DNA of 64,000 bases, from positions 38,374 to 102,373 of the forward strand of contig CAIUPP010000061.1 in NCBI GenBank assembly GCA_903901045.1. The letters are read 5' to 3'. The notes beneath the pieces were generated by a model. That model did no database searches. It saw only the letters and a program-made list of their open reading frames with translations, and had not been told where the DNA came from. Source of the stretch: an uncultured Planctomycetota bacterium. Its GTDB lineage: Bacteria; Planctomycetota; Brocadiia; CAIUPP01. Shown here piece by piece: positions 1-64,000 of this stretch. The translations under genes and the position numbers were made by a program. Within the stretch, counting starts at the first letter, position 1. Every line of letters starts with the position of its first letter.

Positions 1-1037
1 GGTTCGGCCTGCCGCCGGGCACTCCGTGCACGGGCAAGCTGGTCACGGCGCTGCGCCGGATCGGCTTCGACCGCGTCTTCGACACCGACCTGGCCGCCGA
101 CCTGACGATCATGGAGGAGGCGCACGAGTTCCTTCGCCGGATGAAGGGGGAGGGCGGTCCGCTGCCGCTGATCACGAGCTGCTCGCCGGGCTGGGTCAAT
201 TTCATGGAGAAGTTCTACCCCGAGCTCATCCCGCACGCCAGCAGTTGCCGCAGCCCCATGAGCATGATGTCGGTGCTGCTGAAGACCTACTATGCCGAGA
301 AGATCGGGAAGGACCCGAAGAAGATCTTCGTGGTCGCCGTGATGCCCTGCACCGCCAAGAAGTACGAGTCGCGCCGGCCGGAGCACTACATGGCCGACGG
401 CATCCCGTACACCGACGCGGTGCTGACGACGCGCGAATTGATCTGGATGATCCAGAGCGACGGGGTGAATTTCAACGGCCTCGAAGAGGGGAAGTTCGAC
501 GAGCCTCTGGGGATCGCGACCGGCGCGGGGGACATCTTCGGCACCACCGGCGGGGTGATGGAGGCGACGCTGCGCACCGCCAGCGAACTGGTGACCGGCA
601 AACCCTTCCGCCGCATGGAATTCACCGAGGTGCGCGCCGTGGAGGGACTGCGCGAGGAGTCCATCGCCCTGGGCGACCTGGTGCTGCACGTCGGGGTGGC
701 CAACGGCCTGGTGAACGCCAAGACGCTGCTGGACAAGGTGGTTCGCAAGGAGAAGGAATTCCACATGATCGAGGTGATGGCCTGCCCGGGCGGCTGCATC
801 GGCGGCGGCGGGCAGCCCTATCCGCCGCGCGGCACGAAGGTGCTCGACCCCGCGCTGCTGGCCGCGCGCGCCCGCGCGCTGTACTCGATCGACGGCGCCA
901 AGAAACTCCGCAAGTCGCACGAGAACCCGGCGGTGAAGAAACTGTACGCCGAGTTCCTCGGCGAGCCCGGCGGCGCGAAGGCCCATGAGCTTCTGCATAC
1001 CCATTATTCGGCGAAACTGCCAAGAGGGATCCGATGA
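1..1037 (+). CDS. hydA: [FeFe]-hydrogenase catalytic subunit, C-terminal H-cluster domain (5' end lies outside window)
   Basis: Frame-3 ORF runs to the window edge. H-cluster motifs TSCSPGWV, MPCTAKKYE and CPGGCIGGGGQP are present. Confidence 0.85.
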   Translation, partial: FGLPPGTPCTGKLVTALRRIGFDRVFDTDLAADLTIMEEAHEFLRRMKGEGGPLPLITSCSPGWVNFMEKFYPELIPHASSCRSPMSMMSVLLKTYYAEKIGKDPKKIFVVAVMPCTAKKYESRRPEHYMADGIPYTDAVLTTRELIWMIQSDGVNFNGLEEGKFDEPLGIATGAGDIFGTTGGVMEATLRTASELVTGKPFRRMEFTEVRAVEGLREESIALGDLVLHVGVANGLVNAKTLLDKVVRKEKEFHMIEVMACPGGCIGGGGQPYPPRGTKVLDPALLAARARALYSIDGAKKLRKSHENPAVKKLYAEFLGEPGGAKAHELLHTHYSAKLPRGIR

Positions 1038-1570
1038 GCCAGTGTTGCTGCTCCCATTCCACGGACAACCGCGAAAAAGTTCTGGCCGGCGCGCGCGCCG
1101 CGCTGCCGCCGGAGATCGTCACTTTCATCGAGCAGGTGCGCCAGGGCCCCGAGCCGGCCAGCCAGCTCATCTCCGTTCTGCACAAGGTGCAGGGGCACTT
1201 CGGGCATCTCGGCGTGGCGCAGATGAACGCGGTGGCGCAGTTGATGCAGGTCCCCTCCTCGACGGTGACGGGGGTGGCGACGTTCTACCACTTCTTCCGC
1301 CTCAAGCCGGGCGGGAAGTTCCTCATCAACGTCTGCCTGGGCACCGCCTGCTACGTGAAGGGGGCCAGCGCGGTGGCGGAGCGGCTGAAGGAGGAGTTGG
1401 GCGTCGATTTCGGCGAGACGAGCAAGGACGGGATGTTCACGCTGGAGTCGGCGCGCTGCCTGGGCACCTGCGGCCTGGCCCCCGTCATCATGATCGGCGC
1501 CGACGTCCACGCCAAGGTGAAACCCGACCAGATCCCCGCGCTGCTGGCGAAGTACCGCGAGAAGACGTAA
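1034..1570 (+). CDS. NuoE/HndA-type thioredoxin-like [2Fe-2S] ferredoxin (24-kDa NADH dehydrogenase subunit family)
   Basis: 178 aa with Cys pattern CLGTAC...C..GTC and 4-nt overlap (ATGA) with hydA. Confidence 0.8.
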   Translation: MSQCCCSHSTDNREKVLAGARAALPPEIVTFIEQVRQGPEPASQLISVLHKVQGHFGHLGVAQMNAVAQLMQVPSSTVTGVATFYHFFRLKPGGKFLINVCLGTACYVKGASAVAERLKEELGVDFGETSKDGMFTLESARCLGTCGLAPVIMIGADVHAKVKPDQIPALLAKYREKT

Positions 1571-1730
1571 GAGCTGCGCGGGCGTGAAGCTGGGAAGATT
1601 GCCGCGGCCGGCGCGAACGCGCGCCCTGCCAAAGGGCCGCCCTGACGCGCCAGCCTCGCTGTGACGTTTAATGGCCGCGGGCGCGACGCTCAGGCTCCCT
1701 CCCTCATGGAGACTGAACGCCCCGCCCTGT

Positions 1731-1766
1731 TTGACCCCCCCTCCGGGCATCCCCTATAATCTTCAC
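1731..1766 (+). promoter_or_regulatory. putative sigma70 promoter (TTGACC - 17/18 nt - TATAAT) upstream of CNNM gene
   Basis: Near-consensus -35 and -10 hexamers lie ~60 nt upstream of the ATG at 1825. Confidence 0.4.
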
Positions 1767-1824
1767 TGCCGCACCGCGTTGCGATGCCCGTTCCCGTCAC
1801 ACCGGCCCGCTGCTCAGGGAGACC

Positions 1825-3087
1825 ATGGCCAGCGTATTGCTCGCGAATATTCCGATTCTCCTGGTGATGCTCCTGCTGCTGTGCTGCTCGGCCTTCTTCA
1901 GCGCGGCGGAGACCTCCCTCTTTTCGCTCACCCAGGAAGACCTCCGCGCGATGGCCGCCAAGCCCTCGCGCTCCGGGCGGCGGATCACGCTGCTCCTGAG
2001 CGACGCGCATACCCTGCTGGCCTCCGTGCTGTTCGGCAACATGCTGGTGAACCTGACCATCTTCGGCTTGGGCGTTCTGGTGGCGTGGGAAATAGCCGAG
2101 GTCAGCCACGCGCAGGCGGCGGCCTGGAGCGTCGGCACGCTGCTGATCGTGATCCTGTTCGCCGAGGTCAGCCCCAAGGGGATCGCCGTGGGCCGCCCCG
2201 TGCCGATCGCCCACCTCGTCGCCGAGCCGATGTACTGGTTCTACCGCGTCACGCGCCCCGTCAGCGACGTGCTGCACCGGATCTCCGAGTCCACCACCAA
2301 CCGCCTCTCGGTCCGTTTCAGCCCCGCGCCGTACGTCACGCGCGACGAGTTGAAGATGCTGATGGGGATGGCGGAGCAGCAGGGGGCGCTGGACGCGCGC
2401 ACGCGCAGCATGATCGAGCAGGTGGTCGAGCTCGCGGAGATGCGCGCGAAGGAAGTGATGACCCCGCGCGTCGACGTCCCGCGCTTCAACCTCGCCGACG
2501 GGCGCGCCGCGTTCTGCTACTACATCCTGCGCGGACGCCATACGCGCGTGGTCGTCTACGAGGGGACCACCGAGAACCTCTACGGCATCCTCTTCTCGCG
2601 CGACGTTTTCCTGCACCCGGACAAGACGCTCAAGGAGCTCGTGCGGCCGGTGCGCTTCGTCCCGGAGACGCAGACGCTCGAACGCCTCCTGCAAGTCCTG
2701 GGGCGCGATTCGCAGTCGGTGGCGATCGTGGTGGACGAGTACGGCGGCATGGCCGGCCTCGTGACGCTGGAGCATGTGCTGGAGCATGTGATCGGCGAGT
2801 TCGGCGCGCGCGCCGGCGGCCCGGAGCAGGTGGAGCAACTGGATGAGGACACCTACCTGGTCTCCGGCGACCTGGGCGCGCGCGAATGGCCGCAACTGCT
2901 CGGCGCGACCTTCGACCGGCCGGGGGTGGAGACCGTCGGCGGGTTCGTCATGTCGTTGCTGGGACGCGTGCCAAAGGTCGGAGAGCGCATCGATTGGCGC
3001 GGGCTGGAATTCGTGGTGGAACGGATGTCCGGCCGGCGGGTCCAGCAGGTGCGCGTCCACCGCGTGAAGAACGGGGAGGGGGCATGA
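1825..3087 (+). CDS. CNNM/CorC/TlyC-family transporter (DUF21 TM domain + CBS pair + CorC_HlyC)
   Basis: 420 aa with N-terminal multi-TM DUF21-like region, CBS-like middle and CorC C-terminal domain. Confidence 0.85.
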   Translation: MASVLLANIPILLVMLLLLCCSAFFSAAETSLFSLTQEDLRAMAAKPSRSGRRITLLLSDAHTLLASVLFGNMLVNLTIFGLGVLVAWEIAEVSHAQAAAWSVGTLLIVILFAEVSPKGIAVGRPVPIAHLVAEPMYWFYRVTRPVSDVLHRISESTTNRLSVRFSPAPYVTRDELKMLMGMAEQQGALDARTRSMIEQVVELAEMRAKEVMTPRVDVPRFNLADGRAAFCYYILRGRHTRVVVYEGTTENLYGILFSRDVFLHPDKTLKELVRPVRFVPETQTLERLLQVLGRDSQSVAIVVDEYGGMAGLVTLEHVLEHVIGEFGARAGGPEQVEQLDEDTYLVSGDLGAREWPQLLGATFDRPGVETVGGFVMSLLGRVPKVGERIDWRGLEFVVERMSGRRVQQVRVHRVKNGEGA

Positions 3088-4061
3088 CCGGCATCCTCCT
3101 GCTGATCGCGCTGAGCATCCTGCTGGCCGGCTTCTTCGCCGGGGCCGAGACGGGCGCCTACCGGCTCAACCGCATCCGCCTGCGCCAGGGGGCCGAAAGC
3201 GGCGCCTGGAGCGCCATCCTCCTCCACGGCATGGTCGGCCACATGGAGCGCTTCGTCTGCACGACCCTGACCGGCACGAACATCGCCGTATACGCCGCCA
3301 CGGCGCTGTGTACCTCCCTGCTCATCCCGCATTTCCAGAATCAATTATGGGCGGAACTGGGCAGCACGCTGATCCTCGCCCCCATCCTGCTGCTGCTGGC
3401 CGACGTGATCCCCAAGAGCCTCTTCCAGGTGCTTTCCGACCCGCTGATGCGCTGGGCCAGCCTGCCGCTCTGGATCGCGGACAAGCTGCTCTATCCCCTT
3501 TCCGCGCTGCTCCTGGTGATGCTGAGTTTCTGGCATAAGCTCCTCGGCGGGCGCGCCGACCCGCACCAGACGGTGGTCACCGCGCAGTTCCTGAGCAGCC
3601 AGCTTGCCGCCGGAACGCAGGATGGCGTGATCACCGCGCAGCAGGATATCGTCGTGCGCAACATCATGCAGTTGGGGACCCACAGCGTTCGCCGGGTGCT
3701 GGTGCCGCTGGAGAGCGTGAGCATGCTCTCGCTGGACGCCCCGCGCGACGAGGTGGTGCGCACGATGGCCGAGAACGACCACGAGCTCTACCCCGTATAC
3801 GAGGGGGGGCGCGAGAGCGTCGTGGGGATTGTCCAGGTGCTGGATTTCGTCTGCGAGGGATCGGACGCCCCGCTGGGCAATTTCGTCACCGAGCCGGTCT
3901 TCCTGCGGTCGGACCTGACGATGGATGACGCGTTCCGCCAGTTGCAGGAAGTGGACCAGACGATGGGGATCGTGGTGGACACGCGCGGCCGCGCACTGGG
4001 GATCGTCACGGTGGACGACCTGCTGCGCGAGCTCTTCAGCAGCCTGCGCCCGGCGCGGTGA
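3084..4061 (+). CDS. CNNM/CorC-family paralog (DUF21 + CBS), shorter, lacking CorC_HlyC tail
   Basis: ATG at 3084 overlaps the upstream stop (ATGA). Protein starts MTGILLLIALSILLAGFFAGAETGAY, the typical DUF21 N-terminus. Confidence 0.8.
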   Translation: MTGILLLIALSILLAGFFAGAETGAYRLNRIRLRQGAESGAWSAILLHGMVGHMERFVCTTLTGTNIAVYAATALCTSLLIPHFQNQLWAELGSTLILAPILLLLADVIPKSLFQVLSDPLMRWASLPLWIADKLLYPLSALLLVMLSFWHKLLGGRADPHQTVVTAQFLSSQLAAGTQDGVITAQQDIVVRNIMQLGTHSVRRVLVPLESVSMLSLDAPRDEVVRTMAENDHELYPVYEGGRESVVGIVQVLDFVCEGSDAPLGNFVTEPVFLRSDLTMDDAFRQLQEVDQTMGIVVDTRGRALGIVTVDDLLRELFSSLRPAR

Positions 4062-4065
4062 CGAC

Positions 4066-4196
4066 AACGGCTTTTCACCGCAGAGACGCGGAAATGCGGA
4101 GAACGGCAGTTCAGGTTAACGGCAATACCGCGCAAGCCACGGTCCGTCTCCCTGAACTGCTGTTCTCCGCATTTCCGCGCCTCCGCGTGATCTCCG
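4066..4196. terminator. long imperfect hairpin (~30-bp stem) between convergent genes, followed by 2x direct repeat CGCCGTTCTCTGCGTCCT (4211-4294)
   Basis: GCGGAAATGCGGAGAACGGCAGTTCAGG pairs with CCTGAACTGCTGTTCTCCGCATTTCCGC. Confidence 0.4.
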
Positions 4197-4324
4197 TTTC
4201 CGTTCCCCCCCGCCGTTCTCTGCGTCCTTCGTGCCCTCTGTGGTAGAAGTCGTCGTTGTTGTTTCCGCTACCCCGACTCGCCGTTCTCTGCGTCCTCCGC
4301 GTCTCCGCGGTGAGAGGCCGTTAG

Positions 4325-5065
4325 CTACACGGCCTCCCCTTCCGCTTTCAGGATTGCGGCGCGCATGGCGGCCGCGTCGGTGGCGGCGCGCAGACGGGCG
4401 ACCAGTTTCGTGCGCGTGCAGATAAGGCACAGCCGCGCCAGGATGTGCAGGTGGATGCGGTCGTCCTGGCAGCAGATCAGGAAGAACAGGTCGGTGGGCG
4501 CGGCGTCGGGCGCGCCGAAATGGACCGGGCCGCGCGTCCGCCCGAGGGCCACAAAAGACTCGCTGAACATGTACGGGTCGTGATGGCGCGCGTGCAGCAG
4601 CGCGAAGCCGCCGGGGAGCGCGGTCGAGCAGAGGTCCTCGCGCTGCCGCAGCATCTCCAGCAGCTCGCTCGGATAGTTCACCAGCCCGGTGCGTTCCCCC
4701 AGCGCGACCATTTCCTTCAGCACCGAGGGGCGCGTGCGGGCGTCGAGCGCGGGGGCGATCGCGTCGGGGCGCAGCAGTTCTTCCAGCATCTCGCCGCCGG
4801 TCGTCAGGCGTTCGAGGCGCGCCGTCGTCTTGCGGTGGTAATCCGCCAGCCGCTTCTCCGACAGCCCCAGGATGCGCCGCGAGGCCCAGGCATCCACCTC
4901 CTTGCGAGTGAAGACCAGCCGCCCCCCCAGCCGCTCGTGCGGAATCTCCCCCTCCTTGACCAGGCGCTCAAGATCCTCGCCCGTCAGGTGCAGGTACTCG
5001 GCGACTTCCGTCACACTCATCCGGCGCAGTGGCATGGGACGTCCCTTGGAAAATGATGAAGCCAT
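4325..5065 (-). CDS. ptsN: HTH (excisionase/MerR-like) + PTS EIIA(Ntr)-type domain regulatory protein (PtsN-like)
   Basis: ATG at 5065 (MASSFSKG...). N-terminal VTEVAEYLHLTGEDLERLVKEGEIP is an HTH; the C-terminal part is a PTS_EIIA_2-like fold. Confidence 0.65.
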   Translation of the reverse strand: MASSFSKGRPMPLRRMSVTEVAEYLHLTGEDLERLVKEGEIPHERLGGRLVFTRKEVDAWASRRILGLSEKRLADYHRKTTARLERLTTGGEMLEELLRPDAIAPALDARTRPSVLKEMVALGERTGLVNYPSELLEMLRQREDLCSTALPGGFALLHARHHDPYMFSESFVALGRTRGPVHFGAPDAAPTDLFFLICCQDDRIHLHILARLCLICTRTKLVARLRAATDAAAMRAAILKAEGEAV

Positions 5066-5210
5066 AATGACGAATGACGGAGGAAACAGCAAGTGCTGGA
5101 AACGTGTCGACCGATAGCTCGCCTGGTGGAGCGCGCTGTCCCAGCGCGCTGGGTTCCTGGAGCGACACGTTTTGCCTGGCACAAGCGCGCTCGGAGAGCG
5201 CGCTCCACCA

Positions 5211-6527
5211 TCACCGTTCCGCCCGGAATCGCTTCCCCCTGAGAATATGATGGTAGTGAACCGCGAACCGGTGCGCTTCATCCCGGACGTATTGGAGGAT
5301 CAGCAGCGCGGGGTTGTTGCGGCGCAGGCGCAGCTCGCGCGGCGGCTGGCCGAAGTAGAGCAGTTCCTCGCGCTTGGCCAGCGCCACGATGCACGCGGGC
5401 CGGATGCCCACCTCCGCCAGCGCGTCGGTCGCCGCCTGAAGCTGCCCCCTGCCTCCGTCGATCAGGAGGATGTCTGGCAGGGGGGCCTGCTCCTCGGCGA
5501 GGCGGCGGAAGCGCCGCGCGACCACCTCGCCGATCGAGGCGAAGTCGTTCAGCCCCTCCACCGTCTTGATCCGGAAACGGCGGTAGCCGGACTTGAAGGG
5601 GCGGCCATCCACGAACGTGACGAGGGAGGCGACCGAGTCGCTCCCGCCGAGGGTGGAGATATCCACCCCCTCGATGGCGCGCGGGAGCGCCGTCAATTCC
5701 AGCACGCGCTGCAACTCCGCGAGCCCCTTTGCGGCGTCCATCTCCGGCGGGAGGGTCGCCTCGGGAAAGAAGTCGAACGACCCGCGCTTGCCCAGCGCCT
5801 CGAAGGCTCTGATCTGGTCGCGCACCTGGCCGGCCTTTTCGAATTCCAGCCGCTTGGAGAGCTCCGCCATCCGGCTTTCCAGGTCGCGCAGCACGCGCTT
5901 GCGCTTGCCATCCAGGAAACGCTGAAGCAGTTCGATCTGCCTAAGGTACTCCTCGCGCGAAACGCGGTCGGCGCAGGGGGCCGTGCAGCGGCTGAGGTGA
6001 TAGAGCAGGCAGGGGCGCTCGAAGCGGCGCTTCACGTCGTCGGCGCGGATGGGGCGCGAGCAGGTGCAGAACTTGAAGACGCGCTGGAGCAGTTGCACCG
6101 CCTGGCGCAGGCCGCGCGCGTCGGTGAAGGGGCCGTAATACTTGCTCTTGCGGTTATCGCGCTGGCGGGTGACGAAGACGCGCGGAAAGTCGTCGCCGCG
6201 CGTGATCTCCAGGTAGGGGTAGAGCTTGCTATCGCGCAGGTCGGCGTTGTACTTGGGCTGGAGGTCCTTGATGAGGCGCGCCTCCATGAGCAGCGCGTCC
6301 ACCTCGGATTCGGCGGGGATCACCTCGAAGTCCGCCACCTGCGGCATCATGGCGGCGATCTGCGGGCGCTCGTCAGAACGCGCCTCCTGGAAGTAGCTGC
6401 CCACGCGGTCGCGCAGGGCGTTGGCCTTCCCCACGTAAAGCACCGCCCCGCGGGCGTTCTTCATGAGGTAAACGCCGGGAGTACGAGGCAAGGCGGCGGC
6501 TTTTTTTTTCAGGTCGTCAGGAGTCAT
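5211..6527 (-). CDS. uvrC: UvrC-like excinuclease (GIY-YIG + UvrC RNaseH-like domains), short form without C-terminal (HhH)2
   Basis: GIY-YIG motif GVYLMKNARGAVLYVGKANALRDRVGSYF plus UvrC central and endonuclease regions. ~438 aa versus ~600 aa for canonical UvrC. Confidence 0.75.
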   Translation of the reverse strand: MTPDDLKKKAAALPRTPGVYLMKNARGAVLYVGKANALRDRVGSYFQEARSDERPQIAAMMPQVADFEVIPAESEVDALLMEARLIKDLQPKYNADLRDSKLYPYLEITRGDDFPRVFVTRQRDNRKSKYYGPFTDARGLRQAVQLLQRVFKFCTCSRPIRADDVKRRFERPCLLYHLSRCTAPCADRVSREEYLRQIELLQRFLDGKRKRVLRDLESRMAELSKRLEFEKAGQVRDQIRAFEALGKRGSFDFFPEATLPPEMDAAKGLAELQRVLELTALPRAIEGVDISTLGGSDSVASLVTFVDGRPFKSGYRRFRIKTVEGLNDFASIGEVVARRFRRLAEEQAPLPDILLIDGGRGQLQAATDALAEVGIRPACIVALAKREELLYFGQPPRELRLRRNNPALLILQYVRDEAHRFAVHYHHILRGKRFRAER

Positions 6528-6540
6528 GGCTGTGAACGGA

Positions 6541-6680
6541 TTCAACTTTCAACATCCGACGTCCAACGTCCAACATTCAACGAACAACAAAAGAACGCCG
6601 CGCGCGGAACGTTGTTGTTTGTTGCCGTTACTTGAACGTTGAAAGTTGAACGTTGGATGTTGGACGTTGAATCCGTTGTC
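6541..6680. repeat. near-perfect ~65-bp-arm hairpin built from tandem heptamers (TTCAACG-type), 11-nt GC loop
   Basis: TTCAACTTTCAACATCCGACGTCCAACGTCCAACATTCAACGAACAACAA mirrors its reverse complement after the GCCGCGCGCGG loop. Confidence 0.75.
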
Positions 6681-6683
6681 GTT

Positions 6684-7154
6684 CTACCGAGGCATCTCGA
6701 ATTCCTGCTCGGGATGTCTCACGCTGAGCACCGGGCAGGGAGCTTTGCGGACCACTTTCTCCGCGACGGAACCGAACAGGGCGTGCTTGATGCCGCTGCG
6801 CCCGTGCGTGCCGCAGACGATCAGGTCCGCCTCGATCTCCTGCGCGCAGCGGATGATTTCGAGGAAGGGCGCCCCTTTGCGGATGAGATACTCCACCTTG
6901 AGCCGCGCGCGCACGTCGGCGGGGAGCAGTTCCTGCAGCGCCTTGTTCGCCTGCTTCTCGATGTCCGCCATGAGCTGCGCGAGGGGGGGCGTTTGAAGCA
7001 TGTCGAAGTAGAGCGCGCTGGAAATTTCCTCGATGACGTGGAGGATGACCAGTTTCGCGCTGAACTCATCCGACATGGAGATGGCGTACTTCATGGCGTG
7101 CTTGGACGGCTCCGAGAAGTCCGTCGGGTGGAGGATGGTTTTCATCTTGATCAT
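6684..7154 (-). CDS. universal stress protein (UspA family)
   Basis: 156 aa with Usp fold motifs (ILHVIE...GTHGRSG...GSVAEKV). Confidence 0.85.
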   Translation of the reverse strand: MIKMKTILHPTDFSEPSKHAMKYAISMSDEFSAKLVILHVIEEISSALYFDMLQTPPLAQLMADIEKQANKALQELLPADVRARLKVEYLIRKGAPFLEIIRCAQEIEADLIVCGTHGRSGIKHALFGSVAEKVVRKAPCPVLSVRHPEQEFEMPR

Positions 7155-7330
7155 TGCGCGCTTCCTTTCGCAAGAACCCTGCGTTGGGCGCCATGTCTGC
7201 CGTATATCATAACATCATAAGCGATGGATGCTTCCGACGCCAGCGCGGAATCGGCTCCGCGGTGCGGCGTTCCATCCCCGCGGAGCATCGCAAAGAGGCC
7301 CGCGTTTATGCGTCATTGCGAGGACTCCGC

Positions 7331-8134
7331 CTACGGCGTTGCTTTCTCCGCCGGTTTCGCCTCAGATGGCTTCTGGCGCGTCTGCTGCTCCGGCGTGGCG
7401 GGGGGCAGGCGGCTGGCCGAGAGCATGCTGATCAGCGCTTCGGTTATGTCGCGCGGCGCCAGCGACTCCGGGAACTTCAGTTTGAAGTCGTTGGGGTCTA
7501 TGGCGATCCCGGAGCGAACGTCGGAGTAGGTCACTTTCAGAAATGTCGCGCCGTTCGGGTCGTCCAACTCGACGTGCCGCACCATGCCATCGGCCGGGCA
7601 GAGCCAGAAGCGCACCTTCGCCGGCTCGGGGAGCCAGAGCGCGACATTGGCCGGGAGCGAGAGCCGCCCCCGCGGCAGGTCCGCCTGGTAGCGCGTCACG
7701 GCGATGCCATCCAGCGTCCCTTCCCCCAGGCTGACGGCGCGCCCGTCGGTGAGCAGGCTGCGGTAAGCGCGGGGGTCGTAGGTGAGGACCGGGTCGTACC
7801 CCGGCATCGCCTTGTGCACGCGCTCCAGGTCCACCGTCACCGCGCGACGCCCGTCGGGCCCTTGCTCGATCTGCCGGACCATGAGCCCGTCGCTGGCGAT
7901 GGTCAATGTGCTTTGCTGCTCCTTGGGACTGCTGAGCGTCATCGTCCCTTCCACGCGGAACTGGCGGTCGCCGAGGAATTTGGCCTGGTAGTCCGTCGCG
8001 GCGTTCAGCTTGCCCACCGTCATTTCCTGGCGGATGCGCGCGGTGAAGCCGGTCGCATCCGCCGGCGCGGCGGAGGCCACGCACGCAAGCCCCATCATCA
8101 GCCCGGCGGCATAAAGGAACCCTCGCGGCCTCAT
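7331..8134 (-). CDS. secreted hypothetical protein (signal peptide; possibly LolA-like fold), last gene of tad-associated cluster
   Basis: N-terminal MRPRGFLYAAGLMMGLACVASAAPA signal peptide. No confident family assignment. Confidence 0.45.
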   Translation of the reverse strand: MRPRGFLYAAGLMMGLACVASAAPADATGFTARIRQEMTVGKLNAATDYQAKFLGDRQFRVEGTMTLSSPKEQQSTLTIASDGLMVRQIEQGPDGRRAVTVDLERVHKAMPGYDPVLTYDPRAYRSLLTDGRAVSLGEGTLDGIAVTRYQADLPRGRLSLPANVALWLPEPAKVRFWLCPADGMVRHVELDDPNGATFLKVTYSDVRSGIAIDPNDFKLKFPESLAPRDITEALISMLSASRLPPATPEQQTRQKPSEAKPAEKATP

Positions 8135-10197
8135 GGCTGCTTATCCTCCGGCGGAGCGGTCGGCTTCTTGCCGAGCCGCAGTTGCAGGTTGAAAATGTCC
8201 ACTTGCACCTTGTGGGAATAGGGGTGGTCGTTCGGCAGCCGGTCCGCCACGGTCAGCAGGATCTGCAGGGCGGTCTGCGGGTCGTCTTTGACCATGTTGA
8301 GGGCGCGGTTGTAATCCACGATGGCGTCATCTTCCATCTTCTTGATCCGGGCGGGCGCATTGCGGTTGGTGGGGTCCAGGAAGATCGCCTGCTGGTACTT
8401 GCGCCGCGCGGTGAGGTAGTCGTTCTGGAGCAGCGCCTTGTCCCCGGCGTCGACCAACTGCGTGGCGGCGGCCCCCTTCTTCGCGCTCAGGGCGGCCAGG
8501 TTGGCCTTTGCCTCGGCGGCGTAGTGGTTGGACTCCGGCTTCTCATAGCGGAGGACTTCGTTGAATTTGTCCTGGGCGGTCCCGAACTCCAAATCCTTGA
8601 GCGCCGCGAGGGCGGCGTCATGCGCGGCGACGACCTGCTTGATCCGCTGCACTTTCTCCGGATCGGCCTTCGGCAGCGTGGCGAGAATCTCAAGCGCCTT
8701 GGGGCCGTCCCCGGCGTTGTAGGCCGCGTCGGCCTGCTTGATGAGATCCTTCGCGTGGGCGACGGCCAGCAGGCCGGCTGCCTCTTTGGCGTAAGGGCTG
8801 TCCGGGGGAATGTCCGTCAGGGCGTCCACGGCGCGCCCCGGCGCGCCCGCGTCCGTCTCGGCGCGCGCGGCTTCGACCTTCTTGCGCTGCTCCTCGTACC
8901 GCCGGTACTGCGCGATCTTCGGTTCGAGCTCCCCGGCCAATGCGGGGGAGGCGCCGGCGAGTTGCTTCATCGAGGCGATGGCGTCGGACCAGTTCTGCGC
9001 GGCGGCCTGGTCGGCGGCGACCTTCTTCAGTTGGGTGATCGACTCCTCGAGAATCGCGGGCACGTCCTTGTAGAATGCGCTGTTCTCCCTGACCTGCCGG
9101 GCATACGTCAGCGCCTTGAGGAAATCGCGGCGCTCCATCGCTTGTTTCGCTTCGGTGAGGCTCGCCATGGATTCGGTCTCGTCGCGGATCCAGAGCAGCC
9201 GCGCTTCGGCCAGGAGCTTGGCGGAGGGGACGCCGCCGCTTTCGGCGGAGCGCTGCACGTCGGCCCAGCGTTTCTTGGCCTCCTCGAACTTCTCTTCAAA
9301 GGCGCGGCGCGCTTCGGCGTCGGCCTTGAACGCGACCAGGAGCAGGCTCGGCAGTTCCGTGCGCGTCTGCATCGGCATTTTGCTCAGCCGTTCGAGTTGC
9401 TGCGCGGCGTTCTCGGTGCGCCCCTCCTGGTACTCCTTCACGGCGCCGGCCATCATCTCCCGGTAGGCCGTCAGCGAGAGCGACTGGGGCCCTTTCTTCG
9501 CCGGCAGGAACAACGCGAGCGCCCCCAGCAGAACGGCCATCAGAAGCGCGCCGATCAGCAGAATCTTCAGTTTGCGGCTGCGCGGGGAAGCGCCGAGGGG
9601 CGCCCCTTCCACCGGCGCGGCGCGGCCCGATTCCTCGCGGCGCGTGACGACGGCCGGCAGCACGACGGGCGCCGCGTCCCCGGCGGGCGCGGCGGAGGGA
9701 ACCACTTCGACCTCGGCCCCGGTGGTGGTATCGCGCACGTACCAGCGGCCGTCGCGGACGATCATCTCCGTCCCGGCTCCTTCGCCGCCGGCGGCGGACT
9801 GGGCGAGGCTCTCATCGGCCGGGGTGGGGGCGTCGTCGGCCTGGAAATCCGGGGCGTCCGGGACGCGGCGCTCCAGTTCGGCGGAGCCGACTTCCAGCGG
9901 GCGCGTGTCCGAAGGCTCATCCTGGTCGAAGCGCATCCAGACGTTGCCCGCGCGCAGGCGCATCCCCGGCTGGAGGCGCGCTTCGTGAATGCGCTGCTGC
10001 CCGATGAAGGTGCCGTTCTTGGTCTCGAGGTCGCGCACGGTAAGCTGCTGGCCGGACAACTCCAGCTCCAGGTGGCGGCGGGAGAGGCTCCCCTCCGGGT
10101 AGCAGATGTCGCAGCCGGGGTCGCGCCCGACGACGCTGATCCCCTCCGGCAGGCGGAACTCGCGCCGCTTTCCCTTGCATTCGATGATGATCCGCAC
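8131..10197 (-). CDS. FHA-domain protein with TM segment and C-terminal TPR repeats
   Basis: N-terminal FHA motifs (GRDPGCDI...LSRRHLEL...RDLETKNGTF), a mid-protein hydrophobic helix, then a TPR-like Ala/Leu-rich C-terminus. Confidence 0.7.
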   Translation of the reverse strand: MRIIIECKGKRREFRLPEGISVVGRDPGCDICYPEGSLSRRHLELELSGQQLTVRDLETKNGTFIGQQRIHEARLQPGMRLRAGNVWMRFDQDEPSDTRPLEVGSAELERRVPDAPDFQADDAPTPADESLAQSAAGGEGAGTEMIVRDGRWYVRDTTTGAEVEVVPSAAPAGDAAPVVLPAVVTRREESGRAAPVEGAPLGASPRSRKLKILLIGALLMAVLLGALALFLPAKKGPQSLSLTAYREMMAGAVKEYQEGRTENAAQQLERLSKMPMQTRTELPSLLLVAFKADAEARRAFEEKFEEAKKRWADVQRSAESGGVPSAKLLAEARLLWIRDETESMASLTEAKQAMERRDFLKALTYARQVRENSAFYKDVPAILEESITQLKKVAADQAAAQNWSDAIASMKQLAGASPALAGELEPKIAQYRRYEEQRKKVEAARAETDAGAPGRAVDALTDIPPDSPYAKEAAGLLAVAHAKDLIKQADAAYNAGDGPKALEILATLPKADPEKVQRIKQVVAAHDAALAALKDLEFGTAQDKFNEVLRYEKPESNHYAAEAKANLAALSAKKGAAATQLVDAGDKALLQNDYLTARRKYQQAIFLDPTNRNAPARIKKMEDDAIVDYNRALNMVKDDPQTALQILLTVADRLPNDHPYSHKVQVDIFNLQLRLGKKPTAPPEDKQP

Positions 10198-10207
10198 GGC
10201 GGCCTCC

Positions 10208-11443
10208 TCACTTCCTCTTCGTCATTTGCGGCAGAAAGATGCTCTGCAACAGCGCGCGCACCTTCTGGTTGCGCCAGTCATTCTCATCCGGGATCAGCTT
10301 GAGCGCTTCCTCCAGCAACTGCCCCTCGCGCGCCGCGTCGTGGTTGCTCAGCGCCACGCGAATCTCGCCGGCGATCTTCTCCCACTTCGCATCCACCGCG
10401 GTCTTCGCCGCGATCAGCCCCCGGCTGGCCGCTAGGTAATCCTCCCCCTTGGTCAGCTTGGAAAGCACCGCCAGCGCGCATTCGTACTGCTGCTGCGCCA
10501 GGTAGGGGCGTTCCGCCTGAAGCGCGCGCCCCGACTCGACATAGTAATGCGCGCGCGCGCGGCGTTCCACGTCGCTGAGCTGGGCGTAGGTGAGGTCGTC
10601 CAGCGAGTTCTCGATCCGGCCGCGCACGAGGACGCGCATGACGCCTATCGTTCCGTCCTCTTTAGTGATCTTGACGTCCGCCTCCCCGCCGCTGACGCCG
10701 GAGACGACGTATTCCCAGGGATCGTCCAGCTTGGTCACTTGGACAATCTGGTCCGGGCTGACCTCAAGCGTGGCGATCGCCGGCCGCTTATTGCCATCCT
10801 TATCCGCCTTCGAAATGGAAAGCCAGCGGTTCTCGCCCACGCGGATGAGAATGGTGGGTATCTGGATTACGCCGCTGCTGGTGTCCTTATTCCTTCCGAG
10901 GATGAGCGCGCTGACGCCGACGGCCAGCAGCAGGCCCACGACCGCGGCGATCAGCAGCTTCACGTTGAGCTTGGCGCTGCCGCCTCCCTGCGTGGCGGCG
11001 GGGGAGGGCGCGGCCTGGCCCGTCCCCGGCGTCACCGGCTGCCAGCCGGCCGGGATGGCCGGCGCGCGCGACGGGGCGACGGCGGTCGAAGGCGCTCCCT
11101 TCTGCGGCGCGCTCCCCGGCGCTGAAGCGCCGATGATCTCAAAGCGCATCTCGATATCGCCCACGGTGAACAGGTCGCCGTTCTCCAGGATCGATTCGCG
11201 CACGGGATTGCCCCCGACGGTGATCCCGTTGCGGCTGTCCAGGTCGCGCAGGACGAAATGCCCCTTCTCCTCGGTGATCCGCGCATGCTGGCGGCTGATC
11301 GAAGCCTGGTCCAGGATGATCTCGCATTCCGGGTTGCGCCCGATGGTGGCGACGGGGCCGGTGAGGATGAAGCTGCGCCCCTGCAACGGAGGGGTCAGGA
11401 TCGTCAGGCGCGGGCGTCCGGTTCCGGATGAAGTCGCGCTCAT
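10208..11443 (-). CDS. FHA-domain membrane protein
   Basis: N-terminal FHA (GRNPECEIILDQASISRQHARI...RDLDSRNGI) and one TM helix (LLIAAVVGLLLAVGVSALIL). Confidence 0.7.
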   Translation of the reverse strand: MSATSSGTGRPRLTILTPPLQGRSFILTGPVATIGRNPECEIILDQASISRQHARITEEKGHFVLRDLDSRNGITVGGNPVRESILENGDLFTVGDIEMRFEIIGASAPGSAPQKGAPSTAVAPSRAPAIPAGWQPVTPGTGQAAPSPAATQGGGSAKLNVKLLIAAVVGLLLAVGVSALILGRNKDTSSGVIQIPTILIRVGENRWLSISKADKDGNKRPAIATLEVSPDQIVQVTKLDDPWEYVVSGVSGGEADVKITKEDGTIGVMRVLVRGRIENSLDDLTYAQLSDVERRARAHYYVESGRALQAERPYLAQQQYECALAVLSKLTKGEDYLAASRGLIAAKTAVDAKWEKIAGEIRVALSNHDAAREGQLLEEALKLIPDENDWRNQKVRALLQSIFLPQMTKRK

Positions 11444-11790
11444 GCAGACTCCTCAAGTCGCAAAGCGTCGCCGGGCATCAGCCCGACGCCGTCCAGGGCC
11501 CCGGCGGGCAATTCCAGCACGCACCGGGCGCCCCAGCAGGAGGCCAGCCGCCAGGGCTTCAGGCCAGGCGTCACTTTGCGCACCACCCAATCATCGTCCA
11601 GAAAGACCGCGTCGATCGCAAACCGCATGAAGAAAGTATGGATGCTCGCGCAGCGCTCGATCAACATGCCGCCGCCGGGGGGCAGACCGTCGCGCCCCAG
11701 CAGCCCGCGCATGCGCGCCGCCGTCGTCCGCGCTATCTCCACCCGGTCCGCAAGCACGCGGCCCGTGCGACTGTGGACCAATTTTACCAT
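11440..11790 (-). CDS. DUF192 (COG1430) family protein
   Basis: MVKLVHSRTGRVLADRVEIARTTAARMRGLLGR...MLIERCASIHTFFMRFAIDAVFLD matches DUF192. ATG at 11790. Confidence 0.65.
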   Translation of the reverse strand: MVKLVHSRTGRVLADRVEIARTTAARMRGLLGRDGLPPGGGMLIERCASIHTFFMRFAIDAVFLDDDWVVRKVTPGLKPWRLASCWGARCVLELPAGALDGVGLMPGDALRLEESA

Positions 11791-11792
11791 AG

Positions 11793-12310
11793 AATTGATA
11801 AGTGATGAGTGATGAATGTTGATTGATAATTGGTCATTGTTCGGCCTATTCCTGGCAAGACGTGACTGTGCGCACGGGGGCCCGATAGTTCGCCGTCTTC
11901 GAAGAGGCAACGCAGATCGCCGTCAACTCACCGACTTCCCGCAAGAGGCCCTCCATGCGTTTGGCCGGAATCATTTCAGCCGCCGCAATCAGGCGCAGCC
12001 AGTACTGGGCCTCGCGCAATTCTTTGACGACGATCTGCAGCTTGTGCGCAAAATCTCTCTTGCTCTCCGCGCCGCACGCTTCGCTGTAATTTGCCCCCGC
12101 AGAAGTGGCCGCGCGGAAAAGCTGAAGACTTACGTGCTGCGCCAGCGATGTTTTCGGCAGGGCCGAGGCAAGTCCGTAGGTTCGCGCGCCGAATCGAAGG
12201 AACCTCTCGCACAACTCCCTGCTATTCATCATCCCCTCGCCAACATGATAATTGTCGTTCTCCTGCTCCAATTATCAATCATCACTTATCACTCATCCAT
12301 TATCAATTCT
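11793..12310. repeat. cassette A: four-helix-bundle gene bracketed by ~40-bp inverted repeats made of tandem heptamers (GTGATGA/TTGATAA units)
   Basis: Left arm AATTGATAAGTGATGAGTGATGAATGTTGATTGATAATTG (~11793-11836). The reverse complement of the right arm (~12270-12310) is GAATTGATAATGGATGAGTGATAAGTGATGATTGATAATTG. Confidence 0.8.
11846..12232 (-). CDS. four-helix-bundle protein, '23S rRNA intervening-sequence protein' family (TIGR02436/PF05635-like), copy A
   Basis: Family core ATSAGANYSEACGAESKRDFAHKLQIVVKELREAQYWLRL; paralogous to copies B-D. Confidence 0.8.
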   Translation of the reverse strand: MMNSRELCERFLRFGARTYGLASALPKTSLAQHVSLQLFRAATSAGANYSEACGAESKRDFAHKLQIVVKELREAQYWLRLIAAAEMIPAKRMEGLLREVGELTAICVASSKTANYRAPVRTVTSCQE

Positions 12311-12311
12311 C

Positions 12312-13241
12312 TTATCTCGTCATCAATTTAAGAACAATCGGCCCGAAGATCATGATGAAAATCGTGGGGAAAATGAACAGGATGAGGGGCAGAAGGATCT
12401 TGACCGGCGCTTCCATCGCGAGCTTCTCGGCAGTCTGGCTGCGGCGCGTGCGCATCTGGTCGGCCTGGATGCGCAGGATCGGGCCGAGGCTGGAGCCGAG
12501 CTCGTCGGCCTGGATCAGCGCACTGACCACGCTGTTGAGTTCGGAAGCGTCCACGCGGCGGCTCAGTTCGCGCAACGCCTGCGCGCGCGTGCGGCCCAGC
12601 TGGATGTCGCGCACCGTCTGCCCCAGTTCCACCCCGAGCGGCCCGGGGCCGAGTTTCTTCACGATGCGCGCGAGCGCCTGCGTGAAGTCCAGCCCGGCCT
12701 CGACCGAGAGGGTGAGCAGGTCCAGCGCGTAGGGGAGCCCGCGGCGGATTTCGTCGCGGCGCGCTTTCACCCGCGAACGCAGCCAGAGCAGCGGCATGTA
12801 CATGCCGCCGAGGGCGAAGATGAGAATGATCGCGTTGAAGTTCATCCGGAGGTTGAACAGCGCTCCCAGGAGCCCCCCGCAAATCCCCCCCAGCAGCACC
12901 ATCCCGAGGAACTCGTCGGCGCTGACCCCTTCCGGGTAGGAGGCGCTGCGCAGTTGTTTTTCGGCCCAGATGCGAGGGGCGAGCAGGAAGGACTTCTCCG
13001 CCGGCCGGCCCGTGGCCATTTCGACGCGCGCCGAGACCCTCGCCAGCACGAACGAGAGCGCCCGCGCGGGGGGCCGCAGCAGCTTGAACAGCGGCGAGGA
13101 GGCCGGCCGCCCCAGGCTGCGGTACTGCCGCGCCTCGGCGCGGGCCCCCATCAGGGTGCGCGCCAGCGTATACGCCAGGAGCGCCACGCTCGTCCCCGCG
13201 CACAGCGCCAGCAGCATCGTCTGCAGCGATCCGTCTTCCAT
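12312..13241 (-). CDS. tadC: Flp pilus assembly protein TadC (T2SS-F domain)
   Basis: ATG at 13241 (MEDGSLQTMLLALCAG...). GspF-like domain and TM helices. Confidence 0.85.
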   Translation of the reverse strand: MEDGSLQTMLLALCAGTSVALLAYTLARTLMGARAEARQYRSLGRPASSPLFKLLRPPARALSFVLARVSARVEMATGRPAEKSFLLAPRIWAEKQLRSASYPEGVSADEFLGMVLLGGICGGLLGALFNLRMNFNAIILIFALGGMYMPLLWLRSRVKARRDEIRRGLPYALDLLTLSVEAGLDFTQALARIVKKLGPGPLGVELGQTVRDIQLGRTRAQALRELSRRVDASELNSVVSALIQADELGSSLGPILRIQADQMRTRRSQTAEKLAMEAPVKILLPLILFIFPTIFIMIFGPIVLKLMTR

Positions 13242-13246
13242 TCCGC

Positions 13247-14119
13247 TCACACCTTGATCGAAACGATTCGCCAGATCATGAACACTCCGATCGCCTCCAT
13301 CACCACCACGCCCGCCATCATCAGCCAGCCGAGCCAGTGCGTGAACATGGGCCGCATGAGCTCCGGGCTCCAGGCGTTCAGCGCCAGGAAAATCAGCACC
13401 GGCAGCAGGCCGATGATCACCCCCTGCATTTTCCCCTGCGCGGTCAGCGAGGAGATCTTCCCCTGGATGCGGTGGCGGTCGCGGATGGTGTCGGCGATGT
13501 TGTCGAACACCTCGGCGAGGTTCCCGCCCACCTCGCGGCTGATGAGGATGGAGGTGATGAGAATGTCCAGGTCCTCGCCCGGCATGCGGTCGAGCAGGTG
13601 CTGGAGCGCGTCCTCCATCGTGACGCCCAGGCGCATCTCCTGCACCATCAGGCGCATCTCCTGCCCCATCGGGTTCTCCGTCTCGCGCGCAATCAGCTCG
13701 AACGCCGCCGGCAGGCTGTGGCCCGCGCGCAGACTGTTGCCCATCGCCACCAGCGCGTCCTCCAACTGCACGCCGAACTTCTTGTCCCGCCGCCACTTGA
13801 GGAAGCGCACGATGATGGTGGGGGTCGCGAACGCCGCGATCCCCACGAAAATCGCCAGCACGACGTTCAACGTCATGACGGCGAAAATAATGAACACGAC
13901 CAGCGTGGAAAGGAAAGAGAGGTAGAGGATCTGCTGGACTGTCATGGTCAGGTACATTGCGTCGAGGGTGCGCGTGGCGCCGGAGACGTACTTCTCCTCG
14001 TAGGTCTTGAACCCCTTGGAGAGGAACGCCATCAGCCCGTACATCAGCAGCACGACGGCGAAGAACGCCGCGCCGAGGGTCACCACCGTCCAGGCCTGAC
14101 TCAGTTGGCCGGGGTTCAT
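13247..14119 (-). CDS. tadB: Flp pilus assembly protein TadB (T2SS-F domain)
   Basis: 290 aa polytopic protein with GspF-like domain, adjacent to tadC and cpaF. Confidence 0.85.
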   Translation of the reverse strand: MNPGQLSQAWTVVTLGAAFFAVVLLMYGLMAFLSKGFKTYEEKYVSGATRTLDAMYLTMTVQQILYLSFLSTLVVFIIFAVMTLNVVLAIFVGIAAFATPTIIVRFLKWRRDKKFGVQLEDALVAMGNSLRAGHSLPAAFELIARETENPMGQEMRLMVQEMRLGVTMEDALQHLLDRMPGEDLDILITSILISREVGGNLAEVFDNIADTIRDRHRIQGKISSLTAQGKMQGVIIGLLPVLIFLALNAWSPELMRPMFTHWLGWLMMAGVVVMEAIGVFMIWRIVSIKV

Positions 14120-14120
14120 C

Positions 14121-15755
14121 TCATTCCTCCACCGGCTTGAACAGTGCCAGGTCCACCGGCACGCCGCGCTCGCGCAGCTCCTGCACGAACTTCGGGATTG
14201 CGCCGGTGGCCGTCATCACCCCCAGCACGCGGCCATGCTCGTCGTATCCCTTCTGTCGGAACTCGAAGATCGGCTGCATGATGACCGTGTCCTGCTCCAT
14301 GCCGGTGATCTCGGAGATGTTGGTGATCTTGCGCGTGCCGTCCGGCAGGCGCGCGCCGTGGACGATGAGGCTGATGGCGGCGGTGATCTGCTCGCGGATG
14401 GCGCGGCTGGGCAGATCGAGGCCGGCCATGAGCACGAGCGTTTCCAGGCGCGCCAGGACGTCGCGCGGGCTGTTCGCGTGGAGCGTGGTGAGCGAGCCAT
14501 CGTGGCCGGTGTTCATGGCCTGGAGCATGTCGAGCGCCTCGCCGCCGCGGCACTCGCCGACGACGATCCGGTCGGGCCGCATGCGCAGGGCGTTGATGAC
14601 GAGCTTTCGGATCGGCACCTCCCCCTTCCCCTCGATGCTGGGGGGCTTGCTTTCCAGGCTGATCACATGCTCCTGCGCGAGTTGCAGTTCGGCGGCATCC
14701 TCAATGGTGATGATGCGCTCGGTCGATGGAATGAAGCCGCTGAGGATGTTCAAGAGGGTGGTCTTGCCCGAGCCGGTGCCGCCGCTGATGACGGCGTTCT
14801 TGCGGTTGACCACGCCGATCTGAAGGAAATCGGCCATCGCCTGCGAGAGCGAGCCGAAGCGGATGAGGTCGGTGGTGGTGAACGGGGTGCGCGCGAATTT
14901 GCGGATGGTGAGCGTGGGGCCGGTGAGCGCCAGCGGCGGGATGATGGCGTTCACGCGCGAGCCGTCGGCCAGGCGCGCGTCCACCATGGGGCTGGACTCA
15001 TCCACGCGCCGCCCGATGGGCGCCAGGATGCGCCGGATGACCGCCAGAAGCTGCTCGTTGCTGGTGAAGCGCTTGTCGGTCAGCTCCAGCCGGCCATGCC
15101 GCTCGATGTAGATCTTGTCCCAGCCGTTGACCATCACTTCGTCCACGGAATCGTCGGCCAGGAAATCCTCCAGCGCGCCCAGCGCGATGGCCTCGTCCAC
15201 GACCTCCTTGACCAGCGCCTCCGAGGTGAGCCAGGAGGGGCGCTCCGAGGCGAACTTGGCGACGGCGGCGCGGGCGGCGACCGAGGTTTTGCCCCGCACT
15301 TCCTCCGTGGTCTTCTCCGTCAGGTCGGTGTGCTTGAGGTCGAGAGAGGCGAGGATTTCATCATGGATCTTCTTCTTCAGTTCGACCGGCGTGCGGCGGT
15401 CCGGGCCGAGGCGGGGATGTTTCGCGGAACTGGGCGGCTTGCCCACCGCTTCGGGGGCGGCCTCGCCGGCATGGAAGGTGAGCGTGAACGGCCCGATGCG
15501 AATGACGTTGCGCTCCCCCAGCGGCGCCTGCCCGATCACCTTGGCGCTGTTGAGGAAGGTGCCGTTGCGGCTGCCCAGGTCGTGCAGCACGTAGGCCTTG
15601 TCCTCGTAAGCGACGATGCAATGCTCGCGAGAGATGCTGGGGTGGTCGAGCACGAGGTGGTTGACGCCGGCCTTCTTGCCGATCTTGAAGGGCAGCGGGT
15701 CCAGCGGAACGCTGCGCGCGGAGCCGCTTTCGTCTCGCAGGATCAGTACCGCCAT
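14121..15755 (-). CDS. cpaF: CpaF/TadA secretion ATPase with N-terminal FHA domain fusion
   Basis: FHA N-terminus (IGKKAGVNHLVLDHPSISREHCIV...LHDLGSRNGTFLN), then Walker A (GGTGSGKTT) and VirB11/CpaF motifs. Confidence 0.9.
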   Translation of the reverse strand: MAVLILRDESGSARSVPLDPLPFKIGKKAGVNHLVLDHPSISREHCIVAYEDKAYVLHDLGSRNGTFLNSAKVIGQAPLGERNVIRIGPFTLTFHAGEAAPEAVGKPPSSAKHPRLGPDRRTPVELKKKIHDEILASLDLKHTDLTEKTTEEVRGKTSVAARAAVAKFASERPSWLTSEALVKEVVDEAIALGALEDFLADDSVDEVMVNGWDKIYIERHGRLELTDKRFTSNEQLLAVIRRILAPIGRRVDESSPMVDARLADGSRVNAIIPPLALTGPTLTIRKFARTPFTTTDLIRFGSLSQAMADFLQIGVVNRKNAVISGGTGSGKTTLLNILSGFIPSTERIITIEDAAELQLAQEHVISLESKPPSIEGKGEVPIRKLVINALRMRPDRIVVGECRGGEALDMLQAMNTGHDGSLTTLHANSPRDVLARLETLVLMAGLDLPSRAIREQITAAISLIVHGARLPDGTRKITNISEITGMEQDTVIMQPIFEFRQKGYDEHGRVLGVMTATGAIPKFVQELRERGVPVDLALFKPVEE

Positions 15756-15860
15756 ATCATCCTCTCCCGTTCAGGCCGGTCATGGGTCCGCCGCGCCGGG
15801 GCGCAGCGTTCTTAAGCGCGGAGGCAAGGCAGAGCCTGGCCCCGGCGACGGCATGCGCCG

Positions 15861-16727
15861 CTACGGTTGCGGAACAAACTCTTCCAGCGACCCCTGCTTC
15901 TTCAGGCGCTCGTCTCGGTCCTTGCGGGCGGTGGCGGCCAGGTCGAGCAGGTTCTTGTCGCTGACATCCTGAGCCTCCGGGACGTTGGTGTCGGCGACCG
16001 GGCTCCGCAGGGACATGGTCAGCGCGCCATCCTGCTGCGCGTAGACCAGAAGGTTCGCCTCCAGCGGGCTGACCGCCACGGTGATGGTGCTGTAGCTCTT
16101 GACGCGCGCGCCGTTGCTGATGACGTACTCCTCGTCATGCGTGCGGCTGTCCACGGCGAGGATGCGCACGTTGTCCAGCAGCAGCACGGTGTGGCTGGCG
16201 GTAGCGCCGGTCATCGGGGCGCCCGCGGCGGCCGGGGCGCGAGCCGCCGCCCCTTGCTGCGTGCTGGTCGGGAACGTGCCGATGACGTCCACCCGGCTCC
16301 CGGGAACCAGGTTGCCGGCGACGCCGGTGACGTTATCCACGCGCAGCGTGACCGCGCGCTCGCCGGCGTTGAGCTTCTGCTCGAGCTTCTCCACCGGCTG
16401 CCGGAAATAACTCCAGCGCAGCGGCTCGCCGCGCTCCACGGTCTTGTTGATGACCTGCCCGAGGAACCGCTGGTCGTCGGCCATGATGTCGTCCGCCGTG
16501 ACGGTCGACTCGGTGACGATCTTGCCGGGGAGGTTGTCCACGTCCTTGTAGAGCATCTTCGGCAGGACGGGGGTGCCCGCCGTGATACGCTCGCCGGCCG
16601 CCGCGATGCGCTGCGGCTTGAACTTGTTCTGGAAGTCGTTCTGCCGGTTCTGAAGCACCTTCTGGAACCCATAGACGGCGACGAGGCCCAGGACCACGGC
16701 CAGGATCAAGGCGAGCTTGTTCTTCAC
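15861..16727 (-). CDS. cpaB: Flp pilus assembly protein CpaB/RcpC (SAF domain)
   Basis: Likely GTG start at ~16727 preceded by GGAGG. TM anchor (MKNKLALILAVVLGLVAV) and CpaB-type domain. Confidence 0.8.
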   Translation of the reverse strand: MKNKLALILAVVLGLVAVYGFQKVLQNRQNDFQNKFKPQRIAAAGERITAGTPVLPKMLYKDVDNLPGKIVTESTVTADDIMADDQRFLGQVINKTVERGEPLRWSYFRQPVEKLEQKLNAGERAVTLRVDNVTGVAGNLVPGSRVDVIGTFPTSTQQGAAARAPAAAGAPMTGATASHTVLLLDNVRILAVDSRTHDEEYVISNGARVKSYSTITVAVSPLEANLLVYAQQDGALTMSLRSPVADTNVPEAQDVSDKNLLDLAATARKDRDERLKKQGSLEEFVPQP

Positions 16728-17233
16728 TGCATTTCCTCCTTGGGGCCCGCTGCGGCGGGACCCCGGTTGGGGACGGAGGCCTGGCGCATGAGGGTGACGG
16801 CTGAGCCGCCTCCTGCGCCCGCCTCGACGATGCTTATGATACACCAACTGCCGGTAGGGTCTGCAAATGTCAGGGGCATCCCGCCGGGCTCCTCCATCAT
16901 GCCCGGCAAGCGTTGCGTTGTCCAGCCCCGCGCGGGCATTTCATGCCTGTAGAACTCCGCGACCGCGTCGGCGGACTCGCGGCTGACGTAGCGAACCAAT
17001 ACGCGCCCCGAGCCCGGCGCGGAGTTCAGGATGCCGGCCAGTTGCGATTCCGGCGGCGCGGGGATGTTCTCCAGCGCCCGCCCCGCCCTGCCCGTTGCCC
17101 CGCGCTCCACAATTGCGGGCAATAATCCGTAATGGCCGATGGCGAAAGACAAGGCTACGATAAGCCCGGCGCCTGCAAGACGGAAAACGATTTCTGACTT
17201 CTGATTCCTGAATTCTGATTTCTGATTTGCCAT
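16724..17233 (-). CDS. hypothetical small membrane protein; N-terminus (MANQKSEFRNQKSEI) encoded by heptamer-repeat arm
   Basis: 169 aa with one TM helix. Overlaps cpaB start by 4 nt. The first 15 codons are the TTCTGAT tandem repeat. Confidence 0.4.
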   Translation of the reverse strand: MANQKSEFRNQKSEIVFRLAGAGLIVALSFAIGHYGLLPAIVERGATGRAGRALENIPAPPESQLAGILNSAPGSGRVLVRYVSRESADAVAEFYRHEMPARGWTTQRLPGMMEEPGGMPLTFADPTGSWCIISIVEAGAGGGSAVTLMRQASVPNRGPAAAGPKEEMQ

Positions 17234-17702
17234 GTTTCACATGCTACGTTGACAATTCGTCCTGTCTGAGTGAGTCCGCATTCTTCCGCGACTTGTACGT
17301 GGTGACCGCGGCGACGAAGATACGGATCAACTGGTCTGCCTCGTCGAGCATCCCGGTCAGACGCTTTGCGGGCAAGAGTCCGGCTTCGGCTATCAGCCGC
17401 AGCCAATACTCGCTCTCGCGCAATTCCTTCAAAGATATCTGCATCTTGTGAAGGAAATCCTGGCGGCTTTCCGCCCCTGACGCCTCACAGTAGTTTGCCC
17501 CGGCGGAGGTGGCGGCCCGCATGAGTTGAAGGCCGACATGCCGCCCCGTGGCCGACTTGGTCAGCGCATTTGCCACATGAATACTTCGGACTCCGAATTG
17601 CAGCAGCCTCCGGTTCAAGTCGTGCTTGTCCATGCTGTGCGCTCCCGATGAAACCTCACACTGCTCTCCGCCCGAGGCACAAATCAGAACTCAGAAATCG
17701 TT
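17186..17702. repeat. cassette B: four-helix-bundle gene bracketed by inverted heptamer-repeat arms (TTCTGAT units)
   Basis: Left arm CGATTTCTGACTTCTGATTCCTGAATTCTGATTTCTGATTTG. Right arm reverse complement is AACGATTTCTGAGTTCTGATTTGTG (shorter arm). Confidence 0.75.
17244..17633 (-). CDS. four-helix-bundle protein, 23S-IVS-protein family, copy B
   Basis: Family core ATSAGANYCEASGAESRQDFLHKMQISLKELRESEYWLRL. Confidence 0.8.
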   Translation of the reverse strand: MDKHDLNRRLLQFGVRSIHVANALTKSATGRHVGLQLMRAATSAGANYCEASGAESRQDFLHKMQISLKELRESEYWLRLIAEAGLLPAKRLTGMLDEADQLIRIFVAAVTTYKSRKNADSLRQDELST

Positions 17703-18721
17703 TACCACCGTTTCCAAAGATTCTGCGTCGCATCATTCACCGCGGGCAGCGCGACGGCGCCAAGCAGGTCGGCGGCCTCTCCCAGCACCGCGGCGGAGGT
17801 GTGCCCTTGCTCGCCGGCGGCCAGCCGCGTTCCATTCCCCGTGACGTGGCCGGTCAGGTCCATCGTGAACTCCCACTGCGGGCGGCTCGTGGGGTTGGGG
17901 TACGTGCCGGTGATGTAATTTCCCAGCGTGGTGGGCGCCTCGTCCGTTGCCCGGAAGACGGAGGGGAAGTAGGGGGGGCTGTACGTGGCGCGCAGGTCCG
18001 CGTGGCGACGTTCGAGCCAGTGCGTGCCGCCGACGCCGTCGAAGGCGGATGCGATCCAGGCGGTGGTGTTGTCGATGACCGGCGGAGTGGCCTCGTCGGC
18101 GGTTACGAACCCGCCGCCGAGCTCCACTCCACCAGCTAGAGGGTTCAAGTAATGTGCGGGGGAAAATTTGTCGCCATATTCCGTATTCGAGACTTCCGTG
18201 ATCCCCTTGACCGCGTCCCAGACGAAGCTCTGCGTGGTCACCCCCAGCGCGTAATTCCAGAGGCTGACGGCAAGCCGCTCGCGGTCGAACGTGTCCGGCT
18301 GGCCGCCCCCCATCAGGGGGCCGGTCGTCAATTGGGTGGGGATTTCCTGGCGGTAATAGTCGTCGAGCTGGCTTGAGAGCTCGGACGCCTCCAGCGTCAG
18401 GTCTCCCTGGGCGGCCGCCGTCTGGCCGCCGCTGACGGGGCGGACATTGTCCGGCGTCCCCCCGCCGGAGGGCCAGAGCTTCATCAGCAACAGGTCCGCC
18501 GGCTGAGCCGTGGGCATCCAGACGGCAAACGTCGCCGCCTTGACGGCGCGCTGCCGGGTCAGCGTCGCATAGCCGAAGTAAAGCACCCCCAGCACGATCA
18601 GCATGTACAGCGGCATGACCAGCGCGGTTTCGACCATCGCCGTTCCGCGGAGCGAACGACAACGGCGAGCGTAGAGTGTAGAGTGCAGAGTGATGAGTGT
18701 AGAGCTATTCATTTTTCTCAT
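17702..18721 (-). CDS. tadE: TadE/TadG-like pseudopilin with long repeat-encoded leader
   Basis: Contains RGTAMVETALVMPLYMLIVLGVL (class-III signal / TadE-like N-terminus). Leader residues STLITLHSTLY are encoded by the GTAGAGT repeat arm. Confidence 0.7.
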   Translation of the reverse strand: MRKMNSSTLITLHSTLYARRCRSLRGTAMVETALVMPLYMLIVLGVLYFGYATLTRQRAVKAATFAVWMPTAQPADLLLMKLWPSGGGTPDNVRPVSGGQTAAAQGDLTLEASELSSQLDDYYRQEIPTQLTTGPLMGGGQPDTFDRERLAVSLWNYALGVTTQSFVWDAVKGITEVSNTEYGDKFSPAHYLNPLAGGVELGGGFVTADEATPPVIDNTTAWIASAFDGVGGTHWLERRHADLRATYSPPYFPSVFRATDEAPTTLGNYITGTYPNPTSRPQWEFTMDLTGHVTGNGTRLAAGEQGHTSAAVLGEAADLLGAVALPAVNDATQNLWKRW

Positions 18722-19167
18722 GGGCCATGTTCCTCTTCACAGTTACGACAGATCGGACCGCCATGGCGGTTAACTCACTGCATTCCCGCAAGGCGCCGTC
18801 GAGTTGTGCCGGCGGCAACAAACGGCTCTCCCTGGCAAGAGTCAGCCAGTAGTCCGTTTCGCGCAGTTCTTTGATGACAACCTGCAGCTTATGCACGAAA
18901 TCCGCACGGCTCTCAGCGCCCTTTGCCTCCCTGTAATTTGCCCCAGCCGACGTGCCCGACCGTAGCACCTGCTTGGCAATCACTCTGCCAGCCATGGTCT
19001 TGGGCATAGCCTGCGTAAGGCGAATCACCTCGATAGCGTAGGCCAGCAGGCGCTTGTCCAGCATGCCCTCACGTTCTGCCATCGCCATAACTCCCCGCTC
19101 AGGTCCTTGTCCTCGTCCTTGTTCACTCTGCATTCATCGCTCTGCACTCTACACTCTACGCTCGCCG
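18665..19167. repeat. cassette C: four-helix-bundle gene bracketed by inverted heptamer-repeat arms (GTAGAGT units)
   Basis: Left arm GGCGAGCGTAGAGTGTAGAGTGCAGAGTGATGAGTGTAGAGC. Right arm reverse complement is GGCGAGCGTAGAGTGTAGAGTGCAGAGCGATGAATGCAGAGTGA. Confidence 0.8.
18705..19088 (-). CDS. four-helix-bundle protein, 23S-IVS-protein family, copy C
   Basis: Family core RSGTSAGANYREAKGAESRADFVHKLQVVIKELRETDYWLTL. The 3' end overlaps the tadE-like start by 17 nt. Confidence 0.8.
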   Translation of the reverse strand: MAMAEREGMLDKRLLAYAIEVIRLTQAMPKTMAGRVIAKQVLRSGTSAGANYREAKGAESRADFVHKLQVVIKELRETDYWLTLARESRLLPPAQLDGALRECSELTAMAVRSVVTVKRNMAHEKNE

Positions 19168-21738
19168 TTAATGTTCCACCACATCGCTCATCTGCCTATT
19201 CCCATAGTCGAGAACCGGCGTGATCGGCTTGCCGTACTCGTCGCGGCGCTGGCTCATCTGGCGCATCTTGAGGGCGATGCTGGGGTCTCCCTGCCCGTTG
19301 AATTGGGTGGCCCAGCCGCTTGAATCGTAGCCGGAGGCGAACTGCGCGCTGAGCACCGTATCCCACAGGTAGGAGAGGGCGTTTTCGGTTTCGAGCGTGA
19401 TCGCCTGCCCCTGAATGATCTCGTCATCCAGGTCGTAATCCTGCATCTGATCGCGCGAGGGATAGAGCTTTGCCGTCGCGCCCGCCATGTACAGATTGTT
19501 CGGGTCCTGCTCGACCCAGTTTGCTCGATCCGCCTTGCCGCCGAACTGGTACCGCGTTCCGCCGCCGTCGTCCGGAACGCCCACGCGCGAGCAGGAGATG
19601 GCGACGTACCCCCAGGGCGGCTGTAGCGCCTGCGGGAAGAGCATGGGGAGGTCGGGTTGCTTGTAGACTCCGACATTGACGCCATACTTGAAGAACTCAT
19701 CCGTCAGCACCAAGGGGTATCCGGCCGGTGCCGCGGGGGCGTTGCGGAGAATGTAGGAATCGTACCGGTGAACGCGGCTGTCCAGAAAGTCGGTGTCCGT
19801 CCATCCACGCTGACCGTCGGTGATGGACAGATCATAGGAGCGCGGGTCCGGCGGGTTGATGCGACCGGAGGGGATATCCGCGATGAAGACCCGGATATCC
19901 GTGGCCCCGTCGCGGTTGTTATCGTAACCGCCGCAGACTTTACATACTTCCTTGTGCGTCCCCTGGTTGGGATCATTGGGATCGTTGGGGACATCCACAA
20001 CGCCGCTCCCGCCGCAGCCCAAGGGAGGCTCCGGGCAGGGCTCCGTCTGGTAGTAGGCGTCCTCCGGAGGGTCCTCATTGGGCTGGAGGATCGCCAGGCT
20101 GCCGGGCGGACGCAGCGGATAGGTGTGCCGCCAGAACGGCTCGCGGGGACCCGCCGTGCCCGTATTGTCCGGGATCGGATTGAACCAGGCCGTCCACGCC
20201 GGCAGTTGGTTCCCGGAGATGCCGCGGTCGCCGAAGGCATGGGTGTAGACGTACCGATTCATATTCCTTTCGCGGGACAGCATCGCCCCGGAGGTCTCGT
20301 GATCGTATTGCCATTGCTTGAGTCCACCGTGCTCCGGGACCACTTCGGTAAGCTGCTGGCGCGACCAGACCTGCTCGGTCGGGTCGAACCACTTGCGCCA
20401 GCGGCCGTCCGCGTCACCGGCGGTGAGGCTGAACCCGCCCGCCGTGACGCTGAAGGAGTTCGGGTCGAAGCCGTGGACGCCGATCGTGACCGGGCCCAGA
20501 GTGGTCGAGATGGTCGGGGGGTCGCTCAAGGTCAAATGGGCGTGGCCGATGGTGACCTGGGTGGGGTCCCCGATGGTCGCGCTGGCGTCGCCGGGGAAGT
20601 GGATAACGTTGGTGACGTTCATCCGCACTTCCACCCCGGCGATCGTGGTCGTGTTGCTGGTCATGTCGGTGTAGGAGTGCGCGGCGTTGTCCCAGAGGTA
20701 CAGGTGGCCGTTGCCCGCGTTCTTGAAAGTCTGGGAAAGGTTGCCGCAGGTGACTTTCGTCCCCTCCTTGGTCCCGTCGCCGTCCATGTCCACTTTCTCG
20801 AAGGAGATAGTCGGCAGGGAGGGGCCGCCGTTCGCGGCCTGTCCCCAGACCACCCAGCCGAGGTCGTCGGTCTTGACCAGGTAAATCTCCTCGGTCAGCG
20901 CCCCGTTGGTGTAGAAGCTGATCTTCCAGCGGTTGGGGGATTCCTGGCTGATGATCACCTCGGTTTCGGTGACCCCTTCCAGGGAGTACAGGATGTGCCA
21001 CTGCCCGTCCACCAGCGTCACCTGGATCATCTCCTTGCTGCCGCCGGTGAGGTTGGTGACGCGCCAGCCGTTGCCCAGTTGCTCGATGCTGAAAGAGATG
21101 AGACTCTCCGGGTAAGGGAAGAGCCGCTGGCTGGGGAAGACGCTGAGGCGCTCTCCGCCGGCGCGCGTGCCGATGGCGAACATCTCCTCGGCGAGCAGGC
21201 GCGGGGTGAGGATGGCGACGGCGTTCTCCGTCTGCGAGAGCTGCACCATCAGGCTCTTGGCCTGCGGCAGGGCGGTGTTGGCGAGGTCCCATGCCTGCCG
21301 GTGCGCCATGACGGCCGGGCCGGAGGCAACGCCGCCGGTGCGGATCAGTTCCATGCGCGCGGCGACGCCGGTGACGTTCACATCCACGGCATACTTCAGC
21401 GAGTTGTAGTACGTCTGCGCCATGGCGCTGTTGATCCAGCCGATGGCGCTCAGGCTGTTCGCTTCCACCATCGCGCCGGAGTACGCCGCCGAGTCCGCCG
21501 CCACCTGCACCCGCGTGCGCCCCTCGATGATCCGCCCCAGGTTGTACACCAGCGCCACGAACCCCACCAGCACGATCAGGCTCGCCGCGGCGAAGATAAT
21601 CCCCTGGCCGCGCTCGTCGCGCAGGAAACGGCGAAAACTGAGAACTGAGAACTGGGAACTGAAAGTTGCGAAAGAACGGCCCCTCCGCGCCATAGCGCGG
21701 TGGACCGGAATCGGCTCGTTATTCTTGCATGCACTCAT
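19168..21738 (-). CDS. tadG: large TadG-like pilus-assembly/pseudopilin protein (856 aa)
   Basis: N-terminal RRFLRDERGQGIIFAAASLIVLVGFVALVYNLG (TadG N-terminal domain type). The leader contains repeat-encoded FSSQFSVLSF. Confidence 0.65.
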   Translation of the reverse strand: MSACKNNEPIPVHRAMARRGRSFATFSSQFSVLSFRRFLRDERGQGIIFAAASLIVLVGFVALVYNLGRIIEGRTRVQVAADSAAYSGAMVEANSLSAIGWINSAMAQTYYNSLKYAVDVNVTGVAARMELIRTGGVASGPAVMAHRQAWDLANTALPQAKSLMVQLSQTENAVAILTPRLLAEEMFAIGTRAGGERLSVFPSQRLFPYPESLISFSIEQLGNGWRVTNLTGGSKEMIQVTLVDGQWHILYSLEGVTETEVIISQESPNRWKISFYTNGALTEEIYLVKTDDLGWVVWGQAANGGPSLPTISFEKVDMDGDGTKEGTKVTCGNLSQTFKNAGNGHLYLWDNAAHSYTDMTSNTTTIAGVEVRMNVTNVIHFPGDASATIGDPTQVTIGHAHLTLSDPPTISTTLGPVTIGVHGFDPNSFSVTAGGFSLTAGDADGRWRKWFDPTEQVWSRQQLTEVVPEHGGLKQWQYDHETSGAMLSRERNMNRYVYTHAFGDRGISGNQLPAWTAWFNPIPDNTGTAGPREPFWRHTYPLRPPGSLAILQPNEDPPEDAYYQTEPCPEPPLGCGGSGVVDVPNDPNDPNQGTHKEVCKVCGGYDNNRDGATDIRVFIADIPSGRINPPDPRSYDLSITDGQRGWTDTDFLDSRVHRYDSYILRNAPAAPAGYPLVLTDEFFKYGVNVGVYKQPDLPMLFPQALQPPWGYVAISCSRVGVPDDGGGTRYQFGGKADRANWVEQDPNNLYMAGATAKLYPSRDQMQDYDLDDEIIQGQAITLETENALSYLWDTVLSAQFASGYDSSGWATQFNGQGDPSIALKMRQMSQRRDEYGKPITPVLDYGNRQMSDVVEH

Positions 21739-21815
21739 GGTATTGTTACCTCAATCTCAACATCGCGCCATCTTTCAGTTCTCAGTCTTCAGTCTTCAGT
21801 CTTCAATTCTCGCCG
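21630..21815. repeat. 'empty' heptamer inverted-repeat pair (GAGAACT units) whose ~105-bp loop holds only the tadE-stop/tadG-start junction
   Basis: Left arm GGCGAAAACTGAGAACTGAGAACTGGGAACTGAAAG. Right arm reverse complement is GGCGAGAATTGAAGACTGAAGACTGAAGACTGAGAACTGAAA. Confidence 0.7.
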
Positions 21816-21822
21816 TCCTTCA

Positions 21823-22407
21823 TCACTCGCCCCACGGATGCGCCAGCACGCAACTGCCGGTCATCAGCCAGTGCGCCGCGCCTCCCCACTTCGAGCGGTC
21901 CACGTCGAGGCCGGGGGTCAGGTCGCCCAGCGCGTAGAGGGCGTCGCCGGCGATTGGCACATTCAATTCGTAGTCATGCGATACGTCGGCGTGGATCACC
22001 GGCTGGCCGTTGACCGAATCGGGGTAGACGTTGACGTCGGTCTTCAGTTCCGCCGCGGCGCTGCCGGGGAGCGTCCCCCAGCCGGGCAGGGTGATGGTGT
22101 CGTTGGCGACGACGCCGGAAGTTCCCGTGATGCGGCTCAGCGGGATCAGCGCCGCGCGCTTGCAGGCGGTCGGGTCGATCGCCGGCGACTGCGCCAGCCC
22201 CGCGCGCGCCGCGCAAAAAGCGCTGTACTCGATCACCTGCTGCGCGATGAACAGATGGGCCAGTTGAATGATGACCAGCGTGATCAGCAGTTGGAGCGGG
22301 AAGATGATGGCGTATTCAACCAGCGCCTGCCCCGACTCCGCGCGGGCGGCGCGGCGAGAACTGAAAACTGAGAACTGAAAACTGAGAACTGAGAGTTGGC
22401 GGTTCAT
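21823..22407 (-). CDS. tadE: TadE-like pseudopilin
   Basis: RRAARAESGQALVEYAIIFPLQLLITLVIIQ is a TadE N-terminus. Leader MNRQLSVLSFQFSVFSS is encoded by the repeat arm. Confidence 0.75.
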   Translation of the reverse strand: MNRQLSVLSFQFSVFSSRRAARAESGQALVEYAIIFPLQLLITLVIIQLAHLFIAQQVIEYSAFCAARAGLAQSPAIDPTACKRAALIPLSRITGTSGVVANDTITLPGWGTLPGSAAAELKTDVNVYPDSVNGQPVIHADVSHDYELNVPIAGDALYALGDLTPGLDVDRSKWGGAAHWLMTGSCVLAHPWGE

Positions 22408-22824
22408 CGCGCAGCTCCTTTGTTCGACTTCGCCGTCACCACGGACTTCACGCCTATGGAGATCAGTTCATTCACCTCACTGGCAATGCCGTCCAGGCGA
22501 GCCGGCTTCAACAAATGGGCGTTGCGGCAAAGCTCAATCCAATAGAGCGTCTCGCGCAGTTCTTTCACTACAATCTGCATCTTGTGCGCAAAGTCGGCGC
22601 GACTCTCGGCGCATCTCGCCTCGCAGTAGTTGGCGCCAGGCGACGTGCCGGATCGCAGCAATTGCAGTCCCACATGCCGCCCCGCCGCCGTCTTGGGCAG
22701 CGCGTTCGTCATCGCGATGACCCTCACGGCCAGTTCTTGCAGGCGCTCACCATAATTGCCGCTCTGCGCCACGTTTTATCCTCTCAGTTCTCAGTCTTCA
22801 GTTCTCAGTTTTCAGTTCTCGCCG
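22353..22824. repeat. cassette D: four-helix-bundle gene bracketed by inverted heptamer-repeat arms (GAGAACT units)
   Basis: Left arm GGCGAGAACTGAAAACTGAGAACTGAAAACTGAGAACTGAGAG. Right arm reverse complement is GGCGAGAACTGAAAACTGAGAACTGAAGACTGAGAACTGA. Confidence 0.8.
22404..22772 (-). CDS. four-helix-bundle protein, 23S-IVS-protein family, copy D
   Basis: Family core RSGTSPGANYCEARCAESRADFAHKMQIVVKELRETLYWIEL. GTG start. Confidence 0.8.
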   Translation of the reverse strand: MAQSGNYGERLQELAVRVIAMTNALPKTAAGRHVGLQLLRSGTSPGANYCEARCAESRADFAHKMQIVVKELRETLYWIELCRNAHLLKPARLDGIASEVNELISIGVKSVVTAKSNKGAAR

Positions 22825-22825
22825 T

Positions 22826-23374
22826 TTACTTCAGCAGCAACTCCATCCACGCCCACACAACCCCGATCCCGATGGCCACGCCGTACGGGATCGTCGTCGC
22901 CGGCGCGCCGTCGGCCGGCTTGGCGCGAAGAGTGAAGAGGGCGCGCAGGCTGGATTTGAGGCCGGACAGGAGCCGTCGCTGCCAGATCAGCACGCAGACG
23001 GCAATGGCCGCGCCCACGAGGGCGGCATACATCAGCGCGATGATCACGAAGCCGATGGCGCTGACGCCCGCCGCGCCCGCGAAGGGGGCCAGCGCGCCGA
23101 CGGCCCCCATCATCTTGACGTCTCCCGCGCCCAGGCTGCCCATGAAATAGACCACCAGCAAAATGCCCGCCCCCACCCCCGCCGCCAGCGCCGCGTTGCC
23201 GAGGTGCCAGAAGCCCGGCTGGTTCGTGTCCATCAGGTACGCGCTGGCCAGCCCGATCGCTAGCGCCCCCAGCGTCACCCAGTTATAAAGCTTCCCGCGC
23301 GCCATGTCGGTGTAGACGCACACGACCGCCAGCGCGAGAAGACAACCCTGCCGAACCAGTTCTATGGTTGCCAC
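22826..23374 (-). CDS. tadV: prepilin peptidase (A24 family; CpaA/TadV)
   Basis: 182 aa polytopic protein with the conserved GAGDVKMMGAVG motif. Confidence 0.85.
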   Translation of the reverse strand: MATIELVRQGCLLALAVVCVYTDMARGKLYNWVTLGALAIGLASAYLMDTNQPGFWHLGNAALAAGVGAGILLVVYFMGSLGAGDVKMMGAVGALAPFAGAAGVSAIGFVIIALMYAALVGAAIAVCVLIWQRRLLSGLKSSLRALFTLRAKPADGAPATTIPYGVAIGIGVVWAWMELLLK

Positions 23375-23406
23375 AGATCAACCCACCTCAATGTTCCTGC
23401 GATAAT

Positions 23407-23456
23407 GTGGCGCGGGTTATCCAACCCGCGGTCATCGTGCGTTCATTCCGCTTTCG
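23407..23456. repeat. family-4 element copy a (GCGGGTTATCCAACCCGC hairpin + CATCGTGCGTTCATTCCG tail)
   Basis: GTGGCGCGGGTTATCCAACCCGCGGTCATCGTGCGTTCATTCCGCTTTCG. Confidence 0.7.
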
Positions 23457-23603
23457 TCTCTCGCGGGCCTGCGGCCCGCGCCATATCGGCTTCAAGACCG
23501 GAAGCCCCGCGCGCTCCACTTCAAACGAATAACTCCGACCGCTGCGGGCGCAGAGGCCGGAGTTATCCATGCGACAACGCCCGATCGGGCAGCGGACGCG
23601 CCG

Positions 23604-23852
23604 TCAGAACGTATTGACGTTCTTTCCAGAAGTGGCGGTGTCCGCCTCGCTGCTCTTGTCCTGAACGGTCTGTTCCGTGCCGGTGCCGATCCGCTTGACT
23701 TCGCTGCCGAACAGCGCTCGGATCTGGTCCCCGAAGATCAGGATCACGGCGATGGAGCTGACCGCCACGAGCGCGACGATGATCGCGTACTCGGCCGTCG
23801 TCTGTCCCTTCCGGCTCTTCAACCCGCTCACCTTCATAATCCACTGACGCAT
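23604..23852 (-). CDS. flp: Flp/Fap pilin
   Basis: Flp motif G|QTTAEYAIIVALVAV after a short basic leader. Confidence 0.8.
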   Translation of the reverse strand: MRQWIMKVSGLKSRKGQTTAEYAIIVALVAVSSIAVILIFGDQIRALFGSEVKRIGTGTEQTVQDKSSEADTATSGKNVNTF

Positions 23853-23885
23853 TTCAGTACCCTCCAAAAGTTAACTCTTAAGACC

Positions 23886-24107
23886 CTATGGAATCGGAAG
23901 ACAAATCAGCGACGCCACATCCTGAAAGAAGTTCAGCAGCGCCGCCTGCATCGCCTCGATGGAAACCATCACCACGATCACCGTCCAGAACGCCACCAGC
24001 GCGTACTCCGTGGCGGCCTGCCCGGTTTCGTTCCGGAGCAGCGCCGACGGGTCGGAGCGCAGGTGAAGCATGGTCAGCAACTCGTGCATGGTCTTCTCTA
24101 ACTCCAT
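23886..24107 (-). CDS. flp: Flp/Fap pilin (second copy)
   Basis: Flp motif G|QAATEYALVAFWTVIVV. Confidence 0.8.
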   Translation of the reverse strand: MELEKTMHELLTMLHLRSDPSALLRNETGQAATEYALVAFWTVIVVMVSIEAMQAALLNFFQDVASLICLPIP

Positions 24108-24305
24108 TATAAGCCTGTCGCCGCAACGTCACTAGGACTATCTTCGCAATGCCCGTGCCATTGGCGCAGCGAAATCGCAAGCGGCTGCTATATTTCATGT
24201 TACAGTATTTGGCCGGTTCGCGCCCTTGGTGAAATGTCGCCGCACACCACAGCCCGCATGTAGGGAAATCCGCCACCGTAAACCACTTGCGCCCTTGCGT
24301 TTGTA

Positions 24306-24327
24306 GGGGCAAGGCATGCCTTGCCCC
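24306..24327. repeat. family-1 REP-like 22-bp perfect palindrome GGGGCAAGGCATGCCTTGCCCC
   Basis: Exact palindrome. At least 7 copies in the window: 28088, 34868, 38206, 40405, 55339 and 56642 (the last two degenerate), plus the GGGGCGCAGCATGCTGCGCCCC variant at 28005. Confidence 0.85.
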
Positions 24328-24437
24328 TGCGCCAGCACCCCCACGATGGCGCGCGCTTTCCCGCAAAAGCGCGGCGCCCTTCGCTGCCCCGATACAGCGA
24401 GCGGCCAGTCCGCGTCCCGCGCCGCAGGCGCGGGGAA

Positions 24438-24545
24438 AAGAAAGCGGAAAGAACGCACGCTGATTGCGGGTTTGATAACCCGCGCTACATCGGCCTCACG
24501 AACCGGAAGAACTGCACGGTAATCGCGGGTTGGATAACCCTCGCC
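24438..24545. repeat. family-4 element copies c and d (reverse orientation), tandem, upstream of flp genes
   Basis: Reverse complement of 24438-24490 is GTAGCGCGGGTTATCAAACCCGCAATCAGCGTGCGTTCTTTCCGCTTTC. 24500-24545 is a more diverged copy. Confidence 0.7.
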
Positions 24546-24558
24546 ACACCGCCTGCTT

Positions 24559-25113
24559 TCAGCGGCCACACTCCACCTGGCTCCGGTAGAGGGAGCTGCC
24601 GGCAGCATCAATCGCGACGATGGCGGGGAACTCCTGAACCGTCATCTCCCTAAGCGCCTCGGGGCCCAGGTCTTCGTACGCGATCACCCGGGACGCCGTG
24701 ATGCACTTCGCCAGAAGCGCGCCCGCCCCTCCAGTGGCGGCGAAGTACACCGCGCCGTGGCGCTTCATCCCCTCGATGACGGCCGGGGAGCGATCCCCCT
24801 TGCCGATCATCCCGCGCAGCCCCAGGGCGATCAGCCGCGGGGCGTAGGCGTCCATGCGATAACTCGTGGTCGGACCCGCCGCGCCGACCACCTGCCCCGG
24901 CGCGCCGGGCGTGGGGCCGACGTAATAGATGATCGCGCCGCGCAAGTCGACCGGCAGCGGCTCGCCGCGGTCGAGCGCGGCGACCAGCCGCTTGTGCGCG
25001 GCATCGCGCGCAGCGTAGAGGATTCCGCTGATCCGCACCGGCGTCCCCGCCGTCAATCGGCGCGCCGCCTCCTCGCTGAGCGGGGGGGTGATCCTGACGG
25101 GAGCGCTATCCAT
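24559..25113 (-). CDS. class-I fumarate hydratase / L(+)-tartrate dehydratase beta subunit
   Basis: 184 aa matching the FumA C-terminal / TtdB catalytic domain (GPTTSYRMD..., KGDRS...). Confidence 0.8.
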   Translation of the reverse strand: MDSAPVRITPPLSEEAARRLTAGTPVRISGILYAARDAAHKRLVAALDRGEPLPVDLRGAIIYYVGPTPGAPGQVVGAAGPTTSYRMDAYAPRLIALGLRGMIGKGDRSPAVIEGMKRHGAVYFAATGGAGALLAKCITASRVIAYEDLGPEALREMTVQEFPAIVAIDAAGSSLYRSQVECGR

Positions 25114-25274
25114 ACTTCTCCTCTTCCCTGCTGCGCCGATCTATTCACCGCGGAGGCGCGGAGAACGAACGACGCCGTCTTTCATCTCTCAGTTCTCAGT
25201 CTTCAGTTCTCAGTTCTCGCCGTCCTGCGCATCTCCGGGGTGAAAAGGGCAAACGCCCGTCTCGGAGAGAACGT

Positions 25275-25324
25275 GTAGCGCGGGTTATCAAACCCGCGAT
25301 CATTGTGCGTTCTTTCCGATTTCC
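25275..25324. repeat. family-4 element copy b, in the 268-bp spacer between fumarate hydratase alpha and beta genes
   Basis: GTAGCGCGGGTTATCAAACCCGCGATCATTGTGCGTTCTTTCCGATTTCC, preceded at 25185-25225 by a solo CTCAGTT heptamer-repeat arm. Confidence 0.7.
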
Positions 25325-25381
25325 TTTCCCCGCGCCTGTGGCGCGGGACGCGGACTTGATAGTCCGCGCTACATACGCGGC

Positions 25382-26293
25382 TCACAAGACGACTTCCGCA
25401 TGCCGATGGCTGTGGCAGTCCAGGTTGACGGCGACCGGCAGCGCCGCGAGGTGGCATGGGGCCGATGCAACGTGCACCGCCAGCGCTGTGACTTCCCCGC
25501 CCAGCCCCATCGGGCCGACCCCGGTGGCATTGATTTGAGTGAGCAGTTCGCGCTCCAGTTCGGCATCCAGCGCGTTGGCCGCCGGCTGGCCCAGCGGCCG
25601 CAGGAGCGACTCCTTGGCCAGCAGCGCGCATTTCTCGAAGTTTCCGCCGAGGCCCACCCCGACGATGACCGGCGGGCAGGGATTGCCCCCGGATTCGCGC
25701 ACGGCGCGCACGACGAACTCCACCACCCCCTCGCGCCCGGCCGAGGGGGGGAGCATCGCCAGGCGCGACATGTTCTCGCAGCCCCCGCCCTTGGCGGCGA
25801 AGAGAATGCGCAGGCGGTCGCCCGGGACGATGCGCGTGTGCAGGATGGCCGGCGCGTTCGTGCCGGTATTCCTGCGGGTGAGCGGGTGGTCGAGGATGCT
25901 CTTGCGCAGGTGGAAGCGGTTGGCGCCTTCGGCCACCGCCTGCTGAACCGCTTCGGCCAGGTCGCCGCCGGTGAGATGAAGCTCCTGCCCGATCTCCAGG
26001 AAGATCACGGAGACGCCGGTATCCTGGCAGAGCGGCCGGCGCTCGGCCCGGGCGATTTCGGCGTTGTGCTGAAGGTCGGCCAGGATAGCGCGTCCGATGG
26101 CGCTGCTCTCGCGCGCCGCGGCGGCGGCCAGCGCCGCGCACTCCGCGCCGCCCAGGTCAAAAGTGGCCTGTTCGATCAGTCGCAGCAGCGCCGCCTGAAG
26201 CTCTTTCACCGGCAACTCGCGCACGGCGGACCCTCTCCGCAAAACGGGAAACCTGCCTGCACGATATGATAGCAGCTTGCCGCAGCGGTGCAA
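25382..26293 (-). CDS. class-I fumarate hydratase / tartrate dehydratase alpha subunit
   Basis: Fe-S-dependent hydrolyase alpha domain (CQDTGVSVIFLEIG..., HLRKSILDHPLTRRNTGTN..., FAAKGGGCENMS). Confidence 0.8.
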   Translation of the reverse strand: MHRCGKLLSYRAGRFPVLRRGSAVRELPVKELQAALLRLIEQATFDLGGAECAALAAAAARESSAIGRAILADLQHNAEIARAERRPLCQDTGVSVIFLEIGQELHLTGGDLAEAVQQAVAEGANRFHLRKSILDHPLTRRNTGTNAPAILHTRIVPGDRLRILFAAKGGGCENMSRLAMLPPSAGREGVVEFVVRAVRESGGNPCPPVIVGVGLGGNFEKCALLAKESLLRPLGQPAANALDAELERELLTQINATGVGPMGLGGEVTALAVHVASAPCHLAALPVAVNLDCHSHRHAEVVL

Positions 26294-26295
26294 CA

Positions 26296-26380
26296 GAAAC
26301 GAAAGGACCTAAAGGACTGCAAGGACAAAAAGGACCATGGATGTGTCCTTGCAGTCCTTGCAGTCCTTTAGGCCCTTCTT
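26296..26380. repeat. heptamer-periodic hairpin (AAGGAC units) between convergent genes
   Basis: GGACCTAAAGGACTGCAAGGACAAAAAGGACC / loop ATGGAT / GTGTCCTTGCAGTCCTTGCAGTCCTTTAGGCC. Confidence 0.65.
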
Positions 26381-26393
26381 CGCCAGAGCGCCC

Positions 26394-27824
26394 TCACACA
26401 TGATACACCCGCCCCGGCGCGGACTCCTCCTTCGTGTACCGCGCCAGCAGCGCCATCGCCTGCTCCAGGCCGCCGGCCAGCTCCACGTCGAACCCATTCA
26501 CATGGTCCCCGTGGCGCTCCAGCCAGCTCCAGGCGATGTGCAATTCCTCGGCGTCGCTCGGCGGCGGGGGGGTGGAGAAGAAGAACTCGTTCAGCGCGGC
26601 GCGCGCCTGTTCCGGCTCCGCGCGCGGGATCACCAGCCGCCGCAGCGCGCGCTCGCCGTAGAGCAGGAAGAGCTCCGCCTGTCCCTCCTCGGGCGCGGGC
26701 AGAATCAGCGTCAGGCGCTGCGTCGGCGCTTTCGCCAGCGCTGCGCGCTCGTGGATGTCGAACTGGATATTGATCTTCGGCTGGAGTTTGCGGATCGCGG
26801 CGGATTCTTCCAGCAGCGCCGCCAGTTCGGAGCCGGTGCGGCGGGTCTCCAGCCGCGAGACGGACTCCAGGATGCGCTCCCCCTTCTCGTCGCGGCGCAC
26901 GCGGGCGCGGAAGTAGCTCTTCACCCGCTGGCGCAGGTTCAGCGCTTTCCCCACGTACACGGGAGTGCCGCCGGCCTCCTTGAAAATGTAAATCCCCGGC
27001 TCCTCGGGCAGCTGATCGAGGGTCGCCTTGTCGAATTCATACCCGCTGAAATCCACCTCGCGCCGGACGGGATGCTGCAGCGTGGTCCATTCCTGAGGCG
27101 GGGCCAGGCCCACCTCCTCCGAGCGCGCGAGCATCGCGGCGAAGATCTCGGCGATGAAGCGCGCCTTCTCCTCCGCGCTGGCCGGCTCGCGCGCGGGCAG
27201 CCCGAGCTTGGTCGCGAGGCCGCCCGGCGTGGTTGCGCCCGCACCCAGCGTGCGCTTGGCCAGGCGTTCAAGCGAGAGCGTCTCCGCCTCCTCGCCGGCG
27301 AAGGAGAGGGCATGCGCGACGGCGTTCTGGAACGCGCCGATGCGGAAAGCGACCAACGTGGCGCCCCGCGCGAATTCGGCGGCTTTCGCGACGCACTCCG
27401 ACGCCGGCGGCGCCTGGCGGATCGCCTGTTTCAAATTCGGCGGAAGAATGAGGCCGGAGGGGAAGGGGTCCGGACGGATGGGGGAGCCCGCCGTCCCCTG
27501 CGAACGGCCGGCGGAATCGAGCCGCAGCGCGAACCACTCGACGTCCAGGAAGCGCGCGCCGTCGCGCACCAGCGTCGTCTGGAGGATGGCGTATTCCCCG
27601 GCACCGGCTCCTCCCGCGGGCGCCTTCGCGGCCACCCAGGCGCCCGACGCGTTCTGGCTCAGGCGCGGGTCGCCCGCCAGCACGGTCTTCACCAGCTTGT
27701 CCGTGAGTGGGGAAGGCTTGCCGGTGGGGAAGAGGAACTGCGCGGCGATCTCCTGCGACGCCGCCCCCTGTTCGCCGCGCTCGGCGACGAAGGCGAAGAT
27801 TCTGTCCTGAATGGAATTGCTCAT
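26394..27824 (-). CDS. GIY-YIG domain protein with N-terminal uncharacterised domain (Cho/UvrC-N-like nuclease)
   Basis: ATG at 27824 (MSNSIQDRIF...). The GIY-YIG motif PGIYIFKEAGGTPVYVGKALNLRQRVKSYF lies mid-protein. Confidence 0.55.
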   Translation of the reverse strand: MSNSIQDRIFAFVAERGEQGAASQEIAAQFLFPTGKPSPLTDKLVKTVLAGDPRLSQNASGAWVAAKAPAGGAGAGEYAILQTTLVRDGARFLDVEWFALRLDSAGRSQGTAGSPIRPDPFPSGLILPPNLKQAIRQAPPASECVAKAAEFARGATLVAFRIGAFQNAVAHALSFAGEEAETLSLERLAKRTLGAGATTPGGLATKLGLPAREPASAEEKARFIAEIFAAMLARSEEVGLAPPQEWTTLQHPVRREVDFSGYEFDKATLDQLPEEPGIYIFKEAGGTPVYVGKALNLRQRVKSYFRARVRRDEKGERILESVSRLETRRTGSELAALLEESAAIRKLQPKINIQFDIHERAALAKAPTQRLTLILPAPEEGQAELFLLYGERALRRLVIPRAEPEQARAALNEFFFSTPPPPSDAEELHIAWSWLERHGDHVNGFDVELAGGLEQAMALLARYTKEESAPGRVYHV

Positions 27825-29101
27825 CCCTTGCGCAGCGCCTCCAGCGTCCGGCGCATATCCTCCGGCAGCGGCGCCTCGACCGTCAGCGGCTGCTTCGTCG
27901 CAGGATGCTTGAACGTGATCCGCGCCGCGTGGAGCGCCTGGCGGTCGAGAAGCAGAATGTCGCCCGGGTCGCGCGGCGTTTGCGCGGACTCTGTTTCGTT
28001 GGTGGGGGCGCAGCATGCTGCGCCCCTACGCTCCGTGTGGACGCTCTTCCCCTCGTCCTTTGCTCGCGCGGAACCCTCCGCCGTTGTAGGGGCAAGGCAT
28101 GCCTTGCCCTTGCGCTCCGCATGGGCGCTCTTCCCCTCGTCCCTGTCCGGGCCGGATGCCCGCAGGTCCGACAAGTACAACTTGCTCCGCACACCGTACG
28201 ACCTGTCGCACAGGATCGGATGCCCGAGGGCCTGCAGGTGGACGCGGATCTGGTGCATCCGCCCGGTATAGAGCCGGCAGCGCACCAGCGTGAAGGCCGC
28301 GAAGCGTTCGACCACCTTGAACCCCGTGCGCGCCTCCTGGCCGTCCTCGCGCACCATCATCTGCGCGAGGTTCGCATTCTCGTGCTCCTCCCGGCCCAGC
28401 CGAAGGTCGATGAGCCCTTCCTCCTGCTCGATCACCCCCTCCGCGATGGCCAGGTACTCCTTGGTGATGTCGCTCTGCTCGAAGATGAGCGGCACGGAGC
28501 GATCGTTGCGCCCCGTCTTGCAGACCACGAGCACGCCGCTGGTGTCCTTGTCGATGCGGTGCGCCAGCTTGGGGACGACGTCCTTGCGGTGGTCCTCCAG
28601 GTTGCGGTAGCGCAGGTGCAGGGCGTTGATGAGCGTGTCGTAATGGTGTTTCCCCGCCGGGTGGACCACGATGTTCGGCTGCTTGTTGAGAACGAGAAGC
28701 TGGTCATCCTCGTAGAGGATCTCCAGCGGGATTTCCGCCATCCGTTCGCAGGCGTCCGCCGGGGCGGGGGGGAGCGGCACGCGCACCATCTCGCCGGACT
28801 TGACGCGGTACGAGCAATCCAGCCGCGTCCCCGACGAGGTGACCTCGCGCAGCTCGATCAGTTCCTGCACCTTGGTGCGCGAGCGCCAGCGCAGTTTGAC
28901 CTTGAGAAATTGATCGAGCCGAAGGCCGGCCTGGTCGGGATAGACGAAATGCTCCTCCGCCGCCTGGGGAGTGATGAGGCGGTCGGGCGCCTTCCCCGGC
29001 GGCATTAGCTGCCGGCACTGGCCGGGGCGGCGGGGTTTCGCTGGCTGGGAGGCGGATTGGCTCATATCGCAAAGATACCGGGCGGAGGGGGACAGGGTCA
29101 A
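27821..29101 (-). CDS. RluA-family pseudouridine synthase (RluD-like, S4 + catalytic domain) carrying an in-frame ~50-aa palindromic-repeat insertion
   Basis: RluA motifs (HRIDKDTSGVLVVCKT, LVRCRLYTGRMHQIRVHL). Codons encoding ...DRDEGKSAHAERKGKACLAPTTAEGSARAKDEGKSVHTERRGAACCAPT... map onto two tandem family-1 palindrome units (27985-28135). Confidence 0.8.
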   Translation of the reverse strand: MTLSPSARYLCDMSQSASQPAKPRRPGQCRQLMPPGKAPDRLITPQAAEEHFVYPDQAGLRLDQFLKVKLRWRSRTKVQELIELREVTSSGTRLDCSYRVKSGEMVRVPLPPAPADACERMAEIPLEILYEDDQLLVLNKQPNIVVHPAGKHHYDTLINALHLRYRNLEDHRKDVVPKLAHRIDKDTSGVLVVCKTGRNDRSVPLIFEQSDITKEYLAIAEGVIEQEEGLIDLRLGREEHENANLAQMMVREDGQEARTGFKVVERFAAFTLVRCRLYTGRMHQIRVHLQALGHPILCDRSYGVRSKLYLSDLRASGPDRDEGKSAHAERKGKACLAPTTAEGSARAKDEGKSVHTERRGAACCAPTNETESAQTPRDPGDILLLDRQALHAARITFKHPATKQPLTVEAPLPEDMRRTLEALRKG

Positions 29102-29173
29102 GCGAGACGGTCCATGCGCCCGCCTTCATCGGCGCTCCAGGTCGCCGGCGTTTTCGAAGTCCGCGAGGGAATG

Positions 29174-29677
29174 CTATGGCTGCGGCGGACCGATGTGGCC
29201 GGTCATGGGGGCGAAGTCGCTGTGAACGCCGCGCGAGTTGATGGTAATGGTTCCCGTCGGGGCGGAGGAGGTGAGCCAGCCGCGGCTGATCAGACCGCCG
29301 GCCGCGGCGCCAGGGGAACTCCACGTGCTGGAGGCCACGCCCAGGCCGACGAGTCCGCCGATAGTGGAGATCGGGGAACTCCACGAGGAGGTGGCCGACA
29401 GGGATGTGGCGGCCGGCGCAGCCACGGCGGCAGCCGGCGCCGGCGCCGTCGCGGCGGCTGGCGCGGCGGAGGCCCGCGCGGCGGAGGAGGCGGTGGCCGC
29501 GACCGAAGCGGTCGCGGCGGCGGACGCTGCGTCTGCGGCCGCGGCCCTCCCGGCGGCCGGCGCTTCCGGCGCGCCGTTGGAACTGGAGGAGGAGCCGAAA
29601 AAGGGCATGGAGCCGCAGCCGGCCAGACCCAGGGCCAGAACCGCCACGACGGCCGCCGTCAACACCGTTGAGCGCAT
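29174..29677 (-). CDS. Ala/Ser-rich lipoprotein (hypothetical)
   Basis: Signal peptide plus lipobox LAGC (MRSTVLTAAVVAVLALGLAGCGS). Low-complexity Ala/Ser body with repeated SxWSSP. Confidence 0.45.
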   Translation of the reverse strand: MRSTVLTAAVVAVLALGLAGCGSMPFFGSSSSSNGAPEAPAAGRAAAADAASAAATASVAATASSAARASAAPAAATAPAPAAAVAAPAATSLSATSSWSSPISTIGGLVGLGVASSTWSSPGAAAGGLISRGWLTSSAPTGTITINSRGVHSDFAPMTGHIGPPQP

Positions 29678-29909
29678 GATTTCTCCTGATGAGAAATTAT
29701 AGCAACTCCCGCGCCGAATGTCTCGGCAAGCGTTCAGTCGGAGAGTTCTGCGGGCGATCCGCCGCCGCGCTCCGTCCGCTTTCCCGTCGTCCATTCGTCG
29801 TCGGGCATCCCCGTTTCTCTATTGTTCCAACTCCCTCCTTGACAACCATCCGAAGCGGGCCATAGACTAGCGTGGGCGCGGTGTCGGCTCATCAGCCGGG
29901 GAGTGGGTT

Positions 29910-32900
29910 ATGTCCATACGGTTCAAGTGCGCGTGCGGCAAGAGTTTCAAGGTTGACGACAAGTTTGCCGGCAAGCGAACCAAGTGCACCGCTTGTGGCG
30001 CGAGCATTCAAATCCCGACGGCCGCGGCGCCCGCGCCCACTCCGCCCGCGCCACCCCAGGCCGAGCCGCCCCCAGTCGAGCCGCCGCCACCCGAGCCCGC
30101 CTCGCGCAAGGGAATGGAGCTGTCGCTGGAAATCGAGCCGCCCGCTCCCAAGGCGGCGCGCCCGGCGCTGGCCGATGAATTCCCTCTGGCGGCCGGACAG
30201 CCCCCGCCCCCCGCCGAGCCCGCGCCTGCCCCCTCCCTTCTGTCCGAAACGCACGCCGTCCAGGAACCCTCCGCGGGAGGAGAGGATATCCCGCTGGCCG
30301 CGCCGGAGCAAGCGCCCGAGCAGCATAAGAAATGCCCGAAGTGCGGCGCAGCGGCGGAACCCTCCGCGGCGATCTGCATCGAATGCGGCGCCAGTTTCCT
30401 GCCCGCCGCCCCCGCGGCTGCTGCGAAGCAGAGGGGCGTCGCCGGCTTCTTCAGGAAGAATATGCTGGTCATCGGCATCGCAGGCTGCGGCTTGTTGCTG
30501 GTGGGAGGGCTCGTCTTCGGGGTGGCCTATCTGTTGAAATCGCGCCGCCCCAAGCCGCCGCCCGCCGCCGCGGCGAGACCGCCCGCCCCCGTCACCACCA
30601 CCACGCTGGCGCCCGCGCCTTCCCCGGAAACCAAGGCCGCCGCGCCTGCGCCGCCGAAAGTCGAGTGGAACGGCTTCAAGGATCCCCGCCTGATCGCGCG
30701 CGACCGCCTCGCCGCCGCCGGCGGCCTGCTCCTGGCCGCGTTGCAGAAATCCGGAAAGCCCCCCGCTGCGCTGGGCGATATCGGCCTGCCCGCCGAACTT
30801 CACACCGGCCTCTCCTATGTCGGGCCGGAGGTGGCCGCGCTGGCCTGGTTCCGCCCGCTGCTGTTCGAGTCGGTCGAGAACTCCGGCAAACGCTACGTCT
30901 TCTTCAGCGACGGCCTCACGCGGCTCCTCTCCGCCGCCGAATGGCGCGCCGCTCTCCCGGCCCAGAGCGCGCAGGGATACCTCACCCCGGCGGACCAGGA
31001 CCTCCTGGCCGCCACCGCGCCGCGCGTGCGCGTCTCCAACGCCCGCTATGCCCGGCTGGAAGTGTCACTCGACGGCGCGAAAGTCGCTTCGCTGGCCCGG
31101 GGGGAATCGCGTTCGCTCAATCTCGCCGAAGGGGAGCACCAGTTGAAGCTCTCCATCCCCGACGGTCCCAGCGAGACGCTGCCGCTCTCCGCCGCGCGCG
31201 GGTTGAACATCTCCTATTCCCTTCCGCTGCACGCGGATACGTTCTACATCGCCGCGCGCGCCTATCGCGCCATCCTGACCCAGCAGGGGAACGCTTCCGG
31301 CTACACCGCGGAGAAGGAGGGGAACACGATCGTGGCCCTCAAGGGGCCCTCGGAGCGCGTCATCTTCACGACCCCCGGCGCGCGCTCGGCGCTCTCGCCG
31401 GACCTGCGCTCGCTGGAGGCGCGCATCGAGCGCGACTTCGGGACCCTTGAAGGGCTCGATGGGAAAGCGCTGCGCATGGATGAACTGAGCCGGCTCGAAG
31501 AGGGCGTGGTGAAGTTCAAGGGGGGCTCGGTGGCGACCTATCGGCGCAGCGCGCTGGGCACGCTGGCCGTGCAAGTGGCGCCGAACCTCACCGCCGCCCG
31601 GCTGGCGCAGGGCGCGCCGCGATCCGGCACAGAGAAGACCGCGCCGGGGATGCGCCCCGCCATGCCGCCGCGCGCCGCGCCGCCAAGCGCCATGCCACCG
31701 GGCATGGGACGGCAAGCCGCCGCACAGGCCGATATCGAGTTGAAATATCCCGCCGCCGCGTTCGCGACGACCCCCGATCTGTCGGCGATCAGCGCTATCT
31801 TCCACAGCGCCGGCGCCGCCCAGGCGATCCTGGACCGCGAGCGCGATTCGCAGAAACGCGCAGCCGGGCCTGAAGGCGCGCGCGGCGCTCCGCCGAATGC
31901 CGGGATACCTCCCCCAATGAGAGCGCCTGCCGCCGCGCCTGCGGCGGGGATGCCGGGCGCCGGAGCGATCCAGTCCCCCGATCTGTTTGCGCTGAGCGAT
32001 GCGCAGGAAGAGCTCGCGCGCGCCCCCTCCGATGAAGCGCTCTTCGCCGGTCTCGTCATCTACGGCGGGCCGGAGTCGGTCGCCACCATGCTGCCGCTGG
32101 CTGAGAAGCTCCAGGCCTCGGCGGCGGGGTACAACGAAATGCTGCTGGCCCTCGCGCGATGCGGCAAGGGCGCCACGCTGGCGCAGCTCGCCGCCGCAGG
32201 GCAGAATTCCCCCGTCGGCGCCGTCATCGCTCTCTCCCTGATCGACGACGATGCGGCCCGCAATGCCTGCGGAAAGATCATGGCCGACTGGAGCGCCTCG
32301 CGCGTGCAGGAGGCGGTAAGCGCCTGGCCGCTCATCGCCGCCCCCTCTGCGCGGCGCAATTTCATTCTCGCGCTCGACGCCGCCAAGCCGGCGCTCCTGG
32401 AGGATCCCTCCGTCCTCAACGCCCTGATGAAACTCGACCCCTATGTGCTCGATCTGGTGCTGGCGCGCAAGCTTCCCGAGGCGCAGAAACCCGCGGAGCC
32501 GGCCAAGACCCCCGAAGGAACCGCCGGCGCGGCAGCCCAGCCCGCGCCCGCGCGCGCCGCGGCGGCGCCGCAGGATTCCTCGCAAGGAAGCGCCAGCCGC
32601 ACGGACTCCGCCACGCCCCTTTCCTGGCGTCTGCTGGCGCACCGGCAGAACGCGCAGGCGGTCGCGCGATTCGTCGCCCTGCTCACCGGGGCCGACGCCA
32701 CGGCAAAGCAGCAGGCCATCGCGGCGCTGGCCGAGGTCGGCGACGACAGCGTCGTTCCTTCCCTCGGCGCGATGTTGCAGGACCCGGCCCCGTCCATCCG
32801 CATCGAGGCCGCCGGCGCGCTGGCGCGACTCGGCTCCGCCGACGCCGTGGCGCTGCTCACCGACAGGATGACCGCCGAGCTCCTGTCCGAGGAGATCGTC

Positions 32901-34823
32901 AAAGCCGCGCCGGGCATGGCCGCTCGGGCCGGACGCGCGGCGACCGGCCGCCTCCTCGCCGGGATGCTCAAGCTGGCGCTGCCCAAGCCAACCGCGGAAA
33001 CGGGCGCGCCCGCCGCACCGGGCGCTCCGCCCAGGCCCCCCAACGCGGGCCGTCCCCCGGAGCGGCCGATGCCGCCGAGTATGCCGGGGATGCCGGGACA
33101 GACCGCGACCCAGTCCAAGCCGCTGATTGCGCAGTTGTTGGATGCGCTCGCCAGGGTGGGCGCGCCCGCGGAGGCCCGGGGGTTGATCGAGGAAGCGAGC
33201 AAGGAGGCCGACCCCTCCGTGCGCATGGCCGCCTATCGCGCCCTGGCGGTCCCGGCGGGCGGCGGGAACCTCCTGCGCGGCGTCGGCAAGTTGGTCCATA
33301 TCTCCGGCCCCTCCGCCGCTCCGGCCGGCGCCGGAGTGGCGGTGATGCTGAAGGATGCCGATGCCTCCGTGCGCGTCTCCGCCGTCCGCATGCTGGGCAG
33401 TATCGCCACCCCCTCCGCGCTCGAAGCGCTGCAGGCGGCCGCCAAAGACCCCGACGCCGAGGTGCGCCTGGCCGCGGTGCAGGCGGCGGGCCGTCTCTCC
33501 GGCGCCTCCCCCTCGCTGAAAGAAGTCCTGTCGGCGGGACTGGCCGACGCCGACCCGCGCGTCGTCGCCGCCACCGCGGAAGCCGCCATCAAGAGAAATG
33601 AGACGTCGCTCGGGCAGGCCGTGGTCGCCGCATTGAACCGGCCGCCGCCCCAGGAGGTGAAGACGGAAGGCCAGCAGGAGGCGAAAGAGGACGTTGGCGG
33701 GCAGGCGCAGGCGCTGATCGTCCTGACGCGCGCCGCGGCGCAGTTCAAGGCCCCCGGGGCGACCGGCGCGCTCGTGTTGCTGCTGGCGCACAAGCAGCCG
33801 GAAGTGAAAGTCGCCGCCGCGACGGCGCTGGGCGAACTGCGCGATGCCGCCACGGTCCCCTCGCTCGTGAGCGCCTCCCGCAGCACCGAGGCCTCCGTCG
33901 CGTCCGCCGCGGTGATCGCGCTGACCCGCTTCGATTCCCCCGACGCCGTCCAGGCGATCCTGGCTTCCCTGAAGCAGGAGACGCTGCCGGAAGAGGCGCG
34001 CCGCGCCGTGTTGATGCGCGTCGTTGCCGCCGCCGGCAAGCCCGGCCCCTTCGCCGACTGGGTCGCCTCCGGCCAGGCCGGACCGGCCGATCTGACCGCC
34101 TTCGCCCTGATCGCCCCCGGCGCGCCCGAGGCCTTGCAGCCGGGGCTCATCGCCATCGGCAAGCGGTACCTGCAGGACACGCGCCCCGACGTGCGCCGCG
34201 CCGCCGCCGGCATCCTCGGCCGCTTCAGCGCCGACCCCGCCGTGCGCGCCGCCATCCTGGCCGCGCTCGATCAGGACGCCTCCGGCGTGGCGGGCCCCGC
34301 GGCGGATCTGCTCCGCCAGAACAAGGACCCCGCGCTGCTGATGAACCAGACGCTGCGCCTCTACAAGCAACTGGTCGAAGCCGTCACCCCTGCCACCGGG
34401 ACCGCGCCCGCCGCGCGCGTCTCGGGTCTGGCCAAGGCCTCGCCGGAGGAGAACATGGCGCTTCGGCAGGCGATTATCGATTCGGTCTTCAACTGCCAGA
34501 GCGGCGAGGAGGCGGCGCGCACGCTGCGCAATATCCTGGCGATGGATTCCAGCGAGGTGATGCGCCGCCGGATCATCGACGCCCTGGCGCGCACCGAAAG
34601 CCCCGTGGCGGTGGGCTACGTGGCGGAATTGGCGACGCGCAGCGGCTCCGCCGTGGCGCCGTACGCGGTCGAGGCCCTTGCGCGCATCGGGCCGCTGAAC
34701 CGCGGCGTGGCCGAGGAGGCGCTCCTGCTTCTTTCCAAGGGCGTGGCCGCCGACCCGGAACTTGCCGCCTCCGCCCAGGATGTGCTGGATGCCCTCACGG
34801 AGAAGCCGCAGCCGGCGGGTTAA
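29910..34823 (+). CDS. giant (1637 aa) membrane-anchored HEAT/PBS-lyase-repeat protein with two N-terminal zinc ribbons
   Basis: The ATG is preceded by GGGAGTGGG. Two zinc ribbons (CACGKSF...CTACGA and CPKCGAA...CIECGAS), one TM helix (MLVIGIAGCGLLLVGGLVFGVAYLL), then ~1000 aa of HEAT-like repeats (ALAEVGDDSVVPSLGAMLQDPAPSIRIEAAGALARLG...). Confidence 0.8.
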   Translation: MSIRFKCACGKSFKVDDKFAGKRTKCTACGASIQIPTAAAPAPTPPAPPQAEPPPVEPPPPEPASRKGMELSLEIEPPAPKAARPALADEFPLAAGQPPPPAEPAPAPSLLSETHAVQEPSAGGEDIPLAAPEQAPEQHKKCPKCGAAAEPSAAICIECGASFLPAAPAAAAKQRGVAGFFRKNMLVIGIAGCGLLLVGGLVFGVAYLLKSRRPKPPPAAAARPPAPVTTTTLAPAPSPETKAAAPAPPKVEWNGFKDPRLIARDRLAAAGGLLLAALQKSGKPPAALGDIGLPAELHTGLSYVGPEVAALAWFRPLLFESVENSGKRYVFFSDGLTRLLSAAEWRAALPAQSAQGYLTPADQDLLAATAPRVRVSNARYARLEVSLDGAKVASLARGESRSLNLAEGEHQLKLSIPDGPSETLPLSAARGLNISYSLPLHADTFYIAARAYRAILTQQGNASGYTAEKEGNTIVALKGPSERVIFTTPGARSALSPDLRSLEARIERDFGTLEGLDGKALRMDELSRLEEGVVKFKGGSVATYRRSALGTLAVQVAPNLTAARLAQGAPRSGTEKTAPGMRPAMPPRAAPPSAMPPGMGRQAAAQADIELKYPAAAFATTPDLSAISAIFHSAGAAQAILDRERDSQKRAAGPEGARGAPPNAGIPPPMRAPAAAPAAGMPGAGAIQSPDLFALSDAQEELARAPSDEALFAGLVIYGGPESVATMLPLAEKLQASAAGYNEMLLALARCGKGATLAQLAAAGQNSPVGAVIALSLIDDDAARNACGKIMADWSASRVQEAVSAWPLIAAPSARRNFILALDAAKPALLEDPSVLNALMKLDPYVLDLVLARKLPEAQKPAEPAKTPEGTAGAAAQPAPARAAAAPQDSSQGSASRTDSATPLSWRLLAHRQNAQAVARFVALLTGADATAKQQAIAALAEVGDDSVVPSLGAMLQDPAPSIRIEAAGALARLGSADAVALLTDRMTAELLSEEIVKAAPGMAARAGRAATGRLLAGMLKLALPKPTAETGAPAAPGAPPRPPNAGRPPERPMPPSMPGMPGQTATQSKPLIAQLLDALARVGAPAEARGLIEEASKEADPSVRMAAYRALAVPAGGGNLLRGVGKLVHISGPSAAPAGAGVAVMLKDADASVRVSAVRMLGSIATPSALEALQAAAKDPDAEVRLAAVQAAGRLSGASPSLKEVLSAGLADADPRVVAATAEAAIKRNETSLGQAVVAALNRPPPQEVKTEGQQEAKEDVGGQAQALIVLTRAAAQFKAPGATGALVLLLAHKQPEVKVAAATALGELRDAATVPSLVSASRSTEASVASAAVIALTRFDSPDAVQAILASLKQETLPEEARRAVLMRVVAAAGKPGPFADWVASGQAGPADLTAFALIAPGAPEALQPGLIAIGKRYLQDTRPDVRRAAAGILGRFSADPAVRAAILAALDQDASGVAGPAADLLRQNKDPALLMNQTLRLYKQLVEAVTPATGTAPAARVSGLAKASPEENMALRQAIIDSVFNCQSGEEAARTLRNILAMDSSEVMRRRIIDALARTESPVAVGYVAELATRSGSAVAPYAVEALARIGPLNRGVAEEALLLLSKGVAADPELAASAQDVLDALTEKPQPAG

Positions 34824-34867
34824 GTGCGCGCCGCGCCGGGCATTAGTCGATCGGGCCTCCACCTTCA

Positions 34868-34888
34868 GGGGCAAGGCATGCCTTGCCC
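34868..34888. repeat. family-1 REP-like palindrome copy
   Basis: GGGGCAAGGCATGCCTTGCCC. Confidence 0.8.
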
Positions 34889-34929
34889 TCTGACGACGCC
34901 GGGGTGTTTCTCTGCGAGAGGGAGAGCGG

Positions 34930-35535
34930 ATGCGCCCGGAGGATCATCTGTTCATGGCGCGCACTCATCTGCGGGAGATTTCCCCCGCCGCGCCGCCGCC
35001 GGATTGCCTCCTGCGGACTTATCGCCCCGGCGACGAAATCCCATGGCTCGCCCTCGTCCGCGCCGTCTACGGCGGGAAGTGGGGGGAGGATACCTTCGAG
35101 CGCTGCGTGCGCGCCGATGAGGCCTTCCGCCCCGAACGGCTTTTCCTGGCCGAGTCGGCCGGCCGTCTCGTGGGGACTGCCGGCGCTTTCCAGAAGCTGG
35201 CCTACGGCGATCAGACCGGCTACGTGCACATGCTCGCGGTGGAGGCGGAGAGCCAGGGGAAGGGGATCGGCTCGGCGCTGCTCGCGCGATGTCTGGAGTA
35301 CTTCCGAGACATGGGCTGGCGCAACGCCGTGCTGGATACCGACCGCCATCGCCTCCCCGCCATCCGCCTCTACCTGCGCAGCGGCTTCCTCCCCCTCCCC
35401 GAAACGCTCGACGAGCTGGAGGAATGGCGTCGCATTCTCCCGGCGCTGGGATACGCCGGAATGGCCGAACGGCTCAGGCAGGGGGTGGTGGCAGAAGGAT
35501 CGCGCGGGGCGAACGACGGCAAGTCCGCGGTATGA
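34930..35535 (+). CDS. GNAT family N-acetyltransferase
   Basis: Acetyl-CoA binding motif MLAVEAESQGKGIGSALL. 201 aa. Confidence 0.8.
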   Translation: MRPEDHLFMARTHLREISPAAPPPDCLLRTYRPGDEIPWLALVRAVYGGKWGEDTFERCVRADEAFRPERLFLAESAGRLVGTAGAFQKLAYGDQTGYVHMLAVEAESQGKGIGSALLARCLEYFRDMGWRNAVLDTDRHRLPAIRLYLRSGFLPLPETLDELEEWRRILPALGYAGMAERLRQGVVAEGSRGANDGKSAV

Positions 35536-35595
35536 GACGGACCACGGCGATTGCTGAACACGGATTATGCTCTGTAGAAAGAAACCCTTCTGTGA

Positions 35596-35775
35596 ACCCC
35601 CGCAGGGGGTGACGGACTTTAGCCCACGGCGAGCGAAGCGAGTCGTGGGGAACCGATCTGTTCTTGGTGTCAAGAGCCCCCGAAGGGGGCGACGGACTTG
35701 TGGCGGAACGTTCCGTCGCCCCCTCCGGGGGCTCACGGGTCGTGCATGACTCCTCCCCACGACTCGCTTCGCTCG
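35596..35775. repeat. ~180-bp structured element with nested inverted repeats (MITE- or ncRNA-like)
   Basis: Outer arms AGCCCACGGCGAGCGAAGCGAGTCGTGGGG (35621) and CCCCACGACTCGCTTCGCTCGCCGTGGGCT (35746). Inner arms CCCCCGAAGGGGGCGACGG and CCGTCGCCCCCTCCGGGGG. Confidence 0.6.
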
Positions 35776-35935
35776 CCGTGGGCTAGAGTCCGACGGCCGC
35801 TTCGCGGCCTAACAAGCAGAATGGGATGGTTTCTCCGGAGCATGCGGATTACGCGGTGCGCCCTGCGCACCTGTGAATTACGATTAGCAGGTTGGCCGAC
35901 CCCTCCAATGCAGCTCGTACCGCGGCGTCGTTCAC

Positions 35936-36846
35936 TTCGCAAATCGCCATTCGCAATTCGCTATTCGCCAATCATCCGTTCCGCAATTCATCCGCTAACC
36001 GCGGCAAGAAATATCCCCGCGCTGACGGCGACGTTCAGCGACTCCCCGGCCCCGCGGCTGGGGATCGTGTACCGCGCATCGGCCAGCGCCTGCAACTCCG
36101 GGGCGATCCCGTGCGCCTCGCTGCCCAGCAGCAGCGCCGCGCGGCTCGAACGCGCCCAGGCGCTCCACTCCGTCGCGCCGTCCATCGTCCCCGCGCCCAG
36201 CGCAAACCCCTGCCCCTTCAGCCGCGCCAGCGCCTCGGCCAGCGGCACGTCGCGGCAGACCGGCAGATGGAACATCCCGCCCATCGTCGCGCGCACCGTC
36301 TTGGGGTTGAGCAGGTCGGCGCTGCCGCGCCCCAGCAGCACGGCATCCACCCCGAACCACGCCGCCGTGCGGATCACCGTGCCCACATTCCCCGGGTCGC
36401 TCACGCTGTCCAGCGCCAGCGCCACCGCGCGCGGCCCGAACTTCAGGTCCGCCCAGCGCCGCTCCTGCCAGCGCGCCGCCGCCAGCAATCCCTGGCTGTG
36501 CACGGTGTCGCTGATTTTGTCGAACTCGAATTCGGCCGTCTCCAGGATGGGAATTTTCCGCTCCTCGAACTCCGCCGCCACGCGCCGCGCCGCGGAGTCC
36601 GCGAATTCGGAGAGCAGCAAAAACTCCACCGGCGCGCCGGAGTCCAGAAGCTCCTCGCACAGCCGCGCCCCCTCCACGGCGAAGAGTCCGCTCTCCTCGC
36701 GTCCCTTGCGGCTCCCCAGCCCGCGCGCCACCGCCAGTTGTCTCTTGGATGCTTTCATGCCCCTGAATATGACAGACGCGGCGCGGGACGTCAAGAACGA
36801 ATGATTTGCGAATTGCGATTACCGATTAGCGATTGGCGATTGGGAC
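35936..36846. repeat. heptamer inverted-repeat pair (AATCGCN/ATTCGCN units) bracketing the TrmH/SpoU methyltransferase gene
   Basis: Left arm AAATCGCCATTCGCAATTCGCTATTCGCCAATCATCCG. Right arm ATGATTTGCGAATTGCGATTACCGATTAGCGATTGGCGATTGGGACGG. Confidence 0.6.
35988..36758 (-). CDS. TrmH/SpoU-family RNA 2'-O-methyltransferase (RlmB-like)
   Basis: SpoU motifs (LDSVSDPGNVGTVIRTAAWFG, TIPSRGAGESLNVAVSAGIFL). ATG at ~36758. Confidence 0.85.
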   Translation of the reverse strand: MKASKRQLAVARGLGSRKGREESGLFAVEGARLCEELLDSGAPVEFLLLSEFADSAARRVAAEFEERKIPILETAEFEFDKISDTVHSQGLLAAARWQERRWADLKFGPRAVALALDSVSDPGNVGTVIRTAAWFGVDAVLLGRGSADLLNPKTVRATMGGMFHLPVCRDVPLAEALARLKGQGFALGAGTMDGATEWSAWARSSRAALLLGSEAHGIAPELQALADARYTIPSRGAGESLNVAVSAGIFLAAVSG

Positions 36847-37036
36847 GGCGCTGGCCCGTCGGGGAGGCACCACGAGGGCGCTTGGCTGCGACAACGGTTC
36901 CGTCCCCTGTTTCCTTCATCCTTCGTCATGGGGGCTTCGTGATTTTCCGCCCCTCCCTCCCTTGACAGGCGATATTTATATGATATCATTCTGAAAGCGC
37001 AGGGCGGGTGATCTCTCAGGGGAAAGGAATCGTCAA

Positions 37037-37936
37037 ATGGAAGAGCGCGAAACGACGGCGACGAGTGGTTGGCTGATGCTGCCGGTGATGAGCTGCCTGA
37101 TTCTGGGGGTGCCGCTGCTGATCGGCGCGGCGGTGGAATTCAAGTCGGCGTGGCTCTTGTTGGCCATCGTGGCGCTGGGGCTCTTCGATCTGCTCATGCT
37201 CGCCGGGTTCTTCATCCTGCAGCCGGGGGAGGCGCGCGTCCTGGTCCTGTTCGGGAAATATGTCGGCTCCGTCAAGACCAGCGGCTTCTTCTGGGCGAAC
37301 CCATTCAGCGTGCAGCACGGCGTCATGAGCTCCATGGACCTGAGCATTTCCGTCCGCGCGCGGAACTTCGAGACTTCGGCGCTCAAGGTGAACGACCAGC
37401 GGGGCAACCCGATCGAGATCGGCGCGGTGGTGGTCTGGCGCGTCCAAGATACCGCGAAGGCGCTTTTCGACATCGAGTCGTACCAGCAGTACGTCAAAAT
37501 CCAGAGCGAGACGGCCGTCCGCCACCTCGCGCAGAGCTACCCGTACGATCACATGGATAACGCGGCGCAGACGCAGGTCACCCTGCGCGGGAACAGCGAC
37601 GAGATCAGCCACGCCCTGGAGGGGGAACTGCGCGAGCGGCTTTCCCGCGCGGGGGTGCTGGTCGAGGAGGCGCGGCTGACGCACCTGGCGTACAGCCCGG
37701 AGATCGCCGGGGTGATGCTGCGCCGCCAGCAGGCGGAGGCCATCGTCGCCGCGCGGCAGAAGATCGTCCAGGGCGCGGTGAGCATGGTCGAGATGGCGCT
37801 GACGGAGCTCTCCACGCGCAAGGTGATCGAGCTGGACGAGGAGCGCAAAGCGGCGATGGTCGGCAACCTGCTGGTCGTCCTGTGCGGCATGACCGAGGCG
37901 GAGCCGGTGATCAACGCGGGGACGCTATACCATTAA
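37037..37936 (+). CDS. SPFH/band-7 domain membrane protein
   Basis: N-terminal TM region plus band-7 domain (stomatin/prohibitin-like). Confidence 0.8.
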
Positions 37937-38011
37937 TCGACGCCCCGGGCTCACCGCGGAGACACGGAGAAAGGCAGTTCAGGGTGACGGCAGCGGAACA
38001 ACGGCAAACAA

Positions 38012-38206
38012 ATGGGTGAGAAGAAAAGTTTCCTTCTGCGCATAGACGCCGGGCTCTGGGATGAACTCCAATCCTGGGCCGACGACGAACTGCGCAGCGT
38101 CAACGGGCAAATCGAATACCTCCTGCGCGAGACGGTGCGGGCGCGGCGCAGCCAGCGCGCAGATAAGCGTAACCCGCAGGGGGCAGCGCGCCGTCCTGTT
38201 CTGTAG
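38012..38206 (+). CDS. Arc-type ribbon-helix-helix DNA-binding protein (putative)
   Basis: FLLRIDAGLWDELQSWADDELRSVNGQIEYLLRE resembles the Arc/RHH beta-alpha-alpha unit with the RSxNxEI motif. Confidence 0.45.
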   Translation: MGEKKSFLLRIDAGLWDELQSWADDELRSVNGQIEYLLRETVRARRSQRADKRNPQGAARRPVL

Positions 38207-38226
38207 GGGCAAGGCATGCCTTGCCC
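38206..38226. repeat. family-1 REP-like palindrome copy
   Basis: GGGGCAAGGCATGCCTTGCCC immediately after the RHH gene stop. Confidence 0.8.
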
Positions 38227-38336
38227 TCCAGCCCGCATAGCGCTCGGCGCCCTCGCCCAGCATTGCACCCCTCCTCCGCCAATTGCTAAGATACGGCATT
38301 GCGCGATATTCCGTTGTTTCTTCCCGGAGCCCAGGA

Positions 38337-39629
38337 ATGGCAGCCAAAGGCATTGGTTACAAAGAACACGCGTTGACACAGGAGGAGGTGCGCCAGCTTT
38401 TCGCCCAAGCGGTCAAGGCCGCCGGCCTGCGCGGCAAGAAGCTCCTCTGCATCATCCCGGACAGCACCCGCACCTGCCCGCTCCCGTTCCTCTTCCGCAC
38501 GATGTGCGAGACGGCCGGCGCGGAGGCGTCGAAGCTGGATTTCCTCATCGCGCTGGGCACCCACCCGCCCATGAACGACGAGGCGATCAACGCGCTGCTC
38601 GGCCTCACCCCCGAGGAACGCCGCGGAAAATACGCCAAGGTGGGCATCTTCAACCACCGCTGGGACAAGCCCGACGAGTTGAAGCACGTCGGCACGCTGG
38701 AGGCGGATGAGGTGGAGGAGATCTCGCGCGGCCTGCTGCGCGAGGCGGTGCGCGTCGAGGTGAACCGCCGTTTGGACGACTACGACCATGTCTGCATCAT
38801 CGGCCCGACTTTCCCGCATGAGGTGGTCGGCTTCAGCGGCGGGAACAAGTACTTCTTCCCCGGCGTCAGCGGCCCGGAGGTGCTCAATTTTTTCCACTGG
38901 CTCGGAGCGATGCTGACGATCCCCGTGATCATCGGCACGAAGATGACCCCCGTGCGCCAGGTGGTGGACCGCGCGGCGGCGTTCATCAAGAAGCCGAAGC
39001 TCTGCTTCAGCCTGGTGATCCACCACGGCGAGGTGTACGGGCTGTACACCGGAACGCCCGAGGAGGCGTACGAAAAGGCGGCGGAGCTCTCCCGCGAGCT
39101 GCACATCTGCTACGTCCCGAAACCGTTCAAGCGCGTCCTCTCCTGCGCCCCCAAAATGTATGACGACGTCTGGACCGCCGGCAAGTGCATGTACAAGCTG
39201 GAGCCGGCGCTGGCCGACGGCGCCGACCTCATCATCTACGCGCCGCACATCACGGAAATTTCCTACACGCACGGCAAGGCGCTCGACGCCGTGGGGTACC
39301 ACGTGCGCGATTACTTCCGCACGCGCATGGAGCAGTTCGCGCACATCCCGCGCGGCGTGCTGGCGCACTCGACGCACGTGAAGGGGATCGGCACGTTCAT
39401 CAACGGCGTGGAGAAGCCGCGCGTGAACGTGATCCTGGCGACGCGGATTCCCAAGGAACGCTGCCGCAAGGTGAACCTGGGCTACATGGACCCCGACCAG
39501 ATTCGCGTGGAGGAATTCGCCGGGCGCGAGGAGGAGGGGATTGCGCATATCCCCAAGGCCGGCGAGATGTTATATCGCCTGACCGACGGCTCGGTGCCGC
39601 GCATTCCCGGGGACAAGGACCTGGTGTGA
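38337..39629 (+). CDS. LarA-like (DUF2088, nickel-dependent lactate racemase family) protein
   Basis: ~430 aa. Assignment to the DUF2088/LarA fold is by overall similarity to family members as remembered. No family-defining motif could be verified here. Confidence 0.5.
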   Translation: MAAKGIGYKEHALTQEEVRQLFAQAVKAAGLRGKKLLCIIPDSTRTCPLPFLFRTMCETAGAEASKLDFLIALGTHPPMNDEAINALLGLTPEERRGKYAKVGIFNHRWDKPDELKHVGTLEADEVEEISRGLLREAVRVEVNRRLDDYDHVCIIGPTFPHEVVGFSGGNKYFFPGVSGPEVLNFFHWLGAMLTIPVIIGTKMTPVRQVVDRAAAFIKKPKLCFSLVIHHGEVYGLYTGTPEEAYEKAAELSRELHICYVPKPFKRVLSCAPKMYDDVWTAGKCMYKLEPALADGADLIIYAPHITEISYTHGKALDAVGYHVRDYFRTRMEQFAHIPRGVLAHSTHVKGIGTFINGVEKPRVNVILATRIPKERCRKVNLGYMDPDQIRVEEFAGREEEGIAHIPKAGEMLYRLTDGSVPRIPGDKDLV

Positions 39630-39852
39630 GCGCTCCGGTGTGGCACAGCCGCTCTCGGCTGTGCTGATACGAGCGAGACCCCCGCACCGCCGAGGGCGGC
39701 TGTGCCACAGGTCAATGTGGCCGGCGGAGGACCGCGGTTCGGAAGATTTACTGGACGCGCCTGCGCAAACATCTTAGAATCGAACATACGGATGTTTCTC
39801 CGGTAACGACGCAAGGGGTGGTGCCTGCCGGCTTCTCTGACCAGGAGGCCCG

Positions 39853-40275
39853 ATGCATTCGCTTGCCTTTATGCCCCGTCGCGCGAGCGCGTTCACGCTG
39901 ATTGAGCTGATGATCGTCGTGATCATCGTGGCGATTCTGGCGACCATTCAGCTCCCCATGTACCACGCCAACGTCGTGGCCGCGCGCATGAGCGAGGGGA
40001 TTTCCGGCGTCGGCACCATCCGCACCGCGATGCGCGTCTACACCGCATCGCACGGCGGGAACTACCCCACCTTCAACCACGTGGACGCCTCGTCCCTGAG
40101 CGCCATCGGCATCATGCCCACCGACCTGAACGGCAAGTTCTTCCAGTCCGGCAACTACATCGTCGACTCCACCGCCACGACGTACACCATCCAGGCCACC
40201 CTGCTCCCCTCCGGCGAAACCTACATCATCAACCAGGATGGCGTCGAAAGCGGGACGTACCAGACGGGGCAGTGA
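39853..40275 (+). CDS. type IV pilin / pseudopilin with prepilin N-terminal methylation motif
   Basis: RRASAFTLIELMIVVIIVAILATI is the class-III signal G/F-T-L-I-E. Confidence 0.75.
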   Translation: MHSLAFMPRRASAFTLIELMIVVIIVAILATIQLPMYHANVVAARMSEGISGVGTIRTAMRVYTASHGGNYPTFNHVDASSLSAIGIMPTDLNGKFFQSGNYIVDSTATTYTIQATLLPSGETYIINQDGVESGTYQTGQ

Positions 40276-40404
40276 AATAGGCCACTCGGAGTGCGAGCCG
40301 TGTGTGGCGCGGACTATCCAGTCCGCGTCGCGGGCGGAACGCCCGCGGTGCCGTTACTGGGGAGCAGTATGCTGCGCCCTGGTCGGGAAGGGCGATCGCC
40401 CAGG

Positions 40405-40426
40405 GGGCAAGGCATGCCTTGCCCCT
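40405..40426. repeat. family-1 REP-like palindrome copy (perfect)
   Basis: GGGGCAAGGCATGCCTTGCCCC between the pilin gene and the gyrB stop. Confidence 0.85.
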
Positions 40427-40451
40427 ACACTTCCGCAATGCCCCCCTCGGG

Positions 40452-43334
<2,883 letters not shown>

Positions 43335-43338
<4 letters not shown>

Positions 43339-44435
43339 TCCTGCACGATCGGCATGAGGAGATAGAGATAATCGGCCCCGGCGCGCATCACGGCCGCGCG
43401 CGCGGCGTCTTTCATCTCGAAGCGGATGGTGTCGCGGCCCATGGCCTTCACCCCGTCCAGAAGGAAATCGGGGTTGAAGCGTATTTCGATGGGAGCGCCT
43501 TCATACTTCGCTTCGATCTCCACGCGCGCCTCGCCGCGCTCGGGGTCGCTGGATTCCACCACCAACTTGCTGCCGCTGAGCTTCAGCCAGACCGCGGCGC
43601 TCTCGCCGGCCGTCAGCGCCGCCGCCTGCCGCACCGCGTTCCCCAACTCCTCGGCGGAGATTTCCAGCCGCTTGTCGCAATCTTCCGGGATGACCTCCTT
43701 GTACGCCGGGAAGCGTCCTTCCACGAGTTGCGCGACCAGCACGCCGTTCTCCGTGCGCATCATCACCTGCCGCTCATGGATGGCTATCTTCACGACTTCT
43801 TCATCGCCGATCATCTTCTGCAACTGTTGCAGCGCTTTGACCGCGATGATGGCGGAGTTGCTGCTGGGGGCGGGCGCATTGGCCTTGCGGCGGATGACGG
43901 CCAGCCGGTGTCCATCTGTCCCGATCATTTCGATCTTCGCCGTCTTCTCCTTGGTCACCAGAAGCACGCCGTTCAGCGCATACCTCTGCTTCTCGGAGGA
44001 AACTGCAAAGACCGTCTTTTCGATCATTTCGCGGAGAACGGCCCCCTCGATTTCAAGGCAGGCTTCATCCGGGAAGTCCGGTATCTCCGGGAACTCCTCT
44101 TCAGAGACCCCCACGACATGAAACTTGCTTCCTTTTCCTTCCACATGAAGCGCGCTGTTTGCGACGCTCAGGGAAAGTCTTTCATCGCGGCTCTCGTTGA
44201 CGATCCCGCCAAGAGGATCCGCCGGGATGACGATGCCACCTGGTTTGGAGACTTGAACATCGCGAACGAAGAACTTGAGCCCCACCTCAAGGTCTGTCGC
44301 TGAGATTTCCAATTTATCTCTAAGCGCCTTGATGTGGATGTCTTTGAGAATCGGCTTGATGTTGCGAGGATCCACAACTCCCGAGACAACTCGCAAAGCT
44401 TCGCGAAGCTGTGTGCGTGAGCAAGAGACGTTCAT
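43335..44435 (-). CDS. dnaN: DNA polymerase III beta sliding clamp
   Basis: 366 aa three-domain clamp, adjacent to dnaA and oriC. Confidence 0.9.
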
Positions 44436-44734
44436 CGCGGACCCTCCGAAACTAGATGGTTAATGGAGTGTAATTCTAACATAATCATCTTCATCCATCA
44501 AGGTCGACAATATGTGGAGCACAACAAACTCCGTGTTTCTATCATTCTAACACATAACGAGTTACGTAATAAAGTACGATGTGGATAACCGTTGAATTAG
44601 TGTGGATAACTTTATTGAAGATATGTGCGCAACCCCACAATCCAACCGCATCAGAATTGATGCTGTTAAGTGATGGCAGGATGCACTCATATTATCCACA
44701 GAAACTTTCCCCTTCTGCACAGATTCTTAACGCC
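44436..44734. other. chromosomal replication origin (oriC) between dnaA and dnaN: AT-rich DUE plus DnaA boxes
   Basis: Perfect DnaA boxes TGTGGATAA at ~44584 and ~44613, and TTATCCACA at ~44691. The segment is strongly AT-rich in a 68% GC genome. Confidence 0.75.
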
Positions 44735-46090
44735 TCATCGGCCCGACGACGTCGTGAGGCTCTGCTTGAGTTGATCCATGGTTTTGGAAAGAGAGGGATT
44801 ATTGCGGACATCTTCCGCAATCTTGGACTCGGCATGGAGCACCGTGCTGTGGTCGCGGCCGCCGAAATACCCCCCGATTTCCTCCAGTGAGAGAGTCGTC
44901 AGCGCGCGCGCCAGATACATGCAGACCTGGCGGGGCATGACGATCGAGCGCGTCCTCTTTTTCGATTGAAGGTCGGCGACGCGCACGTTGAAATGCGCCG
45001 TGACGACGCGCATGATCTCTTCTATCGTGACCGCCGCCATCGGCGAAGCCGGCTCATGCAGCGCCGTCCGCGCGACTTCCAGCGTGATAGGCTTGTTCAA
45101 CAGCGAGGCATACCCCAGCACTTTGGTGATCGCGCCATCCAATTCGCGGATGTTGCTGGTGATCAGGTTGGCGATGAACTCGATCACGTCGTCCGGGATC
45201 TCCACCTGGCGCAACTCCGCCTTCCGATGGAGGATCGCCACGCGCATTTCGTAGCCGGGGGGGTCGATGCGCGCGACCAGCCCGCTCTTGAACCGCGAGG
45301 TGAGCCGCTCCTGCAGGCCGGAAAGGTCCTGCGGCGGCTGGTCGCTGGAGATGACGATCTGCTTCTGCGCGTTGTAGAGATCGTTGAACGTGTGGAAGAA
45401 CTCCTCCTGGCTGCGCTCGGCGCGAGAGAGGAACTGGATGTCATCGATGAAGAGGAAGTCGAGCTGCCGGTAGCGGGCGCGGAAGGAGGGGAGGTCGTTG
45501 CGCTGAATCGCGGCGATGAATTCGTTGACGAACGTTTCGCAGGAGAGGTACGCGATGCGCCGCGCGCCGAATTTCGCGCGGCCGACGTGGCAGATCGCCT
45601 GCAGCAGATGACTCTTGCCCAGGCCGACGGCGCCGTACAGGAAGAGCGGATTGTACGTGCGCCCGGGGCTTTCGCTCACCGCGATGGCGGCGGCATGCGC
45701 GAGCTGGTTCGACGGGCCCACCACGAAGGAGTCGAACGTGTAATGCTCGTTCAGCCGCAGGCCGGGGCCGATCACGACCGGTTCCATGGGGAGCTGTTCC
45801 AGCGGCTCCGGCTCGCGCGGCGCGGGGGCCGGGGCGGAAGCGTCCAGGCTGAAGCGGATGGCCGGCTGGCCGCCCATCACCTGCACAGCGCACTCCTGAA
45901 GGAGTTTCAGGTAGTTCTGCGCCAGCCACTCCTTAAAGAAGTTGTTCGGCACGCGGATGACCAATTCTTCCGCGCTGCAGGAGACCGGCTTGAGGTTCTG
46001 GAACCAGGTGGCGTACTGCTGCTGGCTGACTCGCTTGCGGATGGCATCAAGAAATTCCGGCCAGACGGTCGTTTCCGTCAGCAAGGTCAT
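44735..46090 (-). CDS. dnaA: chromosomal replication initiator DnaA
   Basis: ATG at 46090 (MTLLTETTVWPEF...). AAA+ Walker A GAVGLGKSHLL and the C-terminal DnaA-box-binding HTH. Confidence 0.95.
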   Translation of the reverse strand: MTLLTETTVWPEFLDAIRKRVSQQQYATWFQNLKPVSCSAEELVIRVPNNFFKEWLAQNYLKLLQECAVQVMGGQPAIRFSLDASAPAPAPREPEPLEQLPMEPVVIGPGLRLNEHYTFDSFVVGPSNQLAHAAAIAVSESPGRTYNPLFLYGAVGLGKSHLLQAICHVGRAKFGARRIAYLSCETFVNEFIAAIQRNDLPSFRARYRQLDFLFIDDIQFLSRAERSQEEFFHTFNDLYNAQKQIVISSDQPPQDLSGLQERLTSRFKSGLVARIDPPGYEMRVAILHRKAELRQVEIPDDVIEFIANLITSNIRELDGAITKVLGYASLLNKPITLEVARTALHEPASPMAAVTIEEIMRVVTAHFNVRVADLQSKKRTRSIVMPRQVCMYLARALTTLSLEEIGGYFGGRDHSTVLHAESKIAEDVRNNPSLSKTMDQLKQSLTTSSGR

Positions 46091-46550
46091 AGGCGTCTCC
46101 AGTGTGATGCTCCGGCCGAGGCCGGCGGCTTGCGATGATCGGACGGCGCTGCCAGGCGGCAATATGTCCCGGATCGAAACAGACGGCCGAGGATTCGACC
46201 TGAACGCTCTGGGCTGCGCCGGACGGCAACCAAGTATGTTACGCACCGCCCGGCAGGATGTCAACAAGCGGAAACAAGAGGGGGGATGCCGGTTGCGCAG
46301 GACTTGGAGTGCGCCGCCAAAGGCGGCGCTTTGGCTGCGTACGAACGGGCCATTCCCGGCCGACCCCGCGCATGAGCGAATCCGGCCCAAGACAAAGCGG
46401 CGTCTTTGCCGCCGCAGTCCACACTGTCGCGCCTTGTCATCGCACAAGCTTGCCAAAGTATTGGTTGAACGTTGATCCCGGTCCCCCCTCTCCGCCGCTT
46501 GCATTCCCCGCAGTCCCTCCCGTATGCTCAGGCTCCTTCAGGAGGGAAAA

Positions 46551-46596
46551 GGGGTCTGGCTGCTTTTCACCGTTGTGAAAAGATGCCTGACCCCGG
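46551..46596. repeat. family-2 palindromic element GGGGTCNGGCTGCTTTTCRCCGTKGYGAAAAGATGCCTGACCCC
   Basis: Nearly identical copy at 55263-55308, which lies inside the pabB ORF. Confidence 0.75.
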
Positions 46597-46614
46597 TTCG
46601 CCCGGGAGAGCAGG

Positions 46615-47646
46615 ATGGTCTGGCAGGAACATATCGGCGCGCTTCACGTGCATTCCCGGTACAGCGACGGCTCCGGGACGGTGGAGGAGATTCTCCGCGC
46701 CGCGCGGCAGGCGGGGCTCGACCACGTCGTGCTGACCGACCACGACAGCCTCGCGGCGGCGCGCGAGGGATGGGGCGGCGAGCGCAGCGGGGTGCGGCTG
46801 ATGGTGGGCGTCGAGATCACCCCCAGGGGTCAGGCGCACGTCCTGGCGCTGCGGGTAGACCATTGCGAGGGGTACGCGGCGCGGCACAACGCGCGGGCGC
46901 TGGATGAGGTGGTGGCGCAGGGGGGGTATGCGCTGGTCGCGCACCCGCTGGGGAAGAACAAGCCGCTGCTGGGGATCCGCCAGCCCCCCTGGTACAACTG
47001 GAGCCACCCCGCCATTCGCGGCCTTGAACTCTGGTCGTACACGCATGACTGGGTGGATGGGGTGGCCTGGTGGCGGCTGCCGGAGGCGTACAGCTTCTGG
47101 CGGCATCCGGAGAGCAAGGTGCGCGGGCCGTATCCCGGCGTGCTGTCGATGTGGGATGAAATGGGCCGAAGCCGCCGGCTGGCCGGATGGGGGGGCGTCG
47201 ATTGCCACGCCAAGCCGGTTCCGCTGACCGGCTGGAAGGTGTTCGGCTACGAGCGGATGTTCCGCTTCCTGCGCAATCACCTCTTCATCGAGGAGACGGA
47301 ATACCGGCGCGATCCGGACGCGGCGATCTGGTCGGCGCTGGCGGAGGGGCGCGGCTTCCTGGCGCACGACGCGCTGGCGGATTCGACCGGCGCGCGCTGC
47401 GGCTGCCTCTTCGATGATGGGCGGCTCCTGCAGATGGGGGAGGAAGCGCCGTTCGCCCACGGCGCGGTGATGACGCTGTCGCTGCCGGAGGAGGGGGAGA
47501 TTCGCTGGCTGCAGGATGGCCGTTGCCGCCTCTGCGCCCGCGGACGCGCGCTGCACGGGGAACCGGCGGGGCCGGGGGTGTATCGCTTCGAGGTGCTGCG
47601 CCGCGGGAGGCCCTGGCTGTTCACGAATCCGTTCTATCTGCGCTGA
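46615..47646 (+). CDS. PHP-domain (polymerase/histidinol-phosphatase-like) metal-dependent phosphoesterase
   Basis: LHVHSRYSDGSGT...VLTDHD is a PHP motif I/II. Confidence 0.7.
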   Translation: MVWQEHIGALHVHSRYSDGSGTVEEILRAARQAGLDHVVLTDHDSLAAAREGWGGERSGVRLMVGVEITPRGQAHVLALRVDHCEGYAARHNARALDEVVAQGGYALVAHPLGKNKPLLGIRQPPWYNWSHPAIRGLELWSYTHDWVDGVAWWRLPEAYSFWRHPESKVRGPYPGVLSMWDEMGRSRRLAGWGGVDCHAKPVPLTGWKVFGYERMFRFLRNHLFIEETEYRRDPDAAIWSALAEGRGFLAHDALADSTGARCGCLFDDGRLLQMGEEAPFAHGAVMTLSLPEEGEIRWLQDGRCRLCARGRALHGEPAGPGVYRFEVLRRGRPWLFTNPFYLR

Positions 47647-47743
47647 GGCGGAAGTTGGCGCGGTTCACCACAACCAGGGCGCAGCCCATCGAGAGCCTCA
47701 GGGTCGAACGACATGCTGCGCCCCTACAGCAAACCCACGGCCG

Positions 47744-48811
47744 TCACTTCGGCCTGTCTTTCCAGCCCGCGATGTAATTGACAAACCCCTTGCTCTGCGT
47801 CACCACCGGCTCGTTGTTCTTGTCGAACGTGACGAACATCGCTTCGAGCCCCTTGTGCGCCTCGACGTACTTGAGCCCTTCCTCCACCCCCATGACGCTC
47901 AGGGCCGTGTCCAGGATGTCCGTGGTGGTCGTGTCCGGGCCGACGACGGTGACGCTCGGGACGTTGTCCGCGGTCCAGCCGGTGCGCGGGTCCACGATGT
48001 GCGAGTAATGCTTCCCCTGGATCGTCACATAGCGCTGGTAATTGCCGGAGGTGGAGACGGCCTGGTCCGTAAGCTCGAGCACCGCCAGCAGGGCGGCGGG
48101 GTTGTTCGGCTGGCGCGGGTCCTGCACGCCAATGCGCCAGGGGCGGCCCTCGGGGTTGTGTCCCATCGCGTAGATATCGCCGGAGCCGGCCAGGAGGGCG
48201 TTATGCACGCCGCGCTTCTTCAGCACTTCCAGCACGCGGTCCATGCAATATCCCTTGCCCAGCCCCCCCAGGTCGAGTTGAACGCCGGGCTTCGGCAGTT
48301 TCACCGTGTGCGCCACGGAGTCCAGAAGAACCTGATCGGCCCCGCCCAGCGCGCGCGCCGCGTCGAGCTCCGCCTGAGTGGGCAGCCGGTCCGCCTTGCC
48401 CGCCTCGCGCCAGACCTGGAGCAGCGGGCCGCAGGTGATATCGAAGGTCTTGTTCGTCAGGTCGTACCATTTCACGCCGTCGGCGATGCAGTCGAACAGA
48501 TCCGGCTCCACGCGAACCGGGCGCTGGGCCCCTTCGGCGTTGACCAGGGCCAGTTCAGATTTGGGATCATGCGCGCTGAGCTCGCGCTGGAGCGTGTCGA
48601 GCCGGTCGAACGCGGCGCGGAGATGCCCCTTCGCGGTCGCCTCATCCCGAGCGGCGATGGTGAGGGTGATGGTGGTGCTCATCAGGTTACGCGATTCGCT
48701 GACGGCCTTTTCCGGCGTCTGCGCGCAGCCGAGCGGCGCGATGGCCGCCCATCCCAGCAGGAAGAGCGAGCCGAGGAACATGCGGCGCGGTGCGTGAAGA
48801 ATCATGGGCAT
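47744..48811 (-). CDS. apbE: ApbE-family FAD:protein FMN transferase (lipoprotein)
   Basis: Lipobox LGCAQ. ApbE motifs (DLGGLGKGYCMD, GDIYAMG). Confidence 0.85.
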   Translation of the reverse strand: MPMILHAPRRMFLGSLFLLGWAAIAPLGCAQTPEKAVSESRNLMSTTITLTIAARDEATAKGHLRAAFDRLDTLQRELSAHDPKSELALVNAEGAQRPVRVEPDLFDCIADGVKWYDLTNKTFDITCGPLLQVWREAGKADRLPTQAELDAARALGGADQVLLDSVAHTVKLPKPGVQLDLGGLGKGYCMDRVLEVLKKRGVHNALLAGSGDIYAMGHNPEGRPWRIGVQDPRQPNNPAALLAVLELTDQAVSTSGNYQRYVTIQGKHYSHIVDPRTGWTADNVPSVTVVGPDTTTTDILDTALSVMGVEEGLKYVEAHKGLEAMFVTFDKNNEPVVTQSKGFVNYIAGWKDRPK

Positions 48812-48900
48812 AATGGCCTCCTTCTGCCGCCTATTATAGGCCATCCGCCCCGGGGTAAGCCAGACCTCGATCCATGTCCGCGCCAGGAGCAAAAGGAAAA

Positions 48901-48990
48901 GCCTTGCGAAGGTTCGTTCAGGCCTTCGCAAGGCTCTCCGCACACCAACCGACCCAGCGAAGGGCTAAGCAAGCCTTCGCAGGGTATCGC
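48901..48990. repeat. family-3 palindromic element (CCTTGCGAAGGTTCG ... CCTTCGCAAGG)
   Basis: Second copy at 62440-62482. Confidence 0.7.
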
Positions 48991-49005
48991 GCTGGCTCCA
49001 GCCGA

Positions 49006-51111
49006 TCACTTCCCGGCGGCCGCCTCCAGCGCCTGCAGCCGGCGCTCCAGCGCCTGCGCCGCCGCGCGCTGATCCGCGCACTCCTTCTTCAGCGCGGCGA
49101 TCTCTGCCTCTTTCTGCTGAACGACCTTGTAGAGCCCCTGGATGGAGGCCAGGGCGATGCCGTTGGCATCCAGCGCGCAGATCGTCTTGTCGTCGCCGCC
49201 GAGCCGGAAGGCGGCGTAGAGGTCCTGCGCCATCGGGCCGAGGTGCTGGACCGACGGGCCGTTGACCTTGTAGTTCCATGCCTGCACCGGCACGGCGGCC
49301 AGTGTGCGCAAAATCGCCAGCGTGTCCACGGCGGTGAGGTTCTCTTTGCGCGCCCGGTCGGAGGTGTCGTGCCAGTTGCCGTCAACCCCCAGGTAAGCGC
49401 CGGTCGAGGTGTCGATGACTTTGGTCGCGTCGTTCGGCTGAATGGTGATGACCGCTCCGCCGCTATACGTGAACGTGTTCTGCAAACCGGTGAACAGGTT
49501 GTTGTTGGCCAGATGCGCCATTTGAGAAGCGTGGTCGCCGTCGAGCATGTCCGCGTTGAGGTTGGCGACCAGCGAGGTCGAGCTGACGGCGAACGGGGCG
49601 GTGCCGGTGGCGACCATGGACACGATCTGCCCGCCGGCAAAGATGCGGTTGGGGGTGGCCAGCCCGTACCCGGAGGGGCTGGAGGACTGTCCATACACGC
49701 CATAGGTGGCGCCGGAGCCCGCGCCTGCGATGCCCAGGACACCCATGTACGGCGCCCAGGCGGATACGCCGGTTCCCGTGTCGCCGTTGGCGGTGAAGTG
49801 GCCGCCGATGTTCGACACCGCGCCGGGTGCGGAGGCGTTCCCTTCCACCCCGAGATGCGGCGCCGTGGCCTCAACGCCGACGCCGCTGTTGCCCGAAGCA
49901 ATGAAATAGCCGCCGTAGTTGGTGACATCGCCGGTCGCCGTCGCCGAGGCATAGACGCCGCGCGCCGCGTTGCCGCCGGCGGTGAAGTAGCCGCCATAGT
50001 TGCCCAGATCCCCTGTTCCGGTGGCTATTCCCTGAACGGCCAGGAATGACGCCGTGCCAAAGACCCCGGTGCCGAAATTGCCCCCTGCGGAGAAACTGCC
50101 GCCGACGTTGCTGATGTCGCCGCCGGCCACGGCAGAGCCGCTGACGCCCACGCCGCTCTCACCTGCGGCCGTGAAGTAGCCGCCGTAGTTTGTCCTTGCG
50201 CCGGTGGCTGTGGCGCTGCCGCGCACCGCCTGCGCGCCGGAGTTGGAATCGAAGGTCGACACTTGGAACTTCGCCACGGTCCCGGTCGTGCCGACGCCGA
50301 CCGTGCCGTCCGCGAGAATGCGCATCGCTTCCAAGCCGTTGGTCTTGAGCACGAGCGCCTGCGAATCCGTGGTGCCCAGGAAGTTCGTGCCGGGCGTCGT
50401 GTCCGCATTGCCGATGCGCGACCAGGCGTCCAGGCTGCCGGGCGTGCCCGCGGGCCCGCTCAAACCAGTTGCGCCCGTGGGGCCCATTGCGCCGGTTGCT
50501 CCGGTAGCGCCGGCCGCACCCGCTGCGCCGGTCAGGCCTGTTGCGCCGGTCGAGCCCGTCGCACCCGTCGCACCCGTTGCGCCGGTCGCGCCGGTCGGAC
50601 CTGTTGCGCCAGCAGCGCCGGTCGGGCCCGTGGGTCCTGCCGGCCCCGCCGCGCCCGCCGCGATTTCCGCAGCGTGCAATCCGTCCAGGGTGTCTGCGTC
50701 GCCGGCCGTCGCGGCGTAAAGGCTCTGCATCAAATTACCGAGGGGCCGCCGCGTGGCCAGCGGGATATAGGTGCCGGTCCCCGCCACGGCGCGATACGCC
50801 ACCTGCACCCAGCGCGCCTCGCCGTTGAATGCGCCCGCGCCGAAATCGAGCGAGACGGTATACGCGCCCTTGGTGATCACCGTGCCCGAATGGTCCACGG
50901 CGCCGCCGATCTGCAAGCCGCCGGTGGCGGCATTCCAGAGAGTGAAGCGCATGTCGCACGGGCTCTTCACCTTGGCCTCGGTCTTACCGATGGTGTCGCT
51001 GAATAGGAAGGCGGTTCCCATGGGCGCCGCGAACGCCGCGGCGCAGACGAAAGACAAAACGGCCAGAACGGCTGCGACATTCCGCGCGCACCGCCGCATT
51101 CCCGTCGACAT
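49006..51111 (-). CDS. secreted collagen-like (Gly-X-Y) repeat protein with C-terminal phage-tail-fibre-type intramolecular chaperone (Peptidase_S74-like) domain
   Basis: Signal peptide. [22 protein letters not shown]... tract. Repeated YGGYFTAxG units. C-terminal [12 protein letters not shown]...VQAWNYK matches the S74 chaperone 'SDxRxKxNI' signature. Confidence 0.75.
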
Positions 51112-51305
51112 GGTCCTCTCCTTATTGCCGTGGCTTTGCCAGGGGCCGACCGCCTCGGTCGCCGCTGACGCGTCCGGCGGTATTCTACGCTTCCGGCGCG
51201 AAATCGCAAGAAGAACTCCCCCTCCACTTGCGGCGGGCGCGGCGGTGGACTAAGCTATCCGGTCGACGGCGGATTTTTCCAGGATGGCCCAAACGGGAGA
51301 ATGAC

Positions 51306-52502
51306 ATGAAACGATTCTGGCGCGGCGCGTTGATCCTGACGGCGGTGATTGCGGTGGGGATGGGCGGGTGCGCGAAACAGAAGGTGACGCCCCCCCCGCC
51401 GGTGGCGAAGAACTTCTACCGCGAGCTGCCCGCCGGCGCGGCGGCGCTGCGCAAGATCACCGACCCCGCGCGCGTTCCGGACTTCCGCCCCGCCTGGGCC
51501 GACCGCGCGGGCCTGCAGGAGGCGCTCGACGAAAGCATCCGCTACATGGCCGCCCCCTCCAGCAACAAGTACTACCCGGTGCAGGGGGAGATCACCCACG
51601 CGCGCGTCAGCGCCGGCCTCGGGCTCTTCGCCGAACTGCTCCGCGCCTCCGCCACGCCGGATGAATTGCAGCAGCGCCTGCTCGAATCCTTCGACGTGTA
51701 CGAATCAGTGGGCTGCGACGACCAGGGCTCGGTGCTCTTCACCGGGTACTACACCCCCATCTTCAATGCCAGCCTCACTCCCACCGCGGAGTACAAGTAC
51801 CCGCTCTATAAGCGCCCGACCGACCTGGTGAGCGACGGCGAGGGGAACACGCAGGGGCGGCGCGAGGCGGATGGAAAAGTCGTCCCCTATTACACCCGCG
51901 CGGAGATCGACGCCGGCGCGCTCAAGGGGAGCGAGTTGGTGTATCTGAAGGACCGGTTCGAGGCGTATGTCTGCACGATCCAGGGCTCCGCGCGCCTGCG
52001 GCTGCCCGGCGGGGAATGGTTCAAGGTCGGCTACGCCGGCAACAACGGCAAGGAGCATACCGCCATCGGCAAGCTGATGATCCAGGATGGCCTGATCCAG
52101 CCGGCGCAGTTGTCCCTCTCCGGCCTGATGAGCTACTTCGCCTCGCACCCGGAGCAGCTCGACGTCTACCTGCCGCGCAATGAGCGCTATGTCTTCTTCC
52201 AGAAGAGCGACACCGACCCGCTCGGCAGCCTGGGCCGGCCCGTGACGGCGTATCGCAGCTTGGCCACCGACAAGAGCCTGTTCCCGCGCGGCGCGCTGGT
52301 GTTCGTGAACACGCGCATTCCGACGGCGGACGGCGCGACGCAGCGCCCCTTCCAGCAGTTCATGTTCGACCAGGACGCGGGCGGGGCGATTCGCGCCGCC
52401 GGCCGCGCGGATATCTACCTGGGGATCGGCGACGAGGCCGGACGCCTCGCCGGCTGGACGCTCAACGAAGGGAAGCTGTACTACCTGATCGCGAAGGAAT
52501 AG
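51306..52502 (+). CDS. mltA: membrane-bound lytic murein transglycosylase A (MltA; lipoprotein, 3D domain)
   Basis: Lipobox GMGGCAK. MltA and 3D domain motifs. Confidence 0.8.
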   Translation: MKRFWRGALILTAVIAVGMGGCAKQKVTPPPPVAKNFYRELPAGAAALRKITDPARVPDFRPAWADRAGLQEALDESIRYMAAPSSNKYYPVQGEITHARVSAGLGLFAELLRASATPDELQQRLLESFDVYESVGCDDQGSVLFTGYYTPIFNASLTPTAEYKYPLYKRPTDLVSDGEGNTQGRREADGKVVPYYTRAEIDAGALKGSELVYLKDRFEAYVCTIQGSARLRLPGGEWFKVGYAGNNGKEHTAIGKLMIQDGLIQPAQLSLSGLMSYFASHPEQLDVYLPRNERYVFFQKSDTDPLGSLGRPVTAYRSLATDKSLFPRGALVFVNTRIPTADGATQRPFQQFMFDQDAGGAIRAAGRADIYLGIGDEAGRLAGWTLNEGKLYYLIAKE

Positions 52503-54145
52503 AGGGCCGCGGGCGAAGGATTGGACTCGTCCGGCGCGGCGGCTTGCTGAAGCGCGGTGTCATGCAAGCCTGTCCCCGACCGCCGTTCCGCAATGATCGC
52601 GTCCGGCTTGCCCGGGAGGAAACCGATCCGCAAGCCGTTCGTGAACTGCACTCCGTCCACCCCGGCATCGGAATACGCCGTCGGCGGGGCCGAAGGGGTC
52701 TCCTGCGCGTACAGGATGAACTGGTTGGCTCCGTCATGAAGGTCCGGCAGCGCTTCGGGGGCGCACTGCAGCGTGGTCACCACGTCGAGCGACTGAATCC
52801 GCAGCCCCGCCTCCGGCACCGAGATTCCCAGCGCGTAGCCGAAGAGCGGCTGCCCGCTGAAGAACTCATCCAGGACCACCGAGCAATCCCCCGTCAATGC
52901 GCCCGCCGGCCGCCACGCTTCCAGGGAGGGGAGTTGCCCCCGCGCGAACGGCAGGATGGAAAGCTGCGCAGGCTCCGGCGACTCGACGGAGGCGACGACC
53001 CGCGCGCCGGTCATCAGGAAGGGGCTGGTCATCGGAACCACCAGGCTGGCCGGGCGCAGCGGCTCGATCCGGCGCAGCACCAGCGAACCATCCTTCAGCG
53101 AGAGGGAGACGTTCTCCAGCAGCAGCCCGTGCGGCGCTCCGCCGGCGAAGTTTTCCGGCAGGTAGCGCCACATCAGCCGGCCGGTGGCTTCGATCGGGAG
53201 CGGCATTTCGTAGGAAGCCCCGTTGCGCATGGGGAAAATTTCGGTGCGCTCGCCGGGGAGCAGGTCGAAGCGCATATAGTGGTGGAACATGTGGAAGAGC
53301 CCCGGGATGCGCTCGCGGTCGGCCAGCGACGGCTCTCCCTCGGCGCGTTCGAGGTACTCGACCTGCCCTTTGCGGAAAGCGTCGGCCAGCGTCTTGGGGG
53401 GGTAGTAGGCGTGGGGCGTGTTCTCCACCGGAGTCGCATCCGCCTTGAGATCCTCGGCCGAGGCCCATTCGCCGTCGGCGCGGCGGTAGACGGCATGCCC
53501 GTCTGGGTCCATGTAAATCCAGCGGCCGTCCGCGTACGCCTCCATCACGCAGTGCGCGATGGGAGGTTCCCCCTCTTCATACGTGATCCCCAGCAGGCGG
53601 GTCTTGCAGCCGGCCAGTTCGCACAGGGTGGAAAGCGTCTGGGCGGCATAATTGCACTGGGCGGTGCCCATGACGCTGAAAAGGGTGGGGGGATCCAGCA
53701 GCATTCCCCCGGTGCTGATGGGGTCGTAGTTGTAATAGTAGCGAGGGAAGAGGGCCCAGAGGGCGAGGACTTTGTCCGTCTCGGTGCGCGCGCCCGCCGT
53801 CACCGAGTCCACGATGGTCTGGGCGCTGTAGAAGTTGGGCATGTCGGCGCGGTAGAACCAGAAGTTCCGCACCTGGCGCGAGGAGGCATTCTCGATGACG
53901 ATCATTTCGGTGAAGGCGTCCGCCGCGTCCGCCGGGATGGCGAAAGAGCACCGCGACATCTGCGGCGCGCCCCGCAGGTCCACCTGACGCCAGCCGTCGG
54001 TGAAATCGCGTTCCGCCAGGGTCACCCCCGCCCCCCGCGGCTCCAGCCAGCCATTTCGGCAAGCTGCGATTCCGCCGAGGACCAGCAGCGCCACCAGTCC
54101 GGCCGGCACCGTCACCACCAGCAGCCAATGCTTGAACACCGCCAT
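52481..54145 (-). CDS. transglutaminase-like cysteine-protease-fold protein (membrane anchored)
   Basis: Core Cys...His...Asp arrangement (TAQCNYAAQTL...AHCVMEAYADGRWIYMDPD). The 3' end overlaps the convergent mltA by 22 nt. Confidence 0.65.
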   Translation of the reverse strand: MAVFKHWLLVVTVPAGLVALLVLGGIAACRNGWLEPRGAGVTLAERDFTDGWRQVDLRGAPQMSRCSFAIPADAADAFTEMIVIENASSRQVRNFWFYRADMPNFYSAQTIVDSVTAGARTETDKVLALWALFPRYYYNYDPISTGGMLLDPPTLFSVMGTAQCNYAAQTLSTLCELAGCKTRLLGITYEEGEPPIAHCVMEAYADGRWIYMDPDGHAVYRRADGEWASAEDLKADATPVENTPHAYYPPKTLADAFRKGQVEYLERAEGEPSLADRERIPGLFHMFHHYMRFDLLPGERTEIFPMRNGASYEMPLPIEATGRLMWRYLPENFAGGAPHGLLLENVSLSLKDGSLVLRRIEPLRPASLVVPMTSPFLMTGARVVASVESPEPAQLSILPFARGQLPSLEAWRPAGALTGDCSVVLDEFFSGQPLFGYALGISVPEAGLRIQSLDVVTTLQCAPEALPDLHDGANQFILYAQETPSAPPTAYSDAGVDGVQFTNGLRIGFLPGKPDAIIAERRSGTGLHDTALQQAAAPDESNPSPAALYSFAIR

Positions 54146-54381
54146 AGCCCACCCCCTCGAATGCGAACCATCTACGTGCAACTCTATTTCATGTGCAATC
54201 GGCATGCCGCAACTCGCGCAATCCGCGGGCGCACCGCTTTTGTGCTTGCGGGACTAGTGGATTCGCGCAATTTGCGGCGATCGCATGGCTGGCACATTCC
54301 CCCACCTGTTGTGTGTGGAAATCCTACACCCAGGAATTTCAGACACAGGCGGGTCGAAGATAGCACCGGGCCGGGAGAAAT

Positions 54382-55941
54382 TCAAGTGAAATTTAACATG
54401 TTTTTTGCGCCCACTGCCGCCAGCAGCGCGAGCGCTTTTTGCGCCGTTTCGTCGAACTCCGCCTCCGGCCGGCTGTCGGCGACGATGCCGCCCCCGGCCT
54501 GCAGCCAGACCTTGCCTTCGACGGTCAGGATCGTGCGGATGGCGACGCTCATCTCCAGCGCGCCGTCGAACCCCAGGAAGCCGACCGCGCCGGTGTACAC
54601 GGAGCGGGCGGTCGGCTCCAGCTCGTCGATGATCTGCATCGCCCGGACTTTGGGCGCGCCGGTGATGGAGCCGCAGGGGAAGGTCGCGCGCAGCAGATCC
54701 ACCCGGTCGCGGTCGCCGTGGAGTTCCCCCGAGACGGTGGCGACCAGATGATGAACCGTGGGATAGCTCTCCAGGCGCCGCGCCTCCTCCACCCGCACCG
54801 AGCCGTAGGAGCAGACGCGCCCGAGGTCGTTGCGTTCCAGGTCCACGATCATCGCCAGTTCGGCGTTGTCCTTTTCGCTGAGCAGAAGCTCCTGCGCGAG
54901 CGCGCGGTCCTCCTGCGCCGAGACGCCGCGCGGGCGCGTTCCCTTGATCGGCCGCGTCTCCACGCGCCCCCCGCGCAACGAGAGAAACCGCTCCGGCGAG
55001 GCGCTGACCACGGCACGCCCTCCCCCCAAGTCCAGATACGCCGCCATCGGCGCAGGGTTGATCCGGCGCAGCCGCAGATAGAGTTCCCACGGGGGCAGCG
55101 CGCAGGCCGCCTCGAATCGGCGCGAGAGGTTCACTTGGAAAATATCGCCCGCCGCGACGTACTCGATGCACCGCGCCACCGCCCGGAGATATTCCGCGCG
55201 CGAGAAGTTGCAGCGCAACTCCCCCGCAATGCCGGACGAGGCGAATAGCGAATTGCGAATAATGGGGTCGGGCTGCTTTTCGCCGTGGCGAAAAGATGCC
55301 TGACCCCATTTCGTCTTCGCCCAGGCGGATTCCGCCGTGGGGGCAAGGCATGCCCCGCCCCTGCCCGCGACGCCAGGAGCCGTCGCCGGCAGAACGCCGG
55401 TCAGCCGCTCCGCCAGTTCCCCCGCCGCCCGCGCCGCGTTGCGCCCGCCCGCCGCGCACCCCACCGCCCACGCCCGCTGCTCCTGCAGGTCGTACACAAT
55501 GGCGGCATCGTGGAACGCCAGGTGCGATTCCGGCAGGGGGATATCCGCGAGGGCGCGCCTCGGCAATTGCTCGATGAAATGGCAGAGGTCGTACCCCAGG
55601 TATCCCACCGCGCCGCCGAGAAACGGCGTCTCCGGGTGCGGAGGAAAAGTGCGCTCGTTCAGCAGCCGGCGCATTTCGCGGAAGGGATCCTCTTCCACGC
55701 GGCGCTCACCCGCCGCAGCGCGCAGAAGAAGGCTCCGGCCGGCGGACTGCATCACGCGATACGGGCGGCAGCCCAGGAGGCTGTATCGCGCCAGTCCGGG
55801 CATCGGCAGCGCGCTGTCCAGAAAGAACGCCCCCTCCTCGCGCGCCAGAAGGCGGAACGCCTCCTCGGGAGCGGGAGGATGGGGCAGCGGAACGACGCAA
55901 ACCGGCGCAGGCATGACGCACCCCTCAAGAAGAACCGGCAA
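54382..55941 (-). CDS. aminodeoxychorismate/anthranilate synthase component I (PabB/TrpE family) with in-frame repeat insertion
   Basis: Chorismate-binding domain motifs (SPERFL, IKGTRPRG, TFPCGSITGAPK). A ~45-aa insert (...GRGGACLAPTAESAWAKTKWGQASFRHGEKQPDPII...) is encoded by family-1 and family-2 palindromes. Confidence 0.85.
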   Translation of the reverse strand: MPVLLEGCVMPAPVCVVPLPHPPAPEEAFRLLAREEGAFFLDSALPMPGLARYSLLGCRPYRVMQSAGRSLLLRAAAGERRVEEDPFREMRRLLNERTFPPHPETPFLGGAVGYLGYDLCHFIEQLPRRALADIPLPESHLAFHDAAIVYDLQEQRAWAVGCAAGGRNAARAAGELAERLTGVLPATAPGVAGRGGACLAPTAESAWAKTKWGQASFRHGEKQPDPIIRNSLFASSGIAGELRCNFSRAEYLRAVARCIEYVAAGDIFQVNLSRRFEAACALPPWELYLRLRRINPAPMAAYLDLGGGRAVVSASPERFLSLRGGRVETRPIKGTRPRGVSAQEDRALAQELLLSEKDNAELAMIVDLERNDLGRVCSYGSVRVEEARRLESYPTVHHLVATVSGELHGDRDRVDLLRATFPCGSITGAPKVRAMQIIDELEPTARSVYTGAVGFLGFDGALEMSVAIRTILTVEGKVWLQAGGGIVADSRPEAEFDETAQKALALLAAVGAKNMLNFT

Positions 55942-56217
55942 ATGGTAGCGGATGTGCGCCTCCGCCGCAAGGAAGGCGGAGCGGGTTCTTTGCCCGGCCC
56001 GCTCGTTGTTTCCGGATCAAGCGCGCTGGGACAGCGCGCTCCACCATGCCACCGTCGCGTCCGATCTGCGGACTCGCACGTAGGCACGGGCTTTAGCCCG
56101 TGCGCCTGTGGGCGGGCGAGGGCCCGCCCCTACGCGCCAATGCGCCCCCCCCCCGCATGCTTGCATCCTCCGCCGCGCGGCGGTATCGTGTCGGCGGTTC
56201 AACAGAGCGAGGGCTCC

Positions 56218-56625
56218 ATGCACATCCACGAGACGACGATCCGCGTCCTGTACGCCCACACCGACAAAGCGGGGGTGGTCTATTACGCGAACTACCTTCA
56301 GTTCTTCGAGACCGGGCGGACGGAGTACCTGCGCGCGCTGGGGAAGAGCTATGCCGACTTCGAGCGCGACGGAATCATTCTCACCGTCACCGAGGCCGCG
56401 CTCAAGTACCATCGCCCCGCGGTCTATGACGACCTGCTCGCCATCCGCACCCGCGTCACGCGCATCCGGCGCACGCGAATGGATTTTCTCTATGAAGTGC
56501 GCAACGCCGCCGGGGAGCTGCTGTGCGAGGGGAGCACCGTGCTGGGTTGCCTGGATACGACCACCAAGCGTCCGCGCGAACTGCCCGCCGATCTGGTGGC
56601 GCTGGTGGGGGCGGTCGACGCGTAG
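56218..56625 (+). CDS. YbgC/4HBT-family acyl-CoA thioesterase
   Basis: 135 aa hot-dog fold with the VYYANYLQFFE motif. Confidence 0.8.
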   Translation: MHIHETTIRVLYAHTDKAGVVYYANYLQFFETGRTEYLRALGKSYADFERDGIILTVTEAALKYHRPAVYDDLLAIRTRVTRIRRTRMDFLYEVRNAAGELLCEGSTVLGCLDTTTKRPRELPADLVALVGAVDA

Positions 56626-56778
56626 GCACGGGAGGCCCGCAGGGGCAAGGCATCGGCCTGCCTTCCGACGAACGCGGGGGAGCTGGCCCGCGGAATGGTG
56701 GAGCGGGCTGTCCCAGCCCGCTCGTTGTTTCTGTCTGCAGCGCTGGGGACAGCGCGCACCACCACAGCGCACACGGCA

Positions 56779-57453
56779 TCATTTCGCCGGCGGATACTCC
56801 GTGCACAGCAGATGCACCGGCGGCTCATCCTCGACGATCTCCGGGAAGCGGCCGCGCGCATCGAAGAACCGGTTGTCCGCCTTGTCGTCGTTCACCGTGG
56901 AGACTTCCCCCAGCAGCACCGTGCTGCCGCGTCCGGTGAAGCGGTGATAGATGTGGTCGGTCAGGCAGATGCTCTCCCCCGGCTTCAGCACCACCGCCTC
57001 GCCCGCTTTCAGCACGCGCCGGACGCCGTCCACCGAGACGGCGACGTCGGTCTTGGCCAGCGCCTCGCCCTTGGTGGCGTTGTGCAACTCGATGGCGATA
57101 TCCCCCCCCGCGCGGTTGATGATGTCCTCCGCCTTGTGCCAATGGAAATGCATGGGGGTCTGCTGGCCGACCTGCTGGATGAGGATTTTCTCGCAATAGG
57201 TCTTGGGGTAGCGCCGGTCGGTCGAGTGGCCGTTGCGGATGGTGAACAGCACCAGCCCCACCTTGCTGAAATCGCCCGAGCCCATGTCGGAGACGTCCCA
57301 GCCGAGCAGGCAGTCGCGAATCTCGTCCGCCTCATGCCCCTTCTTGCGCCATTCCTGCGGCGTCCAGAGGGCGAACGGGGGAAGGCGAAAGTTCTGCTGC
57401 GCGAGGAATTTCTTGGCCGACACGATGTTGGCGTTGATCTCGGAGCGTTTCAT
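56779..57453 (-). CDS. cupin-fold sugar ketol-isomerase (D-lyxose/D-mannose isomerase-like)
   Basis: Cupin metal-site residues HFHWHKAED...H. Family call is from memory of PF07385-type proteins. Confidence 0.45.
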   Translation of the reverse strand: MKRSEINANIVSAKKFLAQQNFRLPPFALWTPQEWRKKGHEADEIRDCLLGWDVSDMGSGDFSKVGLVLFTIRNGHSTDRRYPKTYCEKILIQQVGQQTPMHFHWHKAEDIINRAGGDIAIELHNATKGEALAKTDVAVSVDGVRRVLKAGEAVVLKPGESICLTDHIYHRFTGRGSTVLLGEVSTVNDDKADNRFFDARGRFPEIVEDEPPVHLLCTEYPPAK

Positions 57454-57646
57454 AATAGTCTCCCAGAAAAAGAACAAGTGGATACATATGCTACCGGAAA
57501 TGGGCGGCATAGTGTACTGACGAAAAGAATATCAAGGTGTGTCCCCAACAAACTCTCCCGCAGGCGGATTCGAAAGATGTCTGCACTGCCACAACCTCAT
57601 AGCGTAGCTTGGGTTATGCGCGGCGGCCTGGTTTGTGTTGACAAGA

Positions 57647-59323
57647 TTATGTGCCAGGAGCCGATGATTCGGCGCCACTTGGCACAAAAAGGTATTTGCG
57701 GCCACGACGCTGACCCGCAAAACAGATGGCCCCTTCCGCGGCCAGTTCCGCCAGCATTCGCTGCACTCGTCGTCGAGGGATTTCCAGGCCGATCCGCTCA
57801 TGGATGTCGCTGATAGCCGCTTCGCGGTATATTTCCAAGTCACGAAGCAACAGTTCACGAAGCCGGTGCTTCTCAATCCCACGAAGGGTGGTAGGTCCCC
57901 TGAACTCCAACCGTCGCAGGACATCGGGTTTCACATAATATGCCGTCGCCTTAGTGCGGCCCCGGGTAGACACCAAGCTCCAGTCTCGCAGCCGGCCGAT
58001 CCAGTCGCGCAGTTCTTCGGCGTTGCGGAGGGCAAGCATCTTGCCCAGTTCCACGGCGGTCAGCGACTCGTGTTGGGCAATCAGACCCAGCGCAATCAGT
58101 TCCTTCTGTGTTGGCTGGAAACTCTGGTCCGCCTTCGTCATGAAATCGATGACTCCGGCTTTGATAATCTGTTTCCGCACAACGACGGTCACCCTATCGT
58201 CGCCTTCCTTGACTTCCGGCGCAGGCCTGCCGCCGGCGAGAAGCAATTCATACATTCGGTCAAACCCGCTTCCTTCACGCTCCATTAGCTTCAGATCATA
58301 AAAGACTTTCGCCAAGTGGGGGTTGCGCTGGCTGGTTACGTGCAGAATGTTGTGAGGCGTAACACCGACGGGGAGCAGCCCGGGGCTATGCACCTCCAGC
58401 CGGTCCGGGTGTAGATTCAGGAAGATGTCCCCGCGTTGTGTGTACGGACGGTGTACCAATGCATTCGCCAGCAGTTCGCGAACGACCTCCTCCTCATAGT
58501 GAGGCACGGTCTTTCGGAACAAGCCCGCCGGCAATTCGTAGCTCTCCTTCCAATCGGGCACATCTCGCCAGACCAGTTCTATCATCTCCTTTGGGTTGAG
58601 GTCGTAACAGTCCCAGCCGTCCGAATACTTGCGCACCTTCTTGCCCTGTGCGTCGTATTTTATGCACTGAATAGCCGGAGCATGTAGCAGAGCCGCGCGG
58701 TCAGCGCGTCGTCCAATCCACAACACGCCCAGTTGCGTCAGACAACCTTCACGAGCAAAGAAGTAGTGCTCCAGCAGCTCTCGTTCGGCCTTGTTTTTTA
58801 CGAAATCGGTCACGCGGTCTGAGGCGCGGACTGATTCGACGAACGCCAGGAACTTTTCCGCATCGTACTGATTTGGGCGAAGCCGCCGGACCGGCTGGAG
58901 TTCCCACACAAATGAGTTACGGTCCGCCATGAGACGCGTAAGGTCATCGCCGCGAAGGGGGTGCGTCTCGTCAGAGACCCGAATATAGAAGCGGCCGTCT
59001 GACGTGGAGGCGACGCTTTGCTGGTTGCGGTGGATGGTGATTTCCACGTATTCGCCGCCATGGCTGGCCGTCTTCTTTACCGCCACGACGCCAACGTTTG
59101 TGGTTGTCTGCATAATGCGCTTGCGGATCCTCTCCAGCAGGTCGTCCGCTACGTGTTGTTCCGCGGGCGGCCCCTCCCTGCCGTCTTCAATGCCGAGAAG
59201 AATGCAGCCGCCAGCCGCATTGGCAAACCCCACACAATCAGCCGCGAGCTTGGCCGCATCCTCATGCTTGCCCAAGGCATAGTGGATGGACTTGCACTCG
59301 AAAACCTGCCCTTCGCCGCTCAT
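57647..59323 (-). CDS. AlbA_2 DNA-binding + HATPase-like domain regulator (COG2865 'RecG-C-terminal-like' transcriptional regulator)
   Basis: N-terminal FECKSIHYALGKHEDAAKLAADCVGFANAAGGCILLGIEDG is an AlbA_2 (Schlafen-like) divergent AAA motif. There is a C-terminal wHTH. Confidence 0.6.
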   Translation of the reverse strand: MSGEGQVFECKSIHYALGKHEDAAKLAADCVGFANAAGGCILLGIEDGREGPPAEQHVADDLLERIRKRIMQTTTNVGVVAVKKTASHGGEYVEITIHRNQQSVASTSDGRFYIRVSDETHPLRGDDLTRLMADRNSFVWELQPVRRLRPNQYDAEKFLAFVESVRASDRVTDFVKNKAERELLEHYFFAREGCLTQLGVLWIGRRADRAALLHAPAIQCIKYDAQGKKVRKYSDGWDCYDLNPKEMIELVWRDVPDWKESYELPAGLFRKTVPHYEEEVVRELLANALVHRPYTQRGDIFLNLHPDRLEVHSPGLLPVGVTPHNILHVTSQRNPHLAKVFYDLKLMEREGSGFDRMYELLLAGGRPAPEVKEGDDRVTVVVRKQIIKAGVIDFMTKADQSFQPTQKELIALGLIAQHESLTAVELGKMLALRNAEELRDWIGRLRDWSLVSTRGRTKATAYYVKPDVLRRLEFRGPTTLRGIEKHRLRELLLRDLEIYREAAISDIHERIGLEIPRRRVQRMLAELAAEGAICFAGQRRGRKYLFVPSGAESSAPGT

Positions 59324-59538
59324 ATTTTCATCTCCCCACGCGCGAGACATAACCGCGACAAATGGCGTGCTTTAGACCCTTCACGAACAAAGCGTACATA
59401 TCCCATATGGCGGCGTCAAATTATTGCGGTACATAGGCAGGCCGCGCCGAAGCCCCGCCCCCTTGCAAAACCGCGCATCGGCTGGTACAGTTCGACGGTG
59501 TGCCGCAAGACCGCGTTTCCCCATGAGGATGGAGCAAA

Positions 59539-60456
59539 ATGAAGGGCCGCCCCCAGGATTTCATGCGCGTCGGGATGATCCATTTCATGGCCTATCCGCA
59601 GGCCATGAAGCCGGGCGGGCCGGTCGTCGAGACGCTGCAAGCGCTCTGCGCGGATGACTATTTCAGCCTGGTCGAGGTGACGCGCATCCCCGATGCGGCG
59701 ACGCGCGCGCGCGCCATCGCGGCGGTGAGCAAGGCGGGCCGGGAGGCGCTCTTCGGCGCGCAGCCGGCGCTGCTGGCGGGGAAGCACGATCTGAACAGCC
59801 CCGACGTGCGCGCGCGCCAGGCGGCGGTGGACGCCGCGCGCGCCTGCCTCGCCGAGGCGGTCGAGTGGAAGGCGCAGGGGCTGGCCCTCCTGAGCGGCCC
59901 GGTGCCTGCGCCGGAGCAGCGCGCCGCCGCGCGCTCCTGGCTGGTCGCTTCGCTCAAGGAGTTGTGCGAGTTCAGCCGGCGGCAGGGGAATATCCCCATC
60001 CTGCTGGAGGTCTTCGACCAGCTTCCCTTCGGCAAGAATTGCCTGATCGGCCCCACCTCGGAAGCCGTCGCGGTCGCCCGGCATGTCACGGGGTTCTACC
60101 CCGCGTTCGGCCTGCTGCTGGACTTGAGCCACCTCCCGCTGCAGGGGGAGAGCGCGGCGCAGGCGCTCGGCGCCGCCGCCCCGTTCCTGAAGCACGTCCA
60201 TATCGGCAACTGCGTCATGCGCGACAGCGCGCACCCGGCGTACGGCGACAACCATCCCCTCTTCGGCTGCCCCGGCGGGGAGAACGGCGTTGAGGAGCTG
60301 GCGCTGTTCCTGCGCGAGCTTTTCAAGATCGGCTACCTGCGCGAGGGGGCGCGCGCCGCCGTGTCCTTCGAGATCAAACCGTACGGCGACCAGACCAGCG
60401 AGCAGGTGCTGGCCAACGCCAAAGAGACGCTCGACGCGGCCTGGAAGCGGGTGTAG
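59539..60456 (+). CDS. xylose-isomerase-like TIM-barrel sugar phosphate isomerase/epimerase
   Basis: 305 aa with AP_endonuc_2-type barrel. Confidence 0.7.
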   Translation: MKGRPQDFMRVGMIHFMAYPQAMKPGGPVVETLQALCADDYFSLVEVTRIPDAATRARAIAAVSKAGREALFGAQPALLAGKHDLNSPDVRARQAAVDAARACLAEAVEWKAQGLALLSGPVPAPEQRAAARSWLVASLKELCEFSRRQGNIPILLEVFDQLPFGKNCLIGPTSEAVAVARHVTGFYPAFGLLLDLSHLPLQGESAAQALGAAAPFLKHVHIGNCVMRDSAHPAYGDNHPLFGCPGGENGVEELALFLRELFKIGYLREGARAAVSFEIKPYGDQTSEQVLANAKETLDAAWKRV

Positions 60457-60516
60457 CTCGGAAACCATGGAACCATCCTCCCTTGGCGGCATCCAACCTA
60501 TTGCAGGGGTTCGGCG

Positions 60517-61152
60517 TTGAGCAGTGACACGGAGAACCGGACAGGTCGCGGCGACGCGGAGCTTCTGGAGGCTTCGCGCGGCGGGGACTCGGAGGCGTTC
60601 GGCGCGCTGGTGCTGCGCCACCAGGACCGGCTGTATCAACTGGCCTACCGCCTCAGCGGCAACGAAGCGGAGGCCTGGGAGATCGCGCAGGAGAGTTTTC
60701 TGAAAGCGTACCGCGCGCTGGCTTCGTTCCGAGGCGAGAGCGCCTTCTTCACCTGGATTTACCGGATCGCCCTCAACGAACATCGCAGCCGGCAGCGGTT
60801 CCGGGCGGTTCGCCCGAGGGAGAGGAGCCTGGAAGCGGCGGGGCGCGGGAATGCCGAGGAGGAACGCGCCGGACTGAAGGACCAATTGGCCTCGGACGGG
60901 CCGGACCCCTCCGAGGAGGCGGGTCGCGCCGAGCGCAAGGCGCTGGTCGAGCAGGCGCTGGCGCGCATGGAAGAGGAACAGCGCGCGATTATCGTGCTGC
61001 GCGACATCGATGGGCGCGACTACGAGGAAATCGCGGAGATTCTGGGCTGCCCGCGCGGCACGGTGAAATCGCGGCTGCACCGGGCGCGGCTGTCGCTCAA
61101 GGAATTGCTGTCGGGGGCGTTGAAGTCGGAGACACGGGAAGGATTCGCATGA
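60517..61152 (+). CDS. ECF-subfamily RNA polymerase sigma-70 factor
   Basis: TTG start. Region 2 (FGALVLRHQDRLYQLAYRLSG...FLKAY) and region 4 (ILGCPRGTVKSRLHRAR). Confidence 0.85.
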   Translation: MSSDTENRTGRGDAELLEASRGGDSEAFGALVLRHQDRLYQLAYRLSGNEAEAWEIAQESFLKAYRALASFRGESAFFTWIYRIALNEHRSRQRFRAVRPRERSLEAAGRGNAEEERAGLKDQLASDGPDPSEEAGRAERKALVEQALARMEEEQRAIIVLRDIDGRDYEEIAEILGCPRGTVKSRLHRARLSLKELLSGALKSETREGFA

Positions 61153-62411
61153 TGCGTTGCGCGCGAGCACAGGAAGAGCTATCCGCCTATCTGGACGAGG
61201 AGTTGACCGCCCAGGAGAAGGCGGAACTGCGCGCACATCTGGACGGCTGCGCCGCGTGCCGCGCGGAGCTGGAAGCGCTGCGCGCGACGGTGGACTCGGT
61301 GCGCGCGCTGCCGCGCACCCCCGCGCCGGCGGGATTCCGCGACGGCGTCATGGCGAAGCTGAAAGAGGCCCCCGCCCCCGCCGCCGGCGGGACAGGCCAG
61401 CCCGCGCCCTCCTTCCGCGCCCCCCTCTGGCGCAGGCTCTGGCCGGTCGCCGCGGCGATCGTGGTGGCGCTGATGATCAGTTTGTTCTATCCGACGCCGC
61501 GCCCCGCCCACCTGAGCGCGCGCAGCCTCGCGAAGCGCGGCGAGCCGGTGGCGCGGGACACCCAGTTCGACAAGATGGAGGCCGCGAAGGATGAGGGGGC
61601 GATGGGCAAGGGTATCGCTGCCGCGCCCGCCGCCGCCCCGGCCGCGACGGCGGCTCCGGCAGGAGAGAAAGAGGTGGCGCTGGCGGAGCGCGCCGGCAGC
61701 GACGCTGAGAACGCCGCCATCGGCAAGGCGGGGCCGCCCGTCGCGCTGAAGAAGGACAGCGACCACTTCCTGGCGAAAGGCGCCGCCGCCTCCACGGGCG
61801 TCGTGTCGAACGCCATCGAAGATTACTCGATGGCGAAGACGCCCGCGGTTGCGGACCAGCGGCTGGCCGGAGCCGGCGCGCCGGTGGAAATCGTGATCGC
61901 CTCCGCCGACCCGGATTACGCGCGGCAGGTGGCGCGCGATCTGCTTGAGAAACGCGGCTGGCTCGCGCGGGCGGATGTGGCGGCGGCCAAGGGCGGAGCC
62001 ATGGCGAAAGCCGCCCCGCCGCGGGCGAATCAGACGATTCAATTGAACCTGCTGCCCGATCAGGTGGCGCTGCTGCGCGAGGATTTGAAGCGCGCGGGTT
62101 TAGTCATGGCGGACCAGGCGGGGGCCGCTCCGCGCGATCAGGCGGTGCAGAACCTCGCCGCCGCGGTCAAACTGGAAGAGGAGAAGCAGGTCGCCACCCG
62201 GCAGGCCGCACCCGCCGCCCCGGCCACCCAGCAGATGACGCAACAACGTTCCCCCGACCTCGCGGTGCAGTCGGAAAGCGCTCAGTCCCAGCGCGCCGCG
62301 ACGGTGCCGGTGCCGGTGCTCCTGAAATTTGTCGCAGTGCAAGCCCTTCCCGCGCAAGACGCGGATATGAATCAGGCCACCCCCAACCCGCCTCCCGCGC
62401 AGGCGAAGTAG
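61149..62411 (+). CDS. zf-HC2 anti-sigma factor with TM helix and Ala-rich periplasmic region
   Basis: ATGA overlap with the sigma gene. Motif CARAQEELSAYLDEEL...HLDGCAACRAEL. TM helix LWPVAAAIVVALMISLF. Confidence 0.65.
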   Translation: MMRCARAQEELSAYLDEELTAQEKAELRAHLDGCAACRAELEALRATVDSVRALPRTPAPAGFRDGVMAKLKEAPAPAAGGTGQPAPSFRAPLWRRLWPVAAAIVVALMISLFYPTPRPAHLSARSLAKRGEPVARDTQFDKMEAAKDEGAMGKGIAAAPAAAPAATAAPAGEKEVALAERAGSDAENAAIGKAGPPVALKKDSDHFLAKGAAASTGVVSNAIEDYSMAKTPAVADQRLAGAGAPVEIVIASADPDYARQVARDLLEKRGWLARADVAAAKGGAMAKAAPPRANQTIQLNLLPDQVALLREDLKRAGLVMADQAGAAPRDQAVQNLAAAVKLEEEKQVATRQAAPAAPATQQMTQQRSPDLAVQSESAQSQRAATVPVPVLLKFVAVQALPAQDADMNQATPNPPPAQAK

Positions 62412-62501
62412 GACCGCGCGATAGTCCCATCCCGAACCTTGCGAAGGTTCGTCTAATCCTTCGCAAGGCAGTCCCACGGCGCAGCCACCCCGCCCTTGGC
62501 A

Positions 62502-62642
62502 GTGTATCACTTACGCGCGAAGTCATTCTGAGCGCAGCGAAGAATCTCTCTTTAGATGAACGGTTAGCGCTCCGAAAGACCCTTCGCTGCGCTCAGGGTG
62601 ACAAAGGGGCAAGCCGTCCCGCGCGTATGTGATACACCGCCC
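62502..62642. repeat. nested inverted-repeat structure upstream of tRNA-Phe
   Basis: Outer arms GTGTATCACTTACGCGCG (62502) and CGCGCGTATGTGATACAC (62622). Inner arms GTCATTCTGAGCGCAGCGAAG (62524) and CTTCGCTGCGCTCAGGGTGAC (62581). Confidence 0.6.
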
Positions 62643-62704
62643 CGCCCCTCTCTGGCTTGAACTTTCGCGGGCGGCATGATAAATTCAAGAGCCTGAGGCT
62701 TGAT

Positions 62705-62780
62705 GGACGGGTAGCTCAGCTGGTAGAGCACAGGACTGAAAATCCTGGTGTCGGCGGTTCGATCCCGCCCCCGTCCACCA
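62705..62780 (+). tRNA. tRNA-Phe (anticodon GAA)
   Basis: 76 nt. Acceptor stem GGACGGG/CCCGTCC. Anticodon loop CTGAAAA. T-loop GGTTCGATCC. Encoded CCA. Confidence 0.85.
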
Positions 62781-62885
62781 TCTCCAGCGCCAGCCGCCTC
62801 CCACCGAGTTGCGCCTGCTAAGTTGTTTTGCTCTTCCGACGGCGCACGCGCCGCCGGATGGATGTTCTTTACAAAGGAGCCGGCA

Positions 62886-64000
62886 ATGCCCCGCCGAAGC
62901 ATGCTTCTCTTCCTCGTCGTCCTGCTGGTCAGCGCCATGGGCGTCAGCCACGCTTTCACCAAAGACCAGTATCAGGACGAAATGCGCACGTTCTCCCAGA
63001 TCCTCTACCAGGTGATGGACAGCTACGTCACCGACGTCGATTCGAAGAAGCTCTTCAGCGGCGCCTATCGCGGCATGCTCTCCACGCTGGACCCCTACAG
63101 CCAGTACTTCGACGCGCAGGAGGCCAAGAGCTTCCAGGCGGGCACCGAGGGGCAGTTCGGCGGCGTCGGAATTGAAATCAGCATGCAGGACGGGGTGCTC
63201 ACCGTCGTCAGCCCCATCAAGGGCACCCCGGCTTACGACGCGGGGATTCTGCCGGGCGACCTGATCCTCAAGATCAACGGCAAGTCGACCGAGCGCATCT
63301 CGCTGGATGAGGCGGTCAACACGCTGCGCGGCGATATCGGCACCAAGGTCTCTCTCGTCGTGCGCCATATCGGCGCCGCCACCGATACCCCCGTGGAGCT
63401 GACGCGCGCCAAGATCTCCCCCTCCTCCATCGAGGCGCTGATGATCGACAAGGCCAACGGCATCGGCTACGTGCGAGTCAGCCAGTTCACCGCCACCGTG
63501 ATGAAGGACTTCAACGCCGCCGTCGAGGAGTTGCAGAAGAAGGGAATGCGCGGGCTCATTCTGGACATGCGCGGGAACCCCGGCGGATTGCTGGACATGG
63601 CGGTTGAGATGTCCGACCGCTTCATCGCCAGCGGGAAGATCGTGAGCATGAAGGGGCGGCGGCCCGAGTCCGAGCGCATCTTCTCCGCTCACGCGGGGGA
63701 CAAGCTGGAGGAGTTGCCGCTGATCGTGCTGGTGGACGAAGGCTCCGCCAGCGCCGCCGAGATCGTCGCCGGCGCCATCAAGGACCACCACCGCGCGCTG
63801 CTGGTGGGGGCGCGCACGTACGGCAAGGGCTCCGTCCAGAACGTCTTCGAACTGGGGAACGGGCAGGCTCTCAAGCTCACCACCGCCAAGTACTACACCC
63901 CCTCGGGCAAGCCGATCGAGGACCATCAGGGCCTCGTGCCGGATATCTACATCCCCATGCCCCGCGACCTGCTGATCGCGCTTCGCAACCAGGAGCGCGA
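62886..64000 (+). CDS. ctpA: S41-family C-terminal processing (tail-specific) protease, 3' end beyond window
   Basis: AAAGGAG RBS 6 nt before the ATG. Signal peptide, PDZ domain (GIEISMQDGVLTVVSPIKGTPAYDAGILPGDLILKING) and LILDMRGNPGG catalytic region. The ORF is still open at 64000 and is not reported in the ORF track. Confidence 0.85.
   Translation, partial: MPRRSMLLFLVVLLVSAMGVSHAFTKDQYQDEMRTFSQILYQVMDSYVTDVDSKKLFSGAYRGMLSTLDPYSQYFDAQEAKSFQAGTEGQFGGVGIEISMQDGVLTVVSPIKGTPAYDAGILPGDLILKINGKSTERISLDEAVNTLRGDIGTKVSLVVRHIGAATDTPVELTRAKISPSSIEALMIDKANGIGYVRVSQFTATVMKDFNAAVEELQKKGMRGLILDMRGNPGGLLDMAVEMSDRFIASGKIVSMKGRRPESERIFSAHAGDKLEELPLIVLVDEGSASAAEIVAGAIKDHHRALLVGARTYGKGSVQNVFELGNGQALKLTTAKYYTPSGKPIEDHQGLVPDIYIPMPRDLLIALRNQER

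What the first reader, a model, noticed from the sequence alone, without database searches (positions are those of the whole stretch)
11793..22824. The flanking inverted repeats are tandem heptamers whose unit sequence differs at every locus but is matched within each pair
The arm unit is GTGATGA/TTGATAA in cassette A, TTCTGAT in B, GTAGAGT in C and GAGAACT in D. Each arm has 3-6 units of exact 7-nt periodicity.

Within a cassette the two arms are near-perfect reverse complements. In cassette C, for example, both arms read GGCGAGCGTAGAGTGTAGAGTGCAGAG. Between cassettes the arms are unrelated in sequence.

Paralogous loci therefore preserve pairing but not sequence, which argues that the arms function as a long RNA or DNA stem. 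Such a stem is a plausible RNase III substrate or cruciform, rather than a transposase-recognised terminal inverted repeat. The strict 7-nt periodicity is unexplained. One possibility is a slippage-type origin. Another is that a stop-free heptamer can be read in every frame where arms overlap coding sequence.
Basis: seen in the sequence. Interest (0 to 1): 0.8.

Follow-up and report, generated by a model that had tools for sequence, protein, structure and literature searches.

The report
Heptamer-armed four-helix-bundle gene cassettes
Four small genes wedged between the genes of a pilus operon are each bracketed by matching inverted runs of a 7-base repeat; they are the same kind of element that interrupts 23S rRNA genes in Coxiella and Leptospira, and 51 of 72 surveyed relatives of the gene, from many phyla, carry the same repeat arms.

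Summary
Period-7 arrays are the only enriched tandem period in the window: 12 arrays against 0-1 at other periods and 0 in shuffles. Cognate arms are 88-98% complementary, and non-cognate arms are unrelated.

[quoted passage not shown] All four sit co-directionally at gene junctions of a Tad pilus operon.

The design is general. In 72 related loci from many phyla, 51 have inverted period-7 arms, against 1 of 277 decoy positions. Cultured Nostoc, Planktothrix and Treponema show it too.

The arms co-vary: 9 of 43 pairs carry changes on both sides, and 0 of 500 shuffles reach that. They are predicted to close a long RNA stem (z -2.6 to -11).

The Coxiella 23S IVS has the same ORF, tandem heptamers and a stem cut by RNase III. 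An RNA stem that is an RNase III substrate is therefore the best reading, but it is inferred, not shown. There is no G·U excess, and units follow a widespread consensus (TGCAAAW), so protein recognition or DNA-level roles remain open.

"Unit differs at every locus" holds only locally. The 7-nt period stays unexplained.

Verdict: a new variant of a known kind.

The parts
12268..12310 (-). Cassette A, 5' arm on the operon (minus) strand. Units TTGATAA/GTGATGA. It begins 1 nt after the TadC stop codon.
   Evidence: (I11)
11846..12229 (-). Cassette A gene: four-helix-bundle protein (PF05635 / TIGR02436).
   Evidence: purifying selection versus the L083 orthologue (aa identity 0.85, third-position identity 0.64)
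11791..11833 (-). Cassette A, 3' arm. It is stop-free in all frames and ends at the ATG of the DUF192 gene.
17676..17710 (-). Cassette B, 5' arm (about 2.5 units of TTCTGAG/TTCTGAT). It overlaps the stop codon of the upstream TadE gene.
   Evidence: (I25)
17244..17633 (-). Cassette B gene: four-helix-bundle protein.
17182..17229 (-). Cassette B, 3' arm (about 6 units of AATCAGA). It is translated as the N-terminus MANQKSEFRNQKSEI of the AF_1845-like gene.
19126..19176 (-). Cassette C, 5' arm (GTAGAGT/GCAGAGT with the clamp ACGGCGAG). It contains the TadG stop codon.
   Evidence: (I5)
18705..19082 (-). Cassette C gene: four-helix-bundle protein.
   Evidence: aa identity 0.93 to the L083 orthologue
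18654..18704 (-). Cassette C, 3' arm. It lies inside the N-terminal (leader) coding region of the 339-aa TadE-like gene, and is open in frame in both the window and L083.
22781..22824 (-). Cassette D, 5' arm (GAGAACT/GAAAACT). It starts 1 nt after the prepilin-peptidase stop codon.
   Evidence: (I6)
22404..22772 (-). Cassette D gene: four-helix-bundle protein. Its TGA overlaps the ATG of the next gene (ATGA).
22352..22395 (-). Cassette D, 3' arm. It is translated as part of MNRQLSVLSFQFSVFSS at the N-terminus of the 194-aa TadE gene.
21623..21815 (-). ORF-less hairpin of the D unit family (arms 21766-21815 and 21623-21671, roughly 100-nt loop). The loop holds the TadG start codon and the 3' arm lies inside TadG.
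   Evidence: (I15)
25182..25222 (-). Solo or decayed array of the D unit family, upstream of the fumarase beta-subunit gene.
6535..6677 (-). ORF-less heptamer hairpin (unit TTCAACG, 56-nt arms, 31-nt loop) between the Usp and UvrC-like genes.
   Evidence: (I4)
35933..36846 (-). Heptamer arms (TTCGCAA/ATTGCGA) at 35933-35976 and 36803-36846. They bracket an ordinary SpoU-family methyltransferase gene (35988-36757), not a four-helix-bundle gene. Pairing is weaker than in A-D: 30 nt at 80% complementary, score 13.
   Evidence: (I24)

Best explanation
Cassettes A-D are four copies of an 'intervening-sequence-type' element. Each is a small gene for a four-helix-bundle protein (PF05635/TIGR02436, the family first found inside 23S rRNA intervening sequences), bracketed by 22-51-nt inverted arms built from tandem heptamers.

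They sit in the same orientation as the host genes and fill the junctions of a Tad/Flp pilus operon: peptidase|TadE, TadG|TadE, TadE|AF_1845 and TadC|DUF192. They appear to rely on read-through transcription.

In the operon transcript the two arms pair into a long, nearly perfect helix that closes off the small cistron. By analogy with the rRNA copies, that helix is most likely cut by RNase III or otherwise governs processing and translation at the junction.

The arms belong to the known but unexplained class of over-represented intergenic heptanucleotide repeats. Units expand and turn over, probably by slippage. Complementarity between the two arms is actively maintained, either by selection for the stem or by templated correction.

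The elements spread within genomes as unit families, both as full cassettes and as ORF-less hairpins.

Shown here: the gene family, the architecture, its generality, the co-variation of the arms, purifying selection on the protein, gain and loss at operon junctions, and translation of the 3' arms. Inferred: co-transcription, stem formation in vivo, and RNase III cleavage.
For: Gene family and context:
- All four ORFs hit PF05635 at E 4e-14 to 2e-18 and TIGR02436 at 4e-24 to 1e-21. The solved relative is PDB 2RLD.
- The operon context comes from called genes on the source contig.

Period 7 and pairing:
- Period 7 is specifically enriched. The window has 12 arrays, against 0-1 at other periods apart from period 14 (4 arrays), which is twice seven.
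- Across 528 kb of window plus fetched loci there are 199 period-7 arrays, against 0-23 at periods 5, 6 and 8-11.
- 137 of those 199 arrays have an inverted partner within 2.5 kb, against 63 with a direct partner.

Survey of relatives:
- Of 72 evaluable relatives of the gene in one-genome-per-species contigs, 55 have flank inverted repeats scoring 14 or more, and 51 of these have period 7 as the best period in both arms.
- Only 2 of 277 decoy positions reach that score, and only 1 of the 2 has period 7.
- Cultured strains with annotated 'four helix bundle protein' genes show the same arms.

Pairing is maintained:
- Cognate arms outscore non-cognate arms.
- In the A family, 9 of 43 pairs changed on both sides, 0 of 500 shuffles reach this, and slid controls give 0-2.
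- RNA folds put the arms in the closing stem, with z -5.7, -2.6, -5.6 and -11.0 for A-D and -5.7 and -9.5 for the two hairpins.

Orientation and spacing:
- All 11 cassettes in five orthologous tad loci are co-oriented with the operon.
- In the survey, 32 of 48 cassettes have both neighbours co-oriented, and the median gap from the upstream stop codon to the 5' arm is about 12 nt.

Evolution:
- The cassettes are functional and old. 4HB amino-acid identity between the window and L083 is 0.85-0.93, while third-codon-position identity matches the host genes.
- Occupied junctions differ among orthologous operons, and an A-type cassette was duplicated with its arms to another junction.

Experimental precedent:
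- The Coxiella 23S IVS carries the same ORF family, a 28-bp terminal stem cut by RNase III, and 2-3 tandem GACAGAT heptamers at the cleavage site (PMC4990558).
Against: - There is no strand-specific RNA signature. G·U-type mismatches number 41 against 31 A·C-type (p=0.29), and most mismatches are transversions.
- Units are not free to vary. 49 of 60 5' arms contain TG and fit TGCAAAW, which suggests sequence recognition beyond pairing.
- In B, C, D and the hairpin, the downstream gene's only in-frame start codon lies upstream of the 3' arm. RNase III cleavage in the stem would therefore decapitate that mRNA.
- Some pairs bracket ordinary genes: the SpoU-family gene here and atpC in L040.
- Solo arrays exist, for example L087 junction 2.
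- No transcript or cleavage data exist for this organism.
Confidence: 0.6

Rival explanations
1. The heptamers are iterated protein-binding sites, one protein unit per 7 nt, and the inverted arrangement serves that protein rather than a nucleic-acid stem. The binder could be the cassette's own four-helix-bundle oligomer or a host factor such as a cold-shock or S1-type protein. The complex would regulate translation or processing of the neighbouring cistrons.
For: - A widely shared unit consensus, T-G-[C/A]-A-A-A-[A/T], in 49 of 60 arms from many phyla, despite about 45% protein identity.
- Array length is constrained, with a mode of 4-6 units and a median of 41 nt.
- There is consistent strand asymmetry: the purine- and A-rich arm lies upstream.
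- Solo arrays sit just upstream of start codons.
- The literature proposes Csp or S1 binding for TAACTGA repeats and reports one B. subtilis CspB per heptamer (PMC4679880).
- An unidentified binder is postulated in Nostoc.
- From own knowledge, heptad operators bound by one dimer each are known for the omega repressor of pSM19035.
Against: - Four unrelated units coexist in one operon, so a single binder cannot read them all.
- Arms match in register down to variant units and co-vary. A set of independent binding sites does not need that.
- 137 of 199 arrays have an inverted partner.
Confidence: 0.17
2. The arms are DNA-level terminal inverted repeats of a mobile element. The element would be mobilised by an enzyme encoded elsewhere, or by the 4HB protein acting with one. 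Complementarity would simply reflect two ends that must carry the same recognition sequence, or that are regenerated by fold-back or template-switch synthesis at each move.
For: - Unit families occur at several sites in one genome: GAGAACT at three sites here, TGCGGAK at three sites in L083.
- An A-type cassette was duplicated with its arms to another junction.
- Presence and absence vary among orthologous junctions.
- ORF-less, MITE-like derivatives exist.
- The C and D families share the terminal clamp ACGGCGAG.
- There is no G·U excess.
Against: - No transposase, recombinase or reverse transcriptase lies within the roughly 21.6-kb source-contig stretch that holds the four cassettes.
- No target-site duplication is visible at D, the hairpin or the solo copy (reading).
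- Cassettes A and C show synonymous divergence like their host genes, so they are old and vertically inherited.
- The strong bias towards co-orientation with host transcription is not expected for a DNA transposon.
- Arms of very unequal length are seen (B here; L033 and L057).
Confidence: 0.15
3. The arrays are contingency loci. Gain or loss of one 7-nt unit in a 3' arm that lies inside a coding region shifts the reading frame and switches the downstream pilus gene on or off.
For: - The 3' arms lie between the start codon and the conserved part of the TadE, TadG and AF_1845 genes.
- Seven is not a multiple of three.
- Heptamer copy number differs among Coxiella strains.
- Arm lengths differ between orthologues.
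Against: - Three independent assemblies of this organism are 99.995% identical, with no change in any array, and L083 and L084 agree with each other.
- Most arrays in the survey are non-coding.
- This reading does not explain the inverted partner or the enclosed gene.
Confidence: 0.05

Closest known systems
23S rRNA intervening sequences that carry an 'S23p' ORF (Coxiella burnetii, Leptospira; PMC4990558)
   Same: The ORF family is the same (PF05635). The size is similar: about 430-540 nt here against 428 nt. Both have terminal inverted repeats that close a stem around the ORF. Both have tandem purine-rich heptamers on the 5' side (GACAGAT x2-3 in Coxiella). Both are co-transcribed with the host RNA.
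   Different: The location differs: junctions of a protein-coding operon, not helix 45 or 25 of 23S rRNA. Here both arms consist almost entirely of heptamers (4-6 units). The 3' arms are translated as part of neighbouring genes. The ORF here is under purifying selection, whereas the Coxiella ORF is decaying. RNase III cleavage is shown there and only inferred here.
Over-represented intergenic heptanucleotide repeats: GGGAATC in Xanthomonas (70-75 inverted pairs; PMC4692102), TAACTGA in Beggiatoaceae, cyanobacteria and Bacteroidetes (PMC4679880), TTTTGAA/TTCAAAA in Nostoc (bioRxiv 10.1101/2022.06.06.494920), and cyanobacterial STRR (own knowledge)
   Same: All are tandem 7-nt units of typically 4-6 copies, intergenic between co-oriented genes, close to start or stop codons, transcribed and often in inverted pairs. 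Unit D (AACTGAG/AACTGAA) is one base from TAACTGA. The arms of the Nostoc flagelliforme cassette are TTCAAAA/TTTTGAA.
   Different: Those papers treat the repeats as G-quadruplex formers or translational signals. In the passages and term searches I made of them, none mentions a four-helix-bundle/IVS gene between the arms. Here the arms are unit-diverse within one operon, and pairing was tested and found to co-vary.
Hairpin-forming miniature inverted-repeat elements processed by RNase III when co-transcribed (Neisseria Correia elements; own knowledge)
   Same: The ORF-less hairpins at 21623-21815 and 6535-6677 are short inverted-repeat elements. They sit between co-transcribed genes and are predicted to form long perfect RNA helices.
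   Different: Correia elements have fixed-sequence ends and a TA target duplication. Here the arms are tandem heptamers of variable unit and no duplication is seen. A protein-coding version also exists.
Avd, the accessory protein of diversity-generating retroelements
   Same: It has a homologous four-helix-bundle fold. L057's protein hits both PF05635 and PF22296 bAvd, and the homology is stated in PMC10053308.
   Different: No reverse transcriptase gene lies nearby, and template and variable repeats were not specifically looked for. The window proteins match PF05635 only. Avd genes are not known to carry heptamer arms.
Heptad operator arrays bound by the omega repressor of plasmid pSM19035 (own knowledge)
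   Same: Both are runs of contiguous 7-bp units in direct or inverted orientation, read one unit per protein dimer.
   Different: Those are promoter operators with one fixed unit (WATCACW). No such protein or promoter role is shown here.

Membership tests
PF05635 / TIGR02436 four-helix-bundle ('23S rRNA IVS') protein family | Score above the curated cut-off of the family profile. | tested here: met
   Pfam bits are 53-67 against a cut-off of 33.8. TIGR02436 bits are 77-85 against a cut-off of 24. PDB 2RLD matches at E=4e-24.
23S rRNA intervening sequence (IVS) element | Inserted in a 23S rRNA gene (helix 25 or 45). | tested here: not met
   The flanking genes are Tad pilus genes. Rfam finds no rRNA in the window.
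23S rRNA intervening sequence (IVS) element | Terminal inverted repeats forming a stem that encloses the ORF. | tested here: met
23S rRNA intervening sequence (IVS) element | Excision from the transcript by RNase III without re-ligation. | not testable with these tools
   Needs transcript-end mapping or an in vitro cleavage assay. It has been shown for Coxiella.
23S rRNA intervening sequence (IVS) element | Tandem heptamers at the 5' end (described for Coxiella only). | tested here: met
Intergenic heptanucleotide long simple-sequence repeats (Xanthomonas / Nostoc / Beggiatoa type) | At least 2-4 contiguous 7-nt units, intergenic, with period 7 over-represented relative to other periods. | tested here: met
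   literature
Diversity-generating retroelement (Avd component) | An adjacent reverse transcriptase gene, plus template and variable repeats. | tested here: not met
   No RT among the called genes of the source-contig stretch that covers window positions 4120-25755, which includes all four cassettes. Template and variable repeats were not specifically searched for.
Insertion sequence / MITE with transposase-recognised ends | A transposase gene in the element (IS), or target-site duplication plus fixed terminal sequence shared by all copies (MITE). | tested here: not met
   The only ORF is the 4HB gene. Arms differ between copies. No direct repeat flanks D, the hairpin or the solo copy. A transposase acting in trans cannot be excluded.
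Phase-variable simple-sequence repeat (contingency locus) | Unit number varies among closely related genomes. | tested here: inconclusive
   There is no variation among three near-identical assemblies, but they may sample one population.
Integron gene cassette (attC) | A single imperfect palindromic site downstream of the ORF, with an integrase and attI nearby. | tested here: not met
   The arms lie on both sides of the ORF, and no integrase is present.

The most novel reading that the evidence does not exclude
The tandem heptamers are the cognate nucleic-acid ligand of the enclosed four-helix-bundle protein. A pentameric ring (the oligomeric state reported for the family) would read about five 7-nt units, matching the typical 35-42-nt array.

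Cassette and protein would then form a self-recognising RNP. Because the protein is a homologue of the reverse-transcriptase cofactor Avd, the RNase III-excised stem-loop RNA could be copied by a reverse transcriptase acting in trans and re-inserted at gene junctions. That would make IVS-type cassettes and their hairpin derivatives a widespread, unrecognised class of retro-mobile elements. It would also explain the long-noted excess of heptanucleotide repeats in bacteria.
Probability: 0.08. Interest if true: 0.9.

Novelty: new variant of a known kind. Interest (0 to 1): 0.62.

Why it matters
Three things have been described separately and left unexplained:
1. The ORF-bearing intervening sequences of 23S rRNA.
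2. The large, function-unknown TIGR02436 'four helix bundle protein' family.
3. The excess of heptanucleotide repeats in many bacterial genomes.

The evidence here suggests they are facets of one element type: a small gene, or just a loop, closed by inverted heptamer arrays and riding inside host transcripts.

If that holds, it gives a concrete, testable handle on all three. The tests are RNase III mapping and protein-repeat binding in tractable carriers such as Nostoc or Xanthomonas.

It also matters for annotation. The arms create artificial-looking 7-residue periodic N-terminal extensions on neighbouring proteins, and they split operons at the RNA level.

Tried and rejected
1. Stop-codon insulator idea. 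The idea was that the 5' arm carries a stop in every unit, and so in all three frames, while the 3' arm is stop-free. It holds for A-D (19 stops against 0). It does not generalise: the commonest units, TGCAAAW, have no stop in either arm, and the counts fit composition once periodicity is allowed for.

2. G·U versus A·C asymmetry as proof of RNA-level selection. Not significant.

3. Own promoter or terminator in the cassettes. Only cassette A's 5' arm gives sigma-70-like matches, and no terminator-like site lies in any cassette.

4. A known RNA family. Rfam reports only a tRNA in the window.

5. Phage carriage. No relative in 2.9 million viral contigs.

6. Copy-number variation among assemblies. 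None.

7. Target-site duplications at D, the hairpin and the solo copy. None seen by eye.

8. HEPN-like RxxxxH motif. ES-R-ADFA-H occurs in three of the four proteins, but the arginine is a lysine in A. From memory, the histidine is not conserved across the family. Dropped.

9. Literature. Eight full-text searches found no paper linking heptamer arms to PF05635/TIGR02436 beyond the Coxiella IVS note. This is absence from the held library, not proof of novelty.

10. Naming the organism. The cluster look-up gave no names. A relative of the TadG gene at 39% identity is labelled Candidatus Brocadiia.

Full report

Yes. Tandem Repeats Finder reports period-7, indel-free arrays at every position named. 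The inverted-repeat search pairs them as follows:
- A: 11791-11833 with 12268-12310, 43 nt, 88% complementary.
- B: 17182-17206 with 17682-17706, 25 nt, 92%.
- C: 18654-18704 with 19126-19176, 51 nt, 88%.
- D: 22352-22395 with 22781-22824, 44 nt, 98%.

A sliding self-match scan of the whole window finds 12 period-7 arrays. It finds none at periods 4-6, 8 and 10-13, one at period 9, four at period 14 (twice seven), and none in dinucleotide shuffles. In an all-against-all matrix the cognate arms score 28, 19, 35 and 41, while arms of different cassettes score 9 or less.

Three corrections apply. B's upstream arm is short, about 2.5 units. D's unit is shared with an ORF-less hairpin (21623-21671/21766-21815) and a decayed copy (25182-25222). 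Further heptamer pairs lie outside the stated range, at 6535-6590/6622-6677 and 35933-35976/36803-36846.

**2. What lies between the arms, and where are the cassettes?**

Each cassette holds one minus-strand ORF of 122-142 aa (122-129 aa as called on the source contig). Each matches Pfam PF05635 '23S rRNA-intervening sequence protein' at E 4e-14 to 2e-18, and NCBIfam TIGR02436 'four helix bundle protein' at E 4e-24 to 1e-21. The solved relative is PDB 2RLD.

The window comes from an uncultured bacterium; identical contigs exist in ENA and JGI metagenomes. Called genes on that contig show a single minus-strand Tad/Flp pilus operon:

Flp - prepilin peptidase - [D] - TadE - [hairpin] - TadG - [C] - TadE - [B] - AF_1845 - RcpC - CpaF - TadB - TadC - [A] - DUF192 - FHA proteins.

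The cassettes are co-oriented with the operon and fill the junctions exactly. The 5' arm begins 0-2 nt after the upstream stop codon, or overlaps it. The 3' arm ends at the next gene's start or inside that gene.

**3. The 3' arms are translated.**

In B, C, D and the hairpin, the only in-frame start codon of the downstream gene lies upstream of the 3' arm. The arm is therefore read as an N-terminal extension, for example MNRQLSVLSFQFSVFSS-RRAARAESGQALVEY.

For the TadE gene downstream of C, the window and a relative (L083) both keep an open frame from an ATG before the arm. The three nucleotide differences in the stretch RRCRSLRGTA just after the arm are all synonymous.

Many TadG homologues from related metagenomes carry 7-residue periodic N-termini of different sequence: SALRTLR, IRNPQSA, HSPFTT and FSSQFSV. 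On the operon strand the four 3' arms have no stop in any frame, whereas the 5' arms have 19.

This asymmetry does not generalise. Elsewhere the commonest units have no stop in either orientation.

**4. The architecture is general for this gene family.**

A scan of one genome per species with the four proteins gave 547 confirmed relatives, of which 80 loci were fetched. For 72 evaluable genes I took the best ungapped inverted match between the 260-nt flanks:
- 55 score 14 or more, and in 51 of these period 7 is the best period in both arms.
- At 277 decoy positions in the same loci only 2 reach that score, and only 1 of them has period 7.

The carriers include Planctomycetota, Verrucomicrobiota, Acidobacteriota, Armatimonadota, WOR-3, Bacteroidota, Chloroflexota, Nitrospirota, Desulfobacterota and an archaeal MAG.

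Over 528 kb of window plus loci there are 199 period-7 arrays, against 5, 23, 12, 5, 2 and 0 at periods 5, 6, 8, 9, 10 and 11. Of the 199, 137 have an inverted partner within 2.5 kb and 63 have a direct one. The cognate 3' flank is the single best partner of a 5' flank in 29 of 75 loci.

Annotated 'four helix bundle protein' genes on plasmids of cultured strains show the same arms:
- Nostoc punctiforme: GTCGGAG
- N. flagelliforme: TTCAAAA
- Planktothrix agardhii: AATCCCC/AATCGTA
- Treponema saccharophilum: GGAAAGT
- Candidatus Chlorohelix: GATTTTA

In the survey 32 of 48 cassettes have both neighbours co-oriented. The median distance from the upstream stop codon to the 5' arm is about 12 nt.

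**5. The unit is not arbitrary.**

Across 60 5' arms, 49 contain TG and fit T-G-[C/A]-A-A-A-[A/T]. TGCAAAA and TGCAAAT are the commonest. On the coding strand the upstream arm is A- and purine-rich and the downstream arm is T-rich.

Arrays are typically 4-6 units long, with a median of 41 nt and a tail up to 18 units.

The window's units (TGAGAAC, TGTAGAG, TGATGAG, TTCTGAT) are GC-richer outliers. So 'a different unit at every locus' describes this operon, not the class. Within a genome, units recur as families: GAGAACT three times here and TGCGGAK three times in L083.

**6. Evolution in orthologous operons.**

TadG homologues led to four orthologous tad operons: L083 (71% amino-acid identity), L085 (47%), L087 (47%) and L086 (39%). 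Number the junctions along the operon as J1 peptidase|TadE, J2 TadE|TadG, J3 TadG|TadE, J4 TadE|AF_1845, J6 CpaF|TadB, J7 TadB|TadC and J8 TadC|DUF192. Cassettes occupy different junctions in each operon:

| Locus | Cassettes at | Other heptamer features |
|---|---|---|
| Window | J1, J3, J4, J8 | hairpin at J2 |
| L083 | J3, J4, J8 | hairpins at J1, J2, J7 |
| L085 | J3, J6 | hairpins at J1, J2 |
| L086 | J1 | hairpins at J3, J4 |
| L087 | J4 | solo 5' array at J2 |

J8 is empty, with 14-30-nt spacers, in L085, L086 and L087.

At J4 the window's cassette B and L086's ORF-less hairpin share the unit TTCTGAT. L083 and L087 instead carry an A-type protein with TTGATGA arms.

Between the window and L083, cassettes A and C have third-codon-position identity of 0.64 and 0.83. 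Host genes show 0.64-0.78, so the cassettes were inherited with the operon. Their proteins are more conserved than TadG or TadE (0.85 and 0.93 against 0.68-0.73), which means purifying selection on a functional protein.

L083's J4 cassette is an A-family paralogue (amino-acid identity 0.81-0.86). Cassettes therefore do duplicate to new junctions together with their arms.

**7. Pairing is maintained.**

I aligned four A-family copies in register and scored the 43-pair stem:
- 90% of cells are paired.
- 9 pairs carry changes on both sides, against 3.0±1.4 in shuffles (0 of 500 reach 9) and 0-2 when the partner is slid by 1-3 columns.
- Variant units are mirrored in register in both arms of C and D.

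RNA folding of each cassette transcript places the arms in one closing helix. The z-scores against shuffles are A -5.7, B -2.6, C -5.6, D -11.0, hairpin -5.7 and 6530-6682 -9.5.

However, arm mismatches show no excess of G·U over A·C on the sense strand (41 vs 31, p=0.29). Most are transversions. Complementarity is maintained, but the data do not say whether by selection on an RNA stem or by DNA-level copying of one arm from the other.

**8. Mechanism.**

The closest experimentally studied relative is the 23S rRNA intervening sequence of Coxiella burnetii. It is 428 nt long and carries the same ORF family ('S23p') and a 28-bp terminal stem cleaved by RNase III in vitro. It also has two or three tandem GACAGAT heptamers, with the 5' cut at the start of the first one (PMC4990558).

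On that basis the best-supported reading is as follows. The cassettes are IVS-type elements living in an mRNA instead of an rRNA. Their arms pair in the operon transcript. The helix is an RNase III substrate or otherwise shapes processing and translation at the junction.

Steps shown here: gene family, architecture, generality, co-variation, co-orientation, purifying selection and junction turnover. Steps inferred: co-transcription, helix formation in vivo and cleavage.

One difficulty is that cleavage inside the stem would remove the start codon from the downstream TadE and TadG messages. Cleavage would then have to be partial, regulatory, or outrun by coupled translation. In D the stop and start overlap as ATGA, and they are within 8-17 nt in B and C.

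A cruciform is unlikely for arms about 430 nt apart (established knowledge).

The 7-nt period itself remains unexplained. Published proposals are polymerase slippage favoured at 7 nt (Mrazek 2007, as cited in PMC4679880 and PMC4692102) and one OB-fold protein per heptamer (PMC4679880).

**9. Rivals.**

- **Iterated protein-binding sites.** This fits the shared consensus, the length mode and the solo arrays. It does not explain four unrelated units in one operon, or the in-register co-variation.
- **DNA-level mobile-element ends.** This fits the unit families, the duplication to new junctions, the hairpin derivatives, the shared ACGGCGAG clamp of C and D, and the absence of wobble. Against it: no transposase or reverse transcriptase nearby, no target duplication, old vertical inheritance and the co-orientation bias.
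- **Phase variation by unit slippage in coding arms.** This is possible in principle, but three assemblies show no length change.

**10. What is known, and what seems new.**

Heptanucleotide repeats are a recognised, unexplained excess in bacterial genomes. Xanthomonas has about 185 GGGAATC arrays, 70-75 of them as inverted pairs between co-oriented genes. They are transcribed and were read as G-quadruplex formers (PMC4692102). Beggiatoaceae, cyanobacteria and Bacteroidetes have TAACTGA arrays just upstream of start codons (PMC4679880); unit D is one base away. Nostoc 7120 has TTTTGAA/TTCAAAA arrays with reported regulatory effects.

In the passages I read, none of these papers mentions the enclosed four-helix-bundle gene. 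The IVS literature notes heptamers only for Coxiella. Eight full-text searches found no paper making the link. The library is incomplete, so this is not proof.

I therefore rate the finding a new variant of a known kind: an IVS-type cassette in mRNA context whose tandem-heptamer arms are a family-wide feature.

**11. Unexplained observations.**

- Some heptamer pairs bracket ordinary genes. Examples are a SpoU-family methyltransferase here (35933-36846, a weak pair with score 13) and atpC in L040 with 70-nt arms. A single insertion cannot produce that.
- L083 has two tandem copies of C's 5' arm.
- The two arms of a pair can differ greatly in length (B here; L033 and L057).
- In a contig without DNA on file, PF13366 (PDDEXK_3) genes sit at a junction where L086 has a TTCTGAT hairpin. 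This hints at a second cargo family, which I could not test.

Noticed in passing
window 24407-24489 / 25274-25356, with related copies at 23405-23460, 24435-24490 and 24501-24549: This is a different repeat family: arms of 48-83 nt, 78-93% complementary, containing the palindrome GCGGGTT-N-AACCCGC. The copies are scattered in intergenic spacers around the fumarase and Flp genes. It is not heptameric and looks like a REP- or MITE-type element.
   Followed up: no
window 26303-26335 / 26345-26377: An intergenic hairpin whose arms are tandem 9-mers (AAGGACnnn), 33 nt long, 88% complementary, with a 9-nt loop. It is the only non-7 periodic inverted pair seen in the window.
   Followed up: no
window 35933-36846: Heptamer arms (TTCGCAA) bracket a normal GC-rich SpoU-family RNA methyltransferase gene instead of a four-helix-bundle gene. 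The pairing is weak (30 nt, 80% complementary).
   Followed up: partly
L040 3077-3621: In a Thermoguttaceae MAG the ATP synthase epsilon gene (atpC) is bracketed by roughly 70-nt inverted heptamer arms (AAATCTC/AAAATCC, score 50). A four-helix-bundle cassette with different arms sits upstream of atpD in the same operon.
   Followed up: partly
proteins P0001-P0039 (TadG homologues), N-termini: Most homologues start with 7-residue periodic peptides, for example SALRTLRSAL, IRNPQSAIRNPQS and HSPFTT. These are translated heptamer arrays placed just before the conserved RDExGQG motif. Annotation pipelines extend ORFs through the arms.
   Followed up: partly
L089 (Planktothrix agardhii plasmid p1) and L092 (Ca. 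Chlorohelix plasmid): Heptamer-armed four-helix-bundle genes sit inside defence-gene strings, co-oriented with them: between DISARM drmD and BREX pglX, and between a DUF1156 gene and a Swt1-family HEPN gene.
   Followed up: no
contig of P0015 (no DNA held), compared with L086 4332-4447: Two PF13366 (PDDEXK_3) genes of 127 aa are inserted between genes of a DHODB-GltD-FGGY operon. The orthologous junction in L086 has a TTCTGAT heptamer hairpin. This may be a second cargo family for the same kind of arms.
   Followed up: no
L083 12440-12545: The 5' arm of the orthologue of cassette C is present as two tandem copies, each with the ACGGCGA clamp plus GTAGAGT-type units.
   Followed up: no
window 50464-50662: A GC-rich tandem repeat with period 9/18/27/36 (GCGCCGGTC consensus, about 15 copies). 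It probably encodes a repetitive protein segment and is unrelated to the heptamer arms.
   Followed up: no
window 12251-12326 (minus strand): Cassette A's AT-rich 5' arm gives three overlapping sigma-70-like matches (TTGATA-N16/17-GATAAT). No other cassette does, so an internal promoter for A cannot be excluded.
   Followed up: partly

What the first reader, a model, noticed from the sequence alone, without database searches (positions are those of the whole stretch)
16724..22407. Heptamer-repeat arms are translated as N-terminal leader peptides of the pseudopilin genes
The downstream arm of each pair lies inside the first 15-35 codons of the next gene. Three pseudopilin leaders are affected. 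tadE-like (18721) begins MRKMNSSTLITLHSTLYARR. tadG-like (21738) contains ...SFATFSSQFSVLSFRRF. tadE (22407) begins MNRQLSVLSFQFSVFSSRR. The small membrane gene at 17233 begins MANQKSEFRNQKSEI.

The pseudopilin leaders are therefore unusually long, 25-35 aa before the G/A|xxxE cleavage site, and their sequence is dictated by the nucleic-acid repeat. If TadV removes the prepeptide, the repeat-coded segment is absent from the mature protein. This would be an economical way to tolerate a structural RNA element inside coding sequence.
Basis: partly seen in the sequence, partly recalled or inferred. Interest (0 to 1): 0.65.

Follow-up and report, generated by a model that had tools for sequence, protein, structure and literature searches.

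The report
Hairpin cassette arms translated as pilin leaders
In this uncultured bacterium's pilus operon, small hairpin elements of the kind known from ribosomal RNA sit between the genes, seem to supply the next gene's start codon, and have their downstream arm read as an extra N-terminal stretch of that protein.

Summary
Four tad-operon ORFs (starts 22407, 21738, 18721, 17233, minus strand) run through the downstream arm of a heptamer-repeat inverted pair.

The arms are the terminal stems of IVS-type cassettes. Each is arm L, a PF05635/TIGR02436 four-helix-bundle (4HB) gene, a start codon, then arm R. Some are gene-less hairpins. The same layout (heptameric repeats, terminal stem, S23p ORF, RNase III cleavage) is published for the Coxiella 23S rRNA intervening sequence.

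Across about 20 related metagenomic operons, 29 distinct arm pairs with many different heptamers occupy the same gene junctions. At about 26 of 28 junctions the only usable in-frame start lies upstream of arm R. Arm R is stop-free in all three frames in 28 of 29 pairs. Arm-free orthologues have leaders of 6-18 aa, against 19-39 aa with arms.

One cassette recurs at a different junction in a relative, carrying its ATG. There it is fused in frame to another host gene.

Removal by TadV is plausible for the two TadE-type proteins (G|xxxxE), uncertain for the TadG-like protein and unlikely for the 169-aa protein. No step is experimentally shown.

All 14 plasmid-borne 4HB genes sampled from five other phyla have flanking inverted arms, 12 of them strongly heptamer-periodic. 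Verdict: real, a new variant of a known kind.

The parts
22781..22824 (-). Cassette E6, upstream arm (arm L). Heptamers GAGAACT/GAAAACT with TGA in all three frames. Starts 1-2 nt after the tadV stop codon.
22404..22772 (-). Four-helix-bundle (4HB) gene in the loop of E6 (PF05635 / TIGR02436). Its TGA stop overlaps the tadE ATG as ATGA (22404-22407). Its 3' end contains AAGGAG (22415-22420), 7 nt upstream of that ATG.
   Evidence: dN/dS 0.11 against the L015 copy
22352..22395 (-). Cassette E6, downstream arm (arm R). Stop-free in all frames. It forms codons 5-19 of TadE (LSVLSFQFSVFSSRR).
21823..22407 (-). TadE pseudopilin gene (PF07811). The only in-frame start upstream of the conserved G26|QALVEYA site is ATG 22407. 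The predicted TadV cleavage follows the G codon at 22330-22332.
21769..21815 (-). Hairpin E5, upstream arm, just after the tadE stop. It is also 86% complementary to E6 arm R, so an alternative pairing could enclose the tadE ORF.
   Evidence: (I3, I4)
21633..21668 (-). Hairpin E5, downstream arm. It forms codons 24-36 of the TadG-like ORF. The roughly 100-nt loop holds ATG 21738 (GAGGT 9 nt upstream) and ATG 21693.
19168..21738 (-). TadG-like gene (PF13400). There is no in-frame start between the arm and the conserved RRFLRDERG|QGIIF motif and membrane helix.
19126..19176 (-). Cassette E4, upstream arm (heptamers GAGTGTA/GAGTGCA, with TAG stops). Starts at the tadG stop codon.
18705..19082 (-). 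4HB gene in the loop of E4. Gene callers give 125-127 aa; the longest ORF runs to 19133. Its 3' end overlaps the TadE-like start (ATG 18721) by 17 nt.
   Evidence: 93% identical to the L016 orthologue, dN/dS 0.11
18654..18704 (-). Cassette E4, downstream arm. It forms codons 6-23 of the TadE-like ORF (SSTLITLHSTLYARRCRS).
17702..18721 (-). TadE-like pseudopilin gene (PF07811 from residue 26; site G26|TAMVE). The in-frame starts are ATG 18721 and ATG 18712 in the loop. The next is Met29, after the cleavage site, and it is not conserved in orthologues (L or A there).
17678..17706 (-). Cassette E3, upstream arm (TTCTGAG/TTCTGAT, with TGA stops). Its 5' end overlaps the TadE-like TAA stop codon (17702-17704).
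17244..17633 (-). 4HB gene in the loop of E3. Its TAG stop lies 10 nt upstream of ATG 17233.
17182..17229 (-). Cassette E3, downstream arm (AATCAGA type). It forms codons 2-18 of the 169-aa ORF (ANQKSEFRNQKSEIVFR).
16724..17233 (-). 169-aa membrane protein gene. The arm-coded tail precedes its transmembrane helix and no prepilin cleavage motif is present. In relative L016 the same position carries a different cassette and a different arm-coded N-terminus (MTNYQSSIINHQLSI).
22826..23374 (-). tadV / cpaA-type prepilin peptidase gene (PF01478), the enzyme expected to remove the leaders.
11791..12310 (-). Cassette E2, same kind but outside the finding. It has arms of CAATTAT/CAATCAT type, a 4HB gene and a cassette-borne ATG. 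The ATG opens a 17-codon uORF through arm R that ends in ATGGTAA at the ATG of the DUF192-like (by N-terminal resemblance, not profile-tested) gene.

Best explanation
The heptamer arms are the terminal inverted repeats of IVS-type elements lodged between consecutive genes of the tad operon. A full cassette is arm L, then a four-helix-bundle (PF05635, 'S23p'/Avd-like) gene, then a start codon, then arm R. Some copies are hairpins that lack the gene.

Arm L follows the upstream gene's stop codon and is rich in stop codons. Arm R is free of stops in every frame. The downstream gene's only usable start codon lies in the loop, at or next to the 4HB stop, and an SD-like motif precedes it in about half of the cases. 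It seems to belong to the cassette: this is shown for the one cassette family whose two copies could be aligned.

Ribosomes starting there must read through arm R. This adds a 12-15-aa repeat-dictated stretch to the N-terminus of the host protein. The insert lands in the one place where arbitrary sequence is tolerated, the cytoplasmic pre-cleavage leader or N-tail just before the Arg-rich segment and the hydrophobic helix.

In the two TadE-type proteins the stretch lies upstream of G|xxxxE and should be removed by TadV. In the 169-aa protein, and possibly in the TadG-like protein, it probably stays.

What is shown directly: the anatomy, the reading frames, conservation across relatives, movement of one cassette family as a unit, and purifying selection on the 4HB genes. 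What is inferred: use of the start codon, formation of the stem in RNA, RNase III cleavage of it, and TadV processing.
For: 1. The only in-frame ATG/GTG/TTG upstream of the conserved N-terminal motif lies before arm R in all four window genes.
2. AAGGAG lies 7 nt upstream of ATG 22407, which overlaps the 4HB stop as ATGA. GAGGT lies 9 nt upstream of ATG 21738.
3. At about 26 of 28 independent arm-bearing junctions in related operons there is no plausible start after arm R. The start is in the loop at 22 junctions and in or before arm L at 4.
4. An ATG within 20 nt upstream of arm R is in the TadE frame in 6 loci and in the other two frames in 0.
5. TadE homologues carry heptad-periodic leaders with different heptamers, for example SALCTLHSAFCT, FGFSILQFAIF and SSFTIHYSLL.
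6. Arm-free orthologues have leaders of 6-18 aa (one of 25), against 19-39 aa with arms. The distance from the end of arm R to the cleavage site (mostly 6-12 codons; 2 in L021) is about the length of a whole arm-free leader.
7. Arm R is stop-free in all three frames in 28 of 29 pairs (null 0.78, P about 0.003). Arm L is stop-free in only 6 of 29 (null 0.60, P < 5e-5).
8. The cassette moves as a unit. The L016 cassette at the junction upstream of the 169-aa gene is 85% identical in its 4HB protein to window cassette E2, which sits at another junction. It is only 49% identical to window E3, which sits at the same junction. DNA homology begins at the first base of arm L and ends at the last base of arm R, and it includes the ATG.
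9. The 4HB genes have dN/dS of 0.08-0.11.
10. The Flp genes in the window share the G|Q..EY motif, and tadV is in the operon. Per the review PMC10191384, the leader peptide stays on the cytoplasmic side and is cleaved after Gly or Ala.
11. The Coxiella 23S IVS has tandem heptameric repeats, a 28-bp terminal stem, an S23p ORF and mid-stem RNase III cleavage (PMC4990558).
Against: - There are no proteomic, ribosome-profiling or RNA-end data, so every start codon is inferred.
- If the stems form and RNase III cuts them, as it does in rRNA IVSs, the loop-borne AUG would be severed from the ORF. Translation through the arm would then need uncleaved or co-transcriptionally translated mRNA.
- Stop-freeness of arm R is not specific to the used frame, so an open frame alone does not prove translation.
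- Two arm-bearing junctions (L008 upstream of rcpC, L031 upstream of the TadE-like gene) have the start after arm R.
- Only about half of the loop starts have a recognisable SD.
- Gene callers on two near-identical contigs chose downstream starts (841 and 311 aa).
- The arm-coded peptides are fairly hydrophobic, which is atypical for prepilin leaders as described in PMC10191384.
- Pairwise counts of compensatory changes in the stems were inconclusive because the repeat register slips.
Confidence: 0.72

Rival explanations
1. The arms act mainly as an RNA processing or attenuation device. The 25-50-bp stems are cut by RNase III, as in rRNA IVSs. This releases the 4HB mRNA and inactivates or destabilises the downstream message. 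Translation of arm R would be incidental and limited to the uncut fraction. This rival is compatible with the best explanation and could be the selected function.
For: The architecture matches the Coxiella IVS, whose stem is cut by RNase III at the first heptamer. The predicted stems are very stable. The 4HB genes are always co-oriented with the operon. No terminators or promoters occur at the hairpins beyond chance. Arms of neighbouring elements can pair alternatively around tadE (I3).
Against: Cleavage is not shown for any mRNA-borne copy. A cut would remove the only start codon of conserved, intact and syntenic tad genes, so it cannot be complete. Arm R's depletion of stops and the in-frame loop ATGs show selection for read-through.
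Confidence: 0.35
2. Translation starts downstream of the arms, at a non-canonical or overlooked start. The arms would then be 5' UTR and the long ORFs would be annotation artefacts.
For: Gene callers chose shorter versions on some contigs (841 and 311 aa). Arm R is open in all frames, so long ORFs arise easily. In other phyla the downstream gene's ATG does lie after arm R.
Against: No in-frame ATG/GTG/TTG lies between arm R and the conserved G|xxxxE or RDERG motif in the window genes, or at about 26 of 28 related junctions. Met29 of the TadE-like protein lies after the cleavage site and is Leu or Ala in orthologues. A prepilin needs a leader ending in Gly (PMC10191384). Loop ATGs are frame-biased 6:0:0.
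Confidence: 0.07
3. The repeat-coded peptide is itself the selected feature, for example a functional Ser/Phe/Leu-rich leader motif. The nucleotide repeat and its inverted partner would then be secondary.
For: Leaders of many TadE homologues share an S..L.S.F-like look. The terminal CGCCGN of arm R is read as Arg-Arg in 5 of 5 cases examined.
Against: The same arms occur in non-coding positions: all arm L copies, plus window elements E1, E7 and E8. Peptides differ completely between heptamer families, for example NQKSEIR against SVLSFQF. 4HB cassettes with heptamer arms in other phyla are not translated into the neighbouring gene. Arm R of cassette E2 is conserved to about 84% against a dS of 1.15, although there it is only a uORF.
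Confidence: 0.05
4. The inverted arms are DNA-level switches. Recombination between them would flip the loop, together with the downstream gene's start codon, and give phase variation of the pilus genes.
For: Long near-perfect inverted repeats flank a segment that contains the start codon.
Against: The 13 evaluable Planctomycetota 4HB genes, and 12 of the 14 plasmid-borne ones, are co-oriented with the flanking genes. The arms are identical wherever covered in the six near-identical contigs, which show the same gene order and strand. No recombinase gene lies nearby.
Confidence: 0.03

Closest known systems
23S rRNA intervening sequences (IVS) that carry an S23p / PF05635 ORF (Coxiella burnetii, Leptospira; PMC4990558)
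   Same: Both have a terminal inverted repeat forming a long stem, tandem heptameric repeats in the stem region upstream of the ORF, a PF05635 four-helix-bundle ORF in the loop, and the same orientation as the host transcript. In Coxiella, RNase III cuts mid-stem.
   Different: The window elements lie between protein-coding genes of an mRNA operon, not in an rRNA helix. The 3' arm is inside the next gene's coding sequence, and the element supplies that gene's start codon. The 4HB genes are under strong purifying selection (dN/dS about 0.1), whereas the Coxiella ORF is reported as decaying and probably untranslated.
TAACTGA heptamer direct repeats of Beggiatoaceae, cyanobacteria and Bacteroidetes (MacGregor 2015, PMC4679880)
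   Same: Both are tandem heptamers at gene boundaries. The forward orientation gives stops in all three frames. The reverse orientation is open and is occasionally translated at protein termini (LSVISYQ there, SVLSFQF here). One window family, (G/A)AACTGA, differs from TAACTGA by one base.
   Different: Those are direct repeats. They are not reported as inverted pairs and no 4HB gene is mentioned. They mostly end just upstream of start codons rather than lying inside the ORF.
Palindromic repeat elements inserted in frame into genes (Rickettsia palindromic elements). This comparison is from my own knowledge and was not checked here.
   Same: A selfish hairpin-forming repeat is tolerated inside a coding sequence and is translated as an extra peptide segment.
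   Different: Those elements insert internally at surface loops. They carry no gene, do not provide the start codon and are not made of heptamers.
Class III (prepilin) signal peptides of Flp/TadE/TadF processed by TadV (PMC10191384; Tomich et al. 2006, as cited there)
   Same: There is an N-terminal leader ending in Gly, then a hydrophobic helix with Glu at +5, and a peptidase gene in the operon.
   Different: The leader here is extended by a repeat-coded, fairly hydrophobic 12-15 aa and begins at a cassette-borne ATG.

Membership tests
PF05635 / TIGR02436 four-helix-bundle ('23S rRNA IVS protein', S23p, Avd-like) | Profile match above the curated cut-off | tested here: met
   The four window ORFs score 53-67 bits against Pfam (cut-off 33.8) and 77-85 bits against TIGR02436 (cut-off 24).
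IVS-type element (S23p-bearing intervening sequence) | Terminal inverted repeats forming a long stem around the ORF, with the ORF in the sense orientation of the host transcript | tested here: met
   Stems of 25-51 nt at 88-98% complementarity, with fold z-scores of -8.2 and -4.9. All 4HB genes are co-oriented with the tad genes.
IVS-type element (S23p-bearing intervening sequence) | Tandem heptameric repeats in the stem region, as described for Coxiella | tested here: met
   About 3.4-5.7 heptamer copies per arm. The Coxiella GACAGAT repeats are described in PMC4990558.
IVS-type element (S23p-bearing intervening sequence) | Located inside a 23S (or 16S) rRNA helix | tested here: not met
   The window has no rRNA; the only Rfam hit is one tRNA. 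The elements lie between protein-coding genes.
IVS-type element (S23p-bearing intervening sequence) | Excision from the transcript by RNase III | not testable with these tools
TadE/TadF pseudopilin with a class III signal peptide | TadE domain, a leader ending in Gly/Ala, a hydrophobic helix with Glu at +5, and a TadV-type peptidase in the locus | tested here: met
   PF07811 starts at residue 26 in both TadE-type ORFs. The sites are G26|QALVEY and G26|TAMVE. A PF01478 peptidase gene lies at 22826-23374. The Flp genes have G|QTTAEY and G|QAATEY.
TadE/TadF pseudopilin with a class III signal peptide | The same features in the TadG-like ORF and the 169-aa ORF | tested here: inconclusive
   The TadG-like ORF has a conserved (D)E(S/R)G|QG followed by about 24 hydrophobic residues, but no Glu at +5. 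The 169-aa protein has no such site. TadG is listed as a membrane sub-complex component, not a pilin, in PMC10191384.
TadE/TadF pseudopilin with a class III signal peptide | Actual cleavage of the leader by TadV | not testable with these tools
   This needs N-terminal sequencing or a co-expression assay.
TAACTGA-type heptamer repeats (MacGregor 2015) | Direct tandem repeats of TAACTGA, mostly just upstream of start codons | tested here: not met
   The heptamers differ from pair to pair, with six families in the window. They occur as inverted pairs, and the downstream copy lies inside the ORF. The shared property of stops in every frame holds for arm L in 12 of 29 pairs.
MITE or transposon | Terminal inverted repeats plus target-site duplication and/or a transposase | tested here: inconclusive
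   Terminal inverted repeats are present. No target-site duplication is visible at the two insertion sites of the E2-type cassette. There is no transposase. Movement or replacement as a unit is shown.
Integron attC sites | RYYYAAC ... GTTRRRY core sites and a nearby IntI integrase | tested here: not met
   The arm ends read AACGGCGAG...CTCGCCGTT, which by eye do not fit the core consensus. No integrase ORF is in the operon.

The most novel reading that the evidence does not exclude
PF05635 four-helix-bundle genes bracketed by heptamer-repeat stems form a pan-bacterial class of mobile, transcript-resident cassettes, of which the rRNA 'intervening sequences' are only the first-noticed subset. 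They normally ride between genes of operons. In this PVC/Planctomycetota lineage they have gone further and captured the start codons and leader-peptide coding of host genes. Host gene expression now depends on the cassette and competes with RNase III cleavage of the same stem. The prepilin peptidase then erases the repeat-coded peptide.
Probability: 0.35. Interest if true: 0.85.

Novelty: new variant of a known kind. Interest (0 to 1): 0.7.

Why it matters
The PF05635 / S23p / Avd-like family has had no known function outside diversity-generating retroelements since the rRNA intervening sequences were described.

These results show the same element architecture living in mRNA operons. It is under strong purifying selection and moves between gene junctions as a defined unit. 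In one lineage it donates the start codon and part of the leader peptide of pilus genes. That gives concrete experiments: RNase III processing against translation, cassette mobility, and whether the 4HB protein binds its own arms.

It also matters for annotation. Start codons of genes downstream of such cassettes are called inconsistently (856 or 841 aa; 339 or 311 aa). Repeat-coded N-termini will look like low-complexity artefacts.

Finally, it is a clear case of a selfish structured element being accommodated in the one part of a protein that is discarded after targeting.

Tried and rejected
- Rfam scan of the whole window: only one tRNA, and no family matches the arms.
- Promoter and terminator scan of 11500-25500: nothing beyond chance, and the hairpins are not intrinsic terminators.
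- Compensatory-change counts between homologous cassettes (three pairs): only 1-2 double changes per stem and many one-sided changes. Heptamer copy number and register slip in the alignment, so the test says nothing either way.
- Heptamer copy-number variation among six near-identical contigs from different samples: none. Wherever a contig covers an arm region it is identical, so there is no sign of phase-variable slippage.
- Inversion switch: rejected because orientation is constant.
- Integron attC analogy: rejected because the core sites do not fit and there is no integrase.
- Literature searches for four-helix-bundle/TIGR02436, PF05635, heptamer plus inverted repeat, and STRR. These found the TAACTGA paper and the Coxiella IVS paper. 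None describes heptamer-armed 4HB cassettes in mRNA operons or their translation. The library is incomplete, so earlier descriptions cannot be excluded.
- Cluster look-up for a taxon name of the source organism: no names returned. The nearest named genomes are Planctomycetota / Candidatus Brocadiia MAGs, at 32-44% TadE identity.

Full report
**1. Observation**

The region lies in a tad/flp pilus operon on the minus strand. It contains two flp genes, tadV, tadE, a TadG-like gene, a TadE-like gene, a 169-aa gene, rcpC, an FHA-fused tadA/cpaF, and tadB and tadC.

Four pairs of inverted repeats built from tandem heptamers lie in the finding's range. I call them E3 to E6:

| Element | Downstream arm (R) | Upstream arm (L) | Length and complementarity |
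|---|---|---|---|
| E6 | 22352-22395 | 22781-22824 | 44 nt, 98% |
| E5 | 21633-21668 | 21769-21815 | 36 nt, 81% (I4) |
| E4 | 18654-18704 | 19126-19176 | 51 nt, 88% |
| E3 | 17182-17229 | 17678-17706 | 25 nt, 92% (I5) |

In the sense (minus) orientation the downstream arm of each pair covers these codons:
- 5-19 of TadE;
- 24-36 of the TadG-like ORF;
- 6-23 of the TadE-like ORF;
- 2-18 of the 169-aa ORF.

Folded as RNA, E6 gives an uninterrupted 44-bp stem closing a 385-nt loop (z = -8.2). E5 gives z = -4.9.

Wherever they are covered, the arms are base-for-base identical in six contigs assembled from independent samples.

**2. What the arms belong to**

The loops of E3, E4 and E6, and of a further pair E2 at 11791-12310, each hold a 122-142-aa ORF. 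These match PF05635 ('23S rRNA intervening sequence protein') and TIGR02436 ('four helix bundle protein') well above the curated cut-offs. E5 is a gene-less hairpin with a roughly 100-nt loop.

More arms occur elsewhere in the window:
- E1 at 6540-6672 is an empty hairpin between a universal-stress-like ORF (not profile-tested) and an ORF whose N-terminus resembles UvrC (not profile-tested).
- E7 at 25187-25218 is a solo arm between the fumarase subunit genes.
- E8 at 35937-36845 has arms around a whole RlmB-like methyltransferase gene.

Each pair has its own heptamer (GAGAACT, GAGTGTA, GATTTCT, CAATTAT, CAACGTC, TTCGCAA). Within a pair the two arms are complementary.

The published anatomy of the Coxiella burnetii 23S rRNA intervening sequence is the same (PMC4990558):
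- an S23p (PF05635) ORF;
- a 28-bp terminal stem;
- RNase III cleavage mid-stem, at the first repeat.

The window elements are therefore IVS-type elements sitting in an mRNA operon. No rRNA is present in the window.

**3. Is the downstream arm really translated?**

There are no experimental data, so the argument is comparative.

(a) Start codons in the window.
- For TadE the only in-frame ATG/GTG/TTG upstream of the conserved G26|QALVEYA is ATG 22407.
  - It overlaps the 4HB stop as ATGA.
  - AAGGAG lies 7 nt upstream of it.
- The TadG-like ORF has ATG 21738 (GAGGT 9 nt upstream) and ATG 21693, both in the E5 loop. Nothing follows until the membrane helix.
- The TadE-like ORF has ATG 18721 and 18712 in the loop.
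  - The next in-frame start is Met29, which lies after the predicted cleavage site.
  - That residue is Leu or Ala in orthologues.
- The 169-aa ORF has only ATG 17233.

(b) Homologues.
- A protein search with TadE returned 41 relatives. Nearly all members of the G|QA[LIV]VEYAI clade carry a heptad-periodic stretch in the leader, with different sequences. Examples are SALCTLHSAFCT, FGFSILQFAIF, SSFTIHYSLL and PAFSIRHSSFVI.
- I fetched 8 genomic and 52 metagenomic loci. The named ones are Planctomycetota or Candidatus Brocadiia MAGs.
- I then analysed every junction of the syntenic block from tadV to rcpC.
- This gave 29 distinct arm pairs at the tadV-tadE, tadE-tadG, tadG-TadE-like and TadE-like-169-aa junctions, plus one upstream of rcpC. 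Some are 4HB cassettes (loops of 385-475 nt). Others are empty hairpins (loops of 24-220 nt).
- At about 26 of 28 junctions no plausible in-frame start lies between arm R and the conserved motif.
  - The start is in the loop at 22 junctions.
  - It is in or upstream of arm L at 4 junctions.
  - The two exceptions are L008 upstream of rcpC and L031 upstream of the TadE-like gene.

(c) Frame test. At the tadV-tadE junction, an ATG within 20 nt upstream of arm R is in the TadE frame in 6 loci and in the other two frames in none.

(d) Leader length.
- Most arm-free orthologues have leaders of 6-18 aa, for example MKHEKG, MWRCDMRDERG and MDAKKSVWKCEDG. One distant relative (L013) has 25 aa.
- Arm-bearing ones have 19-39 aa.
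- The distance from the end of arm R to the cleavage site is mostly 6-12 codons (2 in L021). That is about a whole arm-free leader.
- This is what is expected if the element sits at the position of the original start codon.

(e) Stop-codon asymmetry.
- Arm R is stop-free in all three frames in 28 of 29 pairs (same-composition random-heptamer null 0.78; P about 0.003).
- Arm L is stop-free in only 6 of 29 (null 0.60; P < 5e-5). It has a stop in every frame in 12 of 29.
- By contrast, at least four 4HB cassettes from other phyla, whose arm R lies in the 5' UTR, have stops in arm R (read by eye from the sequences).
- Because arm R is open in all frames, an open frame alone is not evidence of translation. 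The start-codon evidence carries the argument.

**4. The start codon belongs to the cassette**

In relative L016 the tad proteins are 66-85% identical to the window's. The junction upstream of its 169-aa gene carries a cassette whose 4HB protein is:
- 85% identical to window cassette E2, which has the same CAATCAT heptamer family but sits at a different junction (tadC to a DUF192-like (by N-terminal resemblance, not profile-tested) gene);
- only 49% identical to window E3, which sits at the same junction.

The DNA alignment shows homology starting at the first base of arm L and ending at the last base of arm R, with unrelated flanks. It includes ACAATGAC(C/A)AATTATCAATCA, which is the ATG plus arm R.

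- In L016 this ATG is fused in frame to the 169-aa protein (MTNYQSSIINHQLSI|VLIAVV...).
- In the window the same ATG opens a 17-codon uORF through arm R. The uORF ends in ATGGTAA, overlapping the ATG of the DUF192-like gene.

So the unit from arm L through the 4HB gene and ATG to arm R moves or is replaced as a whole. The N-terminus of the host protein is cassette-derived. This is shown for one cassette family. For the others it is inferred from the constant position of the start, within 17 nt before to 11 nt after the 4HB stop.

Turnover is fast relative to the host genes. With TadE 79% identical, the window has a 4HB cassette (CAGTTCT) at the tadV-tadE junction. L016 has an empty hairpin with another heptamer (CTCCGCA) there, and both of its arms are inside the ORF.

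The 4HB genes are under strong purifying selection, with dN/dS of 0.08-0.11 in three pairs. The E2-type arms are about 84-85% identical at a dS of 1.15, so they are constrained at the nucleotide level even where arm R is only a uORF.

**5. Fate of the repeat-coded peptide**

TadE (G26|QALVEY) and the TadE-like protein (G26|TAMVE) have the Flp-type site. The two flp genes in the window also have it (G|QTTAEY and G|QAATEY), and a PF01478 peptidase gene heads the block.

Per the review PMC10191384, the leader stays on the cytoplasmic side, ends in Gly or Ala, varies in length and is cut by the prepilin peptidase. The review lists TadE and TadF as the minor pilins of the Tad system and cites a paper showing that TadV matures them.

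- Removal of the arm-coded stretch is therefore a reasonable inference for these two proteins.
- The TadG-like protein has a conserved ...E(S/R)G|QG followed by a hydrophobic helix, but no Glu at +5. Cleavage there is possible but unsupported.
- The 169-aa protein has no such site and would keep ANQKSEFRNQKSE as a cytoplasmic tail.

**6. How it most likely works**

Shown:
- the anatomy;
- conserved in-frame loop starts;
- a stop-free arm R and a stop-rich arm L;
- movement of one cassette family as a unit;
- selection on the 4HB genes.

Inferred:
- Ribosomes initiate at the loop start. In cassettes this may be coupled to termination of the 4HB ORF. They then unwind and translate arm R.
- The resulting insert sits just before the Arg-rich segment and the hydrophobic helix. 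The terminal CGCCGN of arm R is read as Arg-Arg in 5 of 5 cases examined.
- Because the cassette holds the start codon, it cannot be lost cleanly. This would explain its persistence at these junctions across the clade.

An unresolved tension remains. If the stem forms and RNase III cuts it, as in rRNA IVSs, the AUG is separated from the ORF. Translation and processing would then compete. That could serve to keep the downstream minor-pilin genes at low expression, or it could be merely tolerated. Neighbouring elements that share a heptamer family can also pair alternatively around the tadE ORF (E6 arm R with E5 arm L, 86% complementary, I3).

**7. Beyond the finding**

I sampled 14 plasmid-borne 4HB genes from five other phyla: Cyanobacteriota, Chloroflexota, Spirochaetota, Bacteroidota and Bacillota.
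- Flanking inverted arms were found at all 14.
- In 12 they are strong and heptamer-periodic (IR score at least 35, period-7 score at least 0.59). Two cases, L071 and L073, are weaker.
- Each has its own heptamer, for example AATTCAA, GATTTAC, GGAAGTC, TAATTCG and TGGTCAC.
- In a control of 400 random pseudo-genes, 0.25% reached IR score 32 with period-7 score 0.55.
- Most sit between co-oriented genes, often in defence operons (DISARM/BREX, type I restriction-modification, DUF1156-HEPN, next to cas1).
- In the five read closely, the downstream ATG follows arm R.

The heptamer-stem 4HB cassette therefore appears to be general. Translation of arm R is the special feature of the tad operons studied here. 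I found no paper describing this beyond the Coxiella rRNA case and the TAACTGA direct repeats (PMC4679880). The searchable library is incomplete.

**8. Verdict**

It is a new variant of a known kind: an IVS-type element in an mRNA that donates a start codon and leader-coding sequence. Interest is 0.7.

Noticed in passing
Loci L067-L080 (plasmids of Planktothrix, Chlorohelix, Gloeocapsa, Nostoc, Pseudanabaena, Treponema, Bernardetia, Monoglobus, Euhalothece, Chondrinema, Anabaena, Dolichospermum): All 14 sampled PF05635 four-helix-bundle genes from five other phyla have flanking inverted arms. In 12 the arms are strong and heptamer-periodic, and each gene has its own heptamer. Most lie between co-oriented genes, often in defence operons. 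In a control of random pseudo-genes, 0.25% reached the same scores.
   Followed up: partly
window 35937-36845: Heptamer-repeat inverted arms (TTCGCAA / GATTAGC type) flank a complete RlmB-like 23S rRNA 2'-O-methyltransferase gene (35988-36794, minus strand), including a promoter-like TTGACG...CATATT noted by eye. The cargo here is not a 4HB gene.
   Followed up: partly
window 6540-6672: An empty heptamer hairpin (CAACGTC type) with a nested GC-rich mini-hairpin in its loop lies between a universal-stress-like ORF (not profile-tested) and an ORF whose N-terminus resembles UvrC (not profile-tested). Its stop-rich arm is the downstream one, and it ends about 10 nt before the downstream ATG. The same heptamer family occurs at the tadV-tadE junction of L027.
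   Followed up: partly
window 25187-25218: A solo upstream-type arm (GAGAACT family, the same as E5 and E6) lies between the fumarase alpha and beta genes. It is followed by a remnant of the usual outer flank (GACGGCGTCGTTCG) but has no partner arm.
   Followed up: partly
window 11789-11842: The ATG carried by cassette E2 opens a 17-codon uORF (MTNYQSTFITHHLSILW) through arm R. Its TAA overlaps the ATG of the downstream DUF192-like (by N-terminal resemblance, not profile-tested) gene (ATGGTAA), which suggests termination-reinitiation coupling.
   Followed up: partly
window 21766-21815 versus 22352-22401: The arm in the 5' end of tadE (E6 arm R) is 86% complementary to the arm just after the tadE stop (E5 arm L). 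Two alternative stem sets are therefore possible around the tadE ORF. Neighbouring hairpins in L015 and L028, and seemingly L016, also share a heptamer family.
   Followed up: no
window 23405-23460, 24407-24549, 25273-25374, 40308-40326: A second, unrelated repeat family of about 55-83 nt contains the small hairpin GCGGGTTNGATAACCCGC. There are 8 matches against 0.4 expected. They cluster in intergenic DNA around the flp and fumarase genes.
   Followed up: partly
window 18654-18662, 21633-21641, 22352-22360; L016, L028: The outer ends of many arms carry a conserved clamp, (A)ACGGCGAG...CTCGCCGT(T). In all five coding cases examined its CGCCGN is read as Arg-Arg, which supplies the basic residues just before the hydrophobic helix.
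   Followed up: partly
L001-L005 versus the window: Automatic gene callers disagree on starts downstream of the arms on near-identical contigs: 856 or 841 aa for the TadG-like gene, 339 or 311 aa for the TadE-like gene, and 125, 127 or 142 aa for the 4HB gene.
   Followed up: yes
window 14121-15755: The TadA/CpaF-type ATPase carries N-terminal FHA and YscD-like domains, according to the precomputed Pfam hits on the identical contig.
   Followed up: no
window 50464-50662: Tandem Repeats Finder reports a long array with period 9/18/27 (GCGCCGGTC, about 15 copies) inside a 701-aa ORF (49006-51111, minus strand). It was not examined.
   Followed up: no

What the first reader, a model, noticed from the sequence alone, without database searches (positions are those of the whole stretch)
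21630..21815. 'Empty' heptamer inverted-repeat pair enclosing only a gene junction
A GAGAACT-unit inverted-repeat pair (arms ~21630-21668 and ~21774-21815) has a 105-bp loop. The loop contains just the tadG start codon (21738). The tadE stop lies right after the right arm.

The architecture is the same as cassettes A-D but without a four-helix-bundle gene. This is either an unoccupied site, which would imply that the four-helix-bundle genes are passengers inserted into pre-existing stems, or a remnant after loss of the gene. In either case every tad gene boundary from tadV down to cpaB carries such a stem. This suggests that the stems define processing or translation-coupling points of the operon.
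Basis: seen in the sequence. Interest (0 to 1): 0.7.

Follow-up and report, generated by a model that had tools for sequence, protein, structure and literature searches.

The report
Gene-less heptamer-repeat hairpin at tadE–tadG junction
The repeat pair is real: it is a gene-less copy of a little-described hairpin element made of 7-base repeats, whose full-size relatives carry the mystery protein found inside ribosomal-RNA intervening sequences, and here it wraps around the start of a pilus gene.

Summary
Two inverted arrays of GAGAACT-type heptamers (21627-21668 and 21769-21816) can form a ~43-bp stem around a 100-nt loop on the tad mRNA, which is the minus strand (dG -88.7, z -6.1).

One correction: the loop holds TadG's ribosome-binding site and ATG, and the 3' arm lies inside the TadG reading frame, so it is translated.

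[quoted passage not shown] In 75 PF05635 loci from many phyla, period-7 arrays flank the gene in 59 (upstream) and 57 (downstream) cases, against 6 of 148 control regions.

The same tadE–tadG junction in 15 related loci takes several forms:
- gene-less with other heptamer units;
- doubled;
- filled with a PF05635 gene (one distant relative);
- repeat-free, including two relatives that keep a cassette next door.

So the stem is a recurrent but dispensable occupant, not an obligatory operon signal.

Most likely it is an IVS-like hairpin element cut by RNase III and tolerated because it sits in spacer and disposable N-terminal coding sequence. The mechanism is inferred, not shown. I found no wobble-pair signature of selection on the sense RNA. 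Novelty: a new variant of a known kind.

The parts
21769..21816 (-). 5' arm on the tad mRNA: ACGGCGAG + AATTGAA GACTGAA GACTGAA GACTGAG AACTGAA AG. It is purine-rich and carries TGA in all three frames. It starts 6 nt after the TadE stop.
21669..21768 (-). 100-nt loop. It is orthologous to the loops of the gene-less pairs in L012 (58% identity) and has no PF05635 remnant.
21748..21752 (-). Shine-Dalgarno-like GAGGT, 9 nt upstream of the ATG. It is conserved in L012 within TTGAGGTRA..TACCATGAG.
21736..21738 (-). ATG, the first in-frame start of the TadG-like ORF, 35 codons before the conserved RRF motif.
21685..21700 (-). Small GC hairpin CCGCGC-TATG-GCGCGG presenting a second in-frame ATG (21691-21693). 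Some gene calls start here (841-aa form). L010 has a similar hairpin with an ATG.
21627..21668 (-). 3' arm: CAACTTTCAG TTCCCAG TTCTCAG TTCTCAG TTTTCGCCGTT. It has no stop in any frame and is translated as ..FATFSSQFSVLSF.. in the N-terminal tail of TadG. It ends directly before the RRFLRDERGQG codons.
21823..21825 (-). Stop codon (TGA) of the TadE pseudopilin ORF 21823-22407.
19168..21738 (-). TadG-like gene (PF13400), 856 aa. Its first ~36 codons lie in the loop and 3' arm.
22354..22826 (-). Filled sibling cassette with the same unit. The 5' arm is 22781-22826, the PF05635/TIGR02436 ORF is 22404-22772 and the 3' arm is 22354-22400. The TadE ATG (22407) overlaps the ORF's stop (ATGA), and the 3' arm is translated as the TadE leader MNRQLSVLSFQFSVFSS.
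25178..25219 (-). Solo GAGAACT array with the same ACGGCGAG outer end, between the fumarase alpha and beta genes. Its partner arm has decayed.
18661..19169 (-). Filled cassette after tadG. The unit is GAGTGTA/GAGTGCA and the PF05635 ORF is 18705-19133. The start of the next TadE-like gene (18721) lies inside it.
17189..17701 (-). Filled cassette after the TadE-like gene. The unit is GATTTCT, the PF05635 ORF is 17244-17633, and the short 5' arm is about 17679-17701.
11790..12308 (-). Filled cassette after tadC. The unit is AATTGAT and the PF05635 ORF is about 11847-12232.

Best explanation
The pair is a gene-less member of a family of 'heptamer-array hairpin' elements. Full-size members carry one promoterless PF05635 gene, the protein encoded in 23S rRNA intervening sequences.

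**What happens on the tad mRNA.** The purine-rich 5' array and the pyrimidine-rich 3' array pair into an imperfect stem of about 43 bp. The stem closes a 100-nt loop that holds TadG's ribosome-binding site and ATG. The 3' arm is read as part of TadG's variable N-terminal tail.

**Shown here**
- The structure and its significance.
- Its kinship with the neighbouring cassette.
- The cross-phylum link between PF05635 genes and inverted heptamer arrays.
- The age of the gene-less state.
- The turnover of whole elements at fixed junctions.

**Inferred**
1. The stem is a substrate for RNase III, as shown experimentally for the Coxiella IVS and for the heptamer-repeat hairpin in the Haemophilus hmw 5'-UTR.
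2. Cutting would sever flp-tadV-tadE from the distal genes and remove TadG's start codon. It would therefore uncouple and lower distal expression. Uncut transcripts would initiate in the open loop.
3. The element persists because it sits in sequence that is free to vary: the spacer plus a disposable leader or tail.
4. The arms stay complementary through DNA-level processes, namely repeat slippage and template switching or conversion with the neighbouring cassette, rather than through selection on RNA wobble pairs.
For: **Structure**
- z -6.1; 14 arrays against 0.38 expected.

**Same family as the filled cassette**
-.
- PF05635/TIGR02436 identity of the cassette genes.

**Family-wide survey of 75 PF05635 loci from many phyla**
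- Period-7 arrays upstream in 59/75 and downstream in 57/75, against 6/148 control regions.
- 50 loci have both arrays, and 39 of these have reverse-complementary units.
- 46/50 have the same polarity as this pair, with a purine-rich 5' arm.
- The upstream neighbour is co-oriented in 54 cases against 2, which suggests dependence on host transcription.

**The same junction in relatives**
- Pairs with four mutually incompatible unit families. Own-partner duplexes average -51 kcal/mol and other-locus duplexes -26.
- A doubled pair in L012, a filled junction in L016 and empty tadV–tadE pairs in L010 and L013.
- Arms are 94-98% identical between the window and L012. The loop is 58% identical and flanking coding DNA 81-84%.

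**Start codon in the loop and translated arm**
-. In L010 both arms plus the loop encode the TadE leader.

**Experimental precedents for RNase III cutting heptamer-repeat stems**
- PMC4990558.
- PMC12721329.
Against: - There are no expression or RNA-end data for this organism.
- Sense and antisense arm duplexes are equally stable: 24:24 in the tad loci and 22:24 in 46 diverse cassettes. So there is no G-U signature that the sense RNA structure is what selection sees.
- RNase III excision would cut TadG off from its start codon, which looks costly.
- Four orthologous junctions lack the stem, so it is not needed for Tad function.
- Arm sequence is conserved beyond what pairing alone needs, which could point to a sequence-specific binder instead.
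- How such elements move is unknown. No target-site duplication and no transposase were seen.
Confidence: 0.5

Rival explanations
1. Trans-acting protein site. The heptamer arrays, as RNA or DNA, are sequence-specific binding sites for the PF05635 protein. The gene-less pair is then controlled or mobilised in trans by the product of the neighbouring cassette that has the same GAGAACT unit.
For: - Gene-less pairs share their unit family with a filled cassette in the same operon.
  - Window and L012: GAGAACT.
  - L010: GAGTGCG/GATTGCG beside a GAGTGCA/GAGTGTA cassette.
- Arms are more conserved than the loop or coding DNA.
- A whole cassette, protein plus its unit, was copied to another slot in L010.
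- PF05635 proteins are 50-60% identical across phyla.
- PF05635 includes Avd, which binds nucleic acid and reverse transcriptase in diversity-generating retroelements (PMC10053308; details from my own knowledge).
Against: - No binding data exist, and the only close solved structure (2RLD) is uncharacterised.
- Unit sharing is equally explained by local duplication or gene conversion.
- Two other pairs in the window (units CAACGTT and AATCGCC) have no cognate gene within 64 kb.
Confidence: 0.2
2. Host-selected operon punctuation. The stems are kept by the host as processing, stability or translation-coupling signals that set the ratios of Tad proteins.
For: - Stems sit at four consecutive tad boundaries.
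- They recur at the same junction in most relatives, always ending at the same codon position.
- The start codon lies in an open loop.
- In the filled cassettes the downstream gene's ATG overlaps the PF05635 stop (ATGA), a classic coupling arrangement.
Against: - The stem is absent in L018, L025, L014 and L015, although the tad genes are intact and L014 and L015 keep a cassette next door.
- The same elements occur at unrelated junctions: usp–uvrC, fumarase alpha–beta and around an RlmB-like gene.
- They also occur beside unrelated genes in many phyla.
- A ribosome stopping at the TadE stop would open only the outer few pairs of a 43-bp stem (inference).
Confidence: 0.15
3. Neutral by-product. 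Heptamer arrays arise and grow by replication slippage. Inverted copies are made and perfected by template switching. The pair has no function and is simply tolerated.
For: - Heptanucleotide repeats are reported as the commonest long simple repeats in most bacterial genomes and are attributed to polymerase slippage (Mrazek 2007, as summarised in PMC4679880).
- There is no strand asymmetry in pairing.
- Presence is patchy among relatives.
- Unit families differ by single substitutions.
Against: - Arms are conserved well above the neighbouring loop and coding DNA.
- The association with one protein family is tight (59/75 against 6/148).
- Polarity is constant (46/50).
- The co-orientation rule holds in 54 cases against 2.

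These are hard to obtain without selection or a dedicated mechanism.
Confidence: 0.12
4. Phase-variation switch. A 7-nt repeat array sits between the start codon and the body of TadG (and of TadE). It shifts the frame when one unit is gained or lost, switching the pilus genes off and on.
For: - The 3' arrays lie inside the 5' coding region, and 7 is not a multiple of 3.
- Heptamer repeats drive phase variation of surface proteins elsewhere: neuO (PMC13001214) and hmw (PMC12721329).
- Pili are typical phase-variable structures (my own knowledge).
Against: - Nine assemblies from several metagenomes are identical in every array, with 1 SNP in up to 13.8 kb.
- The unit count of both arms is the same in L012.
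- The arrays have only about 5 units.
- This model does not explain the inverted partner or the PF05635 link.
Confidence: 0.05

Closest known systems
23S rRNA intervening sequences that encode S23p/PF05635 (Coxiella burnetii, Leptospira)
   Same: - They have a PF05635 ORF between terminal inverted repeats.
- The Coxiella stem region contains tandem heptamers (GACAGAT x2-3).
- RNase III cuts in the stem, at the start of the first repeat (PMC4990558).
- The ORF is co-oriented with the host transcript.
- ORF-less IVSs also exist in rRNA (PMC4990558; bioRxiv 10.1101/2024.02.27.582315), which parallels filled against empty here.
   Different: - The element here sits in an mRNA operon junction, not in an rRNA helix.
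- It has no ORF.
- Its loop carries the host gene's ribosome-binding site and start codon.
- One arm is translated.
Heptamer-repeat 5'-UTR hairpin of Haemophilus influenzae hmw1A
   Same: A tandem heptamer array, (ATCTTTC)n, is transcribed upstream of a surface-adhesin gene and forms the arm of a long hairpin. RNase III processes the hairpin and expression changes (PMC12721329).
   Different: - There the partner arm is a G-rich region, not an inverted copy of the array.
- The array is long and phase-variable.
- It lies in a 5'-UTR, not across a start codon.
- It has no link to PF05635.
TAACTGA direct heptamer repeats of Beggiatoaceae, Cyanobacteria and Bacteroidetes (MacGregor 2015)
   Same: - The unit is almost the same: AACTGAG/AACTGAA here against AACTGAT there, 6 of 7.
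- 'Forward' arrays carry stops in all frames and lie just upstream of start codons.
- Reverse arrays are open and are translated as SV(L/I/F)S..QF peptides, as in the TadE and TadG N-termini here.
- Horizontal spread is suspected and a post-transcriptional role has been proposed (PMC4679880).
   Different: Those are direct repeats (169 sets, one inverted) with no partner arm. No link to PF05635 was reported.
Cyanobacterial STRR heptamer repeats, including those inside the RNase P RNA gene
   Same: They are tandem heptamers dispersed in transcribed, non-protein-constrained positions, including within a structural RNA gene. The title of Vioque 1997 is cited in PMC7593598. That the arrays extend an existing helix is from my own memory.
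   Different: - The phylum and the units differ.
- An inverted-pair architecture around genes has not been described, as far as I could find.
Paired tandem hepta/octanucleotide sites of Geobacter metallireducens ('global regulator binding sites')
   Same: They are pairs of 4-5 tandem 7-8-nt repeats on opposite strands at a variable distance, present at dozens of sites (PMC2700814).
   Different: They were interpreted as DNA-binding sites. The content between the arms was not analysed, and I did not test whether they flank PF05635 genes.
Correia/NEMIS miniature elements of Neisseria (my own knowledge, not checked here)
   Same: They are short gene-less inverted-repeat elements co-transcribed with neighbouring genes. 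They fold into hairpins that RNase III cleaves, which changes mRNA levels.
   Different: Correia elements have defined 26-bp terminal repeats, a conserved interior, TA target duplications and hundreds of near-identical copies. Here only the repeat arms are shared, and no target duplication is seen.

Membership tests
PF05635 heptamer-array cassette / IVS-type element | Two inverted arrays of tandem heptamers able to form a long stem | tested here: met
   The family-wide rule is established (59/75 and 57/75 against 6/148 controls).
PF05635 heptamer-array cassette / IVS-type element | Purine-rich 5' arm and pyrimidine-rich 3' arm | tested here: met
   46/50 cassettes have this polarity. The 5' arm of this pair is (GARAACT)n.
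PF05635 heptamer-array cassette / IVS-type element | A PF05635/TIGR02436 ORF between the arms | tested here: not met
   The loop is 100 nt, with no ORF and no remnant. The feature is met by four neighbours. This pair is therefore a gene-less derivative or relative, not a full member.
PF05635 heptamer-array cassette / IVS-type element | Shares ends and unit with a full member in the same genome | tested here: met
   It has the same ACGGCGAG/CTCGCCGT outer ends, the same GAGAACT unit and the same inner CTGARAG/CTYTCAG ends as cassette 22354-22826.
23S rRNA intervening sequence (strict sense) | Inserted in a helix of 23S (or 16S) rRNA | tested here: not met
   It lies between protein genes of a tad operon. 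There is no rRNA in the window.
23S rRNA intervening sequence (strict sense) | Excised from the transcript by RNase III | not testable with these tools
   Only precedents are available (PMC4990558; PMC12721329).
MITE (non-autonomous DNA transposon) | Terminal inverted repeats | tested here: met
MITE (non-autonomous DNA transposon) | Target-site duplication flanking the element | tested here: not met
   The flanks are GATGAAGG|...|TTCCTGCG here and GAAGTAA|...|CGCCGCCC at the sibling. Neither shows a direct repeat.
MITE (non-autonomous DNA transposon) | Many copies that also share the interior sequence | tested here: not met
   The loop matches nothing else in the window or in 160 loci. Only the arms are shared.
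MITE (non-autonomous DNA transposon) | An autonomous partner that encodes a transposase | tested here: not met
   The only gene in full members is a ~120-aa four-helix bundle with no known catalytic domain.
Intrinsic terminator | Short GC-rich hairpin followed by a T run | tested here: not met
   0 sites in 21300-23000.
Phase-variable simple-sequence contingency locus | Repeat-number polymorphism between closely related genomes | tested here: not met
   Nine assemblies are identical, and the unit count is the same in L012. Consensus assemblies would hide minority variants.
Any Rfam family | A covariance-model match | tested here: not met
   The window gives only a tRNA at gathering score. Nothing credible appears at E<=1 in 21500-22900.

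The most novel reading that the evidence does not exclude
PF05635 genes with their inverted heptamer arrays are a cross-phylum class of promoterless mobile cassettes that has not been recognised as such. They colonise transcribed, weakly constrained sites: rRNA helices, where they are called IVSs, and operon junctions and leader-peptide codons, as here. The heptamer arrays would be the recognition sites of the four-helix-bundle protein. Gene-less hairpins such as this one would be non-autonomous members acted on in trans. They can take over the start codon and N-terminus of the host gene downstream.
Probability: 0.25. Interest if true: 0.85.

Novelty: new variant of a known kind. Interest (0 to 1): 0.62.

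Why it matters
The origin and purpose of rRNA intervening sequences, and of their PF05635 protein, have been open for over 30 years. The protein is still called 'functionally uncharacterized' in 2024.

This locus, with the 75-locus survey, shows that the same module lives mostly outside rRNA:
- a gene between inverted heptamer arrays;
- co-oriented with an upstream host gene;
- found in many phyla.

The module also has gene-less forms that can enclose a host start codon and be translated as part of a leader peptide. This gives three testable handles: RNase III cleavage, protein–heptamer binding, and filled or empty alleles at orthologous sites.

It also warns annotators that the N-termini of TadE- and TadG-like genes in these genomes are partly repeat-encoded.

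Most of this value lies in the general pattern. The single junction, taken alone, is a modest and probably dispensable feature.

Tried and rejected
- **Remnant of a deleted PF05635 gene in the loop.** blastn-short and three-frame translation of the 100-nt loop found nothing. Only a short ATGGCGC resembles the GTGGCGC start of the sibling ORF, which is too short to count.
- **Wobble-pair asymmetry as proof of selection on the sense RNA.** None was found: 24:24 and 22:24, p = 0.79-0.88.
- **'Stops in the 5' arm, open 3' arm' as a family-wide design.** It holds for this pair and its tad siblings but is weak across phyla: 35/50 5' arms and 30/50 3' arms have at least one stop-bearing frame.
- **Known RNA families.** None matched.
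- **Terminator or promoter.** None found.
- **Close relatives in species-representative genomes, using TadG as query.** None found. Relatives came from metagenome contigs instead.
- **Population polymorphism.** None. All nine contigs with the same TadE are clonal.
- **Organism name.** The only taxonomic hint is a homologue with 39% TadG identity labelled as a Candidatus Brocadiia MAG, which suggests Planctomycetota.
- **Literature.** Five full-text searches found no description of PF05635 cassettes with heptamer arms in operons. That is not proof that none exists.
Full report
**1. The observation**

On the + strand the region reads AACGGCGAAAACTGAGAACTGAGAACTGGGAACTGAAAGTTG (21627-21668) and CATCTTTCAGTTCTCAGTCTTCAGTCTTCAGTCTTCAATTCTCGCCGT (21769-21816).
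- The repeat finder gives a 36-nt inverted repeat, 81% complementary, with arms 100 nt apart.
- TRF gives period 7 on both sides.
- The minus strand of 21615-21830, folded as RNA, forms one long stem. dG is -88.7 kcal/mol against -63.5 +/- 4.1 for shuffles, so z = -6.1, and 0 of 200 shuffles fold as well.
- The window holds 14 period-7 arrays, against 0.38 expected.

**2. Gene context**

The region is a minus-strand tad operon:

| Feature | Coordinates |
|---|---|
| Flp | 23604-23867 |
| Prepilin peptidase | 22826-23374 |
| PF05635 ORF | 22404-22772 |
| TadE | 21823-22407 |
| TadG-like | 19168-21738 |
| PF05635 ORF | 18705-19133 |
| TadE-like | 17702-18721 |
| PF05635 ORF | 17244-17633 |
| orf169 | 16724-17233 |
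| RcpC | 15861-16847 |
| FHA-CpaF | 14121-15755 |
| TadB | 13247-14119 |

A further PF05635 ORF lies near 11847-12232. [quoted passage not shown] The closest solved structure is 2RLD, which is uncharacterised.

Each PF05635 ORF sits between inverted heptamer arrays with its own unit: GAGAACT, GAGTGTA, GATTTCT or AATTGAT.

**3. Anatomy on the sense strand**

The order is as follows.
- TadE stop (21825-21823), then 6 nt.
- 5' arm: ACGGCGAG + six GARAACT-type units.
- 100-nt loop.
- 3' arm: five AGTTCTC-type units + CGCCGT.
- The conserved TadG codons RRFLRDERGQG follow directly.

The loop contains GAGGT, then 9 nt, then the ATG at 21738. A second in-frame ATG (21693) sits in the loop of a small GC hairpin. 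No start codon lies downstream of the arm. The 3' arm must therefore be translated (..SFATFSSQFSVLSF..).

The same holds for the filled sibling. The TadE ATG (22407) overlaps the PF05635 stop (ATGA), and the 3' arm encodes the TadE leader MNRQLSVLSFQFSVFSS.

In L010, which has a gene-less pair at tadV–tadE, both arms and the loop encode the TadE leader.

Two points rest on my own knowledge and inference. TadE-type leaders are removed by the prepilin peptidase. The TadG tail precedes its membrane anchor. Both would make these positions tolerant of foreign sequence.

**4. Relation to the sibling cassette**

I aligned the arms of this pair, the cassette at 22354-22826, the solo array at 25178-25219 and the three L012 elements.
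- Similarity is confined to the arms. They share the outer ACGGCGAG/CTCGCCGT ends and the inner CTGARAG/CTYTCAG ends.
- The loop has no detectable PF05635 remnant.

**5. Relatives**

Nine metagenome contigs with the identical TadE are clonal, with 1 SNP in up to 13.8 kb. They are identical in all arrays.

TadG homologues, their contigs and a metagenome scan gave 15 orthologous tadE–tadG junctions:

| State of the junction | Loci |
|---|---|
| Strong stem (z <= -3.9) | window, L012, L019/L026, L020, L013, L021, L022, L016 |
| Weak stem | L010, L023, L027 |
| No stem | L018, L025, L014, L015 |

- L014 and L015 keep a PF05635 cassette at tadV–tadE.
- L012 has two tandem gene-less pairs. The first loop is homologous to the window's loop.
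- L016 has a PF05635 gene in this junction.
- Units differ between lineages: GAGAACT, GAGTGCG/GATTGCG, GAGTGCA, GTGAATG and GATTTCT. Arms pair with their own partner (mean -51 kcal/mol) far better than with arms of other families (mean -26).
- The 3' arm always ends 0-6 nt before the conserved RRF codons. Stem-less orthologues have N-terminal tails of 10-18 codons, and stem-bearing ones have 19-38.

**6. Turnover**

PF05635 proteins are positional orthologues between the window and its nearest relatives (83%, 92% and 86% identity). The slot after the TadE-like gene is an exception. In L010 it holds a copy of the tadC-slot cassette, with both its protein (85%) and its AATTGAT unit. This is a whole-cassette replacement.

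Neighbouring junctions in one genome tend to share a unit family.

Between the window and L012 the arms are 94-98% identical, the loop 58% and flanking coding DNA 81-84%. The arms are therefore either constrained or homogenised.

**7. The general rule**

Eighty PF05635 loci from species-representative genomes were fetched. They come from Planctomycetota, Nitrospirota, Desulfobacterota, Acidobacteriota, Bacteroidota, Chloroflexota, WOR-3 and others, and 75 were usable.
- The best periodicity next to the gene is 7 in 59/75 upstream flanks and 57/75 downstream flanks, against 6/148 control regions.
- Both flanks carry an array in 50 loci, and 39 of these have reverse-complementary units.
- The 5' arm is purine-rich in 46/50.
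- The upstream neighbour is co-oriented in 54 cases against 2, and the downstream neighbour in 56 against 9.

The module is therefore widespread. It is polar and rides on host transcripts.

**8. RNA or DNA?**

If selection acted on the sense-strand hairpin, mismatches should be biased towards G-U on that strand. They are not: 24:24 in the tad loci and 22:24 in 46 diverse cassettes. Complementarity is therefore probably maintained at the DNA level, or the arms are renewed too fast for such a bias to build up.

This does not exclude an RNA function, because the rRNA versions are cut by RNase III.

**9. What is known**

- The Coxiella IVS has a PF05635 ORF and 2-3 tandem GACAGAT heptamers in its stem region. 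RNase III cuts at the first repeat (PMC4990558).
- In H. influenzae, an (ATCTTTC)n array forms the arm of a 5'-UTR hairpin upstream of an adhesin gene. RNase III processes it (PMC12721329).
- TAACTGA direct repeats occur just upstream of start codons in Beggiatoaceae, Cyanobacteria and Bacteroidetes. Their unit matches the one here at 6 of 7 positions, and their function is unknown (PMC4679880).
- Paired tandem hepta/octanucleotide sites were listed in Geobacter metallireducens (PMC2700814).
- STRR heptamers occur inside the cyanobacterial RNase P RNA gene (title cited in PMC7593598).
- I found no paper that describes PF05635 cassettes with heptamer arms in operons, or their gene-less forms.
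- Rfam has no match, and the pair is not a terminator.

**10. Verdict**

The pair is a gene-less member of the PF05635 heptamer-hairpin family. It encloses the TadG start and is partly translated.

The most likely mechanism is an RNase III-sensitive stem in the tad mRNA, tolerated and perhaps mildly regulatory. I put confidence at about 0.5 overall: high for identity, moderate to low for the cleavage step. The rivals are:
- a protein-binding array acted on in trans;
- host-selected operon punctuation;
- a neutral product of slippage and template switching;
- a phase-variation switch.

The claim that the stems define obligatory operon processing points is not supported, because relatives do without them.

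Noticed in passing
window 6541-6588 and 6630-6672: A second gene-less heptamer pair lies between usp (6684-7154, -) and uvrC (5211-6545, -). The unit is CAACGTT/AACGTTG and the loop is about 41 nt. The duplex energy is -41 kcal/mol. The unit is nearly palindromic, so the arm polarity is ambiguous.
   Followed up: partly
window 35933-35976 and 36803-36846: An inverted heptamer pair (units AATCGCC/GGCGATT) encloses an ordinary SpoU/RlmB-like rRNA methyltransferase ORF (35988-36794, -) rather than a PF05635 gene. Its polarity is the reverse of the cassette rule. It may be the facing ends of two decayed elements.
   Followed up: partly
window 25178-25219: A solo GAGAACT array with the ACGGCGAG outer end sits between the fumarase alpha (25382-26293) and beta (24559-25113) genes. 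Only a decayed partner follows (..CGTTCGTTCTCC..).
   Followed up: partly
window 55241-55261: A short solo array, GCGAATA x3, has a unit related to the pair around the methyltransferase gene.
   Followed up: no
window 22404-22407 and 18705-18721: The start codons of TadE and of the TadE-like gene lie inside the upstream PF05635 cassettes (ATGA overlap at 22407). Their leader peptides are therefore encoded by the 3' repeat arm. Annotated N-termini of these pseudopilins are partly repeat-derived.
   Followed up: yes
L016 8726-9352 (also 7681-7856) and L012 2479-2895: Arrays of one unit occur as 5'-3'-gene-5'-3' or 5'-5'-3' series. Alternative pairings are therefore possible: two local hairpins, or one stem enclosing the gene.
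   Followed up: no
L010 11976-12487 compared with window 17189-17701: At the orthologous slot, L010 carries a copy of a different cassette (protein 85% identical to the tadC-slot one, same AATTGAT unit). The window has a GATTTCT cassette whose protein is only 50% identical. This points to whole-cassette replacement.
   Followed up: yes
L097-L176: PF05635 proteins from very different phyla are 43-61% identical to the window's. Their arm units are often variants of RARTGCA/AATGCAA. This suggests horizontal spread and possibly a preferred unit.
   Followed up: partly
window 14121-15755, 10208-11443, 8131-10197: The CpaF-type ATPase carries an N-terminal FHA domain. Two more FHA-domain proteins follow the tad genes, which is an unusual regulatory set for a Tad system.
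   Followed up: no
L001-L009: Contigs from at least seven metagenome samples (JGI, ENA, Logan) match the window at 100% identity (one at 99.99%) over up to 13.8 kb. This indicates one clonal, widely sampled population.
   Followed up: yes
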